Shown here: piece after piece, positions 1 through 64,000 of the stretch
Layout: each line of letters opens with the position of its first letter
Position numbering within the stretch: position 1 is the stretch's first letter
From: Pelagibius sp. 7325
GTDB lineage: Bacteria; Pseudomonadota; Alphaproteobacteria; Kiloniellales; Kiloniellaceae
Length of the DNA stretch: 64,000 nucleotides
Reading direction: 5' to 3'
NCBI RefSeq assembly: GCF_037652055.1
Contig: NZ_JBBKAH010000001.1
Coordinates: 66,221 to 130,220 of the forward strand
The notes under the pieces: generated by a model
What the model was told of the DNA's origin: nothing
Database searches by the model: none
The model's input: only the letters and a program-made list of their open reading frames with translations
Program-made: the position numbers and the translations under genes

Positions 1-52
1 GTGGCGCCGTGCGTGCGATGTCGCAGGGTCGACTGCTTGCCCGCACCGTCCA

Positions 53-131
53 CCCCTCACCCAGCTTCGCCTAAGCGCAGTCTTCGACTTCGCTAAGGCT
101 TCACAACCCTCTCCCGCAAGGGGAGAGGGAA
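53..131. repeat. REP-like palindromic element (family B: ccctcacccagcttcgcctaagcgc...gctaaggc..ccctctccc-N-gggagaggg)
   Basis: Shares the cccctcacccagcttcgcctaagcgc head and the ccctctcccgcaaggggagaggg palindromic tail with copies at 23388-23500, 24119-24200 and 28961-29040. Confidence 0.7.
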
Positions 132-152
132 AAAGGTGCGCCACTCCCGTAC

Positions 153-1997
153 TCACGCCGACTCCTTCAGGCGGACCGCCTGCGGCCGGCGTTCCAGCAG
201 CGGCAGCTCGATGGTGAAGACGGCGCCGCCGCCGGGGTGGTTCTCGGCGCGCAGCACGCCGTCGAAGTCCTTCACGATGTTGTAGGAGATCGAGAGCCCC
301 AGGCCGAGCCCCTCGCCGACGTCCTTGGTGGTGAAGAAGGGATCGAAGATGCGGCCCAGTTCCTCGGCGGCGATGCCGGGCCCGTGGTCGCGCAGGGAGA
401 ACACCACCTGCCCCTTTCCGTCGGGGCCGGCGCGGTCGGTAACGTCGATCTCGATGCGCGGGGCCGGCCGGTCCTTCATGGCGTCGAGCGCGTTGGCGAC
501 GAGGTTGAGGATCACGTGCTGCAGGCGCACCCGCCCGGCCAGCACGGTGAGGCCGCGATCGAATTGCGCGACCGTGACCTCGGCGCCGGCGCGCTCCAGC
601 CTCGTGCGCAGGAAGTCGAGGGTGTCGTCCAGCACCTCGGCCAGCACCACGGGCCGGAGTTCGCGGCGCGGCTTGCGCGCGAAGGTCATCAGGTGCTTGC
701 TGATCTCGGCCATCCGGCCGGTCAGGTCCTTGATGCGCTTCAGGTTACCCATCGCTTCGCCCTGACGGTCGCGCTCGATGAGCATCTGCGCGTTGTCGGC
801 GTAGGAGCGGATGGCCGCCAGCGGCTGGTTGAACTCATGGCTCAAGGCGGCCGACATCTGGCCCAGCGCCGCCAGCTTGCCGGCCTGGACGAGGTCGTCC
901 TGCGCGCGGCGCAGGTCGGCGGTGCGTTCCTCGACGCGGCGCTCGAGTTCTTCCGAGGCGCGGCGCTGGAACTCGATGCGCTCGACCAGGCGCGCGCGGC
1001 GCTGCACGATCACGGTGACGAGGAGCAGCGTGAGGGCGCAGGCCAGCGTCGCCACCACCATCGCCGTCGCCGTCTGCGAATGCGCCAGCTGCGTCGAGGC
1101 CAGCACGTTGAGGGTCCAGCCGGCCTCCGGCATCTGCTGCGACACCATCACGTATTCGCGCGCGCTCTCGCCCTCGCCCGCGCCGGCGACGCTCATCAGG
1201 CGCAGCCCGCCGGCCCGGCTGCGCAGCTCGACGTCCAGCGGGCGCAGGTCGACCGACTCGTAGCGCCGGTTCTCGGCGATGGCGCTCAGCGCCGCGCCGT
1301 CCAGCGGCGCGAGGCTGCGATAGCGCCACTGCGGCCGGCTGGCGATGAAAATGACGCCGTGCGGGTCGGTGACGATGACGTCCTCCTCGCTGGCGGTCCA
1401 TGAGCGCTCGATGTCGTCGAGGCTGACCTTCACCACCACGGCGCCCAGGATCTCCCCGTCCTTGGAGACCTGGGAGGCGAAGTAGTAGCCGCGCTTGCCC
1501 GACGTGGTGCCCAGCGCGAAGTAGCGCCCGAGGCGGCCCTGCATGGCCTGCTGGAAGTAGGGCCGGAAGGAGAAGTTGTTGCCGACGAAGGGCTTGTCGC
1601 CGTCCCAGTTGCTGGCGGCGAAGGTCATGCCGCCGGCATCCATGAAGTAGGTGTCCTCGGCCCCGGTCAGGCGGTTCACCGTCACCGTCAGCTGGTTGGC
1701 GCGCGCCCGCACCGCGGGGTCGTCCGGTGCCTGGAACAGCACCGCCACGTCGTCGTGCAGCGCCAGCAGCTTCGGCACCGACTGGTACTTGCCGAGCGCG
1801 CCGGAGAGGTTGCTGGCGTAGAGGTCGAGCTTGGCGGCGGCGCGGGCCCGGGTCTGCTCCAGGAACAGGTCCTCGGCCCAGGCCTGGGTCAGCAGCACCA
1901 CGGCGGTGCAGGCGGCCAGCGCCGCGCCCAGCCACAGCAGGCCGCGGCCCCAGCCGGCCGTGCCGCCGGGCTCAGCTTTTGAAGAGGGAGTCGGCAC
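153..1997 (-). CDS. sensor histidine kinase (DctB-like: periplasmic sensor, two TM segments, HisKA H-box, HATPase_c)
   Basis: 614-aa ORF. It has an N-terminal TM and periplasmic domain, a second TM (ATAMVVATLACALTLLLVTVIV), the H-box LSHEFNQPL, and G-box motifs (GLGLGLSISYNIV) near the C-terminus. Confidence 0.8.
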   Translation of the reverse strand: MPTPSSKAEPGGTAGWGRGLLWLGAALAACTAVVLLTQAWAEDLFLEQTRARAAAKLDLYASNLSGALGKYQSVPKLLALHDDVAVLFQAPDDPAVRARANQLTVTVNRLTGAEDTYFMDAGGMTFAASNWDGDKPFVGNNFSFRPYFQQAMQGRLGRYFALGTTSGKRGYYFASQVSKDGEILGAVVVKVSLDDIERSWTASEEDVIVTDPHGVIFIASRPQWRYRSLAPLDGAALSAIAENRRYESVDLRPLDVELRSRAGGLRLMSVAGAGEGESAREYVMVSQQMPEAGWTLNVLASTQLAHSQTATAMVVATLACALTLLLVTVIVQRRARLVERIEFQRRASEELERRVEERTADLRRAQDDLVQAGKLAALGQMSAALSHEFNQPLAAIRSYADNAQMLIERDRQGEAMGNLKRIKDLTGRMAEISKHLMTFARKPRRELRPVVLAEVLDDTLDFLRTRLERAGAEVTVAQFDRGLTVLAGRVRLQHVILNLVANALDAMKDRPAPRIEIDVTDRAGPDGKGQVVFSLRDHGPGIAAEELGRIFDPFFTTKDVGEGLGLGLSISYNIVKDFDGVLRAENHPGGGAVFTIELPLLERRPQAVRLKESA

Positions 1998-2154
1998 CGC
2001 TGAGATAGCTCTTCTTGGCCGCGATCTTCTGCTTCACCCGCTCTGCCTCGGCCTCCAGGTTGGCGAGGTAGGCCTCCAGCTCGTCGACCCCCAGGGTGTC
2101 GAGATCCTTCGGCTTGGGCTTCTGCTTGCGCGGCTCCAGGTCTTCCAATTCCAT
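1972..2154 (-). CDS. DUF1192-family small protein
   Basis: C-terminal 60 aa (MELEDLEPRKQKPKPKDLDTLGVDELEAYLANLEAEAERVKQKIAAKKSYLSGADSLFKS) fit the conserved small DUF1192 protein of alphaproteobacteria. The upstream part of the listed ORF is high-GC read-through. Confidence 0.55.
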   Translation of the reverse strand: MELEDLEPRKQKPKPKDLDTLGVDELEAYLANLEAEAERVKQKIAAKKSYLSGADSLFKS

Positions 2155-2311
2155 GGCTTCTGGCCTCCTTTCCCCCCGGCCATGCGGCATTCCGGGCCGT
2201 TTTTCAGACCGCTTTCGGTCTTGCCCGGCCCTTGCCAGGGCGGGGCGCACTATACTAACACCCCCACAAGGAAACATCCCTACAGCCCGTTGATCCCACA
2301 GGAGTCCCCGC

Positions 2312-3310
2312 ATGAGCCTGCCCAGCACCATGAAAGTCGTCGAGATCCGCGAGCCGGGCGGCCCGGAGGTCCTGGTCGCCGCCGAGCGGCCTCTGCCGCA
2401 GCCGGGCGAGGGCGAGGTGCTGATCAAGGTGGCGGCGGCCGGGGTGAACCGGCCGGACTGCCTGCAGCGCCAGGGCAGCTACCCGCCGCCCAAGGGCGCC
2501 TCGGACATCCCCGGCCTGGAGATCGCCGGCGAGATCGCCGCGCTGGGCGCCGGTGTCTCCGGCCTGAAGGTGGGCGATCGGGTTTGCGCCCTGGTGACCG
2601 GCGGCGGCTATGCCGAGTACTGCGCCGCCCCCGCGCCGCAGTGCCTGCCGGTACCCAAGGGCTATTCCATGGAGCAGGCGGCCTGCCTGCCGGAAACCTT
2701 CTTCACCGTCTGGGTGAACGTCTTCCAGCGCTCGGGCCTGAAATCGGGCGAGAGCTTCCTGGTGCACGGCGGCACCTCGGGCATCGGCACCACGGCGATC
2801 CAGCTGGCCAAGGCTTTCGGCTGCACCGTCTTCGCGACCGCCGGCAGCCCGGAAAAGGTCAAGGCCTGCAAGGATCTCGGCGCCGATCATGCGATCAACT
2901 ATAAGAACGAGGATTTCGTTTACGTGGTAAACGAAAATACCGGCGGCAAGGGCGTCGACGTCATCCTCGACATGGTGGGCGGCGACTACATCCCGCGCGA
3001 CATCAAGGCGCTGGCCGAGGACGGCCGCCTCAGCTTCATCGCTTTCCTGGGCGGCCCCAAGGCGGAGGTGAACTTCGCCGCCGTCATGATGAAGCGGCTG
3101 ACCATCACCGGCTCCACCCTGCGCGCGCGGCCGGTGGCGGTGAAGGCGCAGCTGGCCGCCGAGCTGAAGGAGAAGGTCTGGCCGCTGCTGGACGCCGGCA
3201 AGGTCGCCCCGGTCATGGCCGCCAGCTTCCCGCTGGCCGAGGCCGCCAAGGCCCACGCCCTGATGGAAAGCTCGGGCCACATCGGCAAGATCGTGCTCAC
3301 CCTGGACTGA
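2312..3310 (+). CDS. NAD(P)H:quinone oxidoreductase, zinc-type alcohol dehydrogenase superfamily (Qor/PIG3-like)
   Basis: 332 aa. Contains a GroES-like N-domain and the Rossmann motif LVHGGTSGIGTTAIQLAK, ending IGKIVLTLD. Typical MDR quinone reductase. Confidence 0.85.
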   Translation: MSLPSTMKVVEIREPGGPEVLVAAERPLPQPGEGEVLIKVAAAGVNRPDCLQRQGSYPPPKGASDIPGLEIAGEIAALGAGVSGLKVGDRVCALVTGGGYAEYCAAPAPQCLPVPKGYSMEQAACLPETFFTVWVNVFQRSGLKSGESFLVHGGTSGIGTTAIQLAKAFGCTVFATAGSPEKVKACKDLGADHAINYKNEDFVYVVNENTGGKGVDVILDMVGGDYIPRDIKALAEDGRLSFIAFLGGPKAEVNFAAVMMKRLTITGSTLRARPVAVKAQLAAELKEKVWPLLDAGKVAPVMAASFPLAEAAKAHALMESSGHIGKIVLTLD

Positions 3311-3509
3311 CGTCACGGGGGACTGACCCTGGCGTCCATAACGCTTTGATTATCTTGGCCTTGTGGATTTCACAGCGGGAATCCGCCGGGGCGCTTTATT
3401 CCCGCTTGGCGGGGCCCTATATTGGGGGTATTCCCACGTCGGCATGAACAGCGTGCCGCCGGCCGGGCGCAGGAATGGGCGCCGGGTCGGAAGGAAGGAG
3501 GATTATCTT

Positions 3510-4160
3510 ATGCCATTACCGCTGATGCCGAAGGCGACCGCCGTCTGGCTGATCGACAATACCGGCCTGTCCTTCGAGCAGGTGGCCGCTTTCTGCGGCC
3601 TCCATCCCCTGGAAGTGCAGGGCATCGCGGACGGCGAGGTGGCCGTGGGCATCCAGGGCATGGACCCGGTGATGTCCGGCGAACTGACCCGCGCCGAGAT
3701 CGAGCGCTGCGAGGCCGACCCGACGGCGCGCCTGGCCACGGCCAAGAGCGACCTGCCGCAGCCGACCAAGCGCACCAAGGGCCCGCGCTATACGCCGGTG
3801 GCCAAGCGCCAGGACAAGCCCGACGGCATCTACTGGCTGGTGCGCCACCATCCGGAGCTGAAGGATTCCCAGATCGCGCGCCTGATCGGCACCACCAAGA
3901 CGACCATCCAGGCGGTGCGCGAGCGCACCCACTGGAACTCGCCGAACATCCGCCCGCGCGACCCGGTGCTGCTGGGCCTGTGCAGCCAGATCGACCTCAA
4001 CGCCGCGGTAGAGAAGGCCCGCAAGGCGGCGGAAAAGGCCGGCATCACGCTGCCGCAGCCGGACATCGAGCCGGAACAGGCCTCGGCCCCCGCCCGCGAG
4101 CCCTCGGACAACCCCTTCTCGCTGGAGAACTTCGGCCTGCCGAAAAGCGGCAACGACTGA
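3510..4160 (+). CDS. DUF1013-family protein (cell-cycle regulator TrcR-like)
   Basis: Starts MPLPLMPKATAVWLIDNTGLSFEQVAAFCGLHPLEVQGIADGE with an AGGAAGGAGG RBS just upstream. Conserved alphaproteobacterial DUF1013 architecture. Confidence 0.7.
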   Translation: MPLPLMPKATAVWLIDNTGLSFEQVAAFCGLHPLEVQGIADGEVAVGIQGMDPVMSGELTRAEIERCEADPTARLATAKSDLPQPTKRTKGPRYTPVAKRQDKPDGIYWLVRHHPELKDSQIARLIGTTKTTIQAVRERTHWNSPNIRPRDPVLLGLCSQIDLNAAVEKARKAAEKAGITLPQPDIEPEQASAPAREPSDNPFSLENFGLPKSGND

Positions 4161-4315
4161 CGCCTTCCAGCGTCCCGACCAGAAAAACCCCTCGCCTTCG
4201 GACGAGGGGTTTTTTCTTGCGCGCTTCGGGGGGCCGCATGTCTCGGAATTGCATTTGTCATCCGCGGCGGCCTGCCGGTAAGTGAACCTGCTGCCGCGCA
4301 AAAAAGGAGAGTGCC

Positions 4316-5854
4316 ATGAGCACGTCGGCCAAGGACTGGCTTATCGGCAAGGCCCTGAAGGTCGTCGTCGCGGTGCCGCCGCTGCACCGCTTCGTCAATC
4401 GCCGGCTGATCAACAGCTATGCCTACGCCACCGGCTCGCGTCCGCGCGCCTTTTCCATGGCCGCCGACTACACGACCTGGCCGGGGCTGACCGACCGGCG
4501 CTACTCCGGACGCCACCTGGGCGCCCAGCGCGCCTACAACGCCGCGCTGCCGCCGCTGGACGAGGTGCTGGCGCTGTTCAAGCGGACGGAGGACCGCCGC
4601 GCGACCGACACCAGCCTGCTGTTCCCCTTCTTCGCCCAGTGGTTCACCGACAGCTTCCTGCGCACCAAGTGGAAGGAGCCCGAGAAGCAGGACTTCGCCG
4701 AGAACGAAAGCAACCACGAGATCGACCTCTGCCAGATCTACGGCATCAGCGCGGCGCAGATCGACATGCTGCGCGCCCACGAAGGCGGCCGGCTGAAAAG
4801 CCAGATGATCGGCGGCGAGGTCTTTCCCGCCGCGCTGTTCGAGGAGCGCGGCGGCACCATGGTGCTGAAGCCGGAATTCGCGACGCTCTACAGCGAAGCG
4901 AATTTCAACCGCGTCTTCGCCCGCGCCGACGACGCGCAGAAGCGCAGCGCCTTCGCGGTCGGCCTGGAGCACGGCAACTCGACCATCGGCAACGCGCTGA
5001 TGAACACCCTGTTCCTGCGCGAGCACAATCGCGTCGCCGGCGTGCTGCAGCGCGCGCATCCCGACTGGGACGACGAGCGCCTGTTCCAGACCACGCGCAA
5101 CGCCTGCATCGTCCTGCTGCTGAAGATCGTCATCGGCGACTACATCGTGCACATCGCGCCGGCCGACTTCCCGCTGATGGTGGTGCCCGGGATGGCCGAG
5201 GAGGAAAGCTGGTACCGCACCAACTGGATCGCCGTGGAGTTCGCGCTGCTGTACCGCTGGCATGACCTGATCCCGGCGACGGCCACCTTCGGCGGCGAGA
5301 CGCGCGACGGCAGCGCGCTGCGCCACGGCAACGACTGGCTGCTGCAGGTCGGCGTCGACCAGGCCTGCCGCGACGCCTCGCGGCAGCTGGCCGGCAAGAT
5401 CGGCCTCGGCAACACGGCCGAGTTCCTGCTGGACGTGAAGAAGAGCAGCTTGCTGATGGCGCGCACCTGCAACCTGGCGCCCTACAACGCCTACCGCAAA
5501 TACTACGGCAAGCCGCCGGTGGAGAGCTTCGAGGCGCTGACCCGCGATCCGGCGCTGGCCGCCCGGCTGCAGTCGCTCTACGGCTCGATCGACAAGCTGG
5601 AGTGGTTCGTCGGCATCTTCGCCGAAGCCTTCGACGAGAAGGAGATGATGGGCGAGCTGTTGAAGACCATGGTCGCCAACGACGCCTTCACCCAGGCGCT
5701 GACCAATCCGCTGCTGGCCAAGGGCGTCTACAACGCCGACACCTTCTCCAAGGAAGGCATGGCGATCATCGACGAGACCAACGGCCTGGCCGACGTGATC
5801 GTGCGCAACACCGGCATCACCGACAAGGCCGAGGTCGGCTTCAAGATCCGCTAG
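4316..5854 (+). CDS. haem peroxidase of the peroxidase-cyclooxygenase (animal haem peroxidase) superfamily; cyclooxygenase-like fatty-acid oxygenase candidate
   Basis: 512 aa. FFAQWFTDSF, HEIDLCQIYG and LFLREHNRV match the distal-His, catalytic and proximal-His signature blocks of PGHS/COX-type enzymes (AQHFTHQFF, HGVDLGHIYG, LWLREHNRV). Confidence 0.75.
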   Translation: MSTSAKDWLIGKALKVVVAVPPLHRFVNRRLINSYAYATGSRPRAFSMAADYTTWPGLTDRRYSGRHLGAQRAYNAALPPLDEVLALFKRTEDRRATDTSLLFPFFAQWFTDSFLRTKWKEPEKQDFAENESNHEIDLCQIYGISAAQIDMLRAHEGGRLKSQMIGGEVFPAALFEERGGTMVLKPEFATLYSEANFNRVFARADDAQKRSAFAVGLEHGNSTIGNALMNTLFLREHNRVAGVLQRAHPDWDDERLFQTTRNACIVLLLKIVIGDYIVHIAPADFPLMVVPGMAEEESWYRTNWIAVEFALLYRWHDLIPATATFGGETRDGSALRHGNDWLLQVGVDQACRDASRQLAGKIGLGNTAEFLLDVKKSSLLMARTCNLAPYNAYRKYYGKPPVESFEALTRDPALAARLQSLYGSIDKLEWFVGIFAEAFDEKEMMGELLKTMVANDAFTQALTNPLLAKGVYNADTFSKEGMAIIDETNGLADVIVRNTGITDKAEVGFKIR

Positions 5855-5933
5855 CCGGGCTGCCAACACGCACGCTGTCGTCCCGGTCCTTGTCCCTATG
5901 ATGGTCGCACATTTCTGTCGGCGACTGAGGCTG

Positions 5934-6150
5934 TCATCCCGGCCAAGCGAGCGGAGCGAGCGCGAGCCGGGATCTATGGTTGAGGTCGGGCTCCGGACAT
6001 AGCCATGGGCGTCTCAGTGGATGCCGCAGTCGAGCATCCCCAAGCACTGGGCAACGCGGAGCGGAAGAAATCTGGGGCGGGGCCGGCGCTCGTTCGATCC
6101 ATGGACCCCGGCTCGCGCTCGCTGTCGCTCGCTTGGCCGGGGTGACATCT
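5934..6150. repeat. MITE-like element with ~42-bp terminal inverted repeats (family C)
   Basis: gtcatcccggccaagcgagcggagcgagcgcgagccgggatc at 5934-5975 and its reverse complement at about 6104-6148. A second copy with the same termini lies at 63760-63967. Confidence 0.65.
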
Positions 6151-6202
6151 TGGGTGAGCGAGAGATGTATATCGCACAGAGAGCGACTCCCCGAACGGCG
6201 CG

Positions 6203-7198
6203 TCACGCCAGTTCCTTCACCTTGGCCCAGAGCGCGGCGTCGACGGCAAAGCCGCGGTGCAGGGCGTGGCGCAGGGCGTCGCCCTTGGCGAGGCCGGGCA
6301 GGTGCACGCCCTCTTCGGCGGCTACGGCGTCGAGCCAGGACTGCAGCTGCGCGTGAAAGCCGGCGTGCGGCGCGATCGCCAGGATGAAGACGCCGCTGCC
6401 CGGCGACTTGCCGCCCTTGTTGAAGGCCGGCGCGTCCTTCGACCAGTTGGCGCCGGTGAGGCCCGCGGCCAGCAGCTCGACCATCAGCGCGATGTTGGCG
6501 CCGCGCACGCCGCCGAAAGGCAGGACGCTGCCGGCCAGCGCCGCGCGGGCGTCGGTGGTGGGGTGCCCGGCGGGATCGAGCGCCCAGCCTTCGGGGATCT
6601 CGCGCGCAGCCTCGGCATGCTCGCGGATCTTCGCCAGCGAGGCGGCGGAGGACGACTGGTCGATGACAAGCGCGGCGGACTCCTCGCCCGTCGGCACCGC
6701 GAAGGCCAGCGGGTTGGTGCAGAAGACCGGCGCCTTGCCGCCGGAGGCCGCCATCACCGCCGGGCCGGCATTGGCGGCGACCAGCGCGGCGAGGCCGTGC
6801 GCCTCGGCCAGCTTGCGGGCGAAGAAGCCGAGCGCGCCGCAGGGGTAGCCGTTGGCGAGCGTGAGCACGGCGACGCCCAGCGTCTGCGCCCCTTCGGCGA
6901 GGCGCGGCAGCGCGCGCTCGAAGCCCAGATGCGGGAAGCCCTCGGCGACGTCGACACGGGTCACGGCCTCGGTGATCTCTTCGATTACCGGCTCGGCATC
7001 GCCCCGAATGCGGCCGTCGCGCAGCGCGTCCCGGTAGGCGATGAGATGCTTCAGGCCGACGCCGCGGTTGCCCTCGGCCTCGGCCGTGACGAGGGCGCGG
7101 CCGGTGGCCGCCGCGTGCTCCGGCGTGGCGCCGGCGGCCTTCAGGGCGGCCACCGCGGCGGCCAGCGCCTCGTTGAAGCTGACGGTAATCTCGGCCAC
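6203..7198 (-). CDS. Ldh_2 family oxidoreductase (malate/L-lactate/sulfolactate dehydrogenase family)
   Basis: 331 aa. N-terminal MAEITVSFNEALAAAVAALKAAGA and a GHKGxGL-type block (GNRGVGLKHL), typical of the Ldh_2 family. Confidence 0.7.
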   Translation of the reverse strand: MAEITVSFNEALAAAVAALKAAGATPEHAAATGRALVTAEAEGNRGVGLKHLIAYRDALRDGRIRGDAEPVIEEITEAVTRVDVAEGFPHLGFERALPRLAEGAQTLGVAVLTLANGYPCGALGFFARKLAEAHGLAALVAANAGPAVMAASGGKAPVFCTNPLAFAVPTGEESAALVIDQSSSAASLAKIREHAEAAREIPEGWALDPAGHPTTDARAALAGSVLPFGGVRGANIALMVELLAAGLTGANWSKDAPAFNKGGKSPGSGVFILAIAPHAGFHAQLQSWLDAVAAEEGVHLPGLAKGDALRHALHRGFAVDAALWAKVKELA

Positions 7199-7228
7199 GG
7201 CCGGAATCCCTGTCGCGGCCCTACTCTT

Positions 7229-8026
7229 TCACCCCTGCTCCTTCACCGGCACCATATAGTTGAGGCCGAGGCGCCCGCCGTCGGCGTAGATGGTCTGGCC
7301 GGTGATGTAGCTGGCGTCGGACGAGGCGAGGAAGACGGCGACGTTGCCCATCTCCTCCGGCTCGCCGAGGCGGCCCATGGGGGTGCGCGACATGACGTTG
7401 CGCCAGGCCACGGGATCGTTGTTCACCGCGCGCACCATCTCGGTATTGATCGAGCCCGGGCCGATGGCGTTCACGCGGATGCCCTTGTCGGCCAGCGCCA
7501 GCGACATGACCTTGGTGAGCTGGTTCACGCCGCCCTTGGCGACGCAGTAGGGCGTGATGGAAGGGATCGCGACCACGGCGTTGATCGAGGACATGTTCAC
7601 GATGGCGCCGCAGGTGCCGTCTTTGCGGGGCCCCTGCTTCACCATCTGTTTCGCCGCCGCCTGGCCGCAGAGAAAGACGCCCTTCAGGTTCACCCGCAGC
7701 ACCGCGTCGAAGTCGGCTTCCGTGAACTCCAGGAAGTCGCCCGCCTTCACGATGCCGGCGTTGGCGACCAGGGTGTCGATGCGCCCGTAGGCGGCGACGG
7801 CCGAGGCGATCAGCGCGTCCACCTGCGCCTTGTCGCCCACGTCGCAGGCGATGAAGACCGCCTCGTTGCCGGCGCCCTGCAGCCGCTCGGCCGCCTCCTC
7901 GCCCTTGGTCTGGTCGACGTCGGAGAGCACCACCCGGGCGCCCTCGGCGGCGAAGCGCTCGGCGCAGCCGTAGCCGATGCCCTGAGACGCGCCGGTGATC
8001 ACCACGACCTGGTCTTTCACGCGCAT
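7229..8026 (-). CDS. SDR family NAD(P)-dependent oxidoreductase (glucose 1-dehydrogenase-like)
   Basis: 265 aa. TGASQGIG glycine motif, NAG, catalytic Y..K (YCVAKGG) and PGSINT. Confidence 0.85.
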   Translation of the reverse strand: MRVKDQVVVITGASQGIGYGCAERFAAEGARVVLSDVDQTKGEEAAERLQGAGNEAVFIACDVGDKAQVDALIASAVAAYGRIDTLVANAGIVKAGDFLEFTEADFDAVLRVNLKGVFLCGQAAAKQMVKQGPRKDGTCGAIVNMSSINAVVAIPSITPYCVAKGGVNQLTKVMSLALADKGIRVNAIGPGSINTEMVRAVNNDPVAWRNVMSRTPMGRLGEPEEMGNVAVFLASSDASYITGQTIYADGGRLGLNYMVPVKEQG

Positions 8027-8340
8027 GTGTCAAGATTCCCTGAGTTTGCTTGGAACGGCGGCCCCCAATGTGACCGGACGGCGCGGCGGGAGCAAGGGGG
8101 CGGGAACCGCTCCCTTGCCGCCTATCCCCGATGGGAAAGAGGGGCTCCGCATCAGCGGAAGGGGGCCAGGTGAGCGTTGCGCGCGAGGAGCACAGCCGCT
8201 AGAAGCTGTTGCGAATAGCTCTCAATTGCAGCATTCTGTGTACGGGGATACCGATCGCCTTGATGTTCCGGGATCGAGCAACGTCGGTCGGAAGGGGAAC
8301 ATCGGCCTTGGGCCAGAACGCCACGACACTGTCGCTCTTC

Positions 8341-8820
8341 ATGGCGCACCGCAACGCCCTGGTGGACTACGCCAGCGTCATTGTGGGCAACCGCGCGCAG
8401 GCGGAGGACCTGGTGCAGGAGGCCTGGTTGCGGTTCGATGCCGCGTCGCAAAACCGATCCCTCGAAGAACCGCAGGGCTACCTCTACAGCATCGTGCGAA
8501 ACCTGGCTTTGGACGGCTACCGACGTGCGGCGCGGGAACGCAAGGTGGTCAGCACCCGGCAGTTCGAGGAAGACGCCCGCAACGCCGCGGACGCGCGGGC
8601 CGATCCCGAGACAATCGCACTGCATCGCGACGAACTGGAGCAGGTCATGGCGGCCCTGGATGAGCTGCCGGAGCGCACCCGCATCGCCTTGGAAATGCAC
8701 CGCTTCGGCGGCTGCAAGCTGCGCGAGATCGCCGATTTTCTCGGCATTTCACTGGCTATGGCGCATGTCCTGGTCGCCAAGGGCGTCGAGCATTGCAAGC
8801 GCCGCCTGGGCCGGCGGTGA
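8341..8820 (+). CDS. fecI: ECF sigma-70 factor, FecI-like
   Basis: Sigma-70 region 2 (DLVQEAWLRF..YLYSIVRNLALDGYR) and region 4 (LPERTRIALEMHRFGGCKLREIADFLGIS). Followed by a FecR gene and a TonB-dependent receptor. Confidence 0.8.
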   Translation: MAHRNALVDYASVIVGNRAQAEDLVQEAWLRFDAASQNRSLEEPQGYLYSIVRNLALDGYRRAARERKVVSTRQFEEDARNAADARADPETIALHRDELEQVMAALDELPERTRIALEMHRFGGCKLREIADFLGISLAMAHVLVAKGVEHCKRRLGRR

Positions 8821-8943
8821 CTTTTCCGACTCCGTTATTAGAAAAGGGAGGGGCGATTGCGTCTAATTGTTGAGAGCAAGCCGGTTATCGCGGACTCCCT
8901 GCTGCACACCGCTGCCACCCGCCACGCGGACTAAGGAAGAGGC

Positions 8944-9993
8944 ATGTCCATACAGCAGTCCACAGCCGAGGACCGGGCTTCGCAGGAAGCCACGGACTGG
9001 CTTATCCTGCTGCAGGAAGATCCTGACGATTCGGCCCTCCGGCAAAGGTTCGAGGCTTGGCTGGCGCAGAGTCCGGTGCACCGGCACGCCTGGGCGACCA
9101 CCGAGGTTACGGCTGAGGCGATCAAGGCGGCCCCGCCCGCGTTCGCCGATCGTTGGCAGCCCGCCGTCGCAGCCAGGCGGAAAACGGCATACGTCCAAGC
9201 AACGGCTTCGACGGCGCCGGCCTCTGCCCCGTCCGGCCACCGCCCGTTCAAGCATCGTCTGTTTCAGCGCCGCCGGGCAGCCTTGCCCTTCGCCGCACTC
9301 GCGGCGGCAGCCTGCCTCCTGATCGCGATGCTGCCCGATATCCTGATCCTGCAGCAGGCGGACTACCATACCGGTACGGGCGAGTCCCTGACCGTGCAAC
9401 TGGCGGATGGCAGCACGGTCTGGCTGGGGCCCGAGAGCGCCATCGCCGTCGATTACGATGTGGCGTCGCGCGGCATCCGCCTGCTGACAGGAGAAGCGTT
9501 TTTCGACGTGAAAGCGAATGCCGAGCGGCCGTTCCAGGTCGTGGCCGGGCCGGTACGGACGACCGTCGTCGGGACCGCCTTCGACGTCCTACGCGGCGAT
9601 GACTCCGCCAAGGTCGCGGTCGAACGCGGTATCGTGCGGGTCGATCACACCGACAGCGCACCGCCGGTCTCCGAACGGCTGACCGCAGGCCAGACAATCA
9701 GCGTCACCTGGGCCGGCACGGCATCACGCGGCAAAAGCCCGGCCACAGCGGTCGCGAGTTGGCGCCACGGCCAGCTGATCGCCCAGGACCGGCCGATGGG
9801 CGAAGTGATCGACGCCCTGCGCCGCTATTACAGGGGATCGATCATTCTGACCGATGGCAGCCTCGCCGGCCTGCCGGTGACGGGGATCTATAACCTTTCG
9901 GACCCCGAGGAAGCCCTCCGCGCTGTGGCAGAGGCCCACGGCGCCAAGGTTCGACAGATCACCCCCTGGGTCGTTGTGATCCTCTCGTTGTGA
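8944..9993 (+). CDS. fecR: FecR-family anti-sigma factor / transmembrane sensor
   Basis: 349 aa. N-terminal DUF4880-like ATDWLILLQEDPDD, a TM segment (ALPFAALAAAACLLIAML) and a C-terminal FecR domain. Confidence 0.8.
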   Translation: MSIQQSTAEDRASQEATDWLILLQEDPDDSALRQRFEAWLAQSPVHRHAWATTEVTAEAIKAAPPAFADRWQPAVAARRKTAYVQATASTAPASAPSGHRPFKHRLFQRRRAALPFAALAAAACLLIAMLPDILILQQADYHTGTGESLTVQLADGSTVWLGPESAIAVDYDVASRGIRLLTGEAFFDVKANAERPFQVVAGPVRTTVVGTAFDVLRGDDSAKVAVERGIVRVDHTDSAPPVSERLTAGQTISVTWAGTASRGKSPATAVASWRHGQLIAQDRPMGEVIDALRRYYRGSIILTDGSLAGLPVTGIYNLSDPEEALRAVAEAHGAKVRQITPWVVVILSL

Positions 9994-10152
9994 CAAATTA
10001 AGCAACGAACCCAATATCTTACGCCCATTCCGAAAAAATCTTAGAAATCCGCCCGGCGCCAGCGTTGCCTTAGTATGGGCAGCGAATGACACGCATTCGC
10101 ATTAATGTGAAAAGCATCCGCGCGTCATGCCTGCCCCGACGAATCAACCGAG

Positions 10153-12696
10153 GTGGGGAGACTTTTCGTGAAAATGGGGGCCGTGAAGAGAGGTGCAGGG
10201 GCACAGGATGCGGCGAGTCAGGCTGCGGCAAGGTCGAAAGCAGAGCGCCCGCAAAGCGAGGCGGGCCAGCCGACCCCGCAGGCTTGCCGTGCGAACGCCG
10301 CGCAGACGCGGCGGCGGCGCAGACTGCGCCGGGCGGGATTGGCCGGCGCGGTGAGCGTCACCGCCGCGATGATGGCCGCGCCGGCGATCGCGGCGGATCC
10401 CGCTGCGGCGGGCGTCGAGATCGCGCAACTGAGCGAACGCTTCACCTTCAACATCGCGGCGCAGCCGCTGGCCAGCGCTCTTACACAGTTCGGACAGCAG
10501 TCGGGGCTGCAGGTGACCGTCGACGGCGCCATCGTCCGCGACCAGCGCGTGCCCTCCGTCGCCGGCACCATGACCGCCGAGCAGGCCTTACGCCAACTGC
10601 TGACGGGCAGCGGACTGACGTATCGCCTGTCCGGCAACACCACGGTCGCCATTCAGAAGGCCGCCGCCGATGACGGTGCGGTCATGCTGGACCCGATCGT
10701 CGTGGAGACCCAGGTCGAATCAGCCTACGGGCCGGTTGACGGATATCGGGCCACCCGCTCCGCAACCGGCACGAAGATGAACACGGCGATCATGGACACG
10801 CCGGCATCGGTCCAGGTCGTGCCGCGGCAGGTCCTGGAAGACCAAAAGGCGATCCGCCTGGCCGACGCCTTGCGCAACGTCAGCAGCGTGCACAGCAGCG
10901 GCACCACCGGAAACCGAAGCGAGAACTTCATCGTACGTGGCCTGCCCTCCAGCCGAATCGCCACCGACGGCTTCCTGAGCGCCGCCACCTTCGGCGATGT
11001 CGGCTTTCTCAACACGGGCAACATCGAACGCGTCGAAGTGCTGAAAGGCCCCGCGAGCGTGCTCTACGGGGCGGCCGATCCGGGCGGCCTGATCAACATC
11101 GTCACCAAGAAGCCGGAAGAAGACGCGTTCTATACCTTCAGCGGCACCTACGGCAGCTATGACCTGTACCGCGGCGACATCGACTTCAACGTCCCGCTGA
11201 CGGAGGACGGCACGGTACTGTCACGGCTCAACGCGTCATATCAGAATGCGGACAGCTTCCGGAACTACTTCACGCGTGCCGAACGCTTCAGCATCGCCCC
11301 GTCGCTGACGTGGATGCCGAATGACCGCACCACGGTCGAGTTCAAAGCGGAATACTTTGAGCAAGAGCATCAGTACGACCGCGGGCTGGTCGTCGTCGAC
11401 GGTGATCCGCTGGCACTGCCCATAGACCGCTACCTGGGCGAGCCGGGCGACCGGGCCAAAGCGGATGAACTGCGTGTCCAGGCAGGCATCGAGCACGCCT
11501 TGTCGGACGACTGGACGGTCCGCCTGCGGGCACGCACCACCGACTCAAACTCGAACCCGCAGGACACCTATCCCCTGGGCCTTCAGGTCGACGGCCGGAC
11601 TCTGGACCGCCAATTCTACGTATTCGATCAGCACTTCCAAACCTATGCCGCCGAAGCCGGATTGGAAGGCAAACTGACGACGGCGGACGTCGAACACCAT
11701 CTGCTTTTCGGCCTGGATACCCAGCTCACCCGCTTCCATTCCCAGAACTTCACCGCGACGGCGACGAGCATCGACATCTTCGACCCCGTCTATGGCGGCG
11801 ACATCGGGCCGCTCACCAGCCTGGGTCAGCAGCAGCGCAACATCGATCTCTACGGCGGCTATCTGCAGGACATCGTCTCCATCGGCGAGCAGTGGAAGGT
11901 ATTGGTCGGCGGGCGTTTCGATATCGCCAAGACCCAGTACCAGCGGGGAGAGACCTGGGTCACCGACAAGGTGGACACTCAATTCTCACCGCGTATCGGC
12001 GTGGTCTATCAGCCCATCGAGACCGTGAGCCTTTACGCCAGCTACTCCGAATCCTTTATTCCGCTGCTGAGCGGCCAGAGCGTCGGGGACGAACCCTTGG
12101 AACCGGAGACGGGTACCCAGGTCGAGATCGGCATAAAACACACGGCCTTCGACGAGCGGCTTTCGACGACCTTCGCGCTGTTCCAGCTGACCCGTGAGAA
12201 CGTATCGACGAGTGACCTCGCCAATCCCGGATTCAGCATTCAGATCGGCGAGCAACGCTCCCGAGGCGCCGAATTGGAAGTCGCCGGCGAGGTGCTGCCC
12301 GGCTGGCAGGTGATCGGTTCGCTGTCCTACCTCGATTCCGAGGTCACCAAGGACAATACGTTCTCCGAAGGAAACCGTTTGCCCAACGTGCCGGAATGGA
12401 GCGGCAGCATCTGGAGCACCTACGCCTTGCAGGATCCCACCTTCGAAGGACTGGAACTGGGTGCCGGCGTCTTCGTCGTCGGCAAACGTGAAGGAGACCT
12501 GAACAACAGCTTCACTGTGCCGGGCTATGCCCGCGTCGACCTGATGGCCCGCTACGAGCTGGTAGAGGACGTCGATCTGTCGGTGAACATCTACAATCTG
12601 TTCGACACCGAATACGTCGAGGCATCCGCCAGTGCCCGGGAAATCTATACCGGAGCGCCATTGACGGCTTTGGCAACCCTCTCCGTCCGGTTCTGA
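10153..12696 (+). CDS. TonB-dependent siderophore receptor with N-terminal STN signalling domain (FecA-like)
   Basis: Twin-Arg signal region. The STN domain is FNIAAQPLASALTQFGQQSGLQVTVD. Plug and barrel follow, with a terminal LSVRF aromatic residue. The true start is probably an internal GTG/ATG near 10.28 kb. Confidence 0.85.
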   Translation: MGRLFVKMGAVKRGAGAQDAASQAAARSKAERPQSEAGQPTPQACRANAAQTRRRRRLRRAGLAGAVSVTAAMMAAPAIAADPAAAGVEIAQLSERFTFNIAAQPLASALTQFGQQSGLQVTVDGAIVRDQRVPSVAGTMTAEQALRQLLTGSGLTYRLSGNTTVAIQKAAADDGAVMLDPIVVETQVESAYGPVDGYRATRSATGTKMNTAIMDTPASVQVVPRQVLEDQKAIRLADALRNVSSVHSSGTTGNRSENFIVRGLPSSRIATDGFLSAATFGDVGFLNTGNIERVEVLKGPASVLYGAADPGGLINIVTKKPEEDAFYTFSGTYGSYDLYRGDIDFNVPLTEDGTVLSRLNASYQNADSFRNYFTRAERFSIAPSLTWMPNDRTTVEFKAEYFEQEHQYDRGLVVVDGDPLALPIDRYLGEPGDRAKADELRVQAGIEHALSDDWTVRLRARTTDSNSNPQDTYPLGLQVDGRTLDRQFYVFDQHFQTYAAEAGLEGKLTTADVEHHLLFGLDTQLTRFHSQNFTATATSIDIFDPVYGGDIGPLTSLGQQQRNIDLYGGYLQDIVSIGEQWKVLVGGRFDIAKTQYQRGETWVTDKVDTQFSPRIGVVYQPIETVSLYASYSESFIPLLSGQSVGDEPLEPETGTQVEIGIKHTAFDERLSTTFALFQLTRENVSTSDLANPGFSIQIGEQRSRGAELEVAGEVLPGWQVIGSLSYLDSEVTKDNTFSEGNRLPNVPEWSGSIWSTYALQDPTFEGLELGAGVFVVGKREGDLNNSFTVPGYARVDLMARYELVEDVDLSVNIYNLFDTEYVEASASAREIYTGAPLTALATLSVRF

Positions 12697-12720
12697 CCCC
12701 ATGAGGTCTGCCTGCCCGCG

Positions 12721-13008
12721 ATGACCGCCAAGACCGAAGGCGCCGCCATGGCCCTGCGCATAGCCGTCGGTATTGTCGGCGGCTATGCCCTGGCCTGCGC
12801 GGTGGCCATCTGGATTTCCTATGTCCTGCCCCTGGCCCGGGCCGATGCGGTCCTGACCGGTCAGCTCATCAGCTTCATCGTCTACGCCGGTGCCGTGCTG
12901 TGGGTCTTCGCCGTGCGCAGCGCGCTGCGCGCCACCGTCGGCATTTCGCTGGCGATCCTGGCGTTCAGCGCCCTCGCATGGCTCTGCGCCCCCGCGATCT
13001 CAGCGTGA
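12721..13008 (+). CDS. DUF3649-family small membrane protein
   Basis: 95-aa double-TM protein that conventionally follows TonB receptors and precedes PepSY-TM proteins. Confidence 0.55.
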   Translation: MTAKTEGAAMALRIAVGIVGGYALACAVAIWISYVLPLARADAVLTGQLISFIVYAGAVLWVFAVRSALRATVGISLAILAFSALAWLCAPAISA

Positions 13009-13021
13009 AGGAGGCCGCATC

Positions 13022-14572
13022 ATGAAGGGTGCGTTCCGCCCGTCGATGAGCTGGCTGCACACCTGGGCCGGTCTCGTTGTCGGCTGGGTACTGTTCTTCA
13101 TCTTCCTGACGGGGACCGCCGGCTACTTCGATGCCGAAATCGATCGCTGGATGCAGCCGGAGCGCCCGCTGATCGAGCAGAAGGCAAGCGCCCCCCAGGA
13201 GGCCGACGGCGCGCGCCGCTTCCTGGAACGCCAGGCAGGGAATGCCGAACGCTGGCTCATCGTTCTGTCCGGCGACCGGCTGCCCGACGTCAGGCTGTTC
13301 TGGCGCAACCCGCCGACGGCGGCCGGCGCCGCCGCGGGAGAAGAATACCTGGAGCCGGCCACCGGCAATCCCGTTTCCTACCGCAAAACCGGCGGCGGCC
13401 AGTTGCTGTACAAGATGCACTACCGCCTGCACTACCTGCCCGAGGTAGCCGCCTACTGGCTGGTCGGGCTCTGCACCATGGCGATGCTGGTCGGTATCGT
13501 AACCGGCGTGATCGTTCACAAGAGGATCTTTCGCGACTTCTTCACGCTGCGCCTCGCCAAAGGGCAGCGGTCCTGGCTGGATGCGCACAACGGGCTCAGC
13601 GTCCTCGCCCTGCCTTTTCATCTGATGATCACCTATTCCGGGCTGATGTTCCTAGTCAGTTTCTACATGGCCCCGGTTGTTGTCGCGTCCTACGGACTGG
13701 AGGGCGCCGGCCGGGGCGTTTACTTCGACGAACTGTTCGAACGGGGCACAGGCGTAGCGCGCAGCGGCGAGGCCGCGCCGCTGGCGCCCTTGGGGCCCAT
13801 GGTCGCTGAAGCGGAACACCGCATGGGCGTCGGCGCGGTCTCCTTCATCGATGTCAGCCATCCCGGCGACACCAACGCGCGGGTGGCGGTTACCGGTGGC
13901 GCGCCGCACCCCACGCGCCGGGACCAGCGTTTGCTGTTCGACGGTGTGAGCGGCAGGCTGCTCTCCGAGTCCGGGCCGCGCAGCGCGCCGCTCGTCGTGT
14001 TCGAAAGCCTGCTGGGGCTGCACGAGGGGCTGTTTGCAGGCCCCGTGCTGCGCTGGCTGTATTTTCTCTCAGGCGCCATGGGCACGGCGATGATCGCCGC
14101 CGGGCTGATCCTCTGGACAGTGAAGCGGCGCGCAAGAGCCGGCGATACGACAGGCTTTCGCCTGGTCGAGTGCCTGAACATCGGCACCCTCGCCGGGCTG
14201 CCGATCGCCCTTGCCGCCTACTTCTGGGCCAACCGCCTGATTCCCGTCGGGATCGATGACCGTGCCGCCTGGGAAGGGCACAGTTTGTTCCTCACCTGGG
14301 CCGTGCTGCTGATCCATCCCTTCCTGCGCCCGGCGGCGCGCGCCTGGCGCGAGCAACTGTGGCTCGCCGCCGCGGCCTTTGCCCTGTTGCCGGCGGTGAA
14401 CGCGCTGACGACCGCGCGCCACCTGGGAATCACCCTGCCAGCCGGAATATGGGATCTGGCGGGCATCGACCTGGCCTTCCTGACGACCGGCCTGGCCTTC
14501 GCCGCCGCCGCGCTGGCGGTGACACCGCACACAGGCTCCGCCAGGGCGCCGCGCCGGAGACCGGCCGAATGA
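13022..14572 (+). CDS. PepSY-associated TM helix protein (PiuB-like siderophore-interacting membrane protein)
   Basis: Starts MKGAFRPSMSWLHTWAGLVVGW after a GAAGGAGG RBS. Multiple TM helices, with conserved His residues in the TM segments. Confidence 0.8.
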   Translation: MKGAFRPSMSWLHTWAGLVVGWVLFFIFLTGTAGYFDAEIDRWMQPERPLIEQKASAPQEADGARRFLERQAGNAERWLIVLSGDRLPDVRLFWRNPPTAAGAAAGEEYLEPATGNPVSYRKTGGGQLLYKMHYRLHYLPEVAAYWLVGLCTMAMLVGIVTGVIVHKRIFRDFFTLRLAKGQRSWLDAHNGLSVLALPFHLMITYSGLMFLVSFYMAPVVVASYGLEGAGRGVYFDELFERGTGVARSGEAAPLAPLGPMVAEAEHRMGVGAVSFIDVSHPGDTNARVAVTGGAPHPTRRDQRLLFDGVSGRLLSESGPRSAPLVVFESLLGLHEGLFAGPVLRWLYFLSGAMGTAMIAAGLILWTVKRRARAGDTTGFRLVECLNIGTLAGLPIALAAYFWANRLIPVGIDDRAAWEGHSLFLTWAVLLIHPFLRPAARAWREQLWLAAAAFALLPAVNALTTARHLGITLPAGIWDLAGIDLAFLTTGLAFAAAALAVTPHTGSARAPRRRPAE

Positions 14573-14886
14573 CGGCATTGTCCCTGCTGCTTGCCTACGG
14601 GGGATTCGCCGGCCTTGCCCTGGCCCAGGAGCGGCACGCCCGTCAGGCCTTGCAGCGCACCCTGTCGAACCGCCTGCAGCAGTGGTTCCGCATGAGCGGG
14701 GCGCTCTGCCTGTCCGCTGCATTGATCGCCTGCATCACAGCGGCCGGCACCGCCAGCGGCATCGTCCTGTGGTGTGGCGTCCTCTCGGCTGCCGCGGTGG
14801 CACTGCTGCTGATGCTGTGCCTTGCGCCGCGCTGGTTCTTCATGCCGCCCTTGCTGCTGATCCCCTTTGCCTTCTCCGTGACATGA
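14568..14886 (+). CDS. DUF3325-family membrane protein
   Basis: MTALSLLLAYGGFAGLALAQERHARQALQ... Its ATG overlaps the PepSY stop in an ATGA junction. Usual partner of PepSY-TM proteins. Confidence 0.55.
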
Positions 14887-14924
14887 AACCGCCGGAGCCT
14901 GGCGAGAGGCCAAGGGACTAGACC

Positions 14925-16823
14925 TCACCCGCCCTTCGGATAGCCGATCTCGGCCAGGGTCGCCTTGATCTCGTCGAGGATCTGGGGGTCGTCGATGGTG
15001 GCGGGGACCTTCACCTCGGTGCCGTCGGCGAGCTGGCGCATGGTGGCGCGCAGGATCTTGCCGGAGCGGGTCTTGGGCAGGCGCTTGACCACCGCCGCCG
15101 ACTTGAAGGCCGCCACCGGGCCGATGCGGTCGCGCACCATCTGCACGACCTCCTTCGCCACGTCGGCGGGCGAGTCGGTGGCGCCGGCCTTCAGCACCAC
15201 GAAGCCGACGGGGAGTTGCCCTTTCAGCCTGTCGGCGACGCCGATGACGGCGCACTCGGCGACGTCGGGATGCGCGGCCAGCACCTCCTCCATCGCGCCG
15301 GTGGAGAGCCGGTGGCCGGCAACGTTGATGATGTCGTCGGTGCGCGCCATGACGTGGACGTAGCCGTCCGCGTCGATGATGCCGGCATCGCCGGTCTCGT
15401 AGTACCCGGGGAAATGCCTCAGGTAGGAATCGTGGTAGCGCTGCTTGGCGTTCCACAGCGTCGGGAAGCAGCCCGGCGGCATCGGCAGCTTGCCGACCAG
15501 CGCGCCGATGGTGCCGGGCGGCACCTCCTTGCCGTCGGCGTCCAGCACGCGCAGGTCCCAGCCAGGCACCGGCCTGGTTGGCGAGCCGGGCTTGACGGCC
15601 AAGTGTTCGATGCCCATGCAGTTGGCGGCGATCGACCAGCCGGTCTCGGTCTGCCACCAGTGGTCGATGACCGGCACCTTCAGCTGATCCTGCGCCCACT
15701 CCAGGGTGTCGGGGTCGCAGCGCTCGCCCGCCAGGAAGAGGACGCGGAACTTGGAAAGGTCGTAGTCGCCGATCAGCTTGCCGTCGGGGTCCTGCTGGCG
15801 GATGGCGCGAAACGCCGTCGGCGCGGTGAAGAGGCTGACCGCCCCGTGCTGCTGGATGACGCGCCAGAAGGCGCCGGCGTCCGGCGTGCCGACCGGCTTG
15901 CCCTCGTAGACCACCGTCGTCGCGCCGTGCAGCAGCGGGCCGTAGCAGATGTAGGAGTGGCCGACCACCCAGCCGACGTCGGAGGCCGACCACCAGACCT
16001 CGCCCGGGTCGATGTTGTAGATGTTCTTCATCGACCACTTCAGCGCCACCGCGTGGCCGCCGTTGTCGCGCACGATGCCCTTGGGCTGGCCCGTGGTGCC
16101 GGAGGTGTAGAGGATGTAGAGGGGATCGGTCGCGGCGACCGGCACGCACTCCTGCGGCGCGGCGGCGGCGACGGTCTCGGCCCAGTCGTGGTCGCGCCCG
16201 GCCTGCATCTCCGCGTGCGCCTGCGGACGCTGCAGGATGAGGCAGAACTCCGGCTTGTGGATCGCCATCTGGATCGCCGCGTCCAGCAGCGGCTTGTAAG
16301 GCACCACCCGCGTCGGCTCGATGCCGCAGGAGGCCGAGAGGATGGCCTTGGGCCGCGCGTCGTCGATGCGCGTCGCCAGCTCGTTGGCGGCGAAACCGCC
16401 GAACACCACCGAGTGCACCGCCCCCAGCCGCGCGCAGGCCAGCATGGCGATCAGCGCCTCCGGCACCATCGGCATGTAGATGATGACGCGGTCGCCCTTG
16501 GCCACGCCGCGCGCCGCCAGCGCGCCGGCACAGCGCGCCACCTGGTCCTGCAGCTGGCGGTAGGTGAGATGCGAGACGGTGTCGGTGACCGGGGAGTCGT
16601 AGATGATCGCCGCCTGCTCGCCGCGCCCGTCCTTCACATGACGGTCGACCGCGTTGTAGCAGGTGTTCAGGGTGCCGCCGGCAAACCAGCGGTAATAGGG
16701 CGGATCGGAATCGTCGAGGACCTTGTCCCACTTCTCGATCCAGTGAATGTCCTCCGCCGCCTTGCCCCAGAACCCCGCCGGGTCCCGCATCGCGGATTTG
16801 TAGACGTCGTCGAAACGCCCCAT
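14925..16823 (-). CDS. prpE: propionate--CoA ligase / acetyl-CoA synthetase family (PrpE-like)
   Basis: Starts MGRFDDVYKSAMRDPAGFWGKAAEDIHWIEKWDKVLDD. AMP-binding motifs YTSGTTGQPKG and core Acs-like blocks. 632 aa. Confidence 0.8.
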   Translation of the reverse strand: MGRFDDVYKSAMRDPAGFWGKAAEDIHWIEKWDKVLDDSDPPYYRWFAGGTLNTCYNAVDRHVKDGRGEQAAIIYDSPVTDTVSHLTYRQLQDQVARCAGALAARGVAKGDRVIIYMPMVPEALIAMLACARLGAVHSVVFGGFAANELATRIDDARPKAILSASCGIEPTRVVPYKPLLDAAIQMAIHKPEFCLILQRPQAHAEMQAGRDHDWAETVAAAAPQECVPVAATDPLYILYTSGTTGQPKGIVRDNGGHAVALKWSMKNIYNIDPGEVWWSASDVGWVVGHSYICYGPLLHGATTVVYEGKPVGTPDAGAFWRVIQQHGAVSLFTAPTAFRAIRQQDPDGKLIGDYDLSKFRVLFLAGERCDPDTLEWAQDQLKVPVIDHWWQTETGWSIAANCMGIEHLAVKPGSPTRPVPGWDLRVLDADGKEVPPGTIGALVGKLPMPPGCFPTLWNAKQRYHDSYLRHFPGYYETGDAGIIDADGYVHVMARTDDIINVAGHRLSTGAMEEVLAAHPDVAECAVIGVADRLKGQLPVGFVVLKAGATDSPADVAKEVVQMVRDRIGPVAAFKSAAVVKRLPKTRSGKILRATMRQLADGTEVKVPATIDDPQILDEIKATLAEIGYPKGG

Positions 16824-16949
16824 GGTCACATCGCTCCCATTTGTGGGCCCTGGACCGAGCCCTTGTTCTTTCGTGGCCGTGCCCGCCCCGGCCTTCACCC
16901 TGAGGAGAGGCCCCAAAGGGGAGCCTCATCCTGAGCCCCCAAAAAGGAG

Positions 16950-16991
16950 CCTCATCCTGAGGAGCGCCGGAACGGCGCGTCTCGAAGGACG
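16950..16991. repeat. half-copy of family-A repeat (cctcatcctgaggag-N-cgtctcgaagg), left boundary of island 1
   Basis: cctcatcctgaggagcgccggaacggcgcgtctcgaaggacg. It is the reverse complement of 21062-21104, and the same arms form complete palindromic units at 40421-40525 and 42695-42797. Confidence 0.7.
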
Positions 16992-17272
16992 AGGCAGCCG
17001 GGCTGCGCCCGGCTTCAACGTCGCGGGGGCCGCCCGCCCCCGCACCCCCGGATTTGCTTTCATTTCCGGGGGTTAGCGGTTCCAGGCAGCCAAAAGCCTT
17101 GACCCGAGAATACGTCCGAGAGCAGGCGAAAAAAAGCCTAGCGACGGAGGGGGAAGAAGGCGTTGAGATGGATCAAGGGGGTATGTTTCTACGCCGCGTC
17201 AAACTGGCCTTGGCGAGTTCAATCGACCCCGCCCATAAGCCTTTGTGGCTGTTTCAGATTCGGCGAAGCGCC

Positions 17273-19219
17273 CTACGCATACCAACTTGGTGGAACTAGG
17301 AATCTACCGCGTCTCCATTCCTCAACTATCGCACGCTCAAACCAGTCCTCATTCAAATGCGCATGATCCAACACAATCAACTGCAATCCGTTGATGACTT
17401 GACACTCGCGATGCATTAGCTCGAACAATGCATGTACAGCATGTCGATCTTTGTCCTCCAAAGGATCTAAGCTTCCTTCTTGGTCACGCTCCGCTGGATA
17501 ATGAGCTTGCGATGGCTGATCGAAAATGAGAACCCCAGGAACTGGTCGATCCCGCTTCCGAAACCACCAATGCAATGCAAGGTACGTCAACACGTGATAG
17601 CCAACCCAATTTTCACCACTACCCATTCGATTGAGTGGAATTGGACCATCATCGGTATCAGCGACGACTGTCAATTTCTTAAGATCAAGCCGCAGCGCAC
17701 TACCACTGTGCTCCAAATCCAACGCCTCAGCATAGATTGACATTTGCTTGCTGATTAAGTTGAGGTAGGTGTCTGTTTTCTGCGCAATTTCATCGATATC
17801 AACAGCCGCTTCAAGAGCTTGCACCCTACGCTTAGCTGCTTCAATCTGGGGCACTAGGTCTACGGCAACATCAGGTGGTCGGATGCCGTCTATAAATGCT
17901 CCGATACGACCCACCACCCGCGCGCGTTCCAATAGAATATCCTGCTGGGCTCTTGCCCGCTCATCTTCAGCAATTGCTCTCGCCAAAGAAGCCTGCGTTT
18001 CCACTAGCGATTTCTCTAATGCGTCGCGCTTACTCGTGAGCTGCTCAAGATGCCTTTGCAGGTGAGGCTGCTCCAGCTCTACCGATTCCAATTGCCTTGT
18101 CACATCAGAAAGCGCCGCTTCGATCTGTATTGATGCTGGCGTTGGAACAGCTAGTTCAGACTCGCAAACGGGACAAGCATGCCCTAAGTCTGCCCCAGAC
18201 TTGAACAAGCCAATCGCGCTAAGCCTAGCGCGCTGCTCGCTGCGTTCGCGAGAGTATGCGCTCTGCTCAGACATCAAGAGTCGCGCTGCTCGCAATTCTT
18301 CCGACGTCTGCTCGAGGGCCTCGCGCAAAGTCCCCTGCTCTTCGCGCAACCGATTAATAGTGGTGCCGAAGTCTGGAAGCGAGACGTTAGTTGCCAAATC
18401 GACCTGACTTGCCGCGCTTAGGACTTGCAGAGTGTCATCAACTACGACCGGCTCAAACTCCTGAGGAACGATATTGACACGCTTGCCGTCATTGATCAGC
18501 CGACGGAGCCTAACCAAGTCAACAACCTGCCGTTCTTCCTGCAGAGATGCCCGCTGCTGCAACTCCGCCAATAACTCCCTAGCCATATCGAGTTCATGCT
18601 GCCGAAGGAAGTGTTGATCATCGACCGCTCCAAGAAAGTATGGCAGGGTATCCTTAATGGCTTGCGGGATAAATTGCTCACCTTGTCGATGGAAGAGTCG
18701 TTCTCGATTATCTATTTCGTCCTGCTTCTGAAAACATAAAAAAAGAGCGTGTCGGATAGTTGCTTGCAGCGGCAAACGAGTGCCGCTTTGGGGGCGATGT
18801 TCATTTTCCGTTATGCCAACGAACCGTGTCAGCATTCGGACAATTTCACCCTCAACCACATTCGATTTGAGTTCGTCGAACACCGGCGGAGCTTCAAAGG
18901 CACCTCTTCGAATGTAAATTTCGCCACCACGATCGGTGCCGGGCCCCGGATTCTTCCGAGCAATAAACAGAACATCCTCACCCTTAACAACCTCAAGACC
19001 GAACCACGACACATAGCGCCGAACAATACCCTCAGCAACGTGACAATGACTGCGACCTAGACAGTAGTCGATAATATCAATAATTGCCGACTTTCCCGTC
19101 TTCGACTCCCCCGTAATGACGTTCAACCCCTCCATCTTAAACGGGAGGGTCCTTTGTTCCCCTTGGTGCGAGTACAGAACTATCGACTTGATTCTCATGC
19201 TCACGGTTTTATACCCCAA
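17273..19219 (-). CDS. SMC/Rad50-like P-loop ABC ATPase with coiled-coil and CxxC hook; candidate ABC-three-component (ABC-3C) system ATPase
   Basis: 648 aa. N-terminal strand plus Walker A (LNVITGESKTGKSAIIDIIDYCLG). Long heptad-rich middle with CPVCESEL. C-terminal LIFDQPSQ (Walker B/D-loop-like, DUF3732-like tail). Low GC. Confidence 0.7.
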   Translation of the reverse strand: MGYKTVSMRIKSIVLYSHQGEQRTLPFKMEGLNVITGESKTGKSAIIDIIDYCLGRSHCHVAEGIVRRYVSWFGLEVVKGEDVLFIARKNPGPGTDRGGEIYIRRGAFEAPPVFDELKSNVVEGEIVRMLTRFVGITENEHRPQSGTRLPLQATIRHALFLCFQKQDEIDNRERLFHRQGEQFIPQAIKDTLPYFLGAVDDQHFLRQHELDMARELLAELQQRASLQEERQVVDLVRLRRLINDGKRVNIVPQEFEPVVVDDTLQVLSAASQVDLATNVSLPDFGTTINRLREEQGTLREALEQTSEELRAARLLMSEQSAYSRERSEQRARLSAIGLFKSGADLGHACPVCESELAVPTPASIQIEAALSDVTRQLESVELEQPHLQRHLEQLTSKRDALEKSLVETQASLARAIAEDERARAQQDILLERARVVGRIGAFIDGIRPPDVAVDLVPQIEAAKRRVQALEAAVDIDEIAQKTDTYLNLISKQMSIYAEALDLEHSGSALRLDLKKLTVVADTDDGPIPLNRMGSGENWVGYHVLTYLALHWWFRKRDRPVPGVLIFDQPSQAHYPAERDQEGSLDPLEDKDRHAVHALFELMHRECQVINGLQLIVLDHAHLNEDWFERAIVEEWRRGRFLVPPSWYA

Positions 19220-19704
19220 CTAGATAAGATAGTTGACGTCGTACCCGCCTTTGCGAACCATCGCCCAAGCAGACGAGCGCTCGAGACACAGCCCTGGGCA
19301 TCATATGTCAGGCTATGGATGAACTTCTGTGACACAGCCAATTTTTGTGCACCGAGTTGCAAGCCGCCGTCTGTCGAAATTGTCAGAGCTCCTTTATCAA
19401 TGCAGAAGCGAACCGCTTCCTGAAGCGTCGGCCGAAGACCCTTTGCTCTCTGAACATACCCGACCATGACTTCGGGGTTCCGTTCGCGCCAAGTGTACAT
19501 TGATGTTAAGGTCGTTGAAGGGAGTGCATTCCGCGTCCTTGCATGCAATGCAATCGGCAACCCGCAAAATGGGAGCACAAATGGACAGGGAGCAGCAGTA
19601 CTTTTCTGATACTCCTTCACGAACTCGATGGCGAGCATTCCACAGAATGCCGGATTAAAAAGTGTTGCCTCTTCCTTCGGCCTAGCATCCCATTTTGGAA
19701 GCAT
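19201..19704 (-). CDS. hypothetical protein; candidate middle component of the three-gene system
   Basis: 167-aa ORF overlapping the downstream ATPase start by 19 bp and abutting the upstream gene stop. Low GC, no recognisable motif. Confidence 0.55.
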   Translation of the reverse strand: MLPKWDARPKEEATLFNPAFCGMLAIEFVKEYQKSTAAPCPFVLPFCGLPIALHARTRNALPSTTLTSMYTWRERNPEVMVGYVQRAKGLRPTLQEAVRFCIDKGALTISTDGGLQLGAQKLAVSQKFIHSLTYDAQGCVSSARLLGRWFAKAGTTSTILSSWGIKP

Positions 19705-20897
19705 TAGCCATCACCTTTTGATTTCTTCTCAGAGAACAAGGCCTGATAGTCGGGATGCCAACCCACCCTCACACTGTCTGCAAGAATCTGATACGAACCG
19801 GTACAAAGCCAACGCTCATGTCTATTTCGAAAAGGTAGCTCGCTCCGGTTGGCCCAATGATATAAGGTGCGCCCAAAAACTTTTTTTAGGTCGTCTGATG
19901 ACAAGTCAGCAGTATCTTGCTGAGCCAATGATTCACTCTGCCAGCGTTCGATAAGCGCTTCGTCATAGCGGCTCGATTCACCGTCAAGAAGGACATTCTC
20001 TCGTGCCCACGCAGTTCGTTGCGCTGAGGCTCGGTAATAGTCGCGCTTTCCCAATTCGACGACGGGGTCAGAGAGACCAACGCACTTCATCTGTTTGACG
20101 AAGATGTGGTTATCAGATGCGAGTTCCGCGTCCGGAACTTCTGAGACCTCTTGGTGGAGCATGAGATCACCCATACGAAATTGAGAAGCGATCTCGTCGA
20201 TTTTCTGTCGAAGCGACAGAAGAGATATCGGCGGTGCCGACGCATCGGTTAGAGCTTTGACGATAGTCGCAAACCACCAACCTTCCAAGTGATCGACGAG
20301 CTTTGCAACGTGTTGTGCCGGGGAAGCGAAAGCTAGTCTTTCTTCAATCTCGCTGCGCACATCAGTAATTGTTGGAGCATTATCATGGACCACAATTGCT
20401 GCAACGAGATCTTTTCTCATCTGACTCGGCAAAGACAGGAAAGCTTCCCGGGCGACTGTTGTCGCCTTGTTGCTAGATGAAGCAGCGATTCGACTCAAGA
20501 TATCGAGAGCTTCTGCTTCGTCATTATCATTGCGACCAACTCGCAACTTCGCGGCTACAGAATCTTTCGGCGCCGTAGCAGTTGTGATAATCGAAAACTT
20601 GCACTCATACAGGGCTTGAGGATTCGAAACGATCTGTTCGCTCCAGATTCGCAACGTCTTCCAGAGATCTGAGCTAGCATCCGTGAGACTAGATGCAATA
20701 GAATGATGTTTGAGTTGAAACTGCGATGTTATTCCGGCTGCAGTCTCAAAAGAGACATCGTCAAACTTTTCGACGCACAAAAGACGATTCGGGAATCGAG
20801 CGCTTTCTTCAATGGCGAGTAGAAGAGCTTCTCTGCACTGATACAGATAACCGACCATAGATGCAGCCGCGCTGTACTTAGACGGACCATTTGTCAT
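19704..20897 (-). CDS. hypothetical protein with N-terminal PD-(D/E)xK-like nuclease motif; candidate effector of the three-gene system
   Basis: 397 aa. The N-terminus GYLYQCREALLLAIE...CVEKFDDVSFE...FQLKHH resembles the E-x(n)-DD-x(n)-QxK REase-like core seen in Cap4/DUF4297-type effectors. The rest is alpha-helical and unassigned. Confidence 0.55.
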   Translation of the reverse strand: MTNGPSKYSAAASMVGYLYQCREALLLAIEESARFPNRLLCVEKFDDVSFETAAGITSQFQLKHHSIASSLTDASSDLWKTLRIWSEQIVSNPQALYECKFSIITTATAPKDSVAAKLRVGRNDNDEAEALDILSRIAASSSNKATTVAREAFLSLPSQMRKDLVAAIVVHDNAPTITDVRSEIEERLAFASPAQHVAKLVDHLEGWWFATIVKALTDASAPPISLLSLRQKIDEIASQFRMGDLMLHQEVSEVPDAELASDNHIFVKQMKCVGLSDPVVELGKRDYYRASAQRTAWARENVLLDGESSRYDEALIERWQSESLAQQDTADLSSDDLKKVFGRTLYHWANRSELPFRNRHERWLCTGSYQILADSVRVGWHPDYQALFSEKKSKGDG

Positions 20898-21061
20898 CTC
20901 AGCTGAGGCTCTTACACATGTTCGCCCAGAAAACGAACTTTATATTACCGCATTATCGCAATGGTTGTCATGGTTAATGTATGCGCCAGCTCGTTCGATT
21001 TGGGCGATCATCCTCTCGCCGCGTCGCTCTCTTGGACAGGAATTGGAAAATCAAGGTCACG

Positions 21062-21104
21062 CCGCATCCTTCGAGACGCGCCTTCGGCGCTCCTCAGGAT
21101 GAGG
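21062..21104. repeat. half-copy of family-A repeat (cgtctcgaagg-N-ctcctcaggatgagg), right boundary of island 1
   Basis: ccgcatccttcgagacgcgccttcggcgctcctcaggatgagg, the reverse complement of 16950-16991. Confidence 0.7.
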
Positions 21105-21126
21105 CTCAGGGGGTGGGGAGAGGGCT

Positions 21127-21415
21127 TTACGCCGCGGCCGGGTTGACCAGCGGGGCGCGTTCGCCGGGCCTGAGCACGGTGGCGTCGTAGGGGCGGCGGG
21201 CGAAGACGTCGCGCACCATGGGGGCGAAGAACTGCAGCGGCAGGGTGTCGTAGTCGGGGTCGAAGCTCGCCTGGTCCCAGCGCTCGCAGAAGTCGGCACA
21301 GTCGTCGAAGTAGGGGTGGCCGCGGTGGCGCTCGCGCCGATCGCGGTCGAAGCCGGCGAGGTGGTGGCCGTAGTAGTAGAGCTGGAACTCGCCGTGGCGG
21401 CGCGTCACCCGCATC
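21127..21415 (-). pseudogene. truncated 3' duplicate of the HD-domain gene at 26095-26700
   Basis: Encodes VTRRHGEFQLYYYGHHLAGFDRDRRERHRGHPYFDDCADFCERWDQASFDPDYDTLPLQFFAPMVRDVFARRPYDATVLRPGERAPLV. This matches the C-terminal ~95 aa of the full-length HD protein with 3 substitutions, and the DNA is about 95% identical over ~285 bp. The 5' end is cut off by a family-B REP element. Confidence 0.75.
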
Positions 21416-21490
21416 CCTCTCCCACGCAGGGAAGAGGAAAACCAAAAGCACCCCTCCCCTCCCTCCCCCATCAAGGGGGAGGGGGTTATA
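21413..21490. repeat. REP-like element family B (partial)
   Basis: catccctctcccacgcagggaagagg followed by ccctcccctccctcccccatcaagggggaggggg palindromes. Confidence 0.5.
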
Positions 21491-21699
21491 GCGGGGCCTC
21501 CCCCATACTCCTGCCTTCGCCGAAGCGGCTCCGGGCAGGCAGGTCGAGACGCCGCCTTCCGGCGGCTCCTCAGGATGATGTGGAAGGGGGATACGGCAGG
21601 GCCCGGGCCGCGTCCGGTTGAGGCGGGCGCGCTTCCATGATCCAATGCAGCCGGATGCGGCAGGGCGGGGGCGGCCAGGCGGAGATCCGGCGGTGAAGG

Positions 21700-22869
21700 G
21701 TGCGAATGACGGCGGGTGCGGCTTGCCGCGCGGGCGGCGCGGTCGCAGCGGAACGCCCGCGTTCCGGGGCGCGGCGATTGCGTAGCAGGCCGATGCGGCC
21801 GGCGCGGGCGCTGCTGCTGGCGATCGGGACGGCCTGCGGCGCCGCCGGGTGCGCGACGCCAGCGGCGCCGCTCTATTCCACGGACACGGCGCCGGTCGCG
21901 CTGGTCGATATCACGGGCGCCGGGGGCCGCGACCTGCGCGCGGCCTTCCGGGCGGCGGCCTGCCGCCGCCTGCCGGCGGAGGGACCGGCCTGCGACGAAG
22001 TCGTGCTGCGGCTGGCGGGCGAGGCTCCCGAGGCGGCACCGGCGGACGCGGCCCCGGCAGCGCCGCCGGAGGTGACGGAGCGGGAACTCGCCCAGCGCTT
22101 TCGCATCGGCTTCGTGCCCGGGCTGTTCGCCCAGTGCTTCGACGACTACTCGCGCGCCTTCGGCGACGCGCAGAGCGCGATGGAGGCAGCGGGCTTCACC
22201 GCCGCCTATTTCCAGGTGCCGGGACGCAGCAGCGCCGCCCGCAACGCGGACCGCCTGGCGGCGATGATCGCCGGCCTGCCGCCGGACCCCCGGCCCTTCA
22301 TCCTCTTCGCCCACTCCAAGGGGCTGATCGACACCTTGGAGATGGCGCTGCGCCATCCCGAGGCGCTGGGGCAGGTCGCCGCGGTCGTCGGCGTCGCCGC
22401 CGCGGCCAACGGCAGCCCGCTGGCCGACATCCAGTCGACGCTGTACCGCAACGGCGTCGCCGGCTTCCCGCTGCCCGGCTGCGCGCCCAGCGACGGCGAA
22501 GAGATCGAGGACCTGCAGAGAGACCGCCGCCTGGCCTGGTGGCAGCGCCACCGCAAGGACATCACGGTGCCGCTCTATTCCCTGGTCGCCGCGCCGGAGG
22601 CCGACAGCCTGTCGCCGCTGGTCCGCTATTCCTACGACCGCCTGGCGCGCATCGATCCGCGCAACGACGGCAAGCTGCTGTGGTACGACCAGATCATGCC
22701 GCAGAGCGGCCTGCTGGGCTATGTGAACGCCGACCACTGGACCATCGCCTTCGATGCTTACCGCGAGATCGATGCCCTGGCCCTGACGTTCGAGGACCGG
22801 GTGCCGCGCGGCATCCTCATCCGCGCCGCCACGGAGGTGGTCGCGGCCTCGCTGGCCGGCGGCGAATAG
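21700..22869 (+). CDS. putative lipoprotein, alpha/beta-hydrolase (serine esterase/lipase-like)
   Basis: Signal/lipobox region ALLLAIGTACGAAGC and a nucleophile-elbow-like FAHSKGLID block. The probable start is the internal M at about 21793. Confidence 0.55.
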   Translation: MRMTAGAACRAGGAVAAERPRSGARRLRSRPMRPARALLLAIGTACGAAGCATPAAPLYSTDTAPVALVDITGAGGRDLRAAFRAAACRRLPAEGPACDEVVLRLAGEAPEAAPADAAPAAPPEVTERELAQRFRIGFVPGLFAQCFDDYSRAFGDAQSAMEAAGFTAAYFQVPGRSSAARNADRLAAMIAGLPPDPRPFILFAHSKGLIDTLEMALRHPEALGQVAAVVGVAAAANGSPLADIQSTLYRNGVAGFPLPGCAPSDGEEIEDLQRDRRLAWWQRHRKDITVPLYSLVAAPEADSLSPLVRYSYDRLARIDPRNDGKLLWYDQIMPQSGLLGYVNADHWTIAFDAYREIDALALTFEDRVPRGILIRAATEVVAASLAGGE

Positions 22870-23012
22870 CGGCGGCTGGTCGCTGATTAAGCGGGGATAC
22901 TTTGTCGCGCCCTACGCGCCGAGAAGCTGTCCGAGTTGCGGGGAGAAGGTTGCGTAGGCCGAGGCGCCAGCGTGCGACAGCGGCAGCTTGGAAGGACTGA
23001 GGACTTCGATAA

Positions 23013-23375
23013 ATGGAACACATCCGCGGCATCGGGAAGCTGAAGAAGTTCTCCGAGTCCCTGACGCTCTGCCGCTTTAGTACGCTTCGGCTGTTCACCC
23101 TGGATCACCAGGGACGCTATGCCTTTATTCACTGCCGCCTGAAGACTGAGCGCTTCGACCCGCCGCTGGCCATGGACCTGCGTTTCGACGGCGTGTCGAG
23201 CGTTCAGATCAAGGGCGTGGGCGGCGGTATCCTCTCCCAGATCACCGGGTTCGCCGTCGTGGACATCAGTGCCAAGGGTTGGGAAGGCATCAACTGGGAA
23301 GCCATCGACTATGAGGAAGGCAGGATCCGTTGGTACGCGGAAGACTTTCAAATCCTCGATGTGGTGCGGGTTTGA
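23013..23375 (+). CDS. hypothetical small protein (orphan)
   Basis: 120-aa ORF with moderate GC sitting between two family-B REP elements. No recognisable motif. Confidence 0.35.
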   Translation: MEHIRGIGKLKKFSESLTLCRFSTLRLFTLDHQGRYAFIHCRLKTERFDPPLAMDLRFDGVSSVQIKGVGGGILSQITGFAVVDISAKGWEGINWEAIDYEEGRIRWYAEDFQILDVVRV

Positions 23376-23387
23376 GGGGCTAAGGGC

Positions 23388-23500
23388 CCCCTCACCCCGA
23401 CCCTCTCCCCGCTGGGGAGAGGGAGTCCCCCTCACCCAGCTGCGCCTAGGCTCGTTCCTCGCCAAGGCTTCGCATCCCTCTCCCGCGAGGGGAGAGGGGA
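23388..23500. repeat. REP-like element family B (tandem/double copy)
   Basis: ccctcaccccgaccctctccccgctggggagaggg followed by ccctcacccagctgcgcctaggc...gccaaggcttcgcatccctctcccgcgaggggagagggg. Confidence 0.7.
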
Positions 23501-23594
23501 ATCATCCCTGGCCAGCAGATCGTCATGGTTCCGGCGGAAAAGCGCCGCAATCGTCCGCCACAAAAACGCTGGAGACTTTCAAAGGGGGGGGGAA

Positions 23595-24098
23595 ATGCGG
23601 AGACATGCGGTCCTGCTTCTGCTGGGGCTCGGCCTGCCGGTGCTGCTGGCCGGCTGGATCAGCCTGGATTACACCACGGAGAGCGGCGCGGCCTGGTTCG
23701 CGGAGAACAGGCGCGACCTGCTGCGGCTGAACGCTGCTCTGCTGGCACGGCCGCAGATCACCTGGGTCGAACCGGCCCTGCGGCTTCAGTTCATACCCAA
23801 TTCGAAGAACTTTTCCGCCGACGACCTGGCGGCGTACCGCGAGGTCGAGGTCATGACCAAGGACCTGGGGGTTATCAATATCCAAGCGGCCCGCGTGGGC
23901 TCGCAGATCGACGGCGAGTTGATCACGATCCGCTATCTGCTGAAGCGCAGAGGATTCCTGTTCACCAGCAGCGACGCATTGATCGTCGCGTACACTCCGA
24001 ATAGCAAATACCTCGCGCACTGGCAGGAAGAGCCGGGGGCACAGATCGTCCCGCTGGATGTCGAGGGCTGGTACGCGATCGTCGATCACGACGACTGA
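23595..24098 (+). CDS. hypothetical exported protein
   Basis: N-terminal signal peptide MRRHAVLLLLGLGLPVLLAG. 167 aa, no known domain. Confidence 0.5.
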   Translation: MRRHAVLLLLGLGLPVLLAGWISLDYTTESGAAWFAENRRDLLRLNAALLARPQITWVEPALRLQFIPNSKNFSADDLAAYREVEVMTKDLGVINIQAARVGSQIDGELITIRYLLKRRGFLFTSSDALIVAYTPNSKYLAHWQEEPGAQIVPLDVEGWYAIVDHDD

Positions 24099-24118
24099 GG
24101 GTCTCCCGGATCCTCGAG

Positions 24119-24200
24119 CCCCCTCACCCAGCTTCGCCTATTCGCGCACGCGCGCTAAGGCTGCGCATCCCTCTCCCACGCTGGGGGAGAGGGGTTTGGA
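24119..24200. repeat. REP-like element family B
   Basis: cccctcacccagcttcgcctattcgcgcacgcgcgctaaggctgcgcatccctctcccacgctgggggagagggg. Confidence 0.7.
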
Positions 24201-24201
24201 C

Positions 24202-25155
24202 CTACTGCCCTTCCGGGAGGGCCTGGAGGTTGTAGAGGGCGCGCAGCAAGGGTTCGTTGGAAAGCACGCCCATGCCGCCGAACCAGCGCTGGAAGATCGG
24301 CAGGATGTCGCGCGAGCGGTAGAGCGCGGCCAGGGTGCGGTCGACGGCCAGCAGGAAGTCGGGCGAGTCGCGGCGCACGGCGAGCGCATAGGGCTCATAG
24401 GAGATGAGGCGGTTGAGCAGCGTCAGCTTTTCCGGCTCGCGCGCGCGGCCGATGAGGTTCACCAGCAGGATGCGGTCGCCGAAGAAGGCGGCGATCTGCT
24501 TGTCCTCCAAGGCGGCGAGCCCGGCGTCGTAGCCGTTGAACAGCACGACCTCCACATCGACGAGGTTCAGGCGGACGATGGCCTCGCGCACGGCGTCCTC
24601 CGCCGTGGTGCCGCCCACCACGCCGACGCGCCGGCCGTTGAAGTCCACCGCCGCGCTGAAGTCGAGTTCGTCGTGCACCAGGAACTCGATGCCGGTCGCG
24701 AAGGTCAGCAGCGAGAAGGCGACCTGCTCGCGGCGCTTCAGGGTTTCCGTCGTCGAGCCGCAGAGGATGTCGATGTCGCCGTCCTGCAGCGCCTGGAAAC
24801 GGGTCTCGGCCGTCACCGCGCGGTATTCGACGGCGAGATCCGGCAGGTTCAGGCTTTGCTTCAGGTCCTCGGCCACCGCCAGGCAGAGGTCGATGGTGTA
24901 GCCGACCACCGCCCCGGGGGCGCCGTGGTGCAGCCCGGTCGCCTCGGAGACCATGAAGGAGAACGGCACCGACTGCTCGCGGTGGCCGACCACCAGGGTC
25001 TTCGTATCGACGATTTTGCGCAGCGTCGGGTCGAGAGACGGGTCAAGCGTTTGCGCGGCAGCGCCGGGCCCCATCGCGAGCGCGGCGAGGGCGAGCAGCG
25101 CGGCGGCCAGGGGCGCGCGCCGTCGCTGTGCCGCGATGAAGCCCAAGCGCGCCAT
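24202..25155 (-). CDS. ABC transporter substrate-binding protein (amino-acid family, SBP_bac_3)
   Basis: Signal peptide, then a periplasmic type-II SBP fold (VGHREQSVPFSF..., GVVGGTTAEDAV...). Confidence 0.75.
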   Translation of the reverse strand: MARLGFIAAQRRRAPLAAALLALAALAMGPGAAAQTLDPSLDPTLRKIVDTKTLVVGHREQSVPFSFMVSEATGLHHGAPGAVVGYTIDLCLAVAEDLKQSLNLPDLAVEYRAVTAETRFQALQDGDIDILCGSTTETLKRREQVAFSLLTFATGIEFLVHDELDFSAAVDFNGRRVGVVGGTTAEDAVREAIVRLNLVDVEVVLFNGYDAGLAALEDKQIAAFFGDRILLVNLIGRAREPEKLTLLNRLISYEPYALAVRRDSPDFLLAVDRTLAALYRSRDILPIFQRWFGGMGVLSNEPLLRALYNLQALPEGQ

Positions 25156-25177
25156 GATCAGATGGCCTCCGCCATGG

Positions 25178-25838
25178 TCAGAAAGCCTCCGCCAGGGCCG
25201 TGTTCACCAGGGCATAGAACATCTGCTGGCCGGCGTTGATCGAATAGACCGGCTTGAAGCGCTTGTGCTCGCTGTCCGGCACGACGCGGCCGTAGAGATT
25301 GTCGAGCACGAACTGGCGCCCGTCGTCGATCTCCATCACCGCGACGGCATGGCCGACGGGTTTCGAGCCGCCGGCGCTCACCTGGCCCGCGACCATCCAG
25401 ATCTTCTCGATGTCGAAGCCGCCGAAGTAGGCCGACACGATGTAGACATGCGCGTAGTCGTCGCAGTCGCCGTAGCCGCGGGCGATGGTCTCCCCCGGTG
25501 TCGACCAGACGTCGCCGCGTTCGGACTGGTATTTCACCAGGGAGAAGGTTTCCTTGTAGAAGGCCTTCATCTGGGCCTCCTGCGGCTGGTCCTCGATGGT
25601 CGTCAGGAAGGCGCGCCAGGCACGCACGTCGGCCGAGCTGCTCTTGGCATAGCCCTGGTATTCCTTCAGCAGGCGGTTGTAGTACTGGTGCTGCTGGGTC
25701 TTGTCGGCGAAGGAATTCGGCAGCTTGAAGATGACCTCGTAGCGCGCCTCGGCCGCGTTGAAGGACGCGCCGGCGAGGACCAGCGCGGCGGCCAGCGCCG
25801 TGATGCTTCCGGAAGACGTCCGCTTTACCCAGGACATG
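25178..25838 (-). CDS. transglutaminase-like cysteine peptidase (BTLCP family)
   Basis: RGYGDCDDYA catalytic Cys block, with downstream conserved His (VGHAVAV) and Asp (VLDN). N-terminal signal peptide. Confidence 0.8.
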
Positions 25839-26094
25839 ACGGCACCTCCGCTGCGACACTGCCGGGAAGGAGAGGCGATCACCTGTTACCGCTGCGGGTC
25901 CGGCGGCGGGACCGGGTGCGCGCACACGCGCGATGGTCCGGGAGGCCGGCGCCGGGCCGGTCCCGCCATCTTAGTCCGCCCGGAGTTCGCGTCCAGGCTT
26001 TGTTTTCAACGAAGGCTACGCGGATGGGGTGCAGGGTGGGAGACGCCCTCCCCCGGGGGCGGGCGGCGGGCGCCCGAAGCGGGAGCGGAAGGGC

Positions 26095-26700
26095 CTAGGG
26101 GCCGACGGTCACCAGCGGGGCGCGTTCGCCGGGCCTGAGCACGGTGGCGTCGTAGGGGCGGCGGGCGAAGACGTCGCGCACCATGGGGGCGAAGAACTGC
26201 AGCGGCAGGGTGTCGTAGTCGGGGTCGAAGCTCGCCTGGTCCCAGCGCTCGCAGAAGTCGGCGCAGTCGTCGAAGTAGGGGTGGCCGCGGTGGCGCTCCC
26301 GGCTGTCGCGGTCGAAGCCGGCGATGAGGTGGCCGTAGTAGTAGAGCTGGAACTCGCCGTGGCGCCGCGTCACCCAGGTGCACTGCTCGCGCACGAAGGG
26401 CTTCAGGATCGCCGCGGCGTAGTCGGCGTGGCTGAAGGGCGCATGGATGTCGCCGATGTCGTGCAGCAGCGCCGTCACGATCCAGTCGGTGTCGGCGCCG
26501 TCGCGAAAGGCGCGCGTCGCGGTCTGCAGCGAGTGGCCGAGGCGCGTCACCTTGTAGCCGGAGATGCCGTCCTCCAGTGCGGCCATCGCCGCCAGCAGGC
26601 GCTCGGCGGTGTGCCGGTGGTGGTCGTACACCAAGTCGGTGAGGTAGGCGTATTCCTCCTTGGTGCCGTCCTTCATCTGCGTGAAATTGACGGATTCCAT
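26095..26700 (-). CDS. HD-domain metal-dependent phosphohydrolase/oxygenase-like protein
   Basis: Starts MESVNFTQMKDG. HD motifs are DHHRHTAERL, LLHDIGD and HADYAAAI. Its 3' end is duplicated at 21127-21415. Confidence 0.75.
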   Translation of the reverse strand: MESVNFTQMKDGTKEEYAYLTDLVYDHHRHTAERLLAAMAALEDGISGYKVTRLGHSLQTATRAFRDGADTDWIVTALLHDIGDIHAPFSHADYAAAILKPFVREQCTWVTRRHGEFQLYYYGHLIAGFDRDSRERHRGHPYFDDCADFCERWDQASFDPDYDTLPLQFFAPMVRDVFARRPYDATVLRPGERAPLVTVGP

Positions 26701-26863
26701 CGGCGCTCTCCGTTCGCTCTCTGAAAGCCTGCGTCCTGCAGGCTCGCTCTCGCAGGAATCCTGGGGGCCGCGCCGGGCAGCGTCAAGCGGCGGGCGCGAT
26801 TGGTCCGGGGAAGTCGTGGGAATGGACCCGTGGGACGGGACGGCGGAGCGGGGCGGCAAGGCG

Positions 26864-27331
26864 TCAGCCGCCCGTCCCGGTTCCCCGGCCGTCGGGGCGC
26901 CGGTCAGAGGCGATGCAGTCGCCGCCCTTCAGGGCTTCGAGAATGGTGTGCAGCAGGGAATAGGTCAGCGGCTTCGGGTAGCGCGGCGCGCCTTCCATCA
27001 GCGCGTCGTCGGAGATCGATTCGCTGTAGCCGCTGATGATCGCAAAGGGGATGCCGAGCGCCTTCAGACGGCGCGCGAAGGGCGCGACGGAGCGGCCCAT
27101 GAGTTCCTCGTCCAGCAGCGCGCAGGACGGCGGATCGGCCTCCAGCAGGGAGATCGCGCCTTCCACGCTGCTGGCGGGACCGAGCGGCCGGCAGCCGATC
27201 GATTCGAGCATATCGCAGATCTCGAGGCCGACGAGGAACTCGTCCTCGACGACGAGAACCGCCGTGCTCTCCTGCGGGTCGGCATCGCCGGGCGAGGCCG
27301 GGGCCGGGTTCTGCGGTACAGACTTGTTCAT
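26864..27331 (-). CDS. single-domain response regulator (REC)
   Basis: VLVVEDE acidic pocket, phospho-acceptor region ALLDEEL, and conserved S/T (IISGY) and K (KP). Confidence 0.7.
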   Translation of the reverse strand: MNKSVPQNPAPASPGDADPQESTAVLVVEDEFLVGLEICDMLESIGCRPLGPASSVEGAISLLEADPPSCALLDEELMGRSVAPFARRLKALGIPFAIISGYSESISDDALMEGAPRYPKPLTYSLLHTILEALKGGDCIASDRRPDGRGTGTGG

Positions 27332-27542
27332 GCGCCGTGTCGCCTCCCTGGGGTTTGGGAATCACGGGGGGTTGGGGATCTGCGGGTTTCGGATCAGAAC
27401 GTCCGGGGGGCTGAATGGTTGCCTGCCGCCGTAAGCCGCGCGGGCGACACGCGGGCGTCGGGTCTGTTCCGCGGGCCGCGAAGGCGTGCTACCAACCCCG
27501 GCGCGGCAGGCCGGTTCCGGCAGAAAACAGGGGGAGACCAGG

Positions 27543-28046
27543 ATGGCAGCGGACAACGCCGGAGCGATCGCGGTGCGGCCCGTGCGGCGGGAGGATCACG
27601 CCCAATGGCTGGCGCTGTGGCATGCCTACAACGTGTTTTATGGCAGGTCCTGGGGGCGGAACGGCGAGCCGCCGGTCGAGCCCGAGGTGACGGCGGCGGC
27701 CTGGGCGCGCTTCTTCGACGACTCCCAGCCGCTGTGGGCGCTGGTGGCGGCCGAGGCAAGCGCCGGGGGTGACGAAGGCAGGCTGCTGGGCTTCACCCAT
27801 TACCTCTTTCACCTGGGCACCAACTTTATCCAGCCGCTCTGCTACCTGGAGGACCTCTTCACCGTGGAGGCGGCGCGCGGCCGCGGCGTCGGGCGGGCGC
27901 TCATCCAGGCGGTCTGCGACGCGGCGCAGGCGGCGGGTTCGGCGCGGGTCTACTGGCAGACCCACGAGAGCAACGCCACGGCCCGGCGGCTCTACGACCG
28001 CGTGGCGGAGCGCCCGGGATTCATCATCTACCAGCGGGATCTGTAG
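27543..28046 (+). CDS. GNAT family N-acetyltransferase
   Basis: Motif A RGRGVGRALIQAVCDAAQAAG and a C-terminal Y..RL..F block. Confidence 0.8.
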   Translation: MAADNAGAIAVRPVRREDHAQWLALWHAYNVFYGRSWGRNGEPPVEPEVTAAAWARFFDDSQPLWALVAAEASAGGDEGRLLGFTHYLFHLGTNFIQPLCYLEDLFTVEAARGRGVGRALIQAVCDAAQAAGSARVYWQTHESNATARRLYDRVAERPGFIIYQRDL

Positions 28047-28062
28047 CGGCGGGGCGGCGCGC

Positions 28063-28092
28063 TTCCCTCTCCCAGGGGGGGAGAGGGCTCCC
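28063..28092. repeat. REP-like family B tail (ccctctccc-N-gggagaggg hairpin)
   Basis: cttccctctcccagggggggagagggctcccc. Confidence 0.5.
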
Positions 28093-28236
28093 CGGCCCTG
28101 CGGCAAAACGTCCCTGCGACCTTGTCGCAACTCGTGGCGGGCGGGGGTGGCGGCTATATCCCGGTCACTGGACCGCAGATCCTGACTGGCAACGAACAAG
28201 AAACCATCCCCCCTAACCGCAAGGCCTTAGATTTCG

Positions 28237-28950
28237 ATGCGTCACCTTCCCTATGCCGTGGGCGGCTTCATGCTGCTGCCCTTCGCGGTCTGGCTCGTCT
28301 TCGAGCTGACCATCCTGCCGGGCTCGACCGTGAACCTGGACCTGCCGCTGGTGGCCGCCCTGACGGCGACCTGCGTGCCGGTGCTGGCGTGGTTCTTCCT
28401 GGTGAACCTCGGCTTCCTCGCCAACTCCATGGGCGGCGCCGACGAGTTCGCGCGGCCCGAGGCGCGCAGCGTGCGCCTGCTGATCGCGCTGTTGCCGTGG
28501 ATCTCCCTCCTCGGCAGCCTCCTGAGCGTGCCCTACCTCGCCGCCGAGGGCTATCCGCCGGCACTGCTGGCGCTGCCGCCGGCGGTGGGTGCCGCGATCT
28601 TCTTCGCCATCCGCTCCGGTGAGAAAGCGCGCAACCAGGAGCGCGGGCGTCTTAAGGATTTCGAGGGCCGGGCGGCGGTGGCGCGCGCGGCGGCGCCGAA
28701 GGCGCGCCCCGGTGCGCTGAAAACCGCCGGGCGGATGCTGCTGGGCCTGCTCTACGCCGTGCCGCTGGCCGGCTGGCTGCTGCAGGACGCGGTCGAGGGC
28801 AGCGGCAGCGCCAAGGCCTTCTTCGCCTTCAACGGCTTCCTGCTGCTGGCCGCGGCGATCGCCGTATTCGGCTACCCGGTGCTGATCGTCGCCGCGCTGA
28901 CCGCGGTGCCGGTGATCTTCGCCGGCCTCTTCGTGCTGACCTGGAGCTGA
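28237..28950 (+). CDS. hypothetical polytopic membrane protein
   Basis: 237 aa with 6-7 hydrophobic helices and no conserved motif. Confidence 0.55.
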   Translation: MRHLPYAVGGFMLLPFAVWLVFELTILPGSTVNLDLPLVAALTATCVPVLAWFFLVNLGFLANSMGGADEFARPEARSVRLLIALLPWISLLGSLLSVPYLAAEGYPPALLALPPAVGAAIFFAIRSGEKARNQERGRLKDFEGRAAVARAAAPKARPGALKTAGRMLLGLLYAVPLAGWLLQDAVEGSGSAKAFFAFNGFLLLAAAIAVFGYPVLIVAALTAVPVIFAGLFVLTWS

Positions 28951-28960
28951 CGGGGGCTCG

Positions 28961-29040
28961 CCCCCTCACCCAGCTTCGCCTAAGCGCGATCTTAGATCGC
29001 GCCAAGGCTGCGCATCCCTCTCCCACGCAGGGGAGAGGGG
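28961..29040. repeat. REP-like element family B (between convergent genes)
   Basis: cccctcacccagcttcgcctaagcgcgatcttagatcgcgccaaggctgcgcatccctctcccacgcaggggagagggg. Confidence 0.7.
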
Positions 29041-29043
29041 ACA

Positions 29044-31113
29044 TCAGGCGGCCTTCACGGACTCCAGGAAGTCGTGCACCTCGCGCTGCAGCTCGCCGGC
29101 CTGGGCGGTCAGCGCGTCGGCGGCGCTGAGCACCTGGGCGGCGGCCGAGCCGGTCTGCGCGGCCCCGTCGTTCACGCCGCCGATGTTGGCGGAAACGTCG
29201 GAGGTGCCGGCGGCGGCCTGCTGCACGTTGCGGGCGATCTCGTTGGTCGCGGCGTTCTGCTGCTCCACCGCCGCGGCGATCGCGGAGGCATTCTCGTTGA
29301 TGCTGGCGATGATGCTGCGGATGCCGTCGATGGCGCTGACCGCGTCGCCGGTGGCCTCCTGCATGCCGCCGATCTGCTTGGAGATCTCCTCGGTGGCCTT
29401 GGCGGTCTGCGTCGCCAGTGATTTCACCTCGCCGGCGACGACGGCAAAGCCCTTGCCCATCTCGCCGGCGCGCGCCGCCTCGATGGTGGCGTTCAAGGCC
29501 AGCAGATTGGTCTGCTCGGCGATGTCGGAGATCAGGCCAATGACCTCGCCGATCTTCTGCGCGGCCTCGTCCAGGCCCTTCACCCGCTGGGTGATGTTCT
29601 CGGTCTCGCTCACCGCCTTGCCGGTGTAGTCGTTCGACTGCGCGACCTGGCGCGAGATCTCGCCGATCGACGACGACAGCTCCTCGGCGCCCGACGCGGC
29701 GGTCCGCACGTTGGAGGAAGCCTCCTCCGCGGCGCCGGTCACCACCTTGGCCTGGGTCGCCGTCTCCTCGGCGATGGAGGACATCTTCCGGGCGACCTCG
29801 CGCATCTCCGCGCAGGAGGCCGTGACGGCGCCCAGCACCTGCTTGGACTTTTCGTCGAAGCCCTTGCAGAAAGCCTCGATCTGGCGGGCACGCGCCTCAC
29901 GGCCCGCCTGCTCCTTCTGCTGGTCGGCGGCCAGCTCGCGCGCCTTCACGCCGTTCTGCTTGAAGACTTCGACGGTGCCGGCCATGACGCCGATCTCGTC
30001 GCGATCGTCGGCGTGCGGCACGGCGACCGAGAAGTCGTCGGCGGCCAGCTTCTGCATGGCGCCGGCCAGCGAGGCGATGCGCCCGGAAACGTTGCGCCCG
30101 ATGTAGAAAGCCAGGCTGATGGCCGCGGCGAAGGAAACCAGGGTGACGATGCCGAGCAGCAGCACGCCTTCGCTTTTCTTCCAACGCAGGTCGGCCACGC
30201 CCGCCGTCATCGCGGCGTGGATCGCTTCCTCGGCGATGTCGGCGCTCTCGATGAGGCCCTCGAAGGAGGCATCGAAAATCTCGTCGGCCTCGCTGCCGGC
30301 GGCGCCCACCTGCACGACCGAGCGGGCGCGCTCGACGGCGAGGTCGCTCAGCTCCTGAATGGCGGTCAGCAGCTCGGAGGCACCGGCCATGCCGTAGGTG
30401 TCGCCGAGCTGGGCGACGAGGGCCTGAGCTTCGGCGAAGTTGCCGGTCGCCTCGGCGATGTCCTCGCCGGCGTCGCCGCCGAGCACCTCTTCCACCATCA
30501 GGTGGCCGTTGGCCAGCAGGTAGCGCGCGGTGCCGGCCAGGCGCTGCGCCTCGGCACTGTTGGCCAGGAAGCCGCCGTTGGCACCCTCGGCGATGCCGGT
30601 GATGAGGGAATCGTAGAGCGCGTCGAAGCGCTCGTCGGCGCCGCTGCCGACGCCCTGGCGCTCGGCCAGCGAGGCGTGGCGGGTCTGCGCGACGGCGACG
30701 AAGGCGTCGAGATCCTTCAGCAGGGTATCGACGTTCCGGCGCACCACCGGATCGGTGCTGGCGTAGAAGCGGCCCTCTTCGTTCTCACCGCCGTTGAGGA
30801 TCGCGTTGGCATAGAAGCGCGCGTCCTCCAGCAGATCCCACACGACCTGAATGTCCTCGCCGGCGTCGCCGGCCATGATCTCCTCGAAGATCAGGTGGGC
30901 CCCGGTGGCGGACAGCTTGATCTCCATCGCGGCGTCGCCCAGCGGTGCCAGGCGTTCGGCGACCAGCACGCCGTCCTCGCCCAGGCTGTTGGCGGTCCAG
31001 CCGCCGATGAGTCCGGCCAGGCCGGTCAGCACCGCCAAGACGAAAAAAGCGGAGAAGGTCTTGGCCTTGACGCTCAGGCTCTTCAGAAAATGCGATGCTT
31101 TGGCGGCAGACAT
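29044..31113 (-). CDS. methyl-accepting chemotaxis protein
   Basis: N-terminal TM and periplasmic helical sensor, a second TM, HAMP, then the highly conserved MCP signalling domain ([31 protein letters not shown]). Confidence 0.9.
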
Positions 31114-31429
31114 GGCGGCACTCACTCCTCGAGCCGCGCTGGTCCCCTCACGCGGCAATTTGTCGCAAAGAAGTGCCTAGAGCTAACACCAGAGCATTAA
31201 CAGAGATTGAGTCGGCCGCCAGGAAATGAATGGGAATAAGCGCGAAGCGCCGCTTCGGATTTCTTCTTATCTAATTCGGCACTTCTGCTTGATCGTCTTT
31301 AAACTGGAACGACAAAGCGTGTTGTTCTGGGGATGAGATTTGGACGCGCTGGAAGACGGGGCCGGGATCACCTTCCGTCGGATGATCCCGGCCCCGCTGG
31401 CAATCCGGTGAATCGCCGGCCGCTGGGGT

Positions 31430-32572
31430 TCACACCTTACGCGGCCGGATCCGCACCAGATCCTCGAGGACGCCGTCGAGGCCGTTGGCGACAACGACGT
31501 TACCCACCTTCTCGGACACCTTCTCCAGCGCCTCGAGCTCCTTCAGCCGCAGGAGGATCGGGTTGTCCTCCATCAGCTTGGCGGTGTTGAGGAGGGAGCG
31601 CGTCGCCGCGGTCTCCTCACGCCGCTTGATGACGTTGGCCTGCGCGGTCTTCTCCGCCTCGATGACCCGGTTCATCAGTTCCCGCACGTCACCGGGCAGG
31701 ATGATGTCCTTCACACCGACGGAGGGGACCTTGAGGCCCGCGTCGCCGAGCTTGGGCAGTACCAGCGCCTCGATCGCCTGGTTGATGCCCAGCTTGTCGC
31801 CGAGCACCTCCTCCAGCGTCCGCGTGCCGATGACCTGCCGCAGCGCGAACTGAAGCTCCTTGTAGAGGAAGTCCTTCAGGTCCGCGGTCAGCGTCACCGC
31901 CTTCACCGGATCGACGATCCGGAAGACGGCGGTGAGGTTGGCCCGGATGCCGATCCGGTCCTTGGTCAGCAGCTCCTGGCCGGTCACCTCCAGCGCCTGC
32001 AGACGCAGGTCGAAGGCCACCGCCTGGACCTTGCGCACCGCCTTCACGAAGGCATAGCGGCCCGGCTTCAGCTGCCGGTCCAGCACGCCGTCGACGTAGA
32101 GCAGAACGACGCTGTCGGCGGCCACCTCGACCACCGCCACCAGGTCACGCACGGCCGGGTCCTTCGCCGCCAGCCGCACCAGGGGCGCGACCAGCCGCTG
32201 CGGCACGGCGACGGCCTCGGTGGCATCCACCGTCTCCAGGCTCATCTCCCGCAGGTGCCGGGCGTAGAATGCCTTGCGCTGCGGCGCGACCACGTCGACC
32301 AGCTTGCCGTCGGCGTAGACGAAGCCGGCCTCGCCGTCACCCATGTCGGCGACGAGGAAGTAGGCCTCGACCACCCGCGGGTGGGTCAGGTACAGCGCGT
32401 CCAGCGCCACGTCCTTCACCGGCTGTGCCCGCAGGTCCAGCGTCACCACGCCGAAGCTGCCGCGGCCGCGCAGGATGCGGTGCACGCCCGGCTCCAGCAC
32501 CCGAACGAAAGCCCGATTGCGGTAGAGCAGACCGAGCTCGTAGTCGGCAATCTTCACGGTCCTGTAGAACAT
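31430..32572 (-). CDS. SPFH/band-7 (slipin-like) domain protein
   Basis: Starts MFYRTVKIADYE. The C-terminal half is a band-7 domain (TKDRIGIRANLTAVFRIVDPVKAV...ILPGDVRELMNRVIEAEKTAQANVIKRREETAA). Confidence 0.75.
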   Translation of the reverse strand: MFYRTVKIADYELGLLYRNRAFVRVLEPGVHRILRGRGSFGVVTLDLRAQPVKDVALDALYLTHPRVVEAYFLVADMGDGEAGFVYADGKLVDVVAPQRKAFYARHLREMSLETVDATEAVAVPQRLVAPLVRLAAKDPAVRDLVAVVEVAADSVVLLYVDGVLDRQLKPGRYAFVKAVRKVQAVAFDLRLQALEVTGQELLTKDRIGIRANLTAVFRIVDPVKAVTLTADLKDFLYKELQFALRQVIGTRTLEEVLGDKLGINQAIEALVLPKLGDAGLKVPSVGVKDIILPGDVRELMNRVIEAEKTAQANVIKRREETAATRSLLNTAKLMEDNPILLRLKELEALEKVSEKVGNVVVANGLDGVLEDLVRIRPRKV

Positions 32573-32943
32573 CGGACCAATCCTTTCTTCTTTTCTTCTT
32601 GTCTCTCTTTTCTCGTTGTCGCCCGCGCGAGAGGCCGGAACCGAAGAATGAATTTCGGGAATAAGGTTGAGGAACACCGGAAGAGCCCCGACAGCGTGGG
32701 CCGGGCGGCCCCGGCGCCCTCCCTCCACCGGCCGCGCGGGCCGCCAGGGTTCCGCCCGCAAGAAATCGCGGGACGGCGTGCCGGCGGTCCTTGCGGACAG
32801 CGTCGGAGGGCGCGGTGGAGACGCGCGGAAGCCCTTGCCGCCCGGCCCCTGCCCTTCCCCGCAACCTTTCGGCGGCGGTTCTGGACGAGGCCTGGCGCTC
32901 TTCCGGCATCCTTCGTCTTTGGATCAGCTTTACAGGCTGAGTT

Positions 32944-33016
32944 TCGCGATGGCGGGAGTTGAACCCGCGACAGCTGGAGTGAAAATCCAGTGCTCTAACC
33001 CACTGAGCTACATCCA
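32944..33016 (-). tRNA. tRNA-like gene, anticodon UUC (Glu by anticodon; Val-like body), acceptor stem only 4 bp
   Basis: Minus-strand read: D-arm GCTCAGTGGGTTAGAGC, anticodon arm CTGGA-TTTTCAC-TCCAG, T-arm GCGGGTTCAACTCCCGC. The 5' ATGGATG and 3' CATCGCG acceptor strands pair at only 4 positions, and there is no encoded CCA. Confidence 0.5.
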
Positions 33017-33092
33017 TGGCGCCGAACACGGGAATTGAACCCGTGACCCCCGGATCGACAATCCGGTGCTCTCACCACTGAGCTAGTTCGGC
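33017..33092 (-). tRNA. tRNA-Asp (anticodon GUC)
   Basis: Minus-strand read GCCGAACTAGCTCAGTGGTGAGAGCACCGGATTGTCGATCCGGGGGTCACGGGTTCAATTCCCGTGTTCGGCGCCA. Perfect 7-bp acceptor stem, GTC anticodon, encoded CCA. Confidence 0.85.
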
Positions 33093-33598
33093 CGCAAGGT
33101 ACTCATTGCCCGACACACGCAAGACGCATTACGAGCGTCCAGCGCGCCGGCCGGGTGCACGAACCCGGACCTGAAGGGCGGTCTGCCAAGTACCAAACGA
33201 ATGAAGGCTCCTGATCCTCTCGCGAGGGATGCCTATCGTCGTTTTCTCTGTGATGCTGTCATCTATTCCTGCCTCCGTTGTTCGCATTGCGCCGGGGCAG
33301 GAGTCGCGCGGAAACCGCGGGGCTCTAGACCCGGTGGGTGTGTGCCCCTTCCGGGCGCAAGTGACGATCCATAAAGGTCATCGGGTTTCCGTTTCGCGTT
33401 GACCGCGCGCGGGGTTGCGTGCGGGAGGCGGGATATAGTCCAGGTCCGATTCCGGAATCAAGAAAAACTTGCGGTTGATGGCAAGAAAGACCGATCGTGT
33501 AAAATCGGCGGGCAAGGCGATGACAAAAGTTGCGTGCGCGAAAGTGGGGCGCTACCTCTCTTTGCCGGAAAAGGGGCCGCAGGCAGGTGGGAGCGACG

Positions 33599-35230
33599 AT
33601 GGACGACGCACGTAACCCTTTCGAGACCGACCTGGCGCGCGGGCCGGCGAATCACGTGGCGCTCAGCCCCTTGAGCTTCCTGCCGCGCGCGGCAGCCGTC
33701 TACCCTGAGCGCTGCGCCGTCATTCACGGCGATCTCCGCTACACCTGGGCGCAGGTCTACGACCGCTGCCGCCGCCTCGCTTCGGCGCTCGCAAAGCGCG
33801 GCATCGGCAAGGGCGACACCGTCGCCGTCATGGCGCCCAACACGCCGCCCTGCCTGGAAGCGCACTTCGGCGTCGCCGCCGCCGGCGCGGTGCTGAACGC
33901 CCTCAACGTGCGCCTGGACGCCGCCACCATCGCCTTCACCCTGAACCACGGCGAAGCCAAGGTCCTCATCACCGACCGCGAGTTCTCCGGCGTCATCGAG
34001 GACGCGCTGAAAGAGGTCAGCCACGAAATCCTGGTCATCGACATCGACGATCCTCTCGGCGAAGGCGGCGCGCTTTTGGGCGAGACGGACTACGAGTCCT
34101 TTCTGGCGACCGGCGATCCCGAGTTTCCTTGGCGCCTGCCGGACGACGAATGGGAGTCGCTGTCGCTGCTCTACACCTCCGGCACAACCGGCAATCCCAA
34201 GGGCGTCGTCTACCATCACCGCGGCGCCTACCTGAACGCCATCGGCAACATGCAGGTCTGGGGCATGGGACCGCACCCGGTCTATCTCTGGACCCTGCCG
34301 ATGTTCCACTGCAACGGCTGGTGCTTTCCCTGGACGGTGACCGCGCTGGCCGGCACCCACGTCTGCCTGCGCCAGGTGCGCGCCAAGGCGATCTACGACG
34401 CCATCGCGGACCACGGCGTGACGCACCTCTGCGGCGCGCCCATCGTCATGCAGCTGCTGCTGGGCGCGACCGACGACGACAAGCGCGTCTTCGATCACCA
34501 GGTGAAGTTCATGACCGCGGCGGCGCCGCCGCCGGCCGCCGTGCTGGCCGCGATGCAGGACGCGGGCATCGAGGTGACTCACGTCTACGGCCTGACCGAG
34601 GTCTACGGCCCCGCCGTGGTCTGCGCCTGGCACCGTGAATGGGACGAGCTCGACATCGAGCTGCAGGCGGCGATGAAGTCGCGCCAGGGCGTGAACTATC
34701 CGGTGCTGGAAGGCCTGATGGTCGCCGATGCCGAGACGCTCGCCCCCGTGCCGCGTGACGGCGAGACCCTGGGCGAGGTCTTCATGCGCGGCAACGTGGT
34801 GATGAAGGGCTACCTGAAGAACGCGGCGGCGACCGAGAAGGCCTTCGCCGGCGGCTGGTTCCACACCGGCGACCTGGGCGTCTGGCATCCCGACGGCTAC
34901 ATCGAGCTGAAGGACCGCTCCAAGGACATCATCATCTCCGGCGGCGAGAACATCTCCTCCATCGAGATCGAGAACGCGCTCTACGGCCATCCGGCGGTGG
35001 CCGGTGCCGCCGTGGTCGCCAAGCCCGACGACAAGTGGGGCGAGACCCCTTGCGCCTTCGTCGAGCTGAAGCCGGGCGCAACAGCCGACGAGGCGGAGCT
35101 CATCGCCTTCTGCCGCCAGCGCCTCGCCTCCTTCAAGGCGCCCCGCAAGGTGGTCTTCGGCCCGCTGCCCAAGACCTCCACCGGCAAGATCCAGAAGTTC
35201 GTGCTGCGCAGCCAGGCCCGCGATCTTTAG
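33599..35230 (+). CDS. AMP-dependent acyl-CoA synthetase (medium-chain fatty-acid--CoA ligase-like)
   Basis: Starts MDDARNPFETDLARGPANHVALSP. AMP-binding motifs YTSGTTGNPKGV, YGLTE and SGGENISS. Confidence 0.85.
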   Translation: MDDARNPFETDLARGPANHVALSPLSFLPRAAAVYPERCAVIHGDLRYTWAQVYDRCRRLASALAKRGIGKGDTVAVMAPNTPPCLEAHFGVAAAGAVLNALNVRLDAATIAFTLNHGEAKVLITDREFSGVIEDALKEVSHEILVIDIDDPLGEGGALLGETDYESFLATGDPEFPWRLPDDEWESLSLLYTSGTTGNPKGVVYHHRGAYLNAIGNMQVWGMGPHPVYLWTLPMFHCNGWCFPWTVTALAGTHVCLRQVRAKAIYDAIADHGVTHLCGAPIVMQLLLGATDDDKRVFDHQVKFMTAAAPPPAAVLAAMQDAGIEVTHVYGLTEVYGPAVVCAWHREWDELDIELQAAMKSRQGVNYPVLEGLMVADAETLAPVPRDGETLGEVFMRGNVVMKGYLKNAAATEKAFAGGWFHTGDLGVWHPDGYIELKDRSKDIIISGGENISSIEIENALYGHPAVAGAAVVAKPDDKWGETPCAFVELKPGATADEAELIAFCRQRLASFKAPRKVVFGPLPKTSTGKIQKFVLRSQARDL

Positions 35231-35519
35231 AGGGGAGGGTTTAGCGGGGCGCCTTAGCTGATTCATCCTCTTCTTGGGAATTGCCCGGAGAGGTCCGCTG
35301 GTAACGGCATGTCCGACGTGGCGACTGGAATGTTGATGGGCGCCTTTGTTCCAGGTCCGAACATCACTCCTTTACCCCCTGTGGCGGGCAAACCTTGATC
35401 CGGCTGCGCCGGGCACACCCAACAAAGCTCCAAAGAAAAGCGTGCGCGTAGAAGACTGCCATTCTCCGAAGCCGATCCGGCGGAGCATATACCGCGCTTT
35501 TACAGATGTTTACGCGCGA

Positions 35520-36926
35520 CTATTTCGTTGAAGCCAGTGAACGCTCTATTTTATGAAGCCAGCCCTCGATCTCCTGAGTCGCATTCTCATGGGGCGACGC
35601 TTTGCGAATCTCATCAAGTTCAGAACGTGCAATGGCTACTGTCCGCCAAAGATTCTGGTCGGGGTTCTGACCCAGTAATCTGTCCCTTATTCCTTGTTTG
35701 ACCCGAGATCTATCGCTTTTCGAAAGACTCTCTGGAGCCATCAAGAAAATGAGCCTTTGTGCGATCTGCTGAAACCTTGGATCGTTGAACTTCCGAATGA
35801 GGCTTGCCCTTTGAGACCAAGGTGTTTCTGCAAAATTTCGCATCACCATTTCGTCATGTTTGCCTGGAAACCCTTCGAAAATCCTTTGCTCTAAAGCTCT
35901 TGGTTCCGGCCACTCTTCTCTCATTTTCGTTGCGAGCTTCACTAGGATGGCCCTTCGCTCGGGGGACGCGAGAAACGCAGCTTCTTCTGCCACTCTCTTG
36001 GATGGCACAATCCCAAGGTGCGCTCCGGCCTCATACTGGCTAGCAGCAATAGGAAACATGTTCTCCTTGAAACGTCGAATCCGAAATGTATGGCTCGTGA
36101 TGAGCATCTCCTGTGATGAGATCGTATTCGAGAAGAATCTTCGCCAGTCGGCCTCCAATTTGGCCACAAACTTGGCTGATTTCTGTTTGTTATCAGAACC
36201 GATTGGAAGCCCCCACCAACCAGGGCGGCCGTCCTTAGAAGGTTCTGCAAAAAAGATAGGCTTCCCTGTATTCACTAGCCGAGACGCAAATTCTCGATCG
36301 GAACAGTCCAAGAACAGGGCCCATAGCGCTTGGGACCTCGATGCGATTTTCTTGCAAATGTGAATGACGGCCAGCACATCTCCCAAGGCATCATGCGCAT
36401 CGGTGTGAGCGTATCCATTCAATGGGGCAAGCCGATCCAAACGAAATATAGGGCGACCAGATGCAATGTTAGGCACTACAAGTGCATGCGGTGAGATCCT
36501 CGACATAGCACGCACTAGAGGCAAAACGTCCGCCCTAGCGTTGCCATGAGTGACGGTTAGGTAAGGCGGGTTCAATGTTTGCCACAGCGCCCGTTGCAGA
36601 AGCGGCTCATCGAACTGGAATGAGTTGTACCCAATGAAGAGTGCAGGAGACCAGGATCGCAACCTCTCCTGTATACTCGCCATCATATCGGGAAATTGTG
36701 GCAGATTAGGGTTGTCAATTTGACTTGGCGAAATGCCGGTAACGATCATCGCACTGGGCGACGGGACTATCCATGGCAATCGTCGGCACCTGATATTTAT
36801 GCGATCAAGCTCTTTAAAGCTCTTGTCGGTCAATATGGCCGCAAACTGAATAATTTGATCAAACTCAACATTCGTTCCGGTTGTTTCGGTATCATAAAAT
36901 ACAAAATTTCGAGTATCGCCAGACAC
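35520..36926 (-). CDS. exodeoxyribonuclease I (SbcB)-like DEDDh 3'-5' exonuclease
   Basis: 468 aa. Exo I motif FYDTETTG, Exo II FIGYNSFQFDE, Exo III HTDAHDALGDV, plus a long C-terminal helical/SH3-like region collinear with E. coli ExoI. Low GC. Confidence 0.8.
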   Translation of the reverse strand: MSGDTRNFVFYDTETTGTNVEFDQIIQFAAILTDKSFKELDRINIRCRRLPWIVPSPSAMIVTGISPSQIDNPNLPQFPDMMASIQERLRSWSPALFIGYNSFQFDEPLLQRALWQTLNPPYLTVTHGNARADVLPLVRAMSRISPHALVVPNIASGRPIFRLDRLAPLNGYAHTDAHDALGDVLAVIHICKKIASRSQALWALFLDCSDREFASRLVNTGKPIFFAEPSKDGRPGWWGLPIGSDNKQKSAKFVAKLEADWRRFFSNTISSQEMLITSHTFRIRRFKENMFPIAASQYEAGAHLGIVPSKRVAEEAAFLASPERRAILVKLATKMREEWPEPRALEQRIFEGFPGKHDEMVMRNFAETPWSQRASLIRKFNDPRFQQIAQRLIFLMAPESLSKSDRSRVKQGIRDRLLGQNPDQNLWRTVAIARSELDEIRKASPHENATQEIEGWLHKIERSLASTK

Positions 36927-36936
36927 ATTATCGCTC

Positions 36937-38499
36937 TCAATAATATGAATATGGCGGAGGTTCGACGCCCTCTAGGCCAAATGTATAGTAGTATTTGCGC
37001 GCAGCTCGCCAGCCTCGAACAAAGCTAGGGAGACGCGGGTTCGGGCAATTTGGGCCACGCCATGCTCTCTTGTCGAGCCATTGGCCGAGGATGAGTTCCT
37101 CGGCCGAGGGCGAGAGGCCTTTTCGCTTGTACTTGATCTTCAGAATGCGCTGCCTCTTCCTCATTGCAAGCCGTAGGCTCACAAGCAACCAGCGATCCAA
37201 CTCCTTAAGCGTTTCAGCGTCTTCAAGAAGGGCGTAAAATCCCATCAAGCCCCGCATCTCGCGTAGCTTGTCGCCACCGTTGAGAAATTTAGTGATCTCT
37301 TCCTCTTCGAGTCCGCCATAGAGGTATCCTCGCAACTCAAGAACGAGTCCAAGAAGGTCCCAGTCGTATGGCTTGCGTACCGTGCGGCAGCGGTTCTTAT
37401 TGAATCCAAATTTTTTAGGATACTGAATCAGATAGACTTGTATAAGCCGTGACATTTTCGCGATTATACGTGCCCGGACATGATCGGGGATCTTAAGGCC
37501 GCCCTTGGTAAACCGATATCCAAGATAGTCGAATCCAGAATAACTTCTAATTTCCGCTTCATCTTTGCCAATGATAGCGATTCCGGGCGATTTCTTCTCA
37601 TTTATTATGAGGCCACTGTTCTGGCAGTGCTCGATAAACGTCTCTTCAAGTTCCTCCGCTTCAGCGTAGGTCGAGCAAAGGGCAACTACGTCGTCCGCGT
37701 ACCTGACAAAGCGTCCTGATTTCCGTTCCAAGGAACGATCAAGCTCGTGGTTGGCGAGATTCGCAAGAAGAAGTGAGACAGACGAGCCTTGCGGCGTGCC
37801 AATGTGCCGCCTCGCGAAATCTCCAATTAGATAGTCAGAAACGCTCGCAAACTGGTGTCGCATGAACTCCTTTAGTACGAAGCGCTCATGGGGCGTAACA
37901 GCTACAAGCTCTCTATCGTCAATACATCGCTCCATGTATCGAGTTGGGATAGTGTCGAAGTATTTTTGAAAATCGATCTGCACGGCAAACAATCTTTGAT
38001 CAGTCATGAACCCTTTCAGGGCCAAGATAGCATCAAACACATCACGTTCAGGGTGGTAAGCGTAAGAAAAGGGCGAAAGTCTCTTGATATTCCGATCCCT
38101 GGCCCTTCGAAGCACCACGTTTGCCAGCGCCGCATCTGGGATGGCAAAAGCCATAATCTCCCTGACTCCGCCTTGAGGCTTAGGAATCTGATACCTGACC
38201 GCCGGTACCGGCTCGTAGGTGGCATCAAGGACCTTTTTCCAAATCGTCTTTGCGATGATGTTAGCGTTTCTCGCGCAATGGGTAGGATCAAAGTGTCGAT
38301 GAACTTTCGCCAGCGAGGATGCTGGCTTCGGCAGTCCTGCTTTCAATCCAGTCCGCTTCTCAAATTTTTGCCGATCCTGACGCGCCTTTGCATCGCGGCC
38401 ATTGTTTCGCCGCCCTGCGCGCCGGCAAAGTCTTTTGATTTCCTGTTTTAGAGCTTTTTCCATGAGGGCGGCGAGGGGTCTTAGATCAAGGGTTTCCAC
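36937..38499 (-). CDS. reverse transcriptase (retron/group-II-intron-like RT fold, no maturase/endonuclease; unclassified defence-type RT)
   Basis: 520 aa. RT motifs are 0 VRYQIPKPQGGVREI, 1/2 AFAIPDAALANVVL, A FAVQIDFQKYFDTIP, B' IGTPQGSSVSLLLANL, C VRYADDVVAL and the thumb-like GFDYLGYRF. A ~150-aa helical C-terminal extension follows. Low GC, 10-bp gap to the ExoI-like gene. Confidence 0.85.
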   Translation of the reverse strand: METLDLRPLAALMEKALKQEIKRLCRRAGRRNNGRDAKARQDRQKFEKRTGLKAGLPKPASSLAKVHRHFDPTHCARNANIIAKTIWKKVLDATYEPVPAVRYQIPKPQGGVREIMAFAIPDAALANVVLRRARDRNIKRLSPFSYAYHPERDVFDAILALKGFMTDQRLFAVQIDFQKYFDTIPTRYMERCIDDRELVAVTPHERFVLKEFMRHQFASVSDYLIGDFARRHIGTPQGSSVSLLLANLANHELDRSLERKSGRFVRYADDVVALCSTYAEAEELEETFIEHCQNSGLIINEKKSPGIAIIGKDEAEIRSYSGFDYLGYRFTKGGLKIPDHVRARIIAKMSRLIQVYLIQYPKKFGFNKNRCRTVRKPYDWDLLGLVLELRGYLYGGLEEEEITKFLNGGDKLREMRGLMGFYALLEDAETLKELDRWLLVSLRLAMRKRQRILKIKYKRKGLSPSAEELILGQWLDKRAWRGPNCPNPRLPSFVRGWRAARKYYYTFGLEGVEPPPYSYY

Positions 38500-39456
38500 T
38501 GACGAAGCGTACCTAAGGGCTTATCGTCACCCCTCAGCGCATTGGTGCCTCGACACCAGGTAACTTGACCCCTCGCCTAGGCTACTACGCCATTCAAAAA
38601 AAGTGTCGAGATTAGCTGGCGACGTCAAGCTATTTGAGCGTTAACAACTGGAAGAAAAATGAAAAACTGCCATAGACCAGTCTGCTAGGCGAACAAAAGG
38701 TTAGCCAGAAAGGGGCCTGCATGCCATGACGAGCGTGTTGCCAAGTACATAGCAACGATCTTGGATCTCGTTACTTATCAGGCGGCAATCGCCTCGACCC
38801 GCGTTCTATACGCGCCCGCCTGCGGCTACACAATTCGACTACTCTGCTGGTCACAATCCGCGGAGCACCGGGCGTGACCGTGCTGCCCAAGTTGGTCGCA
38901 ACAACGACACCGATCGCCTTCTGTGAGATCGCTAAGCCAATTACGCAGTGCCAGATTGGCCTGATCAGCCGTTCTATGGATTTGCCCGGTCCAGCAATGC
39001 TCGCCTTTGCAGATTTCGCCCCATTCCACGTGCCAGCAAGGAAAGGAACCTGCTGACGGACTTCTAGCGGGAGTCGAGGCGAATGATCGCTGCTGCTGCC
39101 AACTGTTTCTCAGAACTCCAGTCTGAATTTGGCATGATCCGCTCCGGCTCAACTTGAGTCCCGTGGCCCGGCTGCGGGCAGACCGGCGTCCAGCCTTAGC
39201 GAGGACGCTTCCCCCAAATACAAAACCGCGCCCTTCGGTCCCTCTCGAACTGAGGGTGAAGGACGCGGTGGAAGCGTCGGATGCCTGCTTGTCTGTCCGT
39301 CGTGCCGGCGACTGCTTTTGTGGCTGCTTTTCGCTTCTGCTTTTGCTGCTCTCCTGAAGGGTTCCTTCCCTTCGGCACGGGCCTGCCTGGCTGCCAGATG
39401 ACCGGCGCCTGCGTATCAGGCGTTGCTTGACTGAGGCTTTGTGCTTGGGAGTTTGG

Positions 39457-39624
39457 CTAGCTGTCCATGTGTCCCGCGATTTCGTCCTTGATCCGGAGTT
39501 TTTCGCGTTTAAGTTCAATAATCCGGAGATCGTCGGGATGCGGCCTGTGTTCTTCCTCGTCGATTGCGTTTTCGATAGCCGCGTGCTTGGTTCGCAACGA
39601 CGCGATACGCTCATCTGCTGGCAT
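39457..39624 (-). CDS. DUF465 (YdcH-like) small protein
   Basis: MPADERIASLRTKHAAIENAIDEEEHRPHPDDLRIIELKREKLRIKDEIAG. A paralogue lies at 42432-42647. Confidence 0.6.
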   Translation of the reverse strand: MPADERIASLRTKHAAIENAIDEEEHRPHPDDLRIIELKREKLRIKDEIAGHMDS

Positions 39625-39740
39625 TCGGAACCTCCAATGAGCCTCTAGGTACCCGAATATGCTAGACCAGGGACCGTTCGATTGCAATTCGATGACGCCC
39701 CCGGCGCGTGGAAAAACTTAGGTTAAGTTAGGTTAAGTCT

Positions 39741-40337
39741 GTGACCCAAAATCAGCGGTTGATCGTCGGCATCAGCGGGGCAAGCGGCGTGCGCTATGGC
39801 GTGCGCCTGCTGGAGATGCTGCGCGATCTGCCGGTTGAGAGCCACCTGGTGATGTCCAAGGCGGCGGAGATCACCCTGGCCTACGAGACCGAGCTGAAAG
39901 TGGCCGAGGTGACGGCCCTGGCCGACAAGGTCTATCCCGCCGGCGACGTCGGCGCGGCGATCTCCAGCGGCTCCTTCCAGACCCTCGGCATGGTGATCGC
40001 CCCCTGCTCGGTGCGCTCTATGTCGGAAATCGCAACCGGCGTCACCTCGAACCTGCTGACCCGCGCCGCCGACGTGGTGCTGAAGGAACGCCGCCGCCTG
40101 GTCCTCATGCTGCGCGAGACGCCGCTGCACACCGGCCACCTGCGCTCCATGCTGGCGCTGTCGGAGATGGGCGCGATCATCGCGCCGCCGGTGCCCGGCT
40201 TCTACGCCAACCCGCAGTCGATCGACGACATGGTCGACCACACCCTCGGGCGCGTGCTCGACCTCTTCGGCCTCGACGCCGGCACGGTGAAACGCTGGGG
40301 CGAGGACGCCGGCAAGATCCGCCCCCTGCGGGGCTGA
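39741..40337 (+). CDS. ubiX: flavin prenyltransferase UbiX
   Basis: GTG start. Contains LIVGISGASG, the MSKAAE block and full-length collinearity with UbiX/Pad1. Confidence 0.9.
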   Translation: MTQNQRLIVGISGASGVRYGVRLLEMLRDLPVESHLVMSKAAEITLAYETELKVAEVTALADKVYPAGDVGAAISSGSFQTLGMVIAPCSVRSMSEIATGVTSNLLTRAADVVLKERRRLVLMLRETPLHTGHLRSMLALSEMGAIIAPPVPGFYANPQSIDDMVDHTLGRVLDLFGLDAGTVKRWGEDAGKIRPLRG

Positions 40338-40420
40338 AGGGCAAGGTCCGCCCCCTGCGCGGCTGAAGGGCAAGGTCCGTCCGCTGCGGAGTTAGCGCCG
40401 CACAGGGCCGGCCCGCCGCC

Positions 40421-40525
40421 CATCCTTCGAGACGGCTGCTGCGCAGCCTCCTCAGGATGAGGTCAATCATTTTATGTTCCACCCTCATCCTGAGGAGCCG
40501 CCGCAAGGCGGCGTCTCGAAGGATG
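40421..40525. repeat. complete palindromic family-A unit (MITE/REP-like): arm - 20-bp AT-rich core - inverted arm
   Basis: ccatccttcgagacg..ctcctcaggatgagg / tcaatcattttatgttccac / cctcatcctgaggag..cgtctcgaaggatgg. Confidence 0.75.
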
Positions 40526-40558
40526 GACCACAGGCAGGGTGCCTTTTCCCGCAGCCCG

Positions 40559-41131
40559 CTAGCCGAGGTCCTCGAGAATGCGGATGGCGTGGACCGGCGC
40601 CACTTGCGGGCAGGCGCCGTGCAGGATGGCGGCGAGGTCGGCGAAGTCGTCGTCGGTCGGCCGCGGCTTGAAGCGGGTGAGATAGAGATGGAGGTTGGCG
40701 GCGGCCTCCTCCGGCGCGCCTTCACCGGCCACGATTTCGATCTCCTGATAGAGCACCAGCTGCTCCAGCATCTCGGCCTGCAGCTCCAGCGACTTCACCT
40801 CTTCGCGGAAAGCCTCGCCGAGGTCGTCGGGCACGGCGGTCTGCTGCTTCAGCCAGCGCCGCGCGGCGCGCAGCGGTCCCACCACGTTGTCGTGCCAGGG
40901 CCGCGAGGCCGAGCGCAGCAGGCCGATGTCGCCGCCGTCGAACCGCCGTCCCTGCACGCCGGCCCAGGCGCAGAACAGCAGGAGGTTCACGTCCAGCCCG
41001 TGGCGGTCCTGCAGCTCCAGGCAGGCCTCGGCCACGCCGGGGCGTGCATAGAGGGCGCCGGAGAACTGCCAGAAGGGCGTCTCCTCCGGGGAAACGGAAC
41101 CGCTGCGTTCCCGATACCCATGCTTGGTCAT
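40559..41131 (-). CDS. TIGR02444/DUF2390-family hypothetical protein
   Basis: 190 aa. FWQFSGALYARPGVAEACLELQDRHGLDVNLLLFCAWAG matches this conserved proteobacterial family. Confidence 0.6.
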   Translation of the reverse strand: MTKHGYRERSGSVSPEETPFWQFSGALYARPGVAEACLELQDRHGLDVNLLLFCAWAGVQGRRFDGGDIGLLRSASRPWHDNVVGPLRAARRWLKQQTAVPDDLGEAFREEVKSLELQAEMLEQLVLYQEIEIVAGEGAPEEAAANLHLYLTRFKPRPTDDDFADLAAILHGACPQVAPVHAIRILEDLG

Positions 41132-42249
41132 GGCCGGAATTCTCCGAGATAGATACCAAGCCCCTGGGCAGTGTGCACCAAGGGCCCGTCCAGATCGACG
41201 GCTTTGTAGCCGGCGATGGCCTCGCTGATCGGGATGTCGATGACCTGGCGCCCGCTCCAGGCGACCATGCGGTCGAAGTGCCCCTCGGCAATGAGGTCGA
41301 CGGCGCGCACGCCGAAGATCGAGGCCATGAGGCGGTCGCGGTCGGTCGGCAGGCCGCCGCGCTGCAGATGGCCCAGGACGGTGACCCGGGTCTCCGAGCC
41401 GGTCTCCTCGGCGATGCGCGCGGCCAGGTAGTGGCCGACGCCGCCGTAGGTCTGGGCGCCGCTGGCCTGGGTCTGCCTGACCGCCTCGCCGGCCTCGGTC
41501 TTGACCGCCTCGGCCACCACCACCAGGGCGAAGTTGCGCCCCTGGGCCTTCAGCGCCTCGATCTTGGCGGCGATGCCCGCCAGGCTGTAGGGGATCTCGG
41601 GGATCAGGATCACGTCGGCGCCGCCGGCGATGCCGGCCGCGATGGCGATGTGGCCGGCGTCGCGGCCCATGACCTCCAGCACCATCACCCGCGAATGGCT
41701 GGCCGCCGTCGGCTGCAGCTGGTCGAGGGCGTCGGTGGCGACCTTCACCGCCGTGGCATAGCCGATCGAGAGCTCGGTGTGGCCGAGGTCGTTGTCGATG
41801 GTCTTGGGGATGGTCACCAGGTCGATGCCGCCCTGCTGCGCGAGGCGCCGGAGGATCGCCTGGCTGCCGTCGCCGCCGATGCCGATGAGGGCGTCCAGTT
41901 CGAGCTGGCGGTAGCCCTCGATGACCTCGGCGGAGCGGTCGCGGCGGCTGCCGTCGGGCATCGGGTAGTCGAAGGGGTCACCCTTGTTGGTGGTGCCCAG
42001 GATGGTGCCGCCGCGGCGCAGCAAGGTGCCATCCAGCAGGTCGAGGCTGAGCGCCATGGTCTCCGCCTCCACGGGGCGGGCCAGCAGTCCGGCGGTGCCG
42101 TTGCGGATGCCGACCACCTGCCAGCCGTAGTGGCCGGTGGCGCGCAGCACCACCGCCCGCAACGCGGCGTTGAGACCGGCGCAATCGCCGCCACTGGTGA
42201 GAACCCCGATCCGCTTCGGACTTGCCATCTGGCCTGTTTTCCCCGTCAC
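41128..42249 (-). CDS. pfkA: 6-phosphofructokinase (ATP/PPi-dependent PFK family)
   Basis: IGVLTSGGDCAGLNA, IGGDGS, TIPKTIDNDL and MGR motifs. Probable start at MASPKRIG, about 42228. Confidence 0.85.
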   Translation of the reverse strand: MTGKTGQMASPKRIGVLTSGGDCAGLNAALRAVVLRATGHYGWQVVGIRNGTAGLLARPVEAETMALSLDLLDGTLLRRGGTILGTTNKGDPFDYPMPDGSRRDRSAEVIEGYRQLELDALIGIGGDGSQAILRRLAQQGGIDLVTIPKTIDNDLGHTELSIGYATAVKVATDALDQLQPTAASHSRVMVLEVMGRDAGHIAIAAGIAGGADVILIPEIPYSLAGIAAKIEALKAQGRNFALVVVAEAVKTEAGEAVRQTQASGAQTYGGVGHYLAARIAEETGSETRVTVLGHLQRGGLPTDRDRLMASIFGVRAVDLIAEGHFDRMVAWSGRQVIDIPISEAIAGYKAVDLDGPLVHTAQGLGIYLGEFRP

Positions 42250-42431
42250 CCCTGCCGCCTTCGCAACGAAAAACGCTTTTCGGGGCAGACTTTAGCAGCT
42301 TATGGGACTAGAAATCTCGGGTTGCGGGCAGTCTGCGCGCAATCGGGGCGGCCAGCCCGCAAGACTCCCGCCCCAAGACTCCCAAGGGGATCGCCAAGCG
42401 GGTATACTCCCGGGCGCGTCCCACACCTCGC

Positions 42432-42647
42432 ATGAGCGCAATGGATCAACCGGATCTCGACCAGCTGCGTCGCAAACTCGCCGAGCTCAAATCGGAGCAC
42501 CGCGACCTCGACGACGTCATCAGCCATCTCGCGGAAACCCGCCCCTTCGACCAGCTTCAGCTGCAGCGCCTGAAGAAGCGCAAGCTGGCGCTGAAGGACC
42601 AGATCCTGAAGCTGGAAGACGCCATGCTGCCGGATATCATCGCTTAG
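42432..42647 (+). CDS. DUF465 (YdcH-like) small protein
   Basis: LRRKLAELKSEHRDLDDVISHL...LQRLKKRKLALKDQILKLE. Confidence 0.7.
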   Translation: MSAMDQPDLDQLRRKLAELKSEHRDLDDVISHLAETRPFDQLQLQRLKKRKLALKDQILKLEDAMLPDIIA

Positions 42648-42694
42648 CCGGATCGCTTAGCAGGCTGCTGAGAAAGGGCGCCCGACCTGCAACA

Positions 42695-42797
42695 CATCCT
42701 TCGAGACGGCGCTGACGCGCCTCCTCAGGATGAGGTAAGACTATGAAATGATTGACCTCATGCTGAGGAGCACGCGAGCGCGTGCGTCTCGAAGCAC
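42695..42797. repeat. complete palindromic family-A unit (MITE/REP-like)
   Basis: catccttcgagacg..ctcctcaggatgagg / taagactatgaaatgattga / cctcatgctgaggag..cgtctcgaagcacg. Confidence 0.75.
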
Positions 42798-42853
42798 GAG
42801 GTCAATCAGGCCGTCAGGACTTTTTCAGCAACCGATCAGGGCGGAGTCGCCGG

Positions 42854-43609
42854 TCAGCTTTCGCCGCGGCCGCTGCGTTTGTGCTCGTACATCGCCCGGT
42901 CGGCGGCGTTGAGGGCGTCGTCCGCGCGCTGGCCGCTGGAAAGGGTGTGGACTCCGTAGGCCACCGAGATGCGCAGGCGGCGGCCGTCCCACTCGACCTC
43001 CTCGGCGGCGATCGCCCCGGCCAGCCGGGCGGCCTTGGCGGCCGCCGGCTCCAGGGCCGACTGCGCCAGGATGACGCCGAACTCGTCGCCGCCCAGGCGG
43101 CCGACCACGTCGGACGCGCGGGTGTCGCGCAGCAGCACCTCGCAGACCCGCTTCAGCACCGCGTCGCCGGCGGCATGGCCGTGGGTGTCGTTCACGACCT
43201 TGAGGTCGTTCACGTCGAAATAGAGCACCGCGCCGGCGGCACCGTAGCGTTCCTCGAAGGCGGCCATGCGGCTCAGCTCGCGCACGAAGGCGCGGCGGTT
43301 CAGCACCGGCGCCAGGGTGTCCTGGTCGGCCAGCTGCTCCAGGTAGCCGACGCGCTGGCGCGACTCCTCGAGCTCCTGGCGCAGGGAGTAGACCTCGGCC
43401 ATCAGCTGCTGCAGGGCCTTGCGGACCTTGGGCGTCAGCTCGGTCTCGGGGATCCCCATGACAGAGGCCACGTCCTCGGGCTGCGGCACCGGCCGGGCCT
43501 GCTCGGCTGCGCGGTAGGCCGCCCCGGCGCGCGCGGCGGTGCCGGGCGCCACCCCGGGCGCCACCCCGGGCGTCAGGGGGGCCGATCCGCCTGTCTTGCT
43601 TACCTTCAT
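42854..43609 (-). CDS. GGDEF-domain diguanylate cyclase
   Basis: RAFVRELSRM...LYFDVNDLKVVNDTHGHAAGDAVL...RLGGDEFGVIL. The N-terminus carries a PGVA-type tandem repeat. The start is uncertain (ORF extends to 43897). Confidence 0.75.
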   Translation of the reverse strand: MKVSKTGGSAPLTPGVAPGVAPGTAARAGAAYRAAEQARPVPQPEDVASVMGIPETELTPKVRKALQQLMAEVYSLRQELEESRQRVGYLEQLADQDTLAPVLNRRAFVRELSRMAAFEERYGAAGAVLYFDVNDLKVVNDTHGHAAGDAVLKRVCEVLLRDTRASDVVGRLGGDEFGVILAQSALEPAAAKAARLAGAIAAEEVEWDGRRLRISVAYGVHTLSSGQRADDALNAADRAMYEHKRSGRGES

Positions 43610-43974
43610 CCTGGCTTCCAACGATTTCCCGGCCGTCCCGGGAGTGTTAACGGTCCGTTCACCTAAGCGTCCTGGCGAGCCGATTACGGCCGCAAGTCTA
43701 GCACGAAGCTTAGGGGACGAGGGTAAAGGCTTCCTTGCGGGCCGGGAGTGGCGCCGCGGCGACCCTTGCGGGGCAAAACCCCGGAAAACGGGCCTTTCCA
43801 CCCCACGCGGAGGCGGGTTGCGCGACGGGTTGCGCGGCTGCCGGCTTGCCCGGATAATGCGCGCCTTTTCCCGGGCTGCCGCCCGACGGCAAGGCAACGG
43901 GCGGCAGAGCCAAAGGTTTCAGCAAAGCTTTCAGCAGAAGTTTCAGCAGACGTTTCAGGGGGGACGCGAACAGC

Positions 43975-44472
43975 ATGGCGGAGCAGCAGCCGCAGGTCGG
44001 AATCATCATGGGCAGCCAGTCGGACTGGCCGACCATGAAGCACGCCGCCGAGGTGTTGGAGCGGCTGGGCGTCGCCCACGAGGTCCGCATCGTTTCCGCC
44101 CACCGCACCCCGCAGCGGCTCTACGACTACGCCACCACGGCACGCGAGCGCGGCCTGAAGGTCGTCATCGCCGGCGCCGGCGGGGCCGCCCATCTGCCCG
44201 GCATGGCCGCCGCCATGACGCCGCTGCCGGTCTTCGGCGTGCCGATCGAAAGCAAGGCGCTGAAGGGCCAGGACTCGCTGCTCTCCATCGTGCAGATGCC
44301 CGGCGGCATTCCGGTCGGCACCCTGGCCATCGGCAAAGCCGGCGCCATCAACGCCGGCCTGCTGGCCGCCGCCGTCATCGCCCTCAGCGATCCCCAGGTC
44401 GCCACGGCGCTGGACGACTGGCGCCGGCAGCAGACGGCCGCCGTCGCCGAACGGCCCCAGGACGAAGCCTGA
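43975..44472 (+). CDS. purE: 5-(carboxyamino)imidazole ribonucleotide mutase
   Basis: [26 protein letters not shown]...[23 protein letters not shown]. Confidence 0.9.
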
Positions 44473-44514
44473 ACGTCTTTTCCGCCCCCCGCGTCTCCCG
44501 AAGGAAACCCGATC

Positions 44515-45621
44515 TTGCCCGAATTGACCGGCCCCCTTGACCGCCCCTTGAGCCCAGGCGCCACCATCGGCATTCTCGGCAGCGGCCAGCTGGGCCGCAT
44601 GGCGGCGCTGGCCGCCGCGCGCCTCGGCTACCGCTGCCACGTCTACGGGCCGGAAGCGGACGCCCCGGCGAACCAGGTGTGCGACGCCGCGACGGTGGCA
44701 GCCTACGACGACGTCGCGGCCCTGACCCGCTTCGCCGCGGCGGTCGACGTAGTGACCTTCGAATTCGAGAACATCCCGCTGGCGACCGTCGAGGTACTGG
44801 AGAAGCTGGCGCCGCTGCGGCCCGGCGCCGCCGTGCTGTCGATCTGCCAGCACCGCCTGCGCGAGAAGGACTTCTGCAACGGCGTTTCGGTGCCGACCAC
44901 CGCCTACCGCGCCGCCGAGGACGTCGGCGGCCTGCGCCGGGCGGTCGAAGCGATCGGCACGCCCTGCATCCTGAAGAGTGCCGAGCTGGGCTATGACGGC
45001 AAAGGCCAGGTGCGCATCACGGCAGAGAGCGATCTGGCGGAAGCCTGGGCCGCGATGCGCGGCCACGCGGCGGACGCCGTCGGCATCGTCGAGGCCATCG
45101 TCCCGTTCCGCATGGAGATCTCGGCGATCGTCGCGCGTTCGGCCGACGGCAGCGTGCGCACCTATGTGCCGGTGGAGAATCGTCACAAGAACCACATCCT
45201 GGACGAGACCATCGCGCCGGCCAACCTGCCGGACGAACTCTCCGACCGCGCCGAGGCCATCGCCCGCCACCTGGCCAAGGAGATGGGACTGATCGGCCTG
45301 CTGGCGGTCGAAATGTTCGTCACCCACGACAACAAGATCCTGGTCAACGAACTGGCGCCACGGCCGCACAACTCCGGACACTGGACCCTCGACGCCTGCG
45401 TCACCTCGCAGTTCGAACAGTTCATCCGCGCCGTCGCCGGCCTGCCGCTGGGCTCGACCGAGCGCCTCTGCGACGCGGTGATGAAGAACCTTCTGGGCGA
45501 CGAGGTGAACGACTGGCTGCGGATCCTCTCCGAGCCCGGCAACAAGCTGCATCTCTACGGCAAGGCCGAAGCGCGGCCGGGCCGCAAGATGGGCCACGTC
45601 ACCCGCCTGATCCGGCGCTGA
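44515..45621 (+). CDS. purK: 5-(carboxyamino)imidazole ribonucleotide synthase
   Basis: ATP-grasp fold immediately downstream of purE (IGILGSGQLGRM, C-terminal GHVT). Confidence 0.9.
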   Translation: MPELTGPLDRPLSPGATIGILGSGQLGRMAALAAARLGYRCHVYGPEADAPANQVCDAATVAAYDDVAALTRFAAAVDVVTFEFENIPLATVEVLEKLAPLRPGAAVLSICQHRLREKDFCNGVSVPTTAYRAAEDVGGLRRAVEAIGTPCILKSAELGYDGKGQVRITAESDLAEAWAAMRGHAADAVGIVEAIVPFRMEISAIVARSADGSVRTYVPVENRHKNHILDETIAPANLPDELSDRAEAIARHLAKEMGLIGLLAVEMFVTHDNKILVNELAPRPHNSGHWTLDACVTSQFEQFIRAVAGLPLGSTERLCDAVMKNLLGDEVNDWLRILSEPGNKLHLYGKAEARPGRKMGHVTRLIRR

Positions 45622-45639
45622 CCGCACCGGGCCTGGCGG

Positions 45640-46014
45640 CTATGGCTGCGGGCAGAAGCGTTTCAGCGCATCCAGCAACTGCTCGCTGAGCACCGGCTTG
45701 ATGAGGATATCGGCCGGATGGTCGGCCTTGATCCGCTGCTGGGTTTCCGGTTCGGTCGAGCCGGTCACATAGACGGTCGGTACTGGCTTGTGGCGATGAA
45801 TTTCAAACGCCGCGTCGACGCCGTCCTTTTCGCCCTGCAGGCGGACGTCCATGAAAATCAGAGCCGGGTCGTTCTCCCGGGCGAGCTTCACCGCCTCGTC
45901 CGCCGACAGTGCGATTCCGCAAACCTCATAACCTGCCGACTCGACGATCACCCTGAAGTACTCGGCAATGATCTGTTCGTCCTCGACGATGAGAACCTTT
46001 GGTGTGGTCTGCAT
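45640..46014 (-). CDS. single-domain response regulator (REC)
   Basis: KVLIVEDE, phospho-acceptor FMDVRL, and TGS/K (VYVTGS ... KP). Confidence 0.8.
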   Translation of the reverse strand: MQTTPKVLIVEDEQIIAEYFRVIVESAGYEVCGIALSADEAVKLARENDPALIFMDVRLQGEKDGVDAAFEIHRHKPVPTVYVTGSTEPETQQRIKADHPADILIKPVLSEQLLDALKRFCPQP

Positions 46015-46028
46015 GCGAAAGCCTCAAT

Positions 46029-47594
46029 TCAGGATCGGGGAGTCTTGTCCAAAGGTATCGTAAACGCGATGCAGAATCCGTCTTCACCAAAACGCCGTGT
46101 CTGCGCGCGCAGCTGTGCCGCCAAGGAGCGCACAATCATACTGCCGACGGTGCCGCCGTCGCCGGCCGGGCCGGCAAGGCCGACACCGTTATCGCTAACG
46201 CTGAGCTGAAGGCGATTGCCGTCGATCCGCTTCGCCACTACCTCGATCCGACCCGCGCGCCCGTCCGGAAATGCGTGTTTGGCGGCATTGGACAGCAACT
46301 CCGTTACCAGAAGGCCGATAGGAACAGCCTGTTCGAGATCCAATCCGATCTCGTCAACCGAGGTATCGATACTGATCCCGCGATCATCCAGTCCGGCACC
46401 GCGGCCCTGCTGATCGCAGAGATCGGTCAGGAAGCTTCGCAGGTCCACCGTCGCCAGATCCTGCGCGGAGATGAGCTTCTGATGCACGAGACTGATGGCA
46501 TGCAGTCGCGAACGGATTCCGGCCAGACGCTGGTCCAGAGGTGAATCGTTTCCGCGCATGGCTTCCAGGGCCAGCATGGCATCGATGAACTGGAGATTGT
46601 TCTTGACGCGGTGATAGACCTCCTGCAGCAGCACATCGCGCTCATGCAGCAGTCGCCGCAGCTGAGCATTCGCGGCAATGATGTCCTTCGCGTCGGCGTT
46701 CTCGCGCTGGGCGCTCCAGAACAGCAAGCCGACCAGTGAACTCATCATCGTAATCGCCAGGAGGCTGAGACGAAAATTGACGTCGAAGATTCCCGCCTCG
46801 ACCGCGGCAAGGGTCAGCCCGCAGAACGCAAACGGGCCCAGGACAACGAAGGGCAAGGTACGCCTGAGCGTCGCACCACCGGGCCCGGGCCCCATGACGA
46901 GGAACATCCAGCCCCAGGTCGGGCGGGCCAACATTAAAGCCACGAACATCAGGAAGAAGCCGACCGCGGTGTGGAGGGACATCGCCGTGTAGACGAACAC
47001 CGCGTAGAGTGACTCGGCATCGAAGGCATATCCCACCAAGGCCAGGGTGGTGACGAGGAGACCGGCCAGCACCAGCAGCCCGTAGAGGTCGCCATTCAGA
47101 AAGCGTCCGCGGCGACGGCGAACCAGCAGGCAGCCCGCCGCCAGCATCAGGCAGGTCGCCGTGGCGGGCGACATATAGACCTCCGCCAGCGCCCCCGAAA
47201 AACTGAAGAGAAACTGGTCCAGGCCGATTTGCAGCGGGCTAGCCAGAAGCGCCAGATCAGCCAGGGCGAGACAGAGAAGGAAGCCTGCCCCCAGTCTCTT
47301 GGATCCGGGTCTCACGAAGCGCCGCCGGGACACTCCGCCAAGCGTCAGCAAAGCGCAGAGAAGCAGGCCCACCGCAGTGGTGATCGCCATGCTGCGGCTT
47401 CCGGTCGCCTCGCCGCGAGCCGCGGCAACGTCCATGCCCCAGCCGACGAACAGGACGACGCCCGCCAGAACGGCGACGATTGCACAAAGGACCCGCGCGC
47501 CCCCGCGCGCCCGTCTCGCGCGGATACGGGAGGTCAGCGACGCACTATCATAGATTGAAATCGTGCCGGGAAAAGGGGATACGGCCATCACCAT
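46029..47594 (-). CDS. membrane-anchored sensor histidine kinase (HisKA_2/HWE-type)
   Basis: About 8 N-terminal TM helices, then the H-box EVYHRVKNNLQFIDAMLAL and an ATPase region (LVTELLSNAAKHAF...DNGVGL). Confidence 0.75.
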   Translation of the reverse strand: MVMAVSPFPGTISIYDSASLTSRIRARRARGGARVLCAIVAVLAGVVLFVGWGMDVAAARGEATGSRSMAITTAVGLLLCALLTLGGVSRRRFVRPGSKRLGAGFLLCLALADLALLASPLQIGLDQFLFSFSGALAEVYMSPATATCLMLAAGCLLVRRRRGRFLNGDLYGLLVLAGLLVTTLALVGYAFDAESLYAVFVYTAMSLHTAVGFFLMFVALMLARPTWGWMFLVMGPGPGGATLRRTLPFVVLGPFAFCGLTLAAVEAGIFDVNFRLSLLAITMMSSLVGLLFWSAQRENADAKDIIAANAQLRRLLHERDVLLQEVYHRVKNNLQFIDAMLALEAMRGNDSPLDQRLAGIRSRLHAISLVHQKLISAQDLATVDLRSFLTDLCDQQGRGAGLDDRGISIDTSVDEIGLDLEQAVPIGLLVTELLSNAAKHAFPDGRAGRIEVVAKRIDGNRLQLSVSDNGVGLAGPAGDGGTVGSMIVRSLAAQLRAQTRRFGEDGFCIAFTIPLDKTPRS

Positions 47595-47917
47595 GCATGG
47601 GCAAAATAGGTACCAATTGACTACTAAATGCTGACAAATCGGACGATACGATGATGACAGCCCGCCCTACCACTGTGAAGTGTGTTTATCGTGTGACCGC
47701 CGGCAGGTGAAGGCCCAGCCACGAACGCCCCGGCAAGATTCCAGCAATGACTATAACGCGCAGCGGCGCGGCGTTTTGCCGGCTACCCGAGGTCACCTCC
47801 AATATCATTTGTCACCGCCGGTTAATTCTTTGAGGTCAATGAAGCTGCGATAGTCTCAATGCAAGGGCGTGACAATCCGGCAGGCCACCCGCTTATACTG
47901 CTCCTCCACGGATCGAC

Positions 47918-48433
47918 TTGATGCAGCAGATCACCGACGCGGATCAGATCCAGAGCGCCCTCATCCGGCGGCTCTATCTCTACTGGCGGAGCAAGTGCCG
48001 CGACGGCGCGATTCCGCGCCGCGCGGACATCGATCCCGTCGACATCCCGAAGCTGGTGCCGAACATGCTGATCGCGGACATCGAGCAGGATCCCTTTCGC
48101 GTGCGTTACCGGCTGGTCGGCACCAAGGTCGTGGAGATGACCGGTTTCGAATTCACCGGCAGGTACCTCGACGAGATCGTGCTGCCCGATGACGAAGGCC
48201 CCTTCCTGGAATGCTACCAGACCGCCTGCGCCAGCAGATTGCCGGTGATGGCGCGCATCAAGTGGCACCTGGCGGACGACACCGTCGGCGAATACGATAT
48301 CTGCATCTTCCCCTTGTCCGACGACGGCATCACCGTGAACAAGGCGGTATCGATCGAATGCTACGAGAACGTCGGGCGGGACTACCTCTTCCTCAGCCGC
48401 AGCGGTTCGCAGACCGGCCGCAAGACACCCTGA
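47918..48433 (+). CDS. PAS-like small protein (DUF1457-type)
   Basis: 171 aa, typical of alphaproteobacterial PAS-like DUF1457 proteins. Divergent from the kinase gene. Confidence 0.45.
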   Translation: MMQQITDADQIQSALIRRLYLYWRSKCRDGAIPRRADIDPVDIPKLVPNMLIADIEQDPFRVRYRLVGTKVVEMTGFEFTGRYLDEIVLPDDEGPFLECYQTACASRLPVMARIKWHLADDTVGEYDICIFPLSDDGITVNKAVSIECYENVGRDYLFLSRSGSQTGRKTP

Positions 48434-48440
48434 GAAAAAT

Positions 48441-49196
48441 TCAGCGGCGCGCCGCGCTTCTGAGCGGGCCGCGTCCCACCGTGCGGCGCCCTGACCCTTC
48501 GCGGCGCCGCGCGGCCAGCTTTTCAAAAAGACGGTCAGGCAGATTCAGCGCCGCAGTGACGCCCTTGCCGAGCCGCCCGGCGACCTGCAGGACCTCGGCG
48601 ATGCGCCGATCGAGGAAGGCCCAGGTGGCGGCATAGTCTTCCGACTTGTCGTTCAGCCAGAACAGCAGCGTCGAGGAGTAGACGCCGGAGAGCAGCGCGC
48701 GCTTGGTATAGAAATTATAGTCCGTCGCCTTGTCGCCGGCGGCGTACCAGATGGCATCGACGGTGCGGTAGAGGCAGCCCATGCCGGTCGCCGCGTTCTG
48801 CGGCAGGGCGAAGAAGGCCAGCCCGCTGCGCACCGCCTCCCGGTGGGCGGCAACCGCCTCCAGGCGCGCGCGCACGCCGGCGGTGATCTTCTCGCGCACC
48901 TTCATCGAGGCGAGGTCCAGCCCCTCCAGGCTTTCCAGCATCTGCCGGTCGGCCGCCGTGCTGAAAGCCCGAATCACTTCCTGGGGGCCACCGGGAAACA
49001 GGCGGTGCGCCTCGCCGGCCGGCAGCGCCAGGTCGCGCGCGCCGGCGTCGATCGCGGTCCAGGTCCAGCCGTCGAAAGGCACATGGCGCAGCGCCGCGTC
49101 GAGCAGGCTGCTGCGCTGTTGGGCGAGCTTCTTCAGCGCCGCCTCGCGGCCCGCGGCGGGGCCGGATTCTGTCTGCTCGGCGCGGTTCTCAGACAT
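48441..49196 (-). CDS. COQ9-family protein (rpsU-divergently transcribed protein)
   Basis: 251 aa with C-terminal COQ9-like helices. Conserved position between def and the divergent rpsU. Confidence 0.65.
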   Translation of the reverse strand: MSENRAEQTESGPAAGREAALKKLAQQRSSLLDAALRHVPFDGWTWTAIDAGARDLALPAGEAHRLFPGGPQEVIRAFSTAADRQMLESLEGLDLASMKVREKITAGVRARLEAVAAHREAVRSGLAFFALPQNAATGMGCLYRTVDAIWYAAGDKATDYNFYTKRALLSGVYSSTLLFWLNDKSEDYAATWAFLDRRIAEVLQVAGRLGKGVTAALNLPDRLFEKLAARRREGSGRRTVGRGPLRSAARR

Positions 49197-49800
49197 GGTT
49201 CTCTTCCCTTTCTTGCGCGATGGCATCCGGCTCGTCCGCTTCGTCCGCCTCGTCCAATGGGCGGCCGATCTCGCTGGTGAAGGCCAGCCGGGAAAGGTCG
49301 GTCATCCGCTGCGGATAGAGGATGCCGTCCAGGTGGTCGCATTCGTGCTGCACGACGCGGGCGTGGAAGCCCGCCGCCTCGCGCTCGATCGCCGCCCCGT
49401 CGAGATCGAGCCCGCGGTAGCGGATGCGCGTCCAGCGCGGCACCTGGCCGACCAGGCCCGGGACCGAGAGGCAGGCCTCCGGGCCCAGCGCCTCGTCCTC
49501 GGTGAGAGGCTCGATTTCCGGGTTGATGAGAACGGTCAGCGGCACGTCCTCGCGGCCGCATTCGCCGCTCCCGGCCTCCCCATCCTCCAGCGCGGCGCGG
49601 CGGCCGGCGACGAAGAAGATCACCACCCGCAGGGGCACGTGGACCTGGGGCGCGGCGAGGCCGGTGCCGCCGGCATCCTCCATGGTCTCCAGCATGTCCC
49701 GCACGAGGTGGCGGATTTGCGGGGCTGTCGGGTCGGGAACCGGCGCCGCCGGGCGGCGCAGCACCGGATGCCCCATGCGTGCGATCTTGAGAATTGCCAT
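49189..49800 (-). CDS. def: peptide deformylase
   Basis: GTGLAAPQV, EACLSVPG and HECDHLDG motifs. Confidence 0.85.
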   Translation of the reverse strand: MAILKIARMGHPVLRRPAAPVPDPTAPQIRHLVRDMLETMEDAGGTGLAAPQVHVPLRVVIFFVAGRRAALEDGEAGSGECGREDVPLTVLINPEIEPLTEDEALGPEACLSVPGLVGQVPRWTRIRYRGLDLDGAAIEREAAGFHARVVQHECDHLDGILYPQRMTDLSRLAFTSEIGRPLDEADEADEPDAIAQEREENHV

Positions 49801-50126
49801 GAGTTGAATATGGCGCTGCCCCAGGCCGGGGTAAAGGCGTCCCGCTAGGGACGCGCCCGGCCTCCGGCCCCCAAGACGTTATGATGAATTTATTCTTATT
49901 TTCTAGCCTGACTTTTCGGTGTTTTCAGCAGGCGGGCCGGCCGCGTCCGCGGGGAAAAACCCAGAAACCCCTTCCTTTTTGCCCGTCCCTATGATACCAA
50001 GCGCCCTGTTTCCGCAGCAGTGCTGCCGCGGAAGCGGTTGTTTTGCCCCAACATCTGAGCAATCCAGCCCGAAGGTCTGTCGGGAGGCAGGCTTTTGACG
50101 GCTTACGAAAGGAGCACGGAGCGTCT

Positions 50127-50330
50127 GTGCAAGTACAGGTTCGCGACAATAACGTCGATCAGGCCCTGCGCGCGCTGAAGAAGAAGCTGCAGCGCGAGGG
50201 TGTCTTCCGGGAAATGAAACTGCGCCGCAACTTCGAGAAGCCTTCCGCGCGCAAGAAGCGCGAGCGGGCCGAGGCTGTGCGCCGCTATCGCAAGCTGCTG
50301 CGCAAGCGGATGGAGCGCGAGGGCTTCTAG
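50127..50330 (+). CDS. rpsU: 30S ribosomal protein S21
   Basis: GTG start after an [41 protein letters not shown]... Confidence 0.9.
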
Positions 50331-50551
50331 GCCCCCGCCGAGCTTCTCAGTGCCTGACCCGGTGCGCGCCCGATTCCAGGGGCGCGCCTGCCGGGAGGGC
50401 TCCGGAAGGCGCGATTGCGAAGCCGGGCCGGTCGCCGCGACCGCCCGGTTTGTGATTCCGGCGGACTCCCTGCCGGAAAATCCACGCCAGAGAACTGTAT
50501 GATGTCAGGCCGCCGCCCCGGGTGCGCGGCCTTTTTGCGTTTGCGCGGTCC

Positions 50552-51169
50552 CTAAGCCGCCTGGGCGTCCGACAGCGGCACCAGCCTGGCCATGTGCACG
50601 GCGGGCACGGCGGCGCCGTTGCCGCCGGGAATCGCCATGCGGCCGAGTTCCTGGTAGCCGAGCCTGCGGTAGAGCGGCAGCCCGGTGAGCGTGGCCCAGA
50701 GTTCCAGCAGCCGGTGGCCGGCGGCGACAGCCTCGCGCTCGGCATGACGCACCATGCGCGAGCCGAGTCCCCTGCGGGCGTAGTGCGGATGCACGAAGAT
50801 CGAGCGGATCTTGGCCGAGGTGGGCGACAGGCAGTAGGCCGGCTCCGCCATGCCGGCGCCGCCTGCGTTCGAATGCGGCAGATGGCGCGACCAGCCGCCA
50901 CTGGCAATCACCCTGCCCCCAGCCTCCGGCCCCGCAGCCGCGAGAACATAGTAGGTGCCGTCATCGATCAGGGCGGGATCGTAGGTACCGTGGCAGAGGA
51001 AGGCCTCGACCTCTGCCGGCGAATAGTCCGCGGCGCTCAAGGCCTGAACAGAGAGGAAGTGCATGGCATCGATGGCGGGAATGTCGCCGCGCCGCGCTGC
51101 GCGCAGGACAAAGGCCTGGGGATCGCCGGGAGTCGCTTTAGGGGGCTGTGAGGAGGGTTGGGACGTCAT
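50552..51169 (-). CDS. GNAT family N-acetyltransferase
   Basis: HPHYARRGLGSRMVRHAEREAVAAG motif A and a C-terminal YRRLGY block. Confidence 0.7.
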   Translation of the reverse strand: MTSQPSSQPPKATPGDPQAFVLRAARRGDIPAIDAMHFLSVQALSAADYSPAEVEAFLCHGTYDPALIDDGTYYVLAAAGPEAGGRVIASGGWSRHLPHSNAGGAGMAEPAYCLSPTSAKIRSIFVHPHYARRGLGSRMVRHAEREAVAAGHRLLELWATLTGLPLYRRLGYQELGRMAIPGGNGAAVPAVHMARLVPLSDAQAA

Positions 51170-51513
51170 CGGATTCACCGGGTTCGGGAGCCGGATCGAG
51201 GTGCGTGTGATGCCGAGCCTCCGGATGGAAGGTTGAGGGCGCCAGCCCCTGCAGCGGAGTCGCCGCATGAACCGCCGCGGAAGTTGGAGCCCGACCGCAT
51301 CCGGCCCCGGCACCACACGCCGGGAGCAAGCTGACAGCGGAATGTTTCAGGCTGTTGTCGCGGCAAGCGGAAAAGTGTTTTCTTTGTTTCTATCCGGGCG
51401 CTTCCGCCTGGTTTTCCGTTCGGCAGCCGGACAAAGAGAAAGGGGGGCCGAGCCCCCCTTTTCACACACGTCGCGCCGCACCGGTGAACGCCGGGGCAAA
51501 GGTCGTCAAGGCC

Positions 51514-53223
51514 TCACGCCACCAGCACCTGCTCCATGCGCTGCAGAGCGGTGCCGCGTGCCTCCAGCTGACCGAGGTCGGCGAAGAGTTCGGCGGCGCG
51601 GCGGTAGTCGCTGGCAGCGGCCATACCCTGGCCCAGGCGCGAGCGGCAGTCGCCGCGGCCCATGTAGGCCCAGGGTTCGGCCGGGTTCAGCGCCACGTCA
51701 CGCTCGAAGTCCTGCAGCGCTGCGTCGAGCCGCCCCTGGCGCAGCAGGAAGCGCGCGCGCTGCTGGATGTAGGTGGCATTGCCGGTCTCCATCTCGACCG
51801 CACGGGTGAGGTCGTCCAGCGCACCGTCGCGGTCGCGCATCCGCTCGCGCCAGCGCGCCCGCTCGGCGAGGATGCGCGCGCAGTTCGGCGCCAGGCGTAG
51901 CGCCTCGTCGCAGTCGGCCAGCGCCTTGGCGTAATCCCTGATCTCGCCGTAGCAGCGCGCGCGGTCGAGGTAGAGCGAGGCGCGCGCCTCGCCGCGGATC
52001 AGGGCCGCGTTGAAATCGAGCACCGCATAACGCAGCTGGCCGAGCTTGCTGTAACACTGGCCGCGGCGCGCGTGCGCCTGCCAGGAACCCGGATCGAACT
52101 CCAGTTCGCGGGTGAAGTCGTCGATGGCCCCCTGATAGTCCTCCAACTGCTGCAGCAGGCGGGCACGGTTGCCGTAGGCGGGCGCGAAAGTCGGATCGGC
52201 GGCAATGGTGCGGTCGAAGTCCTCCAGCGCCTCGGTCAGCTTGCCCTGCCCTTCGCGGGCGATGCCGCGGCGGTTGAGGATGCAGGGCTCCTCGGGGGCG
52301 AAGCCGGCGGCAGCGGTGAGGTCGGCCTCCGCCTCGGCATAGCGCTTCAGGCGGGCGTAGGCGGCGGCACGGTGGAACAGCGTCACCGCCTGGGCGCCGC
52401 CGAGGTCGAGCGCGCGGGTGAAGTCGGCCACCGCCTTCAGGTCGTCGTAGCGGTCCAGGTGGCAGAGGCCGCGGTTGGAATAGGCCGCCGCGAAGCCGGC
52501 ATCGTAGCGGATGGCGGTATCGAAATCGCACAGCGCGCCGGTCAGGTCGCCCTTTTCCCGGCGCACCATGCCCATGCCGTTATGCGCGGCCGCCCATCCG
52601 GCGCCCATCGCCCCGGCGCGCTCGAAATCATCGATGGCGAGGTAGGTGTAGCCGAGCCCGCGGTAGCTGTAGGCCCGCTCCAGATAGATGCGGCCCGCGT
52701 CAACACGGTCGGCGCCCGCATCACCGGCCAGCGCTGCGGAGAACTCGGCGACGGCGCCCTGGTGGTCGCCCGCCTCGGCACGGGCGAGGCCTCGGGTGAA
52801 GCATCCGTCTGCGGCAGCGGCGCGGGTGTCGCGGGGGAACGCGGATGCGACTCCGCGGCAGCCGTCGGGCAGGCTCTCGCCCAGCGACTCGACCAAAAGA
52901 TCGCGGGCGTCGGTGGTCGCCGGCCAGGCAGGGCTGCCGGCCGCGCTGTCGGCCGCGCTGTCGGCCGCGCTGTCGGCCGCGCTGTCGGCCGCGACCTCGC
53001 AGCCGGCGGTCCGGGCGGTGGTCCGGGCGGCAGCGGAGTCGAGGTTCACCATGAAGCCGAGGGCCAGAGGATCGAGGGCAACCGATGCCCTGACGCGGCC
53101 CTCTTGGGGCGGGTCCGTCGGCACGAAATCGCAGTGAATCCGGGGCGACAGCAGCCGCGTGCCATTCCCGCCCGTCACTTTCTCTTGCTGGCCAGCCATC
53201 CAGATTTCCCCTTCGCCGCGCAT
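51514..53223 (-). CDS. tetratricopeptide (TPR) repeat protein
   Basis: More than 10 consecutive 34-aa TPR units (A..Y.N.G......G....A...F..A). The N-terminal region contains an (AADS)x4 tandem repeat. Confidence 0.75.
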   Translation of the reverse strand: MRGEGEIWMAGQQEKVTGGNGTRLLSPRIHCDFVPTDPPQEGRVRASVALDPLALGFMVNLDSAAARTTARTAGCEVAADSAADSAADSAADSAAGSPAWPATTDARDLLVESLGESLPDGCRGVASAFPRDTRAAAADGCFTRGLARAEAGDHQGAVAEFSAALAGDAGADRVDAGRIYLERAYSYRGLGYTYLAIDDFERAGAMGAGWAAAHNGMGMVRREKGDLTGALCDFDTAIRYDAGFAAAYSNRGLCHLDRYDDLKAVADFTRALDLGGAQAVTLFHRAAAYARLKRYAEAEADLTAAAGFAPEEPCILNRRGIAREGQGKLTEALEDFDRTIAADPTFAPAYGNRARLLQQLEDYQGAIDDFTRELEFDPGSWQAHARRGQCYSKLGQLRYAVLDFNAALIRGEARASLYLDRARCYGEIRDYAKALADCDEALRLAPNCARILAERARWRERMRDRDGALDDLTRAVEMETGNATYIQQRARFLLRQGRLDAALQDFERDVALNPAEPWAYMGRGDCRSRLGQGMAAASDYRRAAELFADLGQLEARGTALQRMEQVLVA

Positions 53224-53707
53224 CCGCCCCCTGCTCCCGGACCCTGCCCCGGATGATGGGTGGACGATTTTTCTTAGGACGGCGAGCTTGCCCGAGGCCG
53301 CAGGTCGGCTCTGTGAGGAAAATCACACTTCCCGGAAAATGGCGGAATTCCGCGAAAAATACCGGCCCCCGGGCCTTCGGCGCCGGGCCGGACCCCGAAT
53401 CGAGGGGCCGCCCAGCAAATCCGCGGAATTTCACCCGAAAAGGGGGGCCGATCGGCGGCCGATGAGCCGCGGCCCGGATGAGGGCTTCTCCCCATACCGG
53501 AAGCACGACGACGCGGCCGGGCGGCTTCTCTCTGCGCTTCGCTGCCTGTCATGCGGGCGTCATGAAGACGTCACGTAGCTGTGCAATACACCGCCTGGAA
53601 TAAATCCAGGTCGAGGGCATCGTTGAACCGCCCCTGTGCCAGCCACCAAAGCCGGCCACCAAAGCCGGCCACCAAAGCCAGCCAAAAGAGTCCAACGGGA
53701 GAGAGCA

Positions 53708-55603
53708 ATGAAAGACGACATCCGTAAACCGATCTCCGCCGACGCGTGGGATGAAATCAACTTCCCGCGGCCGGCCGAGAACGACTTCGACCGCGTCGTG
53801 GAACGCGCCATCTCGCGCCGGGGCTTCCTGGGTGGCGCGCTGGCCTTCGGGTCGGGCGCGGCCGTCATGAGCGCCGGCCTGCTGAACCTGAAGCCGGCGT
53901 GGGCGCAGCAGACGTCGCGCTTTGCGTTCGAACCGATCCCCACCGCCACCGACAACACCGTGCACGTGCCTGAAGGCTATAGCTGGCAGCGCCTGGCCAG
54001 CTGGGGCGACCCGCTGTTCTCCGGCGTGCCCGAACTCGACCAGCAGACCGGCGGCGCCGCCGAGGACGCCGACAAAGTCGTCGGCGAGAATACCGATGGC
54101 ATGGAGCTGTTCCTGATCGACGGCCGGCAGGTGCTCGCCGTGAACCAGGAGTACACCAACAACGAGGTGAACCTGCCGCAGGCGGACAAGGGGACGCCGC
54201 GCGATGCCAGCGACGTCCTGAAGCTGCAGAACCTGCAGGGCGTCACCGTGATGGAGATCGCCGAAGGCGCGGACGGCTGGAGCATTGTCAAGGACAGCCC
54301 CTTCAACCGCCGCATCACCCACAACACGCCGATGCGGATTTCCGGCCCCGCCGCCGGTCACGACCTGCTGAAGACCGCTGCCGACCCCACCGGCACCCGG
54401 AGCCTCGGCACCTTCAACAATTGCGGTTCGGGCAAGACGCCCTGGGGCACCTACCTGACCTGCGAGGAAAACTTCAACGGCTACTTCGGCGCGACGGCAG
54501 AGCCGCAACTCAGCGCGCAGGTCGCCGCCGGATACGAGCGCTACGGCATCGCAGCCGAGGGCTGGGGCTACGACTACCACAAGTGGGACGAACGCTTCGA
54601 CACCTCGAAGAACCCCAACGAGCCGCACCGCGCCGGCTGGGTGGTCGAGATCGATCCCTCGGATGCGAGCAGCACCCCGATCAAGCGCACCGCGCTGGGC
54701 CGCATCAAGCATGAAAATGCCGCGACCACGCTGGCCCCAGATGGCCGCGTGGTGGTCTATCTGGGCGACGACGAGCGTGGCGAGTTCCTCTACAAGTTCG
54801 TCTCGCGCGACATCTATGTTCCCGGCGGCGACACCTCGACGCTGCTGGACATCGGCCAGCTCTACGTCGCCAAGTTCAACGACGACATGACCGGCGCGTG
54901 GGTCGCCCTGACCCCGGCGGCGACCGGCATGTCAGAGGCGGAGATCCTCATCTTCAGCCGCACCGCCGCCTCCAAGGTCGGCGCCACCACCATGGACCGT
55001 CCCGAGTGGGTGGCCGTGAACCCGGTCTCGGCGGAAGCCTACTGCGCGCTGACCAACAACAAGAACCGCGGCGTGAAGACCAACGCGGGCGGCGACGCAC
55101 AGCCAGTCGGCGGCCCCAATCCGCGCGAGGCCAACAACTACGGCCAGATCGTGCGCTGGCGCCCGGCGGCCGGTGATCACGCTGCCGAAAGCTTTGAATG
55201 GGACCTCTACGTCATGGCCGGCAATCCGACCGTGCATGAAGGCCCCAATGCCGGTTCGTCGAACATCAACGACGGCAACCTCTTCAATTCGCCCGACGGC
55301 ATGGCGATCGACACCACCGGCGTGCTGTGGATCCAGACCGACGGCGACGATTCCAACGAAAAGGACTTCGCCGGCCAGGGCAACAACCAGATGCTGGCGG
55401 GCGACCCGGTGACGGGCCGCATCGAGCGCTTCCTCACCGGGCCGAAGGGCTCGGAGGTGACCGGCCTGTGCTGGTCGGCCGACCGCCGCACGATGTTCGT
55501 CGGCATCCAGCATCCCGACGCGCCCTTCCCGGACGGCGACGGCAAGCTACCGCGTTCCTCGATCGTCGCGGTGAAGCGCAACGACAACGCCCTCGTCGGC
55601 TGA
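53708..55603 (+). CDS. phoX: PhoX-family alkaline phosphatase (DUF839), Tat-exported
   Basis: Tat motif SRRGFLGGALAFGSGAAVMSAGL. Conserved PhoX blocks NNCGSGKTPWGTYLTCEEN and NSPDGMAIDTTG. Confidence 0.85.
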   Translation: MKDDIRKPISADAWDEINFPRPAENDFDRVVERAISRRGFLGGALAFGSGAAVMSAGLLNLKPAWAQQTSRFAFEPIPTATDNTVHVPEGYSWQRLASWGDPLFSGVPELDQQTGGAAEDADKVVGENTDGMELFLIDGRQVLAVNQEYTNNEVNLPQADKGTPRDASDVLKLQNLQGVTVMEIAEGADGWSIVKDSPFNRRITHNTPMRISGPAAGHDLLKTAADPTGTRSLGTFNNCGSGKTPWGTYLTCEENFNGYFGATAEPQLSAQVAAGYERYGIAAEGWGYDYHKWDERFDTSKNPNEPHRAGWVVEIDPSDASSTPIKRTALGRIKHENAATTLAPDGRVVVYLGDDERGEFLYKFVSRDIYVPGGDTSTLLDIGQLYVAKFNDDMTGAWVALTPAATGMSEAEILIFSRTAASKVGATTMDRPEWVAVNPVSAEAYCALTNNKNRGVKTNAGGDAQPVGGPNPREANNYGQIVRWRPAAGDHAAESFEWDLYVMAGNPTVHEGPNAGSSNINDGNLFNSPDGMAIDTTGVLWIQTDGDDSNEKDFAGQGNNQMLAGDPVTGRIERFLTGPKGSEVTGLCWSADRRTMFVGIQHPDAPFPDGDGKLPRSSIVAVKRNDNALVG

Positions 55604-55968
55604 TACGACAGGTTGCAGGTACCACAAGGGGCGCACCGGCAGCGGTGCGCCCCTTTTGCGTTCGCCCGACGTTTGCCGTAACCGGCGCCGGCCGCAGACG
55701 CGGTCCAGTTATTCAATATAAATCAATACATTGATGACCCTACCCGGAATTGCCGCGGTGCCCCTGCATCCCCCCAGGCGGCGTTTTCGTAGGTGGCGGC
55801 AGAGAACAAAGGAAACCATTTCCCCCTTCACGGCACATGCGACTGAAACATTCACGCTGCAGGGTCCCGCCGGCCGCCATCTCCGCTCCCCACAGCCCGG
55901 ACACCCCAGGCTCGACTCGGGCGCGGCGGCAGCCCTATTCTTGGCCCTGGTTCACGCAGGTCGCAGCG

Positions 55969-58650
55969 ATGTCCAAACCCTTAAGCTCCACAGGCAACAG
56001 CCTGCGCCGCTTCGCCGCGGCGCTGCACTGCGTCGGCCTGCCCGCGGCGGTCGCCACCGCGGCGACGGGCGGTGCGCCGCTGCGCCTGATCGGGGCCAAC
56101 CAGGCCTTTGCCGATGCGACCGGCTTGGACAGCGCGTCGATCCCGGGTCGCGGGCTGGACGGGATCCCTGCCGAACTCTGCCCGTTGTACGACCGCCGCG
56201 GAGGGCACCGGAGCTGGCTGGTGATCCACCGCGAAACGGCGCCGCGCCAAGACGCTGCGCGGCAGACCTCCGCCGGCAAGGGCGAAACCGCAGCGGACGG
56301 CGGCTCCGCGTCCGACGATTTCCGCAGCCTGGTGGAGGAGATCGGCAACGGCGTGCTGGTGCATCGCGACTTCAAGCCGCTCTATGCCAACCGCGCCTGT
56401 GCGCGGCGCATCGGCTTCGAGGACGGCGCCGCCCTGCTGCGCGAGCCGACGCTGCTGCGCTTCCTGCCGGTCGAGATCCACAACGGCGCCCTGCGCCGCC
56501 ACGCCCGGCTGCTGGCCGGCGAGCCGCCGGGACCGGCGCGCATCCTGTCCTGCCTGACCCGCGCGGGCGAACCTTTCTGGGTCGAAGCCACAGAGAAGCG
56601 CATTCTCTGGCAGGGTGAGCCCGCCGTGCTGGTTTCGCTGAACGACGTCACCGAGCAGGTGAACACGCGGCGCAGCGAACTGATGCTGCGCGAGGCGATC
56701 GACAATCTCTCGGACAGCTTCATCCTCTACGACGCCGACCAGCGGGTGGTGCTGACCAACCGCCGCTTCCACGAGACCCTGCCGTTCCAGCCCGGCCCGG
56801 TGGAGATTATCGGCAAGTCCATGCGCGAGCTGATCGAGACCAGCGTCAGGCACAACGCCATCACCGACCCGCGGGTCTGGCAGAATCCCAAAGGCTTCGC
56901 CGACGCCTTCATCGAAGACCGCCTGCGCGGCCGCACCGCCGTGCGCGAGGATGCCTGGCCCGACGGGCGCTGGGACATCGTCAAGGAACAGCACACGCGC
57001 TCAGGCGGCTTTGTCAGCGTGCGCACCGACATCACCGAGCGCAAGCGCGCGGAGATCGCGCTACGCGACCAGGAAAGCCGCCTGGAGCAGGCGCTGGCGG
57101 AACGCACCGCCCAGCTGAAAGGCGTGCTCGCCAACATCGCCCAAGGCGTCACCGTCACCGCGCCGGACATGACGGTGCTGCTGGTCAACCAGGGTTACCT
57201 CGATATCTTCGACCTGCCGGAGGAGATGGGTCGGCCGGGCATCCCACTGTCGGAATACATCCGCCGGGGCGTCGCCAAGGGGCATTACCCGCGCGCCGAC
57301 GTGGAGGCCGCGGGCGGCGAGGAGAACTTCATCCAGCAGCGCCTGGCGCTGCTGTCGCGGCCGCGGCGCGGCGTCTTCCAGTCCACCCTGCCCGATGGCC
57401 GCGTCATCGAGATCCGCCAGCAGCGTCTGCCGGACGGCTGCGTGGTCGCCACCTACAACAACATCACCGACCGCGTGCGCACCGAACGCGAGCTGCAGCG
57501 CCAGCGCGAGAAGAGCTATCAGAACGAGAAGCTGAGCGCGCTGGGCGCCCTGCTCGCCGGCGTATCGCATGAGCTGAACAACCCCCTGTCCGTCGTGATC
57601 GGCCAGGCGGCGCTGCTGGAAAGCATGGCCGGCGACAGCGAAATCGCCGAGCGTGCCGTGAAGGTGCGCACCGCCGCCGACCGCTGCGCCAAGATCGTGA
57701 GAACCTTCCTCTCCATGGCGCGCCAGCGCCCGGCCGACCGCCGCGCCATCCAGGTGAACGACCTGATCAAGGACGTGCTGGGGCTGGTCGAGCACCAGCT
57801 CAGCACCACCGACGTCGTGGTGACCTGCGAGCTGGCGCCGGGCCTGCCGACGGTCGCCGGCGACTCCGACCAGCTGAGCCACGTGCTGCTGAACCTCTTC
57901 ATCAACGCCCAGCAGGCGATGCTCGACACGCCGCGGCCGCGCCGCCTGATCATCGCCACGGACTACCTGGAAGCCAGCCGTGAGGTCCGCATCACGGTGC
58001 GCGACAACGGCCCGGGCGTCCCCCACGACATCCGCTCGCGTATCTTCGACCCCTTCTTCACCACCAAGCCGGTCGGCCAGGGCACCGGCGTGGGGCTGTC
58101 GGTCTGCCACGGCATGGTCAGTGCGCACGGCGGCAGCATCAGCGTCGGCGAGGCTCCCTTTGACCGGCCGGAGGGTGAGGCCGGGGGCGGCGGCGCCGTC
58201 TTTACCGTGCTGCTGCCGGCCGGTACCGCGGCCGCCGAGGCGGCGAGCGAGAGCGCGCCGCCTCGGCGTGCGGCCACCCGTCAAGAGGTGCTGGTCATCG
58301 ACGACGAACCGGACATCACCGGCTTCCTGGTGGAAGTGCTGGAAGCCGCGGGCCACACGGTGGACGTGGCCGCCAGCGGCGAGGAAGCGCTGGCCCAGCT
58401 GCGGGACAAGGACTACTCGGCCATCATCTGCGACCTGCGTATGCCGCACCTCGACGGTCCCGGCCTCTACGAGAAGCTGAAGACGGTGAAGCCCCAGTTG
58501 GTCGAGCGCATGATCTTCGCCACCGGCGATCTGCTGAACGCGGAGACCGAGCGCTTCCTCAAGGCCAGCGGCCGTCCCTGCGTCGAAAAGCCTTTCATGC
58601 CGTCGCAGATTCGCCAACTGGTAGAAGAACTCGGCGGCGGCTCCGAGTGA
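55969..58650 (+). CDS. hybrid sensor histidine kinase/response regulator with multiple PAS domains
   Basis: Three PAS-like segments, H-box [14 protein letters not shown] boxes ([26 protein letters not shown]) and a C-terminal REC (VLVIDDEPD...ICDLRMP). Confidence 0.85.
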
Positions 58651-58904
58651 GCGAACCAGCGTAGGCGAATGGTCCGGGCCGTTCCCCGCCCTTTAAACGC
58701 CCCCGATTTGTCATAGGACGTCCAGGCTGACGCCGGGCTAGCCTCGCAGACAATCATCACACGGCGGGCTTCGACAGGTGAAGGCCCTCGGGGGTGAACG
58801 CCCCTGGCCGTCAGCGACAACAAGCATTGCAGAGGAAACACCCCCTGGGCGAAAGCCAAGGCGGGAGAGCCCCCGACAGTTAGAGGCGGAGTGCCGGGCC
58901 GGCA

Positions 58905-60491
58905 ATGCTGTTCAATTCCCACATCTTCATTTTTGCCTTCCTGCCGCTGGTGCTCGCCGGCTTCTTCGCCGCCGCCAGCCTGGGCGGACGGCGCCCGGCG
59001 ATTCTGCTGCTGGTCGCCGCCTCGCTGTTCTTCTACGGCTGGTGGAACCCCGCCTTCCTGCTGCTGCTCGGCATTTCGGTCGCCGTCAACTACAGCCTCG
59101 GGCTCGCCATCGCCGCTGCGCACAGTGCCAAAGGCAGCCGCTCAGCGCGGCCCTTGCTGTGGCTCGGCGTCGCCGTCAACCTGGGCCTCATCGGCTACTT
59201 CAAGTATGCCGGCTTCCTGGCCGGCAGCGTAAACGGCCTGATCGGCACCCATCTCGACGCCGGCGGCATCGTGCTGCCGCTGGCGATCTCCTTCTTCACC
59301 TTTCAGCAGATCGCCTACCTTGTCGACCTCAGCCAGGGTGAGCCGGCCGAGCGCGACTTCGCGCGCTACTGCCTCTTCGTTGTGTTCTTCCCGCAGCTCA
59401 TCGCCGGGCCCATCGTGCACCACCGCGAAATGCTGCCCCAGTTCGCTGAGGACCGCACCTTCCTGCCGCGCGCCGACAATCTGGCCATCGGCTTTACCAT
59501 TTTCGTCATCGGCCTGTTCAAGAAGGTGGTCATCGCCGACAACCTGGCGACGGTCGCCACGCCGGTGTTCGGCGCCGCCGAGAGCGGCGCCGATCTGCAC
59601 TTCTTCCAGGCCTGGGGCGGTGCCTTCGCCTACAGCCTGCAGCTCTACTTCGACTTCTCCGGCTATTCCGACATGGCGATCGGCATCGCGCGCCTGTTTG
59701 GCATCAAGCTGCCGCTGAACTTCGACGCGCCCTACCGCGCCACCTCGATCATCGACTTCTGGCGGCGCTGGCACATGACGCTGTCGCGCTTCCTGCGCGA
59801 CTATCTCTACATTCCACTGGGCGGCGGCCGCAGAGGCCCCGTCAGGCGCCACGTGAACCTGATGATCACCATGCTGCTGGGCGGCCTGTGGCACGGCGCC
59901 GGCTGGACCTTCGTCGTCTGGGGCGGCCTGCACGGCGCCATGCTGGTGGTCAACCACCTGTGGCGCGGTGTCTTCCCGCGGCCCCTGGCGACCTGGTGGT
60001 CCGTCGCTTTCGCGCGCCTCTTCACCTTCCTCGCCGTGACGCTGGCGTGGGTCTTCTTCCGCGCCGAGAGCTTCCAAGGTGCACTCAATGTCTTCAGCGG
60101 CATGGTGAACCTGCCGCAGAACCTGCCCCAGAAGCTTGGACCCGTTGCCGACGTCCTGCTCACCATCGGCTTCCGCTTCGAGGGCGCGCCCTATGTCGGC
60201 TTCGAGGACAAGATGTCGATTCTCTGGCTGGCGTTCTGGATCGGCTTCCTGTGGATCATGCCGACAACCCAGGCGCTGCTGCGCAACTTCAACCCGGCCT
60301 TCGCCTTCCGCGCCGAGGCCTACCGCCCACAGATCGCGCGCATCGCCGGCGAATTCCCCGGCGCCGCGCGCCTGCAAACGGCGCTCGCCTGGCAGCCGAC
60401 CGTCGCGTGGGCGGCGGCCACCGCCGTCATCGCGGCCATCGCCTTCCTGAGCCTGACGCGGGTGTCCGAATTCCTCTATTTCCAGTTCTAG
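58905..60491 (+). CDS. MBOAT family O-acyltransferase (AlgI/DltB/PatA-like)
   Basis: Multi-TM. Conserved His in WHMTLSRFLRDYLYIPLGG and a LWHGAGW block. Confidence 0.9.
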   Translation: MLFNSHIFIFAFLPLVLAGFFAAASLGGRRPAILLLVAASLFFYGWWNPAFLLLLGISVAVNYSLGLAIAAAHSAKGSRSARPLLWLGVAVNLGLIGYFKYAGFLAGSVNGLIGTHLDAGGIVLPLAISFFTFQQIAYLVDLSQGEPAERDFARYCLFVVFFPQLIAGPIVHHREMLPQFAEDRTFLPRADNLAIGFTIFVIGLFKKVVIADNLATVATPVFGAAESGADLHFFQAWGGAFAYSLQLYFDFSGYSDMAIGIARLFGIKLPLNFDAPYRATSIIDFWRRWHMTLSRFLRDYLYIPLGGGRRGPVRRHVNLMITMLLGGLWHGAGWTFVVWGGLHGAMLVVNHLWRGVFPRPLATWWSVAFARLFTFLAVTLAWVFFRAESFQGALNVFSGMVNLPQNLPQKLGPVADVLLTIGFRFEGAPYVGFEDKMSILWLAFWIGFLWIMPTTQALLRNFNPAFAFRAEAYRPQIARIAGEFPGAARLQTALAWQPTVAWAAATAVIAAIAFLSLTRVSEFLYFQF

Positions 60492-60515
60492 CCCAATTCT
60501 AGCAGAGCCGACGCC

Positions 60516-61673
60516 ATGACCAGCCTCTCCAACGAGTTTTCCGGCCCCCCGGCCCTGCCGGAGCACGGCGCCGGTGCCGGGCGCGCGGCCGGCAGCAAGG
60601 GCCGCCGGTGGCTGTTCAACCGCTACAGCCTGGTGCTGGCGGCCGGCATCGCCCTGCTGGGCGGCGGCACCGCCGCGCTGAACAGCGTGGTCGACCCCTT
60701 GTGGTACTGGCAGGGCAACCAGATCGATGGACGGAACTTCATCTTCAACGAGCGCATCGCCAAGCTGAACCTGCTGCTGCAGGAGCCGGACGCCTACGAC
60801 TGCCTGATCTTCGGCAGCTCGCGCGTCACGCTGCTGGACCAGACAGGCGTCGAAGGCTACCGCTGCGCGAACCTCGCTTTCTCAGCCGGCAAGGCGGTGG
60901 AGTTCCTGGCCTACGCCCGCTATCTGGCCGGCCGCGGCCTGCGGCCCAAGCTGGTGATCGTCGGGATTGACGACTTCAACTTCCTCGACGAGCCGCACCA
61001 GCCGGTCGACATTCCCGACTTCGTACAGAACGGCGAGGCGCCGCCGGGTCTGCTGCACAGCTACCTCTCGCTCACGGCGCTGGACTTCACGCAGCGCACC
61101 CTGCGCCACGACTCGCCCCTGCCGCGTTACTACGACGAGCATTTCGTCGGCCACGTCCTGCCGGACACGCCGCCCTTCGATCCCCCCGAGACTCTGGAGA
61201 CCCCGCAGTACGAAGGCGATTTCCTGGCATCCCGCGCGGCACTCTACCGCGAGCTCCGCGAGGCTTTCCCCGAAGCCGCCTTCTGGGGATTCGTGCCGCC
61301 GATCTCCGCTTGGAAAGTGGCCGAGACGCGCTATCTCGGCGGCATTCTCGACGGCTACCTGGAAGCGATTCCGGAGACGGCGAAGATCTTCGATGTGCTC
61401 TACGACTTCTCCGCACCGACCGCCGTCACCCGCCGCGTCGACAACACCTACGACGGTTCGCACTATGCGCCGACGGTTTACAAGGTCATCGTCGAGCGCC
61501 TGCAGCAGGCCTCGCCCGAGGTGCCGGGCGACGGCTTCGGCCTGCCGGTTCATGCAATGACCCCGCAGCAGTACCGCGAGGCCTTTCTCACCCGCTTCGA
61601 CGCCTTCCTGGCGGCCGAGTTTCCCGACCTCGCCAGGACCCGCCTCGCCCGGAGCCAGGCGGCAAACCGCTAA
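60516..61673 (+). CDS. periplasmic partner of the MBOAT acyltransferase (AlgJ/AlgX/DltD-like)
   Basis: N-terminal TM anchor, then LIFGSSRVT (GDS-like block). Immediately downstream of the MBOAT gene, as in algI-algJ, dltB-dltD and patA-patB pairs. Confidence 0.5.
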   Translation: MTSLSNEFSGPPALPEHGAGAGRAAGSKGRRWLFNRYSLVLAAGIALLGGGTAALNSVVDPLWYWQGNQIDGRNFIFNERIAKLNLLLQEPDAYDCLIFGSSRVTLLDQTGVEGYRCANLAFSAGKAVEFLAYARYLAGRGLRPKLVIVGIDDFNFLDEPHQPVDIPDFVQNGEAPPGLLHSYLSLTALDFTQRTLRHDSPLPRYYDEHFVGHVLPDTPPFDPPETLETPQYEGDFLASRAALYRELREAFPEAAFWGFVPPISAWKVAETRYLGGILDGYLEAIPETAKIFDVLYDFSAPTAVTRRVDNTYDGSHYAPTVYKVIVERLQQASPEVPGDGFGLPVHAMTPQQYREAFLTRFDAFLAAEFPDLARTRLARSQAANR

Positions 61674-62158
61674 CCCTCATCGGTGCCTGACCGGGCCACG
61701 AGACCACAGGCCACGGCGTAGTCTGAGAGACGCTGCCGCAGATGGCCGATCGCCTCGGGGTGCGCGAGGAACTCGGTGATCTCCATCATGCGCCAATACT
61801 GCCCCTCGTCGCCGAATCGGACGGCGGCGATTTCCGCTTCGCCGATCGCGGCCGCCAGAAAGTAGGACGCCTGCCCGGCGACCAGAGCGCTGGGATAGCG
61901 GCGGCACCAGTGGATGCGGTCCGGTACCAGCGCGAGTCCGAACTCCTCCTCGACCTCACGCAGGGCGCACTGCACCGGCGTCTCGCCGCCTTCGCGCCCG
62001 CCGCCCGGCAGGTCCCACAGACCGGGCCAGGGAATCGTCGGCTTGTCGTCGCGCCGGTAAACAACCAGCCGACGGCCGCAAACCAGCGCGATCTTTGCGC
62101 CCATGAAGGCTTCTTCCGGCATCGGGCCAGCATGCCGCCAGGCGGCGCGATGGTCCAT
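61670..62158 (-). CDS. NUDIX hydrolase
   Basis: Nudix box GGGREGGETPVQCALREVEEEFGL. Confidence 0.8.
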   Translation of the reverse strand: MDHRAAWRHAGPMPEEAFMGAKIALVCGRRLVVYRRDDKPTIPWPGLWDLPGGGREGGETPVQCALREVEEEFGLALVPDRIHWCRRYPSALVAGQASYFLAAAIGEAEIAAVRFGDEGQYWRMMEITEFLAHPEAIGHLRQRLSDYAVACGLVARSGTDEG

Positions 62159-62196
62159 GGCAAGCTGTAAGAGAATCCTCTAGGCTCTGACGCAAG

Positions 62197-63693
62197 ATGA
62201 CCGAACTGCTGCAGACCACCACGCCAGAGACCGCCGCGCCGGAGGCCTTCATGGACCCGGAAGCCGCGGTCGAGCGCCTCGTCGCGCTGTACAGCCAGGC
62301 GACCAGCTTCCTGTGCGACGGCTTCCACGCCCTGTTGGCCGGCAAGGCGGCGCCGCGGCGCCTGCGTGCCTTCTACCCGCAGGTGGCGATCACCACCACC
62401 AGCTTCGCGCACATCGATTCGCGACTCTCCTACGGCCACGTTCCGACCCCCGGCCACTACGCGGCCACCGTCACGCGGCCCGACCTGTTCCGCGACTACC
62501 TGAGCCAGCAACTCGGCCTGCTGCTGAAGAACCACGGCGTGCCGCTGATCGTCGGCCCGTCGCAGACGCCGATCCCGCTGCATTTCGCCTTTCCCGACGG
62601 CATGCACGTGGAGGGCGCCCTGGTCGAACGGCTGGAGCGGCCCCTGCGCGACCTCTTCGACGTACCGGACCTGTCGATCACCGACGACGCCATCGTCAAC
62701 GGCACCTTCGAGCCGCGCCCGGGCAAGCCGCTGCCGCTGGCCCCCTTCACCGCGCCGCGCGTCGACTATTCGCTGCATCGCCTTGCCCACTACACGGCGA
62801 CGGCGCCTGAGCATTTCCAGAATTTCGTCATCTTCACGAACTACCAGTTCTACATCGACGCCTTCCGCGCCCTGGCGCGCGAGGCGCTGGGCAAGACGGC
62901 ACCGGGAGGCGACGGCAACGACTACGAAGCCTTCGTCGAGCCGGGCAACCTGGTGACGCCGCGCGGTGCCCTGGGGCCGGGCAGCACGCCGGACGACCGC
63001 CTGCCGCAGATGCCCGCCTACCACCTGAAGGGGCCGAACCACAGCGGCATCACCATGGTGAACATCGGCGTCGGCCCGTCCAACGCCAAGACCATCACCG
63101 ACCACATCGCCGTGCTGCGGCCGCATGCCTGGCTGATGCTGGGCCACTGCGCGGGCCTCAGGAACACCCAGGCGCTGGGCGACTACGTGCTGGCCCACGG
63201 CTACGTCCGCGAGGACCACGTGCTGGACGCCGACCTGCCGACCTGGGTGCCGATCCCGCCGCTGGCCGAGGTGCAGGTGGCGCTGGAAGACGCCGTCGAG
63301 GAAGTCACCGGACTGGAAGGCTACGAGCTGAAGTCGATCATGCGCACCGGCACGGTCGCCACCATCGACAACCGCAACTGGGAACTGCGCGACCACCGCG
63401 AACCGGTGCAGCGCTTTTCACAGTCGCGCGCCATCGCGCTGGACATGGAGAGCGCGACGATCGCCGCCAACGGGTTCCGGTTCCGGGTGCCATACGGCAC
63501 CCTGCTGTGCGTTTCCGACAAGCCGCTGCACGGCGAGTTGAAGCTGCCCGGCATGGCGACCGCCTTCTACAAGCGCCAGATCGACCAGCACCTGAAGATC
63601 GGCCTGCGCGCCATGGAAATGCTGCGCGCCATGCCGCCGGAACGCCTGCACTCCCGAAAGCTGCGGAGTTTCTCGGAGACGGCGTTTCAGTAG
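62197..63693 (+). CDS. amn: AMP nucleosidase
   Basis: 498 aa. N-terminal regulatory domain plus a C-terminal PNP/UDP-phosphorylase-like catalytic domain (MVNIGVGPSNAKT). Confidence 0.8.
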   Translation: MTELLQTTTPETAAPEAFMDPEAAVERLVALYSQATSFLCDGFHALLAGKAAPRRLRAFYPQVAITTTSFAHIDSRLSYGHVPTPGHYAATVTRPDLFRDYLSQQLGLLLKNHGVPLIVGPSQTPIPLHFAFPDGMHVEGALVERLERPLRDLFDVPDLSITDDAIVNGTFEPRPGKPLPLAPFTAPRVDYSLHRLAHYTATAPEHFQNFVIFTNYQFYIDAFRALAREALGKTAPGGDGNDYEAFVEPGNLVTPRGALGPGSTPDDRLPQMPAYHLKGPNHSGITMVNIGVGPSNAKTITDHIAVLRPHAWLMLGHCAGLRNTQALGDYVLAHGYVREDHVLDADLPTWVPIPPLAEVQVALEDAVEEVTGLEGYELKSIMRTGTVATIDNRNWELRDHREPVQRFSQSRAIALDMESATIAANGFRFRVPYGTLLCVSDKPLHGELKLPGMATAFYKRQIDQHLKIGLRAMEMLRAMPPERLHSRKLRSFSETAFQ

Positions 63694-63759
63694 GGACTGG
63701 CGACTCCCTCGACAACGACAGTCACCGTTTTCTTCCGGCCGTCTCCAAACTGTCACCCC

Positions 63760-63967
63760 GGACAAGCGAGCCTGAGCGAGCGCGATCCGGGGTCTATGGC
63801 AGGTCCAAGCTCCCGGCAAAGCAGGAGGGCCCGCATCTGGGCCGGGCATAGGCGTCGGCGCAGCGCACTACAGGGGCTTTCAGCCGAGCGAGCGACTGCG
63901 AAGCCTGGCGCCCGACACTTCAATGGATCCCGGCTCGCGCTCGCTCCGCTCGCTTGGCCGGGATGAC
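63760..63967. repeat. MITE-like element family C (second copy)
   Basis: ctgtcaccccggacaagcgagcctgagcgagcgcgatccgggg at 63761-63803 and gatcccggctcgcgctcgctccgctcgcttggccgggatgac at about 63926-63967. Same termini as 5934-6150. Confidence 0.65.
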
Positions 63968-64000
63968 ATGCTGAGTAACCGACAGGGATGCGTGAACATC

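What the first reader, a model, noticed from the sequence alone, without database searches (positions are those of the whole stretch)
4316..5854. Bacterial cyclooxygenase-like haem peroxidase
The 512-aa protein carries the three signature blocks of prostaglandin-H-synthase-type enzymes in the right order and spacing (FFAQWFTDSF, HEIDLCQIYG, LFLREHNRV). It lacks the EGF and membrane-binding N-terminal modules. Bacterial members of this clade are rare, and the few studied make oxylipins from unsaturated fatty acids. Flanking genes (DUF1013, Qor) give no pathway context.
Basis: partly seen in the sequence, partly recalled or inferred. Interest (0 to 1): 0.6.

Follow-up and report, generated by a model that had tools for sequence, protein, structure and literature searches.

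The report
Stand-alone bacterial cyclooxygenase-family fatty-acid dioxygenase
The gene is real and encodes a bacterial relative of cyclooxygenase, most likely a haem enzyme that adds O2 to C16-C18 unsaturated fatty acids rather than making prostaglandins; its family is widespread in bacteria and has one studied member, so it is a new member of a known kind.

Summary
Window 4316-5854 (+) is an intact 512-aa gene, and all three quoted motifs are present. It has its own Shine-Dalgarno site and lies downstream of a terminator. Its best matches by sequence (E~1e-53) and by predicted fold (TM 0.86) are PGHS-1/2, far ahead of other haem peroxidases and plant alpha-dioxygenase.

The catalytic Tyr (Tyr313), proximal His (His316), Tyr348 equivalent (Tyr276) and Gln203 equivalent are invariant. 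The canonical distal His is replaced by an invariant Asp112. His219 sits at the position of the peroxidase distal Arg. The arachidonate and cyclisation residues of COX (Arg120, Tyr355, Glu524, Gly526, Ser530, Gly533) are all different.

The same FTDSF motif, Phe for Tyr504, Ala for Ser530 and Gln for Gly533 are published for the Nostoc linoleate 10S-dioxygenase, the only characterised bacterial member. Relatives are fused to, or sit next to, catalase-related, P450, lipoxygenase and patatin modules. This gene has no such partner within 64 kb.

Relatives occur in at least 567 species genomes, so the family is uncommon but not rare. Verdict: a stand-alone haem fatty-acid dioxygenase of the 10S-DOX-like branch, not a prostaglandin synthase. 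Substrate and regiochemistry are unknown.

The parts
4316..5854 (+). CDS (512 aa plus stop) of the COX-family haem dioxygenase
   Evidence: ORF list and translation; Pfam PF03098; PGHS best PDB match; AF2 model pLDDT 92.6 with COX fold, TM 0.86
4304..4309 (+). Shine-Dalgarno AAGGAG, 6 nt upstream of the ATG
   Evidence: read directly from the sequence
4188..4218 (+). intrinsic terminator of the upstream TrcR gene (CCCCTCG...CGAGGGG then TTTTTTCTT); marks the 5' limit of a separate transcription unit
   Evidence: sequence and terminator scan
4328..4423 (+). residues 5-36: two N-terminal helices matching helices C/D of the COX membrane-binding domain; Tyr35 sits at the Arg120 position
   Evidence: HMMER alignment to COX-2; secondary structure of the AF2 model
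4637..4651 (+). distal-helix codons Gln108-Trp-Phe-Thr-Asp112; Asp112 replaces the distal His207 of COX
   Evidence: residue map; invariant in the 120 closest homologues; Asp in 128, Glu in 6 and His in 0 of the 150 representatives
4970..4972 (+). His219 codon, at the position of COX Val291 and lactoperoxidase distal Arg255
   Evidence: invariant in alignment A1; Arg in 90 and His in 26 of the 150 representatives
5129..5176 (+). central substrate-recognition motif VIGDY276IVHIAPADFPL (Tyr276 = COX Tyr348)
   Evidence: compared with the published 10S-DOX motif IMxxY305IxxIT310PyxxxL (PMC13049297)
5252..5263 (+). Tyr313-Arg-Trp-His316: catalytic Tyr (COX Tyr385) and proximal haem ligand (COX His388)
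   Evidence: invariant
5672..5698 (+). terminal substrate-recognition motif V453ANDA457FTQ460A (COX Gly526->Val, Ser530->Ala, Gly533->Gln)
   Evidence: matches the published 10S-DOX motif I483GxDA487FxQ490A

Best explanation
The gene encodes a soluble or peripherally membrane-associated cytoplasmic haem b protein. It belongs to the bacterial 10S-dioxygenase-like ('Asp-type') branch of the cyclooxygenase family. Proposed mechanism, inferred by homology: His316 ligates the haem iron. A hydroperoxide oxidises the haem to a ferryl species, which oxidises Tyr313 to a tyrosyl radical. The radical abstracts an allylic or bis-allylic hydrogen from a free C16-C18 unsaturated fatty acid held in a hydrophobic channel. 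That channel is lined by Phe110/Phe114, the Tyr276 helix and the Val453-Ala461 helix. O2 then adds to the carbon radical and gives a fatty-acid hydroperoxide. No endoperoxide ring is formed, because the cyclisation and omega-pocket glycines of COX (Gly526, Gly533) are Val and Gln, and the carboxylate gate Arg120/Tyr355/Glu524 is absent. On the distal side an Asp112/His219 pair replaces the His207/Val291 of COX. This pair presumably supports the initial peroxide activation, but classical peroxidase turnover is expected to be poor, so the hydroperoxide is probably released. Many relatives have a second enzyme that transforms the hydroperoxide (catalase-related, P450 or lipoxygenase), fused or adjacent. 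This gene has none within 64 kb and is transcribed alone. Shown here: gene integrity, family and fold, residue identities and their conservation, and the genomic and fusion associations of relatives. Inferred: haem binding, the radical mechanism, the substrate class, and release of the product.
For: PGHS is the best sequence match (E 6.8e-54) and the best fold match (TM 0.86, 28% identity), using a confident model (pLDDT 92.6). Tyr313, His316, Tyr276, Gln108 and Asp112 are invariant in 120 homologues down to 54% identity and nearly so in 150 representatives down to 33%. Features published for the active Nostoc 10S-DOX are shared (PMC13049297): FTDSF, Phe at Tyr504, Ala at Ser530, an aliphatic residue at Gly526, Gln at Gly533, and retained membrane-binding-domain helices. 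That enzyme converts oleate and linoleate to 10S-hydroperoxides. Fusions in the same family: a catalase-related domain (P0126, 55% identical to the query), P450 (P0127, P0128, P0132, P0149, P0168) and patatin phospholipase (P0145). Gene neighbours in other species: lipoxygenase directly downstream in 8 loci (Pfam E 6.5e-59), a catalase-related ORF in 7 loci, and P450 in 2 loci. The COX arachidonate and cyclisation residues are not conserved.
Against: Nothing biochemical was tested, and the only characterised relative is distant: the nearest representative carrying its motifs is 38% identical. The N-terminal half of the 10S-DOX terminal substrate motif (GRxxSxIPAxxAR) is not conserved here (FDEKEMMGELLKT), so regiospecificity cannot be transferred. 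There is no partner gene or lipid-related operon in the window, and no conserved neighbour outside Kiloniellaceae/Pelagibius. Whether the host has a suitable free fatty-acid substrate was not examined. With no distal His, haem activation is mechanistically unexplained.
Confidence: 0.7

Rival explanations
1. It is a genuine prostaglandin-endoperoxide (PGH) synthase. It would convert C20 polyunsaturated fatty acids to PGG2/PGH2-like endoperoxides, as the 'prostaglandin-endoperoxide synthase 2' labels on JGI homologues imply.
For: PGHS-1/2 are the top PDB matches by sequence and by fold. Tyr385, His388, Tyr348, Trp387, Leu384, Phe381 and Phe205/209 equivalents are conserved. Automatic JGI names say so.
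Against: One search shows Arg120->Tyr, Tyr355->Ala, Glu524->Thr, Gly526->Val, Ser530->Ala, Gly533->Gln and distal His207->Asp. Gly526 and Leu384 are reported to control ring cyclisation (reference 88 cited in PMC13049297). The peroxidase site that reduces PGG2 is altered. The closest characterised relative makes a simple 10S-hydroperoxide from C18 acids (PMC13049297). From general knowledge, not tested here: alphaproteobacteria of this type are not known to make C20 polyunsaturated fatty acids.
Confidence: 0.04
2. It is primarily an H2O2-consuming haem peroxidase for detoxification or one-electron substrate oxidation. The Asp112/His219 distal pair would act as the acid-base catalyst, by analogy with Asp/Arg in DyP peroxidases or Glu/His in chloroperoxidase. 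Fatty acids would not be its substrate.
For: It is a member of Pfam An_peroxidase. An acidic distal residue can replace His in other peroxidase superfamilies; DyPs have a catalytic Asp plus Arg (PMC4420034). There is no lipid-pathway partner in the window.
Against: The radical-forming Tyr313 and neighbouring Tyr276 are invariant, and the COX-type substrate-channel helices are retained. Family members are fused or adjacent to P450, catalase-related, lipoxygenase and patatin modules, which only make sense for fatty-acid hydroperoxide chemistry. The motifs that define true peroxidases of this superfamily (GQxxDHD, RxxE) are absent (against PMC4420034).
Confidence: 0.1
3. It is a fatty-acid dioxygenase using the same tyrosyl-radical mechanism, but with chemistry unlike 10S-DOX. 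Examples would be alpha-oxidation of saturated acids as in plant and cyanobacterial alpha-DOX, or oxygenation of cis-vaccenate or acyl chains at another carbon.
For: Half of the terminal substrate motif differs from the published 10S-DOX motif. Tyr35, Ala283 and Lys450/Thr451 are clade-specific. The gene stands alone, without a 10S-specific lyase partner.
Against: Plant alpha-DOX is a much poorer match (E 2e-13; TM 0.68-0.73) and it retains the distal His. Otherwise nothing argues against this reading: it is a refinement of the best explanation and not a true alternative.
Confidence: 0.3
4. It is a catalytically dead relic or a non-enzymatic haem-binding protein.
For: The canonical distal His is lost. 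There is no operon context.
Against: The ORF is intact and has a strong Shine-Dalgarno site. Every catalytic position is invariant over hundreds of homologues from several phyla. Synteny is kept across Kiloniellaceae and Pelagibius. The same Asp is present in an enzyme reported as active (PMC13049297).
Confidence: 0.03

Closest known systems
Nostoc punctiforme linoleate 10S-dioxygenase (NpDOX, UniProt B2J5P4; Brash et al. 2014, described in PMC13049297)
   Same: Both are bacterial, single-domain (542 vs 512 aa) and lack the EGF module while keeping C-terminal helices of the membrane-binding domain. Both have the FTDSF distal helix with Asp in place of His207, the catalytic Tyr and proximal His, and the Tyr348 equivalent. 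Both have Phe at Tyr504, Ala at Ser530, Ile/Val at Gly526 and Gln at Gly533. Motif spacing is nearly identical: F to Y 162 vs 166, Y to Y 37 vs 37, Y to I/V 141 vs 140, and a C-terminal tail of 52 vs 52 residues.
   Different: The Nostoc sequence itself could not be retrieved, so identity was not measured; the nearest motif-bearing representative is 38% identical. The N-terminal half of the terminal substrate motif differs. The Nostoc gene sits next to a catalase-related 10S-hydroperoxide lyase, and this gene has no such partner within 64 kb. The residue at the Val291 position is His here, while most of the family has Arg.
Animal prostaglandin H synthases (COX-1/COX-2)
   Same: Best fold and sequence match: TM 0.86, 28% identity, E~1e-53. 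Gln203, Tyr348, Phe381, Leu384, Tyr385, Trp387 and His388 equivalents are conserved.
   Different: No signal peptide or EGF domain, and only two helices of the membrane-binding domain. Distal His207->Asp and Val291->His. The Arg120/Tyr355/Glu524 gate, Ser530, Gly526 and Gly533 are all replaced. It is therefore not expected to cyclise arachidonate.
Fungal linoleate diol synthases / DOX-CYP fusion dioxygenases (8R-, 9-, 10R-DOX)
   Same: Same tyrosyl-radical haem dioxygenase design. Some bacterial relatives of the query are likewise fused to a P450.
   Different: The fungal enzymes keep the distal His, have a different N-terminal region, are 1050-1170 aa with a C-terminal P450, and are only about 21-25% identical to COX and 10S-DOX (PMC13049297). 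The query is single-domain and of the Asp type.
Plant and cyanobacterial fatty-acid alpha-dioxygenases (PDB 4kvj, 4hhs)
   Same: Same superfamily, with a catalytic Tyr and proximal His.
   Different: A much weaker match (E 2e-13; TM 0.68-0.73, rmsd 7-8 A; 16-18% identity). Alpha-DOX retains a distal His.

Membership tests
Peroxidase-cyclooxygenase superfamily (Pfam PF03098) | Significant match to the An_peroxidase profile, and an all-alpha haem peroxidase fold | tested here: met
   E 3.5e-43, 148 bits against a cut-off of 25. Fold matches to COX, alpha-DOX, MPO and LPO all have probability 1.00.
Cyclooxygenase branch (family 4 of Zamocky et al.) | Closer to PGHS than to the other families; Tyr385, His388 and Gln203 equivalents present | tested here: met
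   PGHS E~1e-53 against 1e-21 or weaker for all other peroxidases. Tyr313, His316 and Gln108.
Prostaglandin H synthase (true COX) | Distal His207 in the peroxidase site | tested here: not met
   Asp112 aligns with His207 in an ungapped block FFAQ(H/W)FT(H/D). It is invariant in the clade.
Prostaglandin H synthase (true COX) | Arachidonate carboxylate gate Arg120/Tyr355/Glu524 | tested here: not met
   Tyr35, Ala283 and Thr451 at these positions.
Prostaglandin H synthase (true COX) | Cyclisation and omega-pocket residues Gly526, Ser530, Gly533 | tested here: not met
   Val453, Ala457 and Gln460.
Prostaglandin H synthase (true COX) | N-terminal EGF domain and a four-helix membrane-binding domain | tested here: not met
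   The alignment starts at COX-2 residue 101. Only two helices (5-19, 21-36) precede the catalytic domain.
Bacterial 10S-DOX-like haem dioxygenases | FTDSF distal helix (Asp at the His207 position) together with the catalytic Tyr, proximal His and central Tyr | tested here: met
   F110TDSF, Tyr313, His316 and Tyr276, against the published F143tdsF, Y342 and Y305.
Bacterial 10S-DOX-like haem dioxygenases | Published substrate-recognition motifs (central IMxxYIxxITPyxxxL; terminal GRxxSxIPAxxARxIGxDAFxQA) | tested here: inconclusive
   Central motif: 5 of 9 specified residues identical and 2 conservative. Terminal motif: the C-terminal half (V-A-x-D-A-F-x-Q-A) matches and the N-terminal half does not.
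Bacterial 10S-DOX-like haem dioxygenases | Adjacent catalase-related hydroperoxide lyase gene | tested here: not met
   No catalase-related, P450, LOX or patatin ORF anywhere in the 64-kb window. Such a gene is present in 7 of 80 related species loci.
Bacterial 10S-DOX-like haem dioxygenases | 10S-specific dioxygenation of oleate and linoleate | not testable with these tools
   Needs enzyme assays.
Fatty-acid alpha-dioxygenase | Closest similarity to plant or cyanobacterial alpha-DOX, with the distal His retained | tested here: not met
   E 2e-13 and TM about 0.7, against COX E 1e-53 and TM 0.86. The distal residue is Asp.
Halide-oxidising animal-type peroxidases (MPO/LPO, peroxidasin, peroxinectin) | GQxxDHD distal motif, catalytic Arg and ester-forming Glu (RxxE) | tested here: not met
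   The sequence has AQWFTDSF, and EHGN where RxxE would lie (motif definitions from PMC4420034).

The most novel reading that the evidence does not exclude
The Asp112/His219 distal pair marks a sub-clade of stand-alone bacterial COX relatives that activate haem and form the tyrosyl radical by a route not seen in COX, LDS or alpha-DOX. That pair is found in about 26 of the 150 representatives, and most of the family has Asp/Arg. In marine Alphaproteobacteria, which have no hydroperoxide-processing partner, the enzyme would oxygenate the bacterium's own monounsaturated lipids (for example cis-vaccenate) to an undescribed oxylipin used as a signal or stress product.
Probability: 0.15. Interest if true: 0.6.

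Novelty: new member of a known kind. Interest (0 to 1): 0.35.

Why it matters
Bacterial cyclooxygenase relatives have been listed in sequence surveys for over a decade. In the literature searched here, only one, from a cyanobacterium, has been characterised. This gene represents the much larger group of proteobacterial and actinobacterial members that stand alone. If it were expressed and assayed, the results could show three things: what oxylipins non-photosynthetic marine bacteria make, how a COX-fold enzyme works without a distal histidine, and how the COX active site evolved from a simpler fatty-acid dioxygenase. The practical gain is modest: a candidate biocatalyst for regio- and stereospecific hydroxy fatty acids. 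Nothing here overturns current understanding.

Tried and rejected
1. The Nostoc 10S-DOX sequence could not be retrieved. The original paper (PMC4036322) is not held, the minireview has no supplement held, the AFDB library was unavailable, and a regex search for the published motifs in all retrieved proteins gave no exact hit. P0187 looked like a candidate because its FTDG F motif starts at residue 143, but its later numbering differs, so it is only a relative.
2. No exact-sequence contig was found for the query.
3. An SDR recurs as a neighbour in 15 of 80 loci. I rejected it as a partner: it is mostly convergent, and the frequency is about what chance gives for so common a family.
4. The conserved TrcR / Ldh_2 / SDR / acyl-CoA synthetase synteny was rejected as functional context. 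It holds only among close relatives and is gone at 62% identity.
5. The nearby ECF sigma / FecR / TonB-receptor genes are absent from the syntenic MAG locus, so I treated them as coincidental.
6. The Rfam scan of the flanks gave only sub-threshold noise.
7. NCBIfam has no model for this family.
8. The single-sequence PDB search with the Nitrosospira catalase-like neighbour found nothing. The profile search gave only weak hits to catalase and allene oxide synthase. Its identity was settled instead through homology to the Pfam-positive catalase domain of the fusion protein P0126.
9. No signal peptide or transmembrane segment was found, and the N-terminal helices are only weakly amphipathic.
Full report
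**Observation.** Window 4316-5854 (+) is an open reading frame of 512 codons plus stop that starts with ATG. An AAGGAG Shine-Dalgarno sequence lies 6 nt upstream of the ATG. A textbook intrinsic terminator (CCCCTCG-loop-CGAGGGG, then TTTTTTCTT; 4188-4218) ends the upstream TrcR/DUF1013 gene. The next gene downstream, Ldh_2 at 6203-7198, is convergent. So the gene is a separate, monocistronic unit. Its G+C content (0.66-0.68) is close to that of its surroundings.

**Family and fold.** Pfam assigns the protein to An_peroxidase (PF03098, E 3.5e-43). NCBIfam has no model for it. Against all PDB sequences the best matches are PGHS-2 and PGHS-1, at E 7e-54 to 2e-50 over residues 16-496. The next families are far behind: Dictyostelium peroxidase at 6e-21, a lactoperoxidase-type bacterial peroxidase at 7e-17, and rice alpha-dioxygenase at 2e-13. 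An AlphaFold2 model built from a 67-sequence alignment is confident (mean pLDDT 92.6, pTM 0.92). Foldseek places it on COX-2 and COX-1 (TM 0.86 normalised to the query, rmsd about 3 A, 28% identity). Alpha-dioxygenases score TM 0.68-0.73 and MPO-type peroxidases about 0.67. The protein is therefore a member of the cyclooxygenase branch of the superfamily.

**Active-site anatomy.** I transcribed the HMMER alignment to mouse COX-2 and converted it to standard ovine COX-1 numbering. The offset was checked at Gln203, His386 and Ser530.
- Conserved: Gln203=Gln108, Phe205/209=Phe110/114, Tyr348=Tyr276, Phe381, Leu384, Tyr385=Tyr313, Trp387=Trp315 and proximal His388=His316.
- Distal His207: replaced by Asp112, within an ungapped block flanked by identical residues.
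- COX Val291: aligns with His219. The equal-length match of query 213-292 to lactoperoxidase 249-328 puts His219 at LPO residue 255. From established knowledge of LPO, that is the catalytic distal Arg. PMC13049297 likewise notes a conserved Arg at the Val291 position in the fungal dioxygenases.
- Arachidonate-handling residues are all changed: Arg120->Tyr35, Tyr355->Ala283, Arg513->Asp440, Glu524->Thr451, Gly526->Val453, Ser530->Ala457 and Gly533->Gln460. Tyr504 is Phe431.

**Conservation.**
- In the 120 closest database homologues (96-54% identity), Gln108, Asp112, His134, Tyr313, Trp315 and His316 are invariant. His219 and Tyr276 are invariant in the 67-sequence subset A1.
- In the best 150 representatives of a 1.84-billion-protein library clustered at 50% identity (down to 33% identity to the query), position 112 is Asp in 128, Glu in 6, Asn in 1 and never His. 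Tyr313 and His316 are present in essentially all.
- Position 219 is Arg in 90 and His in 26.
- So the whole bacterial clade lacks the canonical distal His. Most members carry an Asp/Arg distal pair, and the query belongs to a minority Asp/His sub-type that includes its nearest relatives.

**Link to a characterised enzyme.** A 2026 JBC minireview (PMC13049297) describes the Nostoc punctiforme linoleate 10S-dioxygenase (UniProt B2J5P4, 542 aa; Brash et al. 2014). It is the bacterial relative closest to COX, at about 31% identity and rmsd 1.2 A.
- It retains helices B-D of the membrane-binding domain.
- It has F143tdsF where COX has F205thqF.
- It has Phe in place of Tyr504, Ile483 and Ala487 at the Gly526 and Ser530 positions, and the terminal motif ...IGxDAFxQA.
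- The query shares every one of these (F110TDSF, Phe431, Val453, Ala457, VANDAFTQA), with almost identical spacing between landmarks and an identical 52-residue C-terminal tail.
- That enzyme oxidises oleic and linoleic acid to 10S-hydroperoxides, which a separately encoded catalase-related lyase then cleaves.
That does not hold, because an active dioxygenase has the same substitution.
- I could not obtain the B2J5P4 sequence. The nearest representative carrying its motifs (P0187) is 38% identical to the query.
- The N-terminal half of the published terminal substrate motif (GRxxSxIPAxxAR) is not conserved here (FDEKEMMGELLKT). Regio- and stereospecificity therefore cannot be transferred.
- Zamocky et al. 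2015 (PMC4420034) state that bacterial cyclooxygenases were still only putative sequences. My searches found no characterised proteobacterial or actinobacterial member.

**Distribution.**
- They span Alpha-, Beta- and Gammaproteobacteria and many Actinomycetota (Solirubrobacterales, Frankia, Rhodococcus, Nocardioidaceae).
- The protein library holds 308 clusters at 50% identity with E<=1e-30.
- The family is uncommon, in roughly 0.3% of species, but hardly rare.
- The closest relatives are Kiloniellaceae MAGs (86-81%) and Pelagibius species (81-74%). The window therefore probably comes from a marine Kiloniellaceae alphaproteobacterium.

**Context.**
- Among Kiloniellaceae and Pelagibius the order is conserved: sensor kinase, DUF1192, Qor, TrcR, COX-like gene, then convergent Ldh_2, SDR and acyl-CoA synthetase. 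In Amaricoccus (62% identity) the neighbourhood is entirely different.
- I called ORFs within 7 kb either side of the gene in 80 species loci and clustered them. No family is a universal neighbour.
- Three informative partners recur in more distant members. A lipoxygenase (Pfam E 6.5e-59) lies 4-96 bp downstream on the same strand in 8 loci: Nitrosospira, Nitrosomonas, Methylomonas and a betaproteobacterial MAG. A 401-aa catalase-related ORF occurs in 7 loci, including Roseovarius (56 bp upstream, same strand) and Rhodococcus. A P450 is adjacent in a Chromatiales MAG and fused in a Roseibium MAG.
- The catalase-related identity of the 401-aa ORF rests on two results. It is homologous (E 1e-28 to 1e-55) to the C-terminal domain of the fusion protein P0126, which passes the Pfam Catalase threshold. 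A profile of it also hits coral allene oxide synthase and catalases weakly.
- Among the library representatives, the dioxygenase domain is fused to a catalase-related domain (P0126, 55% identical to the query), to P450 (five examples) and to a patatin-like phospholipase (P0145).
- These are the modules that release fatty acids or transform fatty-acid hydroperoxides. Together they give independent guilt-by-association support for a hydroperoxide-forming dioxygenase function across the family.
- None of these partners is encoded anywhere in the 64-kb window. The SDR neighbour, seen in 15 of 80 loci, is at chance frequency and mostly convergent.

**Mechanism proposed.** His316 ligates haem b. A peroxide oxidises the haem, which generates a radical on Tyr313. 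The radical abstracts an allylic hydrogen from a C16-C18 unsaturated fatty acid, and O2 adds to give a hydroperoxide. Val453 and Gln460 fill the space that Gly526 and Gly533 leave open in COX. The Arg120/Tyr355/Glu524 gate is missing, so endoperoxide formation from arachidonate is not expected. The Asp112/His219 pair replaces His207/Val291. By analogy with the Asp/Arg pair of DyP peroxidases (PMC4420034), it may provide acid-base catalysis for the first peroxide turnover. Its role is unknown, and the minireview notes how little is known about peroxidase activity in these dioxygenases. The protein has no signal peptide or transmembrane segment, and its N-terminal helices are only weakly amphipathic. 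A cytoplasmic location, perhaps peripheral to the membrane, is therefore inferred. All mechanistic steps are inferred by homology. The shown facts are the gene, the fold, the residues, their conservation, and the associations in relatives.

**Verdict.** Three claims need correcting: that the membrane-binding module is absent, that the family is rare, and the logic of the distal-His test. The protein fails several defining tests for a true PGH synthase. It passes the core tests for the 10S-DOX-like bacterial haem dioxygenase group, with substrate motifs only partly shared and no partner gene. It is a new, uncharacterised member of a known kind. Interest is moderate (0.35), and the most interesting open point is the invariant Asp/His distal pair.

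Noticed in passing
window 5914-6165 and about 63730-63990: A palindromic element of about 250 bp lies in the intergenic region just downstream of the gene. Its arms are about 60 bp each (inverted repeats 5914-5953/6126-6165 and 5955-5979/6099-6123). A second copy near the end of the window has conserved arms and a divergent centre. The core 16-mer CCCGGCCAAGCGAGCG occurs 4 times against 0.37 expected. It looks like a MITE- or REP-like repeat.
   Followed up: partly
window 8209-12696 (+): A FecI/FecR/FecA-type cell-surface signalling cluster: ECF sigma factor (8209-8820), FecR-family anti-sigma (8944-9993) and a TonB-dependent receptor with an STN domain (10153-12696). It is absent from the syntenic Kiloniellaceae MAG locus L001, which has an acyl-CoA synthetase there.
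   Followed up: partly
L068, L069, L073, L075-L078, L081 (about 10001-14700 in each locus): In Nitrosospira, Nitrosomonas, Methylomonas and a betaproteobacterial MAG, the COX-like gene is followed 4-96 bp later by a lipoxygenase gene on the same strand. In five of these loci (L068, L073, L077, L078, L081) a 401-aa catalase-related haemoprotein gene lies about 1.8 kb further on, on the opposite strand. This three-enzyme oxylipin cluster appears to be uncharacterised.
   Followed up: partly
proteins P0126, P0127, P0128, P0132, P0145, P0149, P0168; locus L065 9950-12889: These are natural fusions of the Asp-type COX-like domain. The partners are a catalase-related domain, a cytochrome P450 (N- or C-terminal) and a patatin-like phospholipase. 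P0181 (1331 aa), P0185 (1125 aa) and P0147 (729 aa) carry large extra regions with no confident Pfam match.
   Followed up: partly
L044 5831-7633 and L061 5785-7587 (+): In two Actinomycetota MAGs, a second 600-aa haem peroxidase paralogue lies a few kb upstream of the Asp-type COX-like gene on the same strand. It has a His-containing distal motif (QFMIHDWFSHG) and YRMH at the proximal site.
   Followed up: no
L072, L079, L063 (Arg); L060, L067 (Tyr); L025, L043 (Phe), at the position of query residue 219: The residue at the peroxidase distal-Arg position varies by lineage within the family. It is His in most close relatives, Arg in Kiloniella laminariae and in most distant representatives, Tyr in Aldersonia and Phe in Parvularcula. 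Asp112 never changes to His.
   Followed up: partly
window 3363-4160 (+): The TrcR/DUF1013 ORF as listed is 265 aa from a GTG start. Orthologues are called at 213-216 aa and the Pfam match starts at residue 83. The true start is probably about 50 codons further downstream.
   Followed up: no

Follow-up and report, generated by a model that had tools for sequence, protein, structure and literature searches.

A low-GC island with three genes lies upstream of prpE in the window, which is the whole stretch of 64,000 nucleotides of Pelagibius sp. 7325 DNA that was analysed. The GC profile falls from ~0.69 to 0.49–0.53 across roughly 17.2–21.06 kb, and the island has 50% GC compared with 68–70% for the genome. 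The genes overlap or abut on one strand and represent a predicted Lamassu (ABC-3C) anti-phage system in the order lmuA-lmuC-lmuB, all the genes called for by this assignment being present (Table 1). The closest LmuB homologues are only about 73% identical. A predicted sigma-70-like match (20971–20942) is found upstream of lmuA, in a low-GC region that stops within a few bases of the tail of the repeat termed armL. The island contains neither an integrase nor a transposase gene, a recombinase gene is lacking both within and beside it, and no Y1 (RAYT-type) transposase occurs among the window open reading frames examined.

The island is bracketed by two near-identical inverted copies of a short sequence, armR and armL, as a preliminary description had reported; the sequence bears this out, and a repeat search confirms the two compact units and the lone arm that it listed elsewhere. 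The gene prpE, on the minus strand, starts at 16823, and armR is upstream of this start by 127 bp. The prpE upstream region also contains two degenerate head-only copies (head match with 2 mismatches), which are absent from the aligned relatives. ArmL follows the stop codon of an HD-domain gene fragment at a distance of 23 bp.

Table 1. Features at the Lamassu island and other arm copies in the window
Feature	Coordinates	Strand	Basis or remarks
Two degenerate head-only partial arms (CTTCACCCTGAGGAG..., CTCATCCTGAGCCCCC...)	16893–16949	+	Sequence, repeat family D13
armR	16950–16991	+	Complete unit: head CCTCATCCTGAGGAG, GC hairpin, tail CGTCTCGAAGGACG; central part CGCCGGAACGGCGC
Conserved non-coding block	16992–17181	-	CTTGAYC...TAGGCTTTTTTTCGC-N13-TATTCTC plus hairpins
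lmuB, SMC-like ABC ATPase, 641 aa	17273–19198	-	PADLOC LmuB E = 7e-123; Pfam DUF3732 E = 1.5e-51
lmuC, ABC-3C middle component MC3, 167 aa	19201–19704	-	Pfam MC3 E = 4e-43; PADLOC LmuC E = 9e-13
lmuA, effector-type, CTD7 C-terminal domain, 397 aa	19704–20897	-	PADLOC LmuA E = 4e-53; Pfam CTD7 E = 6e-32
Low-GC upstream (promoter) region of Lamassu operon	20898–21061	-	Sequence, GC profile
armL	21062–21104	-	Complete REP-like unit in opposite orientation to armR; tail faces island; central part CGCCGAAGGCGC
HD-domain gene 3' fragment	21127–21410	-	Repeat family D1; alignment: 97% identical to 26111–26375
Small palindromic repeat CCCCCTTGATGGGGGAGGG, different family	21451–21487	.	BLAST to L001 4007–4044 (95%) and L138; pattern search
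Lone arm, truncated tail (GTCTCGACCTG)	21543–21578	-	Inverted repeat I8
Head-to-head dimer	40421–40525	.	Two arms around 20–22 bp AT-rich spacer
Second head-to-head dimer	42695–42797	.	Inverted relative to first; related spacer (TCAATCATTT..AT); inverted repeat I4, fold

The arms as members of a repeat family

The 19-nt head motif of the arm has six matches in the window compared with 0.07 expected, and the tail motif five compared with 0.49 expected. Eight copies of the REP-like arm are present, at five intergenic sites in the 64 kb. Constant flanks, CCTCATCCTGAGGAG and CGTCTCGAAGGATG, enclose a hypervariable GC stem. ArmR and armL had been regarded as half-copies of a palindromic unit; each is instead a self-contained imperfect palindrome, a complete unit that folds alone as a REP-like hairpin. 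The DNA fold of armR has a free energy of -16.8 kcal/mol (z -4.1) and that of armL -15.1 kcal/mol (z -3.6), with no shuffle as good in either case; the dimer at 40421–40525 folds with -44.2 kcal/mol (z -10.7). The two arms differ by a central stem one base pair shorter and at their outer ends, and in nothing else.

In 249 copies of the arm the flanks are more than 95% constant, and there are 210 different central sequences. Base pairing between the invariant flanks, C-CTCATCCTGAGGAG and CGTCTCGAAGGATG, encloses the hypervariable GC stem of 5–7 bp, whose cap is in most cases a GAA or GCA triloop. Of the 249 copies, 87% have a perfect central stem of 4 bp or more, versus 2% of shuffles, and CC/GC in the head covaries with GG/GC in the tail. 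CCTC stands at the start of the head; a C precedes GTC in 241 of the 249 copies, and the resulting CGTC directly follows the inner hairpin. In a family scan with one genome per species, the genera among the matches listed include Reyranella, Bradyrhizobium, Bosea, Methylocystis, Rhizobium, Sphingomonas, Devosia, Parvibaculum, Asaia and others, and multiple copies are found per 8-kb stretch in other genomes. Judged by sequence and predicted fold, the arms are ordinary copies of a small REP-like (BIME-like) hairpin repeat spread across Alphaproteobacteria. By analogy with established REPs, they probably work as hairpins of DNA or RNA, for instance in protection of mRNA ends or in protein binding.

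The order of the arms at the island, described earlier as reversed relative to the compact units, is no oddity. With tails facing inward, armR and armL are simply in tail-to-tail order, which is commoner than head-to-head: within 200 bp, the dimers in ~1.1 Mb of sampled alphaproteobacterial loci are 65 tail-to-tail, 34 head-to-head and 6 head-to-tail, i.e. about twice as many tail-to-tail as head-to-head. Arm pairs 12–68 bp apart are common at other loci. The central hairpins of armR and armL are unusually alike, only 2 edits apart (2.8th percentile of all arm pairs), whereas the armR orthologues of relatives have hairpins quite different from that of armR. This likeness could mean a duplication or a gene conversion tied to insertion.

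The region upstream of prpE in related genomes

Eight related loci (L128 and L129 taken together) were compared with the window. Upstream of prpE the resulting nine loci display seven different contents and two empty sites. Lamassu is found in the window, PDC-S06 in L001, Gabija in L004, a RelA_SpoT pair in L005, a NUDIX/8xMP cluster in L003, a PIN_12 protein in L136 and a Nuc_deoxyrib_tr-like protein in L135; L128/L129 is empty and has no arm, and L138 is empty with two arms. By its predicted gene content, the site upstream of prpE in Kiloniellaceae is a core defence hotspot. The earlier suggestion of a hotspot where REP-like elements accumulate is essentially right, the locus being a defence hotspot of variable content within intergenic DNA that is rearranged and rich in repeats.

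An arm orthologous to armR, in the same place and orientation, is present in L001, L003, L004, L005, L136 and L138, with two copies at this site in L004 and in L138. The prpE-side arm is thus found in most relatives regardless of cargo, one empty site included, and no relative has a partner arm at the far edge of its cargo. The non-coding block that follows armR matches no Rfam family and displays a weak consensus fold only. BLAST homology between the window and L001 extends from 14925 to 17181, and the relatives all turn from unrelated to homologous sequence at CTTGAYC, which corresponds to 17181/17182 of the window. By these alignments, the true left junction of the island is at 17181/17182, the distal end of the block, ~190 bp inside armR.

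These observations bear on the proposal, also made in the preliminary description, that the arms are recombination or mobilisation sites. Paired sites, either pdif-like or composite, would allow a recombinase to move the arm-cargo-arm unit. Near-identical inverted 42-bp sequences do bracket low-GC DNA, 97% of arm pairs are less alike in their central hairpins, and an inverted arm-like copy is distal to the cargo in L001 and L136 as well. However, those distal copies are either kilobases from the cargo or orthologous to the lone arm of the window, and L003, L004 and L005 have no distal partner. ArmR stands outside the junction and is orthologous across unlike cargo or none, and no recombinase gene accompanies the island. 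No arm lies within 6 kb of the Lamassu homologues of Methylocystis iwaonis and Stappia, and the edges of the second island of the window (DRT9, 35.3–39.7 kb) are likewise without arms. Taken together, these findings and the closely spaced arm pairs at other loci amount to both of the outcomes that the preliminary description had named as refuting it: the operon without flanking arms, and arms with nothing between them. Largely refuted by synteny, paired mobilisation sites are very improbable. The arms do not form the ends of the cassette, nor are they required in pairs.

Two specific forms of insertion were considered and rejected. A pdif-module-like cassette with paired site-specific sites does not agree with the distance between left junction and arm, with the single-armed relatives or with the armless Lamassu homologues. 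Insertion of a MITE or transposon lacks a consistent target-site duplication at the junctions: the two edges of the island do share a 7-bp repeat, CCTTGAT, but it is no better than 13% of shuffles, and L003, L004 and L005 show nothing consistent either as target-site duplication or as junction microhomology.

Another conceivable history is that an older tail-to-tail REP dimer was split when the cassette and the 190-bp block entered its spacer together. Tail-to-tail is the commonest dimer type, the armR and armL hairpins are similar, and DNA inserted between dimer partners is on record in a survey that describes REP families with head-to-head and tail-to-tail dimers in Alphaproteobacteria (PMC3733652). 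Yet the 190-bp block adjoins the arm tail in every relative, both empty sites included, and is therefore ancestral and not inserted. An intact tail-to-tail dimer is present at this site in none of the nine loci, and genuine dimer partners usually have dissimilar hairpins (modal edit distance 5–7). A split dimer is accordingly hard to credit.

The right side of the island and turnover of the locus

The right side is a mosaic. In L001 the place of armL, behind the orthologous HD stop codon, is taken by a hairpin repeat of another kind; a position just after a stop codon is typical of REPs. ArmL directly abuts the GC drop and may be either host DNA or an import with the cassette from another alphaproteobacterium, and the right junction is only approximate because no comparator genome shares that side. 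The HD fragment has the ancestral C-terminus, PLVNPAAA before the stop (PLVKPAAA in L001), and the full-length copy in the window ends in PLVTVGP. The fragment is cut off at 21410 by another repeat family, CGCATCCCTCTCCC. The lone arm is orthologous to a copy in L136 (BLAST, L136 377–462 against window 21587–21499), and a 265-bp direct duplication flanks a segment of 4.97 kb.

It might be argued from this mosaic that REP copies are substrates of homology-driven or illegitimate recombination without a dedicated recombinase, and that armL is a join-point of stitched segments with a hairpin perhaps gene-converted from armR. The segments in question are the Lamassu cassette, the HD fragment and the 4.97-kb segment bounded by the duplication. 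Between 21.06 and 21.6 kb, repeats of several families mark almost all segment boundaries (armL, CGCATCCCTCTCCC at 21410, the CCCCCTTGATGGGGG palindrome and the lone arm), gene order varies among relatives, and in L126 an arm is truncated beside the end of a foreign open reading frame. The 265-bp duplication and the resemblance of the armR hairpin to that of armL, not to its own orthologues, point the same way, and Tobes and Pareja are said to have described REPs as insertion targets in 2006. But all of this is correlation. Intergenic DNA frequently contains REPs in any case, the arms here occupying about five such loci in 64 kb; the likeness of the hairpins reaches only p ~0.03 and concerns a GC stem that is common; and the junctions display no consistent microhomology. 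A join-point role for armL is considered rather unlikely.

The favoured explanation, with a probability of roughly 0.78, is that the arms are two independent resident REP-like copies in a repeat-rich, rearranged defence hotspot and represent no mobilisation sites. ArmR would be long established in the non-coding DNA upstream of prpE, and armL a separate copy just past the stop codon of the HD-gene remnant. A horizontally acquired Lamassu cassette would fill the hotspot in the genome of the window, while relatives hold other systems or nothing. Turnover of cargo most likely takes place by homologous exchange through the flanking conserved genes, to which illegitimate or repeat-mediated recombination in the intergenic mosaic may add. 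Selection on the prpE upstream block and on neighbouring coding sequence would set sharp boundaries, but selection alone does not fully explain a sharp common junction in nine loci. One conjecture is that the CTTGAYC junction is a recognition or attachment site for exchange of integrase-less defence cassettes, that adjacent GNA-triloop REP hairpins help to target or resolve the exchange, and that the likeness of armR and armL is a trace of it; this appears improbable.

Comparison with known systems

The arms resemble the REP/BIME elements of E. coli and Pseudomonas and REPIN doublets in that they are imperfect palindromes of ~40 nt, apparently in many copies and mainly intergenic, often just past stop codons, and occur singly or as inverted head-to-head or tail-to-tail dimers that fold into larger hairpins. 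They differ in having flanks conserved class-wide around a hypervariable central stem, and their sequence is unrelated to the GTAG-type REPs of enterobacteria. What is gained is a compact description of a class-wide alphaproteobacterial REP-like element.

The arms also resemble the CGTC-tagged super-family (Di Nocera et al., 2013; PMC3733652). In that account, these REPs are predominantly alphaproteobacterial with no transposase known, their palindrome bears an unpaired tag at one end (CGTC, or TGTC/CCTC), and they have an 8–9 bp stem starting with AT, a loop of 4–5 nt and a CCA tail, with dimers mostly head-to-head. Set against this account, which allows comparison with the named families by description and not by consensus sequence, the arms share the mainly alphaproteobacterial range, the lack of a known transposase, the CGTC tag, the CCTC head, an outer stem of AT...AT and both types of dimer. 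Unlike the elements described there, they have a longer, interrupted stem that encloses a second, variable hairpin, loops mostly of 3 nt, no CCA tail, and more tail-to-tail than head-to-head dimers in our sample.

Short inverted repeats around a gene cassette also call to mind the pdif modules of Acinetobacter plasmids and MITE-like or Correia-type elements, and the head-to-head dimer resembles a ~105-bp MITE with terminal inverted repeats. In contrast to these systems, the arms have no XerC/D-type site structure and their pairing is unconserved among carriers; there is no consistent target-site duplication, and the synteny of the prpE-side arm indicates that the arms are older than the cargo. 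That a genomic island is framed by inverted repeats need not make them its ends, a point that guards against over-reading, and the locus is an example of repeat-rich intergenic DNA turning into a mosaic of insertions and duplications.

The site upstream of prpE can be compared with the cDHS of P. aeruginosa (PMC10250203) and the defence-island hotspots of E. coli (PMC10121019). As in these, the position is fixed between conserved genes, here prpE on one side and an acetyltransferase or HD gene on the other, and holds varying defence systems or nothing, with no mobility genes in the cargo. This newly delimited hotspot, in Pelagibius and other Kiloniellaceae, can be mined for unknown systems, candidates being the NUDIX/8xMP/480-aa cluster in P. 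marinus and the RelA_SpoT pair. The sharp boundary is of modest interest and the rest is ordinary. The hotspot differs from those of P. aeruginosa and E. coli in being a new locus in a little-studied marine family, and in being bounded on one side by a non-coding block, where the junction is sharp to within a few bases.

An arm family of REP/BIME anatomy

The low-GC island with the Lamassu genes lies between two inverted copies of a repeat: armR, of 42 bp, on the prpE side and armL on the side of an HD-gene fragment (Table). Both were confirmed by direct reading of the sequence, as were the compact units and the lone arm of the preliminary description, and two more degenerate, head-only copies are present beside armR. 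The 19-nt head motif CCTCATCCTGAGGAGCGCC has six matches in the window versus 0.07 expected, and the tail motif GCGCGTCTCGAAGGA five versus 0.49. armR and armL are identical except for one base pair in the central GC stem and for the outermost bases. The arms had been taken for half-copies, but each is a complete imperfect palindrome in which an inner GC hairpin is enclosed by paired outer bases (CATCC...GGATG, GAG...CTC). Single-arm DNA folds have energies of -16.8 (armR) and -15.1 kcal/mol (armL), and no shuffled sequence was as stable.

The arm pattern was scanned in one genome per bacterial species. Among the matches listed it is found in Reyranella, Bradyrhizobium, Bosea, Methylocystis, Rhizobium, Sphingomonas, Devosia, Parvibaculum and Asaia, and in many alphaproteobacterial MAGs. 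Statistics were drawn from 249 copies, those of the window and of comparison loci L006-L125 among these matches. The flanks C-CTCATCCTGAGGAG and CGTCTCGAAGGATG are more than 95% constant, the central part occurs in 210 different sequences, and a perfect central stem of at least 4 bp is formed by 87% of copies versus 2% of shuffles. The dinucleotides CC/GC in the head covary with GG/GC in the tail. Central loops are mostly GAA (50) or GCA (41); GNA triloops of this type form very stable DNA mini-hairpins, which hints that the arm acts at the DNA level, as single-stranded DNA rather than as RNA.

Dimers within 200 bp, among the matches listed, are tail-to-tail (TT, 65), head-to-head (HH, 34) or head-to-tail (HT, 6), and single copies occur as well. 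The complete palindromic unit noted previously is real, but it is an HH dimer of two complete arms; similarly, the reversed arm order at the island was seen, but with tails inward it is the commoner TT order. This anatomy is that of a REP/BIME-type repeat. Rfam assigns no family to the arms, the HH dimers or the conserved block next to armR, with chance-level matches only (BjrC80 at 16 bits, miRNA-precursor-like hairpins), and a literature search for the motif strings or a published name of the arm repeat gave nothing specific.

The Lamassu cassette and the site upstream of prpE

Between the arms the GC content falls from ~0.69 to 0.49-0.53. The three overlapping or abutting minus-strand genes found here encode, by their domain matches, a predicted Lamassu/ABC-3C system, and the cassette was acquired from a foreign source. 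For LmuB the best homologues reach only ~73% identity, and for this reason an attempt to define the island ends from near-identical copies failed. The lmuB reading frame comprises 641 amino acids and aligns over its full length to LmuB models. Public record P0169, which belongs to the same 432-kb contig, has 437 amino acids (100% identical, 68% query coverage), and in the deposited annotation the start seems to be placed further downstream.

Synteny was compared in loci around PrpE orthologues (88-97% identity) and in loci carrying the conserved upstream block. In all of them the same site upstream of prpE, the propionyl-CoA synthetase gene that flanks the island, holds differing content (Table). 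The PrpE protein of the window is 100% identical to that of Pelagibius sp. 7325 (family Kiloniellaceae). The site is a defence hotspot like those known from Pseudomonas and E. coli (PMC10250203, PMC10121019). The L005 gene pair may represent a toxic small alarmone synthetase pair. The L003 genes, of which the 480-amino-acid protein has no Pfam match and none of the four a PADLOC match, form a candidate uncharacterised defence cluster.

Coordinates and contents of features in the window and in comparison loci from other genomes
Feature	Locus	Position	Strand	Details
lmuA	window	19704-20897	-	PADLOC 4e-53; Pfam CTD7
lmuC	window	19201-19704	-	Pfam MC3 4e-43
lmuB	window	17273-19198	-	PADLOC 7e-123; Pfam DUF3732
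armR	window	16950-16991	+	
armL	window	21062-21104	-	
Two degenerate head-only arms	window	16893-16949		
Lone arm	window	21543-21578		
Compact units	window	40421-40525, 42695-42797		
Conserved non-coding block	window	16992-17181		CTTGAYC...TAGGCTTTTTTTCGC-N13-TATTCTC; also L001, L003-L005, L128, L135, L136, L138
HD-gene fragment	window	21127-21410	-	284 bp; 97% identical to 3' end of full gene 26095-26700
Direct repeats, 265 bp	window	21146-21410, 26111-26375		97% identical
Other repeat families	window	51-124, 21410-21437, 23426-23498, 24118-24191, 28060-28087, 28960-29038; also 5900-6165, 63745-64000		
SbcB-like exonuclease	window	35520-36926		RTasSbcB 7e-125
DRT9 reverse transcriptase	window	36937-38499		PADLOC Drt9 6e-156
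262-aa unknown protein	window	38826-39614		
Hotspot content	window			Lamassu
Hotspot content	L001			PDC-S06 (AAA_13 protein)
Hotspot content	L003 (Pelagibius marinus GCA_014925385)	6929-9712		Four genes: 90 aa, 480 aa, 166-aa 8xMP-like membrane protein, 167-aa NUDIX
Hotspot content	L004 (Pelagibius sp. CAU 1746)			Gabija, GajA/GajB
Hotspot content	L005	7976-9605		212-aa RelA_SpoT-domain protein (weak PDC-S33 match) overlapping 338-aa partner without known family
Hotspot content	L135			Nuc_deoxyrib_tr-like protein
Hotspot content	L136			PIN_12 protein
Hotspot content	L128/L129, L138			Empty
Extra tandem arm	L004	9843-9883		
Extra tandem arm	L138 (oriented)	1261-1301		
Extra tandem arm	L135	contig end		

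armR and the left junction

An arm in the orientation of armR is found 50-130 bp upstream of prpE in L001, L003, L004, L005, L136 and L138, as two tandem copies in L004 and in L138 and in degenerate form in L005; it is absent from L128/L129 and truncated in L126. As it is present across differing cargos (the variable genes of the hotspot) and at the empty site of L138, the arm at this position is older than any cargo. The arm-less empty site of L128 had raised the possibility that the arm occurs only with cargo, which is rejected by empty L138 with its two arms. Nor is the arm required as a pair; a second one was looked for at the far cargo edge of L003, L004 and L005, and none was found.

The switch from unrelated to homologous sequence falls in every locus within the same few bases, CTTGAYC, which in the window is 17181/17182, ~190 bp beyond armR. 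On its left the island therefore really begins at the conserved block and not at armR, and the syntenic comparison proposed previously reveals a cargo whose left boundary is not an arm. All the differing cargos share the distal edge of the block as their exact boundary. The consensus fold of the block is weak, and the block represents a putative prpE promoter or leader, with an att-like site as another conceivable role. CTTGAYC was considered as part of a sigma-70 promoter and rejected: in the alignments inspected there is no conserved -10 box at the right distance, and a promoter scan was blank there. The junction is sharp to the base in nine loci with seven cargos. Such sharpness might reflect a site-specific process, yet this is judged very improbable; selection on such a promoter block, combined with recurrent loss and replacement of cargo, can explain it.

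The extra tandem arm of L004, L138 and L135 stands in for the GGGCCGCG...CGCGGC / GGGCAGCCGCCC hairpins of the block upstream of prpE, and arms are thus gained and lost within one leader region. In the closest relative (L126 1-150, PrpE 97%), the prpE-side arm is shortened to CTCAGGATGAGG, the conserved block is absent and the contig ends there. The shortened arm is preceded by the end of an open reading frame, DFEATIATETAWLFLAHIRLLSRRLARP*, which we take to resemble a transposase C-terminus; a Pfam search for an IS match gave none.

armL, the mobilisation reading and known systems

armL is situated 23 bp past the stop codon of the HD-gene fragment. The fragment terminates in PLVNPAAA*, the L001 gene in PLVKPAAA* and the full-length window copy in PLVTVGP*. 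Judged by these termini, the fragment is the copy that retains the ancestral C-terminus, such that the older order would have been HD stop, REP, cargo, block, REP, prpE. A different hairpin repeat follows the HD stop codon in L001, and a REP at this position is therefore a host feature with turnover of repeat families. Repeats are pieced together between 21.06 and 21.6 kb, namely armL, the lone arm, a CGCATCCCTCTCCC repeat and a CCCCCTTGATGGGGG palindrome. Relatives differ in gene order, and the region around armL is rearrangement-prone. Because armL touches the GC drop, it may also have come with the cassette.

The 265-bp direct repeats surround a 4965-bp segment of four genes (389-aa unknown, 167-aa unknown, SBP_bac_3 protein, transglutaminase-like protein), with the new C-terminus on the full-length HD gene and the ancestral one on the shortened copy. 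This arrangement resembles a Campbell-type insertion or a one-sided homologous one. The window also has no fewer than two further intergenic repeat families, of CCCCTCACCCAGCTTCGCCTAAGC...CGCATCCCTCTCCC and GTCACCCCGG...GATCCGGGGTC type, and one of their copies is the point at which the HD fragment is cut off.

The arms had also been proposed as recombination or mobilisation sites. A 7-bp direct repeat at both island edges, CCTTGAT, might represent a target-site duplication or att core, but it is no better than 13% of shuffles, and nothing equivalent occurs in L003-L005. The only significant edge repeat, of 12 bp in L001, belongs to a separate palindromic repeat. The island and its immediate surroundings contain no integrase or transposase gene. 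The central hairpins of armR and armL are alike (two edits, the 2.8th percentile of all arm pairs among the matches listed), and the stems of armR orthologues are quite unlike that of armR; the likeness may stem from gene conversion of neighbouring copies or from coincidence of a common GC stem. No arms lie within 6 kb of the Lamassu homologues in two other genera: in Methylocystis iwaonis these neighbour IS66 and conjugation genes, and in Stappia sp. they are located between core genes. Both patterns named in the preliminary description as contrary to mobilisation were seen, among them the operon without flanking arms.

The window carries a second low-GC defence island at ~35300-39700, with DRT9, between AMP-binding and flavoprotein genes that are near neighbours in L005 and L128. 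Neither of its edges has an arm, and the nearest one is an HH dimer beyond the host flavoprotein gene. The armR orthologues, the left junction, the arm-less Lamassu homologues and this arm-less island lend no support to mobilisation by the arms.

The alternative offered previously, REP-like elements at a hotspot, is favoured by the repeat anatomy and the varying cargo at the prpE site. The feature is a REP/BIME-like repeat family together with a core defence hotspot that holds a Lamassu cassette, both of known kinds. Earlier work has described REP families in Alphaproteobacteria, with HH and TT dimers and with DNA that had been inserted between the two partners of a dimer (PMC3733652).

Follow-up and report, generated by a model that had tools for sequence, protein, structure and literature searches.

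The 64,000-nucleotide stretch of Pelagibius sp. 7325 DNA analysed here (the window) contains, with the propionyl-CoA synthetase gene (prpE) as its left neighbour, a block of markedly deviating base composition, which raises the question of what this block encodes and how it came to lie there. A preliminary description had regarded it as a low-GC island carrying a three-gene ABC-3C-like conflict system. Judged from its sequence, the block very probably holds a complete Lamassu defence system of type II (“short”), gained by horizontal transfer and equipped with a Cap4-nuclease effector (lmuA-lmuC-lmuB; DdmABC/ABC-3C with CTD7/MC3), located in a prpE-upstream defence hotspot. The features of the locus are as follows.

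16839..17181, no strand: conserved prpE-upstream backbone, from alignment of the window with four related genomes (L081, L082, L083, L085)
16947-16995, inverted relative to 21061-21107: REP-like palindrome, prpE-proximal, inside the conserved backbone
17182..21060, no strand: low-GC cargo block, ~3.9 kb, GC about 0.51, comprising only the lmuACB operon, leader and trailer
17273..19204, minus strand: lmuB, short SMC/Rad50-like ABC ATPase sensor (Pfam, PADLOC and PDB matches, motifs)
19201..19704, minus strand: lmuC, middle component of MC3 type, 167 aa (Pfam, PADLOC and PDB matches)
19704..20897, minus strand: lmuA, effector, 397 aa (Pfam, PADLOC, PDB sequence matches, AF2/Foldseek)
20942..20971, minus strand: sigma-70-like promoter candidate ATGACA-18-TAATAT from a consensus scan, weak (5 sites versus 2.5 expected in the region)
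21061..21107, inverted relative to 16947-16995: second REP-like palindrome, in high-GC DNA at the right cargo edge
21128..21418, minus strand: truncated 3' remnant of an HD-domain gene, the right neighbour, a direct duplicate of the corresponding part of a complete gene

GC content is 0.508 in the block versus 0.666 in the rest of the window, the windowed profile falling from 0.67-0.71 to 0.47-0.55 at ~17.1-21.0 kb, and GC3 is 0.47-0.51 in the three operon genes versus 0.94 in prpE. The GC drop, correctly noticed in the preliminary description, is far beyond chance, and this foreign composition indicates that the block was horizontally acquired. The earlier reading also agrees with the four related genomes: the possibility that the operon forms part of a conserved core locus was checked, and lmuACB was not found at the prpE-upstream locus in any of them. 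The cargo starts at ~17182-17187 and not, as first described, at 16950, because 16950-17181 is backbone conserved in these relatives; blastn homology between the window and L083 extends to 17181. The backbone consists of one REP-like palindrome and a conserved ~110-nt block ending ...TAGGCTTTTTTTCGC...CTTGAYC, directly past which the cargo begins in every compared genome, the left junction being common to all five. The right edge is marked by the return of GC to >0.68 and the REP copy at 21061. In the four relatives the junction holds other low-GC cargo (Gabija, PDC-S06 and others), and in Pelagibius no integrase, transposase or tRNA was found in or beside the block. On these alignments the prpE-upstream junction is an integrase-free defence hotspot.

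The earlier view that the system travels alone, with no integrase, transposase or other cargo, holds for the 3.9-kb low-GC block but not for the whole variable slot, which spans ~10.4 kb from prpE to a GNAT acetyltransferase gene and of which the block fills the first part. The HD-gene fragment recognised previously at the right proved moreover to be duplicated DNA: over ~270 bp it is about 97% identical to the 3' terminus of a complete HD gene situated 5 kb away (26095-26859, minus strand; Pfam HD, 1.7e-4), and both copies match a 202-aa gene of L083.

The genes form a single minus-strand operon in the order lmuA-lmuC-lmuB, with products of 397, 167 and ~643 aa. The longest ORFs lie where they had been placed (19704-20897, 397 aa; 19201-19704, 167 aa; 17273-19219, 648 aa; all minus strand), with overlaps of 1 bp and 19 bp. 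The former stands, as ATGA-type coupling of the lmuA stop and the lmuC start, whereas the latter arises because the longest ORF, reaching a TTG at 19219, was taken for lmuB. Its start is most likely the GTG at 19204, with a 643-aa product, since homologous LmuB proteins (L086/L087) begin with MSMTIK, which aligns with 19204; the lmuC/lmuB overlap would then be 4 bp (GTGA start/stop). In the AT-rich leader of the cassette, the promoter candidate precedes the lmuA ATG by about 45 nt. The nearest homologous operons (60% identity), one adjoining an MmeI-type R-M gene and the other an IS3 transposase, have the same three-gene order and matching protein lengths (397 here versus 398, 167 versus 168 and 643 versus 645-646).

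All three proteins match the solved Lamassu complexes 9hqu, 9ny5 and 9uxh in sequence. The ABC-3C assignment was substantiated by Pfam, which gave CTD7 for LmuA (5.9e-32), MC3 for LmuC (4.3e-43, full length) and DUF3732 for LmuB (1.5e-51), and PADLOC, proposed earlier as a check, called all three genes over their full length (LmuA PDLC03848, 4.2e-53; LmuC, 9.1e-13; LmuB PDLC03859, 3.1e-123). The N-terminus of LmuA (about residues 1-250) is a Cap4/DUF4297-type PD-(D/E)xK nuclease with E43, D46, D47, Q61 and K63, all invariant among 48 homologues, K63 aligning with the catalytic Lys replaced by Ala in the mutant chain 9hqx_A; residues 266-386 form the CTD7 oligomerisation/sequestration domain. 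Its best sequence match in the PDB is Salmonella LmuA (7e-15), and V. cholerae LmuA is matched over the full length at 3.6e-7. In Foldseek searches with an AF2 model (pLDDT 89.4), LmuA structures 9hr5 and 9nxx came out on top (8e-17 and 2e-15), followed by CBASS Cap4 (6vm5/6wan, about 4e-5). LmuC matches PDB chains named “Lamassu C” or “LmuC” (9uxh_D, 9ny5_C, 9hqu_D). LmuB is, as anticipated, a Rad50/SMC-like ATPase with a hook, and matches 9hqu_A (1.3e-59) and 9ny5_D (7e-47) over its full length; the CxxC and D-Q motifs are in register. In the 648-aa numbering it contains Walker A G37-ESKTGK43S (GESKTGKS), a single CPVC zinc hook (C349-PV-C352), the signature MGSGE (532-536), a variant Walker B (VLIFD567-Q568) and the C-terminal DUF3732/LmuB_C region (466-641). 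With these motifs LmuB fits the definition of “short Lamassu”, namely Gx4GK[S/T], hhhhD[Q/S/T/E] and 0-2 CxxC (PMC12663957).

Resemblance to the characterised systems is nevertheless distant. LmuA shares 15-20% identity with solved LmuA proteins in structural alignments, its closest relative among 5.8 billion proteins being 61% identical, and LmuC matches characterised systems at E 5e-5 at best. Therefore the trigger and the target range of the Pelagibius system could differ.

Might the ATPase instead be a housekeeping protein of DNA repair or chromosome maintenance (SbcC/Rad50, RecN, SMC), with its neighbours as accessory repair factors? Rad50, SMC and RecN models do give weak matches to the P-loop (Pfam AAA_23, SMC_N), and SbcCD has been proposed as the evolutionary source of Lamassu (PMC12663957). 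However, these matches cover only residues ~8-67 and score 12-24 bits, where the curated cut-offs demand 400-1000, no housekeeping SMC, RecN or Rad50 model being reached, whereas the full-length match is LmuB. A Mre11/SbcD partner is lacking, and both the foreign GC and the absence of the operon from the locus in the relatives speak against a housekeeping role, the probability of which is close to nil; as far as sequence analysis allows, this explanation is already refuted. It is likewise quite unlikely that the Lamassu operon is a xenogeneically silenced or decaying remnant with no current role in defence. Toxic abortive-infection systems are frequently lost or silenced, the very foreign GC of the block gives no sign of amelioration and the promoter is only a weak consensus candidate, but the three frames are intact at the lengths of their homologues, all catalytic and structural motifs are kept, and the ATGA and GTGA overlaps preserve translational coupling.

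Alternatively, the block could be what a self-mobile element (integrative island or transposon) carries, the ends of that element being the two inverted 47-nt repeats (16947-16995 and 21061-21107). Their arms are near-perfect (23 nt at 100% and 22 nt at 91%), and they coincide with the end points that the preliminary description had given to the island. Yet the REP-like element is dispersed in the window, with more copies at 21565, 40447/40486 and 42720/42759, and the left copy belongs to the backbone of relatives with other cargo, which keep only this prpE-proximal copy. The true left junction lies ~190 bp inside it, no transposase or integrase gene or adjacent tRNA accompanies the block and no target-site duplication was seen. 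We therefore consider a self-mobile element very improbable; the two REP copies are not island termini. REP palindromes abound in the host genome; as palindromic DNA is among the published triggers of Lamassu, self-triggering would have to be avoided, a point against the Lamassu reading.

For the horizontally acquired Lamassu operon, we infer expression, complex stoichiometry, trigger and phenotype by analogy with solved homologues (PMC12663957; bioRxiv 10.1101/2025.03.14.643221; bioRxiv 10.1101/2022.05.11.491447). Two LmuB protomers, folded back on short coiled coils, would dimerise via the CxxC zinc hook. A single LmuC would be bound to this dimer together with one LmuA, the latter through its CTD7 domain, and held in this way the LmuA nuclease would be monomeric and inactive. 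The slow ATPase heads (Walker B D-Q) would bind abnormal DNA of replicating phages or plasmids, sensed as dsDNA ends or hairpin/palindrome structures. LmuA would then be released and its CTD7 domains build a tetramer, joining the Cap4 domains into an active site around the five conserved residues, and indiscriminate DNA cutting would kill or arrest the infected cell before the invader spreads (abortive infection).

The closest parallel is Salmonella enterica LmuACB (PDB 9hqu/9hqx/9hr5; Li et al., bioRxiv 10.1101/2025.03.14.643221), with the same three components and gene order and the best matches to both LmuB (sequence) and LmuA (sequence and fold). It is only distantly related, with about 20% LmuA identity in structural alignment and E 0.04 for LmuC, while the Pelagibius copy resides in a marine alphaproteobacterium of 66% GC. 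V. cholerae DdmABC (Lamassu Vc-Cap4; PDB 9nxx/9ny5/9uxl; PMC12663957, PMC11707656) has an identical Pfam architecture, DdmA being a Cap4-type nuclease with CTD7, DdmB MC3 and DdmC a Rad50-like ATPase with DUF3732 (PMC11707656), and likewise belongs to the short-LmuB class with variant Walker B (PMC12663957). Its LmuB has no zinc hook (PMC12663957), and Pelagibius LmuB, which has one, is nearer to the Salmonella system; the two published models differ in details. Furthermore, DdmABC is quorum-regulated and lies in the VSP-2 island, in contrast to the solitary cassette upstream of prpE. CBASS Cap4 (PDB 6vm5, 6wan) has the nuclease fold and D/E...QxK motif in common with the LmuA N-terminus but is switched on by a cyclic oligonucleotide at its SAVED domain, which CTD7 and control by sequestration on LmuB2-LmuC replace in LmuA (bioRxiv 10.1101/2025.03.14.643221; PMC11707656). 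SbcCD/Rad50-Mre11 shares the ABC ATPase head, the coiled coil with CxxC zinc hook and DNA-end recognition; Pelagibius LmuB falls below all Rad50/SbcC equivalog thresholds and differs in its far shorter coiled coil and D-Q Walker B.

In the computational ABC-3C classification behind Pfam CTD1-12 and MC1-8 the operon is of CTD7/MC3 type, but ABC-3C is a literature synonym of Lamassu/DdmABC and not a separate class (bioRxiv 10.1101/2025.03.14.643221; PMC11707656). The claim that such systems are experimentally uncharacterised is therefore wrong, since publications of 2022-2025 describe protection from phages and plasmids, the sensing of DNA ends and the activation of LmuA as a tetramer (PMC12663957; bioRxiv 10.1101/2025.03.14.643221; bioRxiv 10.1101/2022.05.11.491447). 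Operons of the same Cap4+CTD7/MC3/DUF3732 architecture defend against phages and plasmids via abortive infection (bioRxiv 10.1101/2022.05.11.491447), and cryo-EM has captured apo, DNA-bound and activated states (PMC12663957; PDB 9hqu/9hqx/9hr5, 9nxx/9ny5, 9uxh). The Pelagibius operon would thus be an ordinary addition to an experimentally tested and structurally solved family, in a slot that holds other defence systems in its relatives.

Three minus-strand open reading frames were found at precisely the positions reported in the preliminary description, with lmuC placed between lmuA and lmuB and with translational coupling on either side.

Genes of the operon, in window positions
19704-20897, minus strand, lmuA, 397-aa ORF
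19201-19704, minus strand, lmuC, 167-aa ORF
17273-19219, minus strand, lmuB, longest ORF, 648 aa

PADLOC profiles called LmuA (4.2e-53), LmuC (9.1e-13) and LmuB (3.1e-123), with full-length matches in all three cases. The earlier assignment to the ABC-3C systems was borne out by Pfam, which detected CTD7 of ABC-3C at the C-terminus of LmuA (PF20283, 5.9e-32, residues 266-386), MC3 over the full length of LmuC (4.3e-43) and DUF3732/LmuB_C at the C-terminus of LmuB (PF12532, 1.5e-51, residues 466-641). The Pfam architecture is identical to that of the Vibrio cholerae system, in which DdmA carries Cap4 and CTD7 and DdmB is MC3 (PMC11707656). Among PDB sequences, LmuB matched the Salmonella and V. 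cholerae Lamassu chains 9hqu_A (1.3e-59) and 9ny5_D (7e-47), both over the full length, LmuA matched 9hqu_C (7e-15) and 9nxx_A (3.6e-7), and LmuC matched chains deposited as “Lamassu C” or “LmuC” (~5e-5). The operon is a Lamassu type II system of the short clade with a predicted Cap4 effector, a divergent representative of a defence family that is well characterised. The nearest LmuA homologue in our search shares no more than 61% identity with this protein, which already bears the NCBI name “ABC-three component system protein”, and a look-up for an identical LmuB product, in the 648-aa form and in the 641-aa form starting at M8, found none. In the nearest Lamassu operons (60% LmuA identity) the gene order is identical and the GC content also lies below that of their own flanks; their neighbours are an MmeI-type restriction-modification gene or an IS3 transposase.

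Short Lamassu ATPases are defined by a Gx4GK[S/T] motif, an hhhhD[Q/S/T/E] motif, 0-2 CxxC motifs and a length of ~600 aa (PMC12663957). In LmuB, an SMC/Rad50-like ABC ATPase, the Walker A motif G37-ESKTGK-S44 (648-aa numbering) fits the first pattern, and the variant Walker B motif VLIFD-Q (563-568, D567-Q568), whose D-Q aligns with LILDQ in Salmonella LmuB, fits the second and not hhhhDE or hhhhDD. A single CPVC hook (349-352) lies about mid-protein and aligns with the Salmonella LmuB hook, the signature motif MGSGE occupies residues 532-536, and the length of 643-648 aa agrees with the short clade. The range in length reflects the start codon. The 19-bp lmuC/lmuB overlap described initially is a product of choosing the longest ORF; LmuB of the two nearest operons starts with “MSMTIK”, which aligns to a GTG at 19204. 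From this homologue alignment GTG 19204 is most likely the lmuB start, and with it LmuB would have 643 aa and its start codon would overlap the lmuC stop in a GTGA.

Because Pfam gave no match at the N-terminus of LmuA, we turned to homologue alignment, structure prediction and fold search. In a Foldseek search the AF2 model (mean pLDDT 89.4) retrieved from the PDB first Salmonella LmuA 9hr5 (8e-17) and V. cholerae LmuA 9nxx (2e-15), followed by the CBASS nuclease effector Cap4 (6vm5/6wan, ~4e-5) and then further nucleases resembling Cap4/DUF4297, namely HamA, Avs3 and DUF4297-HerA. Residues E43, D46, D47, Q61 and K63 did not vary among 48 aligned homologues, and K63 aligns with the lysine changed to alanine in the mutant chain 9hqx_A. 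On the strength of the LmuA and Cap4 fold matches, the invariant residues and the alignment of K63 with 9hqx_A, the effector is predicted to be a Cap4-type PD-(D/E)xK DNase. The CTD7 domain aligned with the C-terminal domain of 9hqu_C, and the family criterion predicts that it serves LmuB/LmuC binding and tetramerisation. Family membership, fold, motifs and gene integrity were established for this operon itself.

The premise that such systems are experimentally uncharacterised proved wrong, since this ABC-3C family is the published and tested Lamassu/DdmABC, for which defence, triggers and cryo-EM structures have been described. Lamassu occurs in ~10-15% of prokaryotic genomes (PMC12663957; bioRxiv 10.1101/2022.05.11.491447). 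Family members protect E. coli and B. subtilis from phages (bioRxiv 10.1101/2022.05.11.491447), and this defence, which shows an abortive-infection phenotype, requires lmuC as well as the ATPase and the effector (bioRxiv 10.1101/2022.05.11.491447; PMC12663957). DdmABC acts against plasmids as well as phages, and palindromic DNA elicits its response (PMC11707656). Cryo-EM revealed an LmuA1-LmuB2-LmuC1 sequestration complex, binding of dsDNA ends and an active LmuA tetramer (PMC12663957; bioRxiv 10.1101/2025.03.14.643221). We infer the expression, assembly, trigger and phenotype of the Pelagibius copy by analogy with these systems. An LmuB dimer joined through its zinc hook would hold LmuC and the CTD7 of one LmuA, keeping the nuclease monomeric and inactive, until the slow LmuB ATPase heads bind DNA ends or hairpins made by invader replication. 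LmuA would then be set free from LmuB and LmuC, its CTD7 domains would tetramerise and bring the Cap4 domains together, and DNA would be degraded at the cost of the infected cell.

The sharp GC drop noted at the outset is real: windowed GC and GC3 place it far beyond chance. GC falls from 0.67-0.71 to 0.47-0.55 over ~17.1-21.0 kb and then returns to 0.68-0.77; the block averages 0.508 versus 0.666 in the remainder of the window, and GC3 is 0.47-0.51 in lmuA, lmuC and lmuB versus 0.94 in the adjoining prpE. This left neighbour encodes a propionyl-CoA synthetase with ACAS_N, AMP-binding and AMP-binding_C domains, 100% identical to the NCBI-named enzyme of Pelagibius sp. 7325. The left edge had been set at 16950. 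Backbone homology with a related metagenome-assembled genome (MAG) extends to window position 17181, and in a five-genome alignment homology ends at one shared point, ~17182-17187; 16950-17181 is backbone and not island, because homology to relatives continues until ~17182. The shared break point sits just past a conserved prpE-upstream block with one REP-like palindrome. This non-coding stretch, ~110 nt long (17060-17181 in the window, with the aligned region in loci L081-L085 of the relatives), reads …CTTGAYC…TAGGCTTTTTTTCGC…TATTCTCG… and stops exactly at the cargo junction in 5/5 genomes; it could be a prpE promoter/regulatory region or a recombination landmark.

The two end points first assigned to the island are inverted copies of a dispersed REP-like element, a palindrome of ~47 nt with the core CATCCTGAGGAGC...GCGTCTCGAAGGA, whose copies often form inverted pairs.

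Copies of the REP-like element in the window
16947-16995
21061-21107
21544-21589
40447-40498
42720-42771

The 13-nt core has 7 matches in the window versus 0.11 expected, and a 36-nt pattern with a fixed 3-nt spacer had no match in the scan owing to an indel that distinguishes the copies. The relatives share one copy alone, that nearest prpE (L081-L083, directly upstream of the gene). Palindromic DNA is among the published Lamassu triggers, which bears on how the host tolerates its REP elements.

To the right of the operon, a truncated HD-domain gene fragment (~21128-21418) duplicates, at ~97% identity and in direct orientation, the 3' end of an intact HD gene (26095-26859). The resulting direct repeats of ~270 bp (21146-21418 and 26103-26375) flank a 4.7-kb high-GC segment (21.4-26.1 kb) with genes for a 389-aa and a 167-aa unknown protein, SBP_bac_3 and a transglutaminase-like protein, in which neither integrase or recombinase genes nor defence matches were found. 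A related donor may have supplied this fragment together with the Lamassu cassette.

The slot upstream of prpE was compared in close relatives chosen through PrpE (88-91% identity), namely Pelagibius marinus, Pelagibius sp. CAU 1746 and Kiloniellaceae MAGs. In Pelagibius sp. 7325 the slot spans ~17182-27576 and ends at a conserved GNAT acetyltransferase gene. None of the fetched loci (L081-L085) carries Lamassu at prpE, and a contig scan with PrpE added distant genomes only (identity of 72% or less), with no shared flanking genes and no Lamassu.

Cargo of the slot upstream of prpE
Pelagibius sp. 7325, window: Lamassu lmuACB
Pelagibius sp. CAU 1746, L082:5439-9547: complete Gabija, GajA 8e-254 and GajB 2e-224
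MAG (ENA), L083/L084, L083:4697-7003: PADLOC candidate PDC-S06, 6e-133
MAG (NCBI), L085:7976-9981: 90-aa, 338-aa and RelA_SpoT genes, weak PDC-S33, 9e-11
P. marinus, L081:6929-9712: 90-aa, 480-aa, 8xMP and NUDIX genes, unannotated

No relative has a strictly empty site, each slot being filled with some cargo, and the insertion of Lamassu was therefore deduced from cargo replacement. In every genome compared the cassette GC is 0.49-0.51 versus a background of 0.64-0.66, and PADLOC had no match in the four-gene cassette of P. marinus. Since differing low-GC cassettes occupy one junction in five genomes, the slot upstream of prpE is an integrase-free defence hotspot.

A housekeeping SMC/RecN/SbcC role for the ATPase would account for its P-loop matches to Pfam SMC_N and AAA_23, but these were sub-threshold and limited to the P-loop. 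NCBIfam Rad50, SMC and RecN models likewise matched the P-loop region only, with 12-24 bits versus curated equivalog cut-offs of 400-1000 that none reached (best scores: Rad50_Sulf 24.2 bits, cut-off 1000; SMC 18.8, 729; RecN 18, 408). These scores, the foreign base composition and the lack of the operon in relatives exclude that role. Gabija was rejected as the identity of this system, as GajA models matched residues ~22-57 only (E 6e-5 or weaker) and neither a TOPRIM domain nor a helicase gene was present. Terminator and promoter scans around the operon gave no signal above background. A silent or decaying Lamassu remnant is disfavoured by the intact frames, the conserved motifs and the preserved translational coupling.

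A self-mobile element bounded by inverted repeats, as the paired REP-like copies at the initial end points might suggest, is excluded: the copies are dispersed through the window and the true junction lies elsewhere, so the REP repeats are not mobile-element termini. Similarly, an integrase-borne island or transposon was rejected because no recombinase gene was found within 16.8-28 kb, in line with the preliminary description of an operon lacking integrase and transposase, and because the flanking repeats are dispersed REP copies; no tRNA lies near the block, the sole one being at 33017. Nor do the ~270-bp repeats represent att sites of a Lamassu vehicle, for they enclose 21.4-26.1 kb, a segment without integrase, and not Lamassu.

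Two other segments are specific to the window. The first is a second low-GC island (35300-39200, GC 0.49-0.56), missing from the syntenic L085 region and, like the Lamassu block, with no integrase found.

Genes of the 35300-39200 island
35520-36926, minus strand
36937-38499, minus strand
38826-39614, minus strand

The island encodes a defence-associated reverse transcriptase system in which a Drt9 reverse transcriptase (PADLOC 6e-156; Pfam RVT_1) precedes an SbcB-like exonuclease (RTasSbcB 7e-125; RNase_T and Exonuc_X-T_C); its 262-aa protein had no matches. The other, of ~6.9 kb (8041-14923), lies between a conserved adh_short gene and prpE and encodes an ECF sigma factor, a FecR-like anti-sigma factor, a TonB-dependent receptor and a PepSY_TM protein. 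It looks like an iron/siderophore uptake module, is missing from four related loci and has a GC of 0.61-0.68, near the host level.

The discovery value of the operon as such is small, Lamassu being common, its mechanism solved and the protein already labelled ABC-three component by NCBI. Of modest value is a clean defence cassette without mobility genes at a precisely conserved junction; the sole mildly new angle is the prpE-upstream hotspot with its unannotated cassettes in sister genomes. By location, the P. marinus and L085 cassettes are candidate undescribed defence systems. Rather speculatively, defence cassettes could be exchanged at this slot throughout the Pelagibius/Kiloniellaceae lineage without any integrase, one replacing another by homologous recombination via the conserved flanks; if so, the unannotated P. 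marinus and L085 MAG cassettes would be undescribed defence systems. A separate and equally tentative idea is that the divergent, hook-bearing Lamassu might sense a trigger unlike the published ones, because it must tolerate a host genome rich in REP palindromes. The slot could support guilt-by-location searches in marine Alphaproteobacteria, and a divergent zinc-hook Cap4 Lamassu in a high-GC, REP-rich host could serve to test the reach of the published DNA-end and palindrome sensing models.
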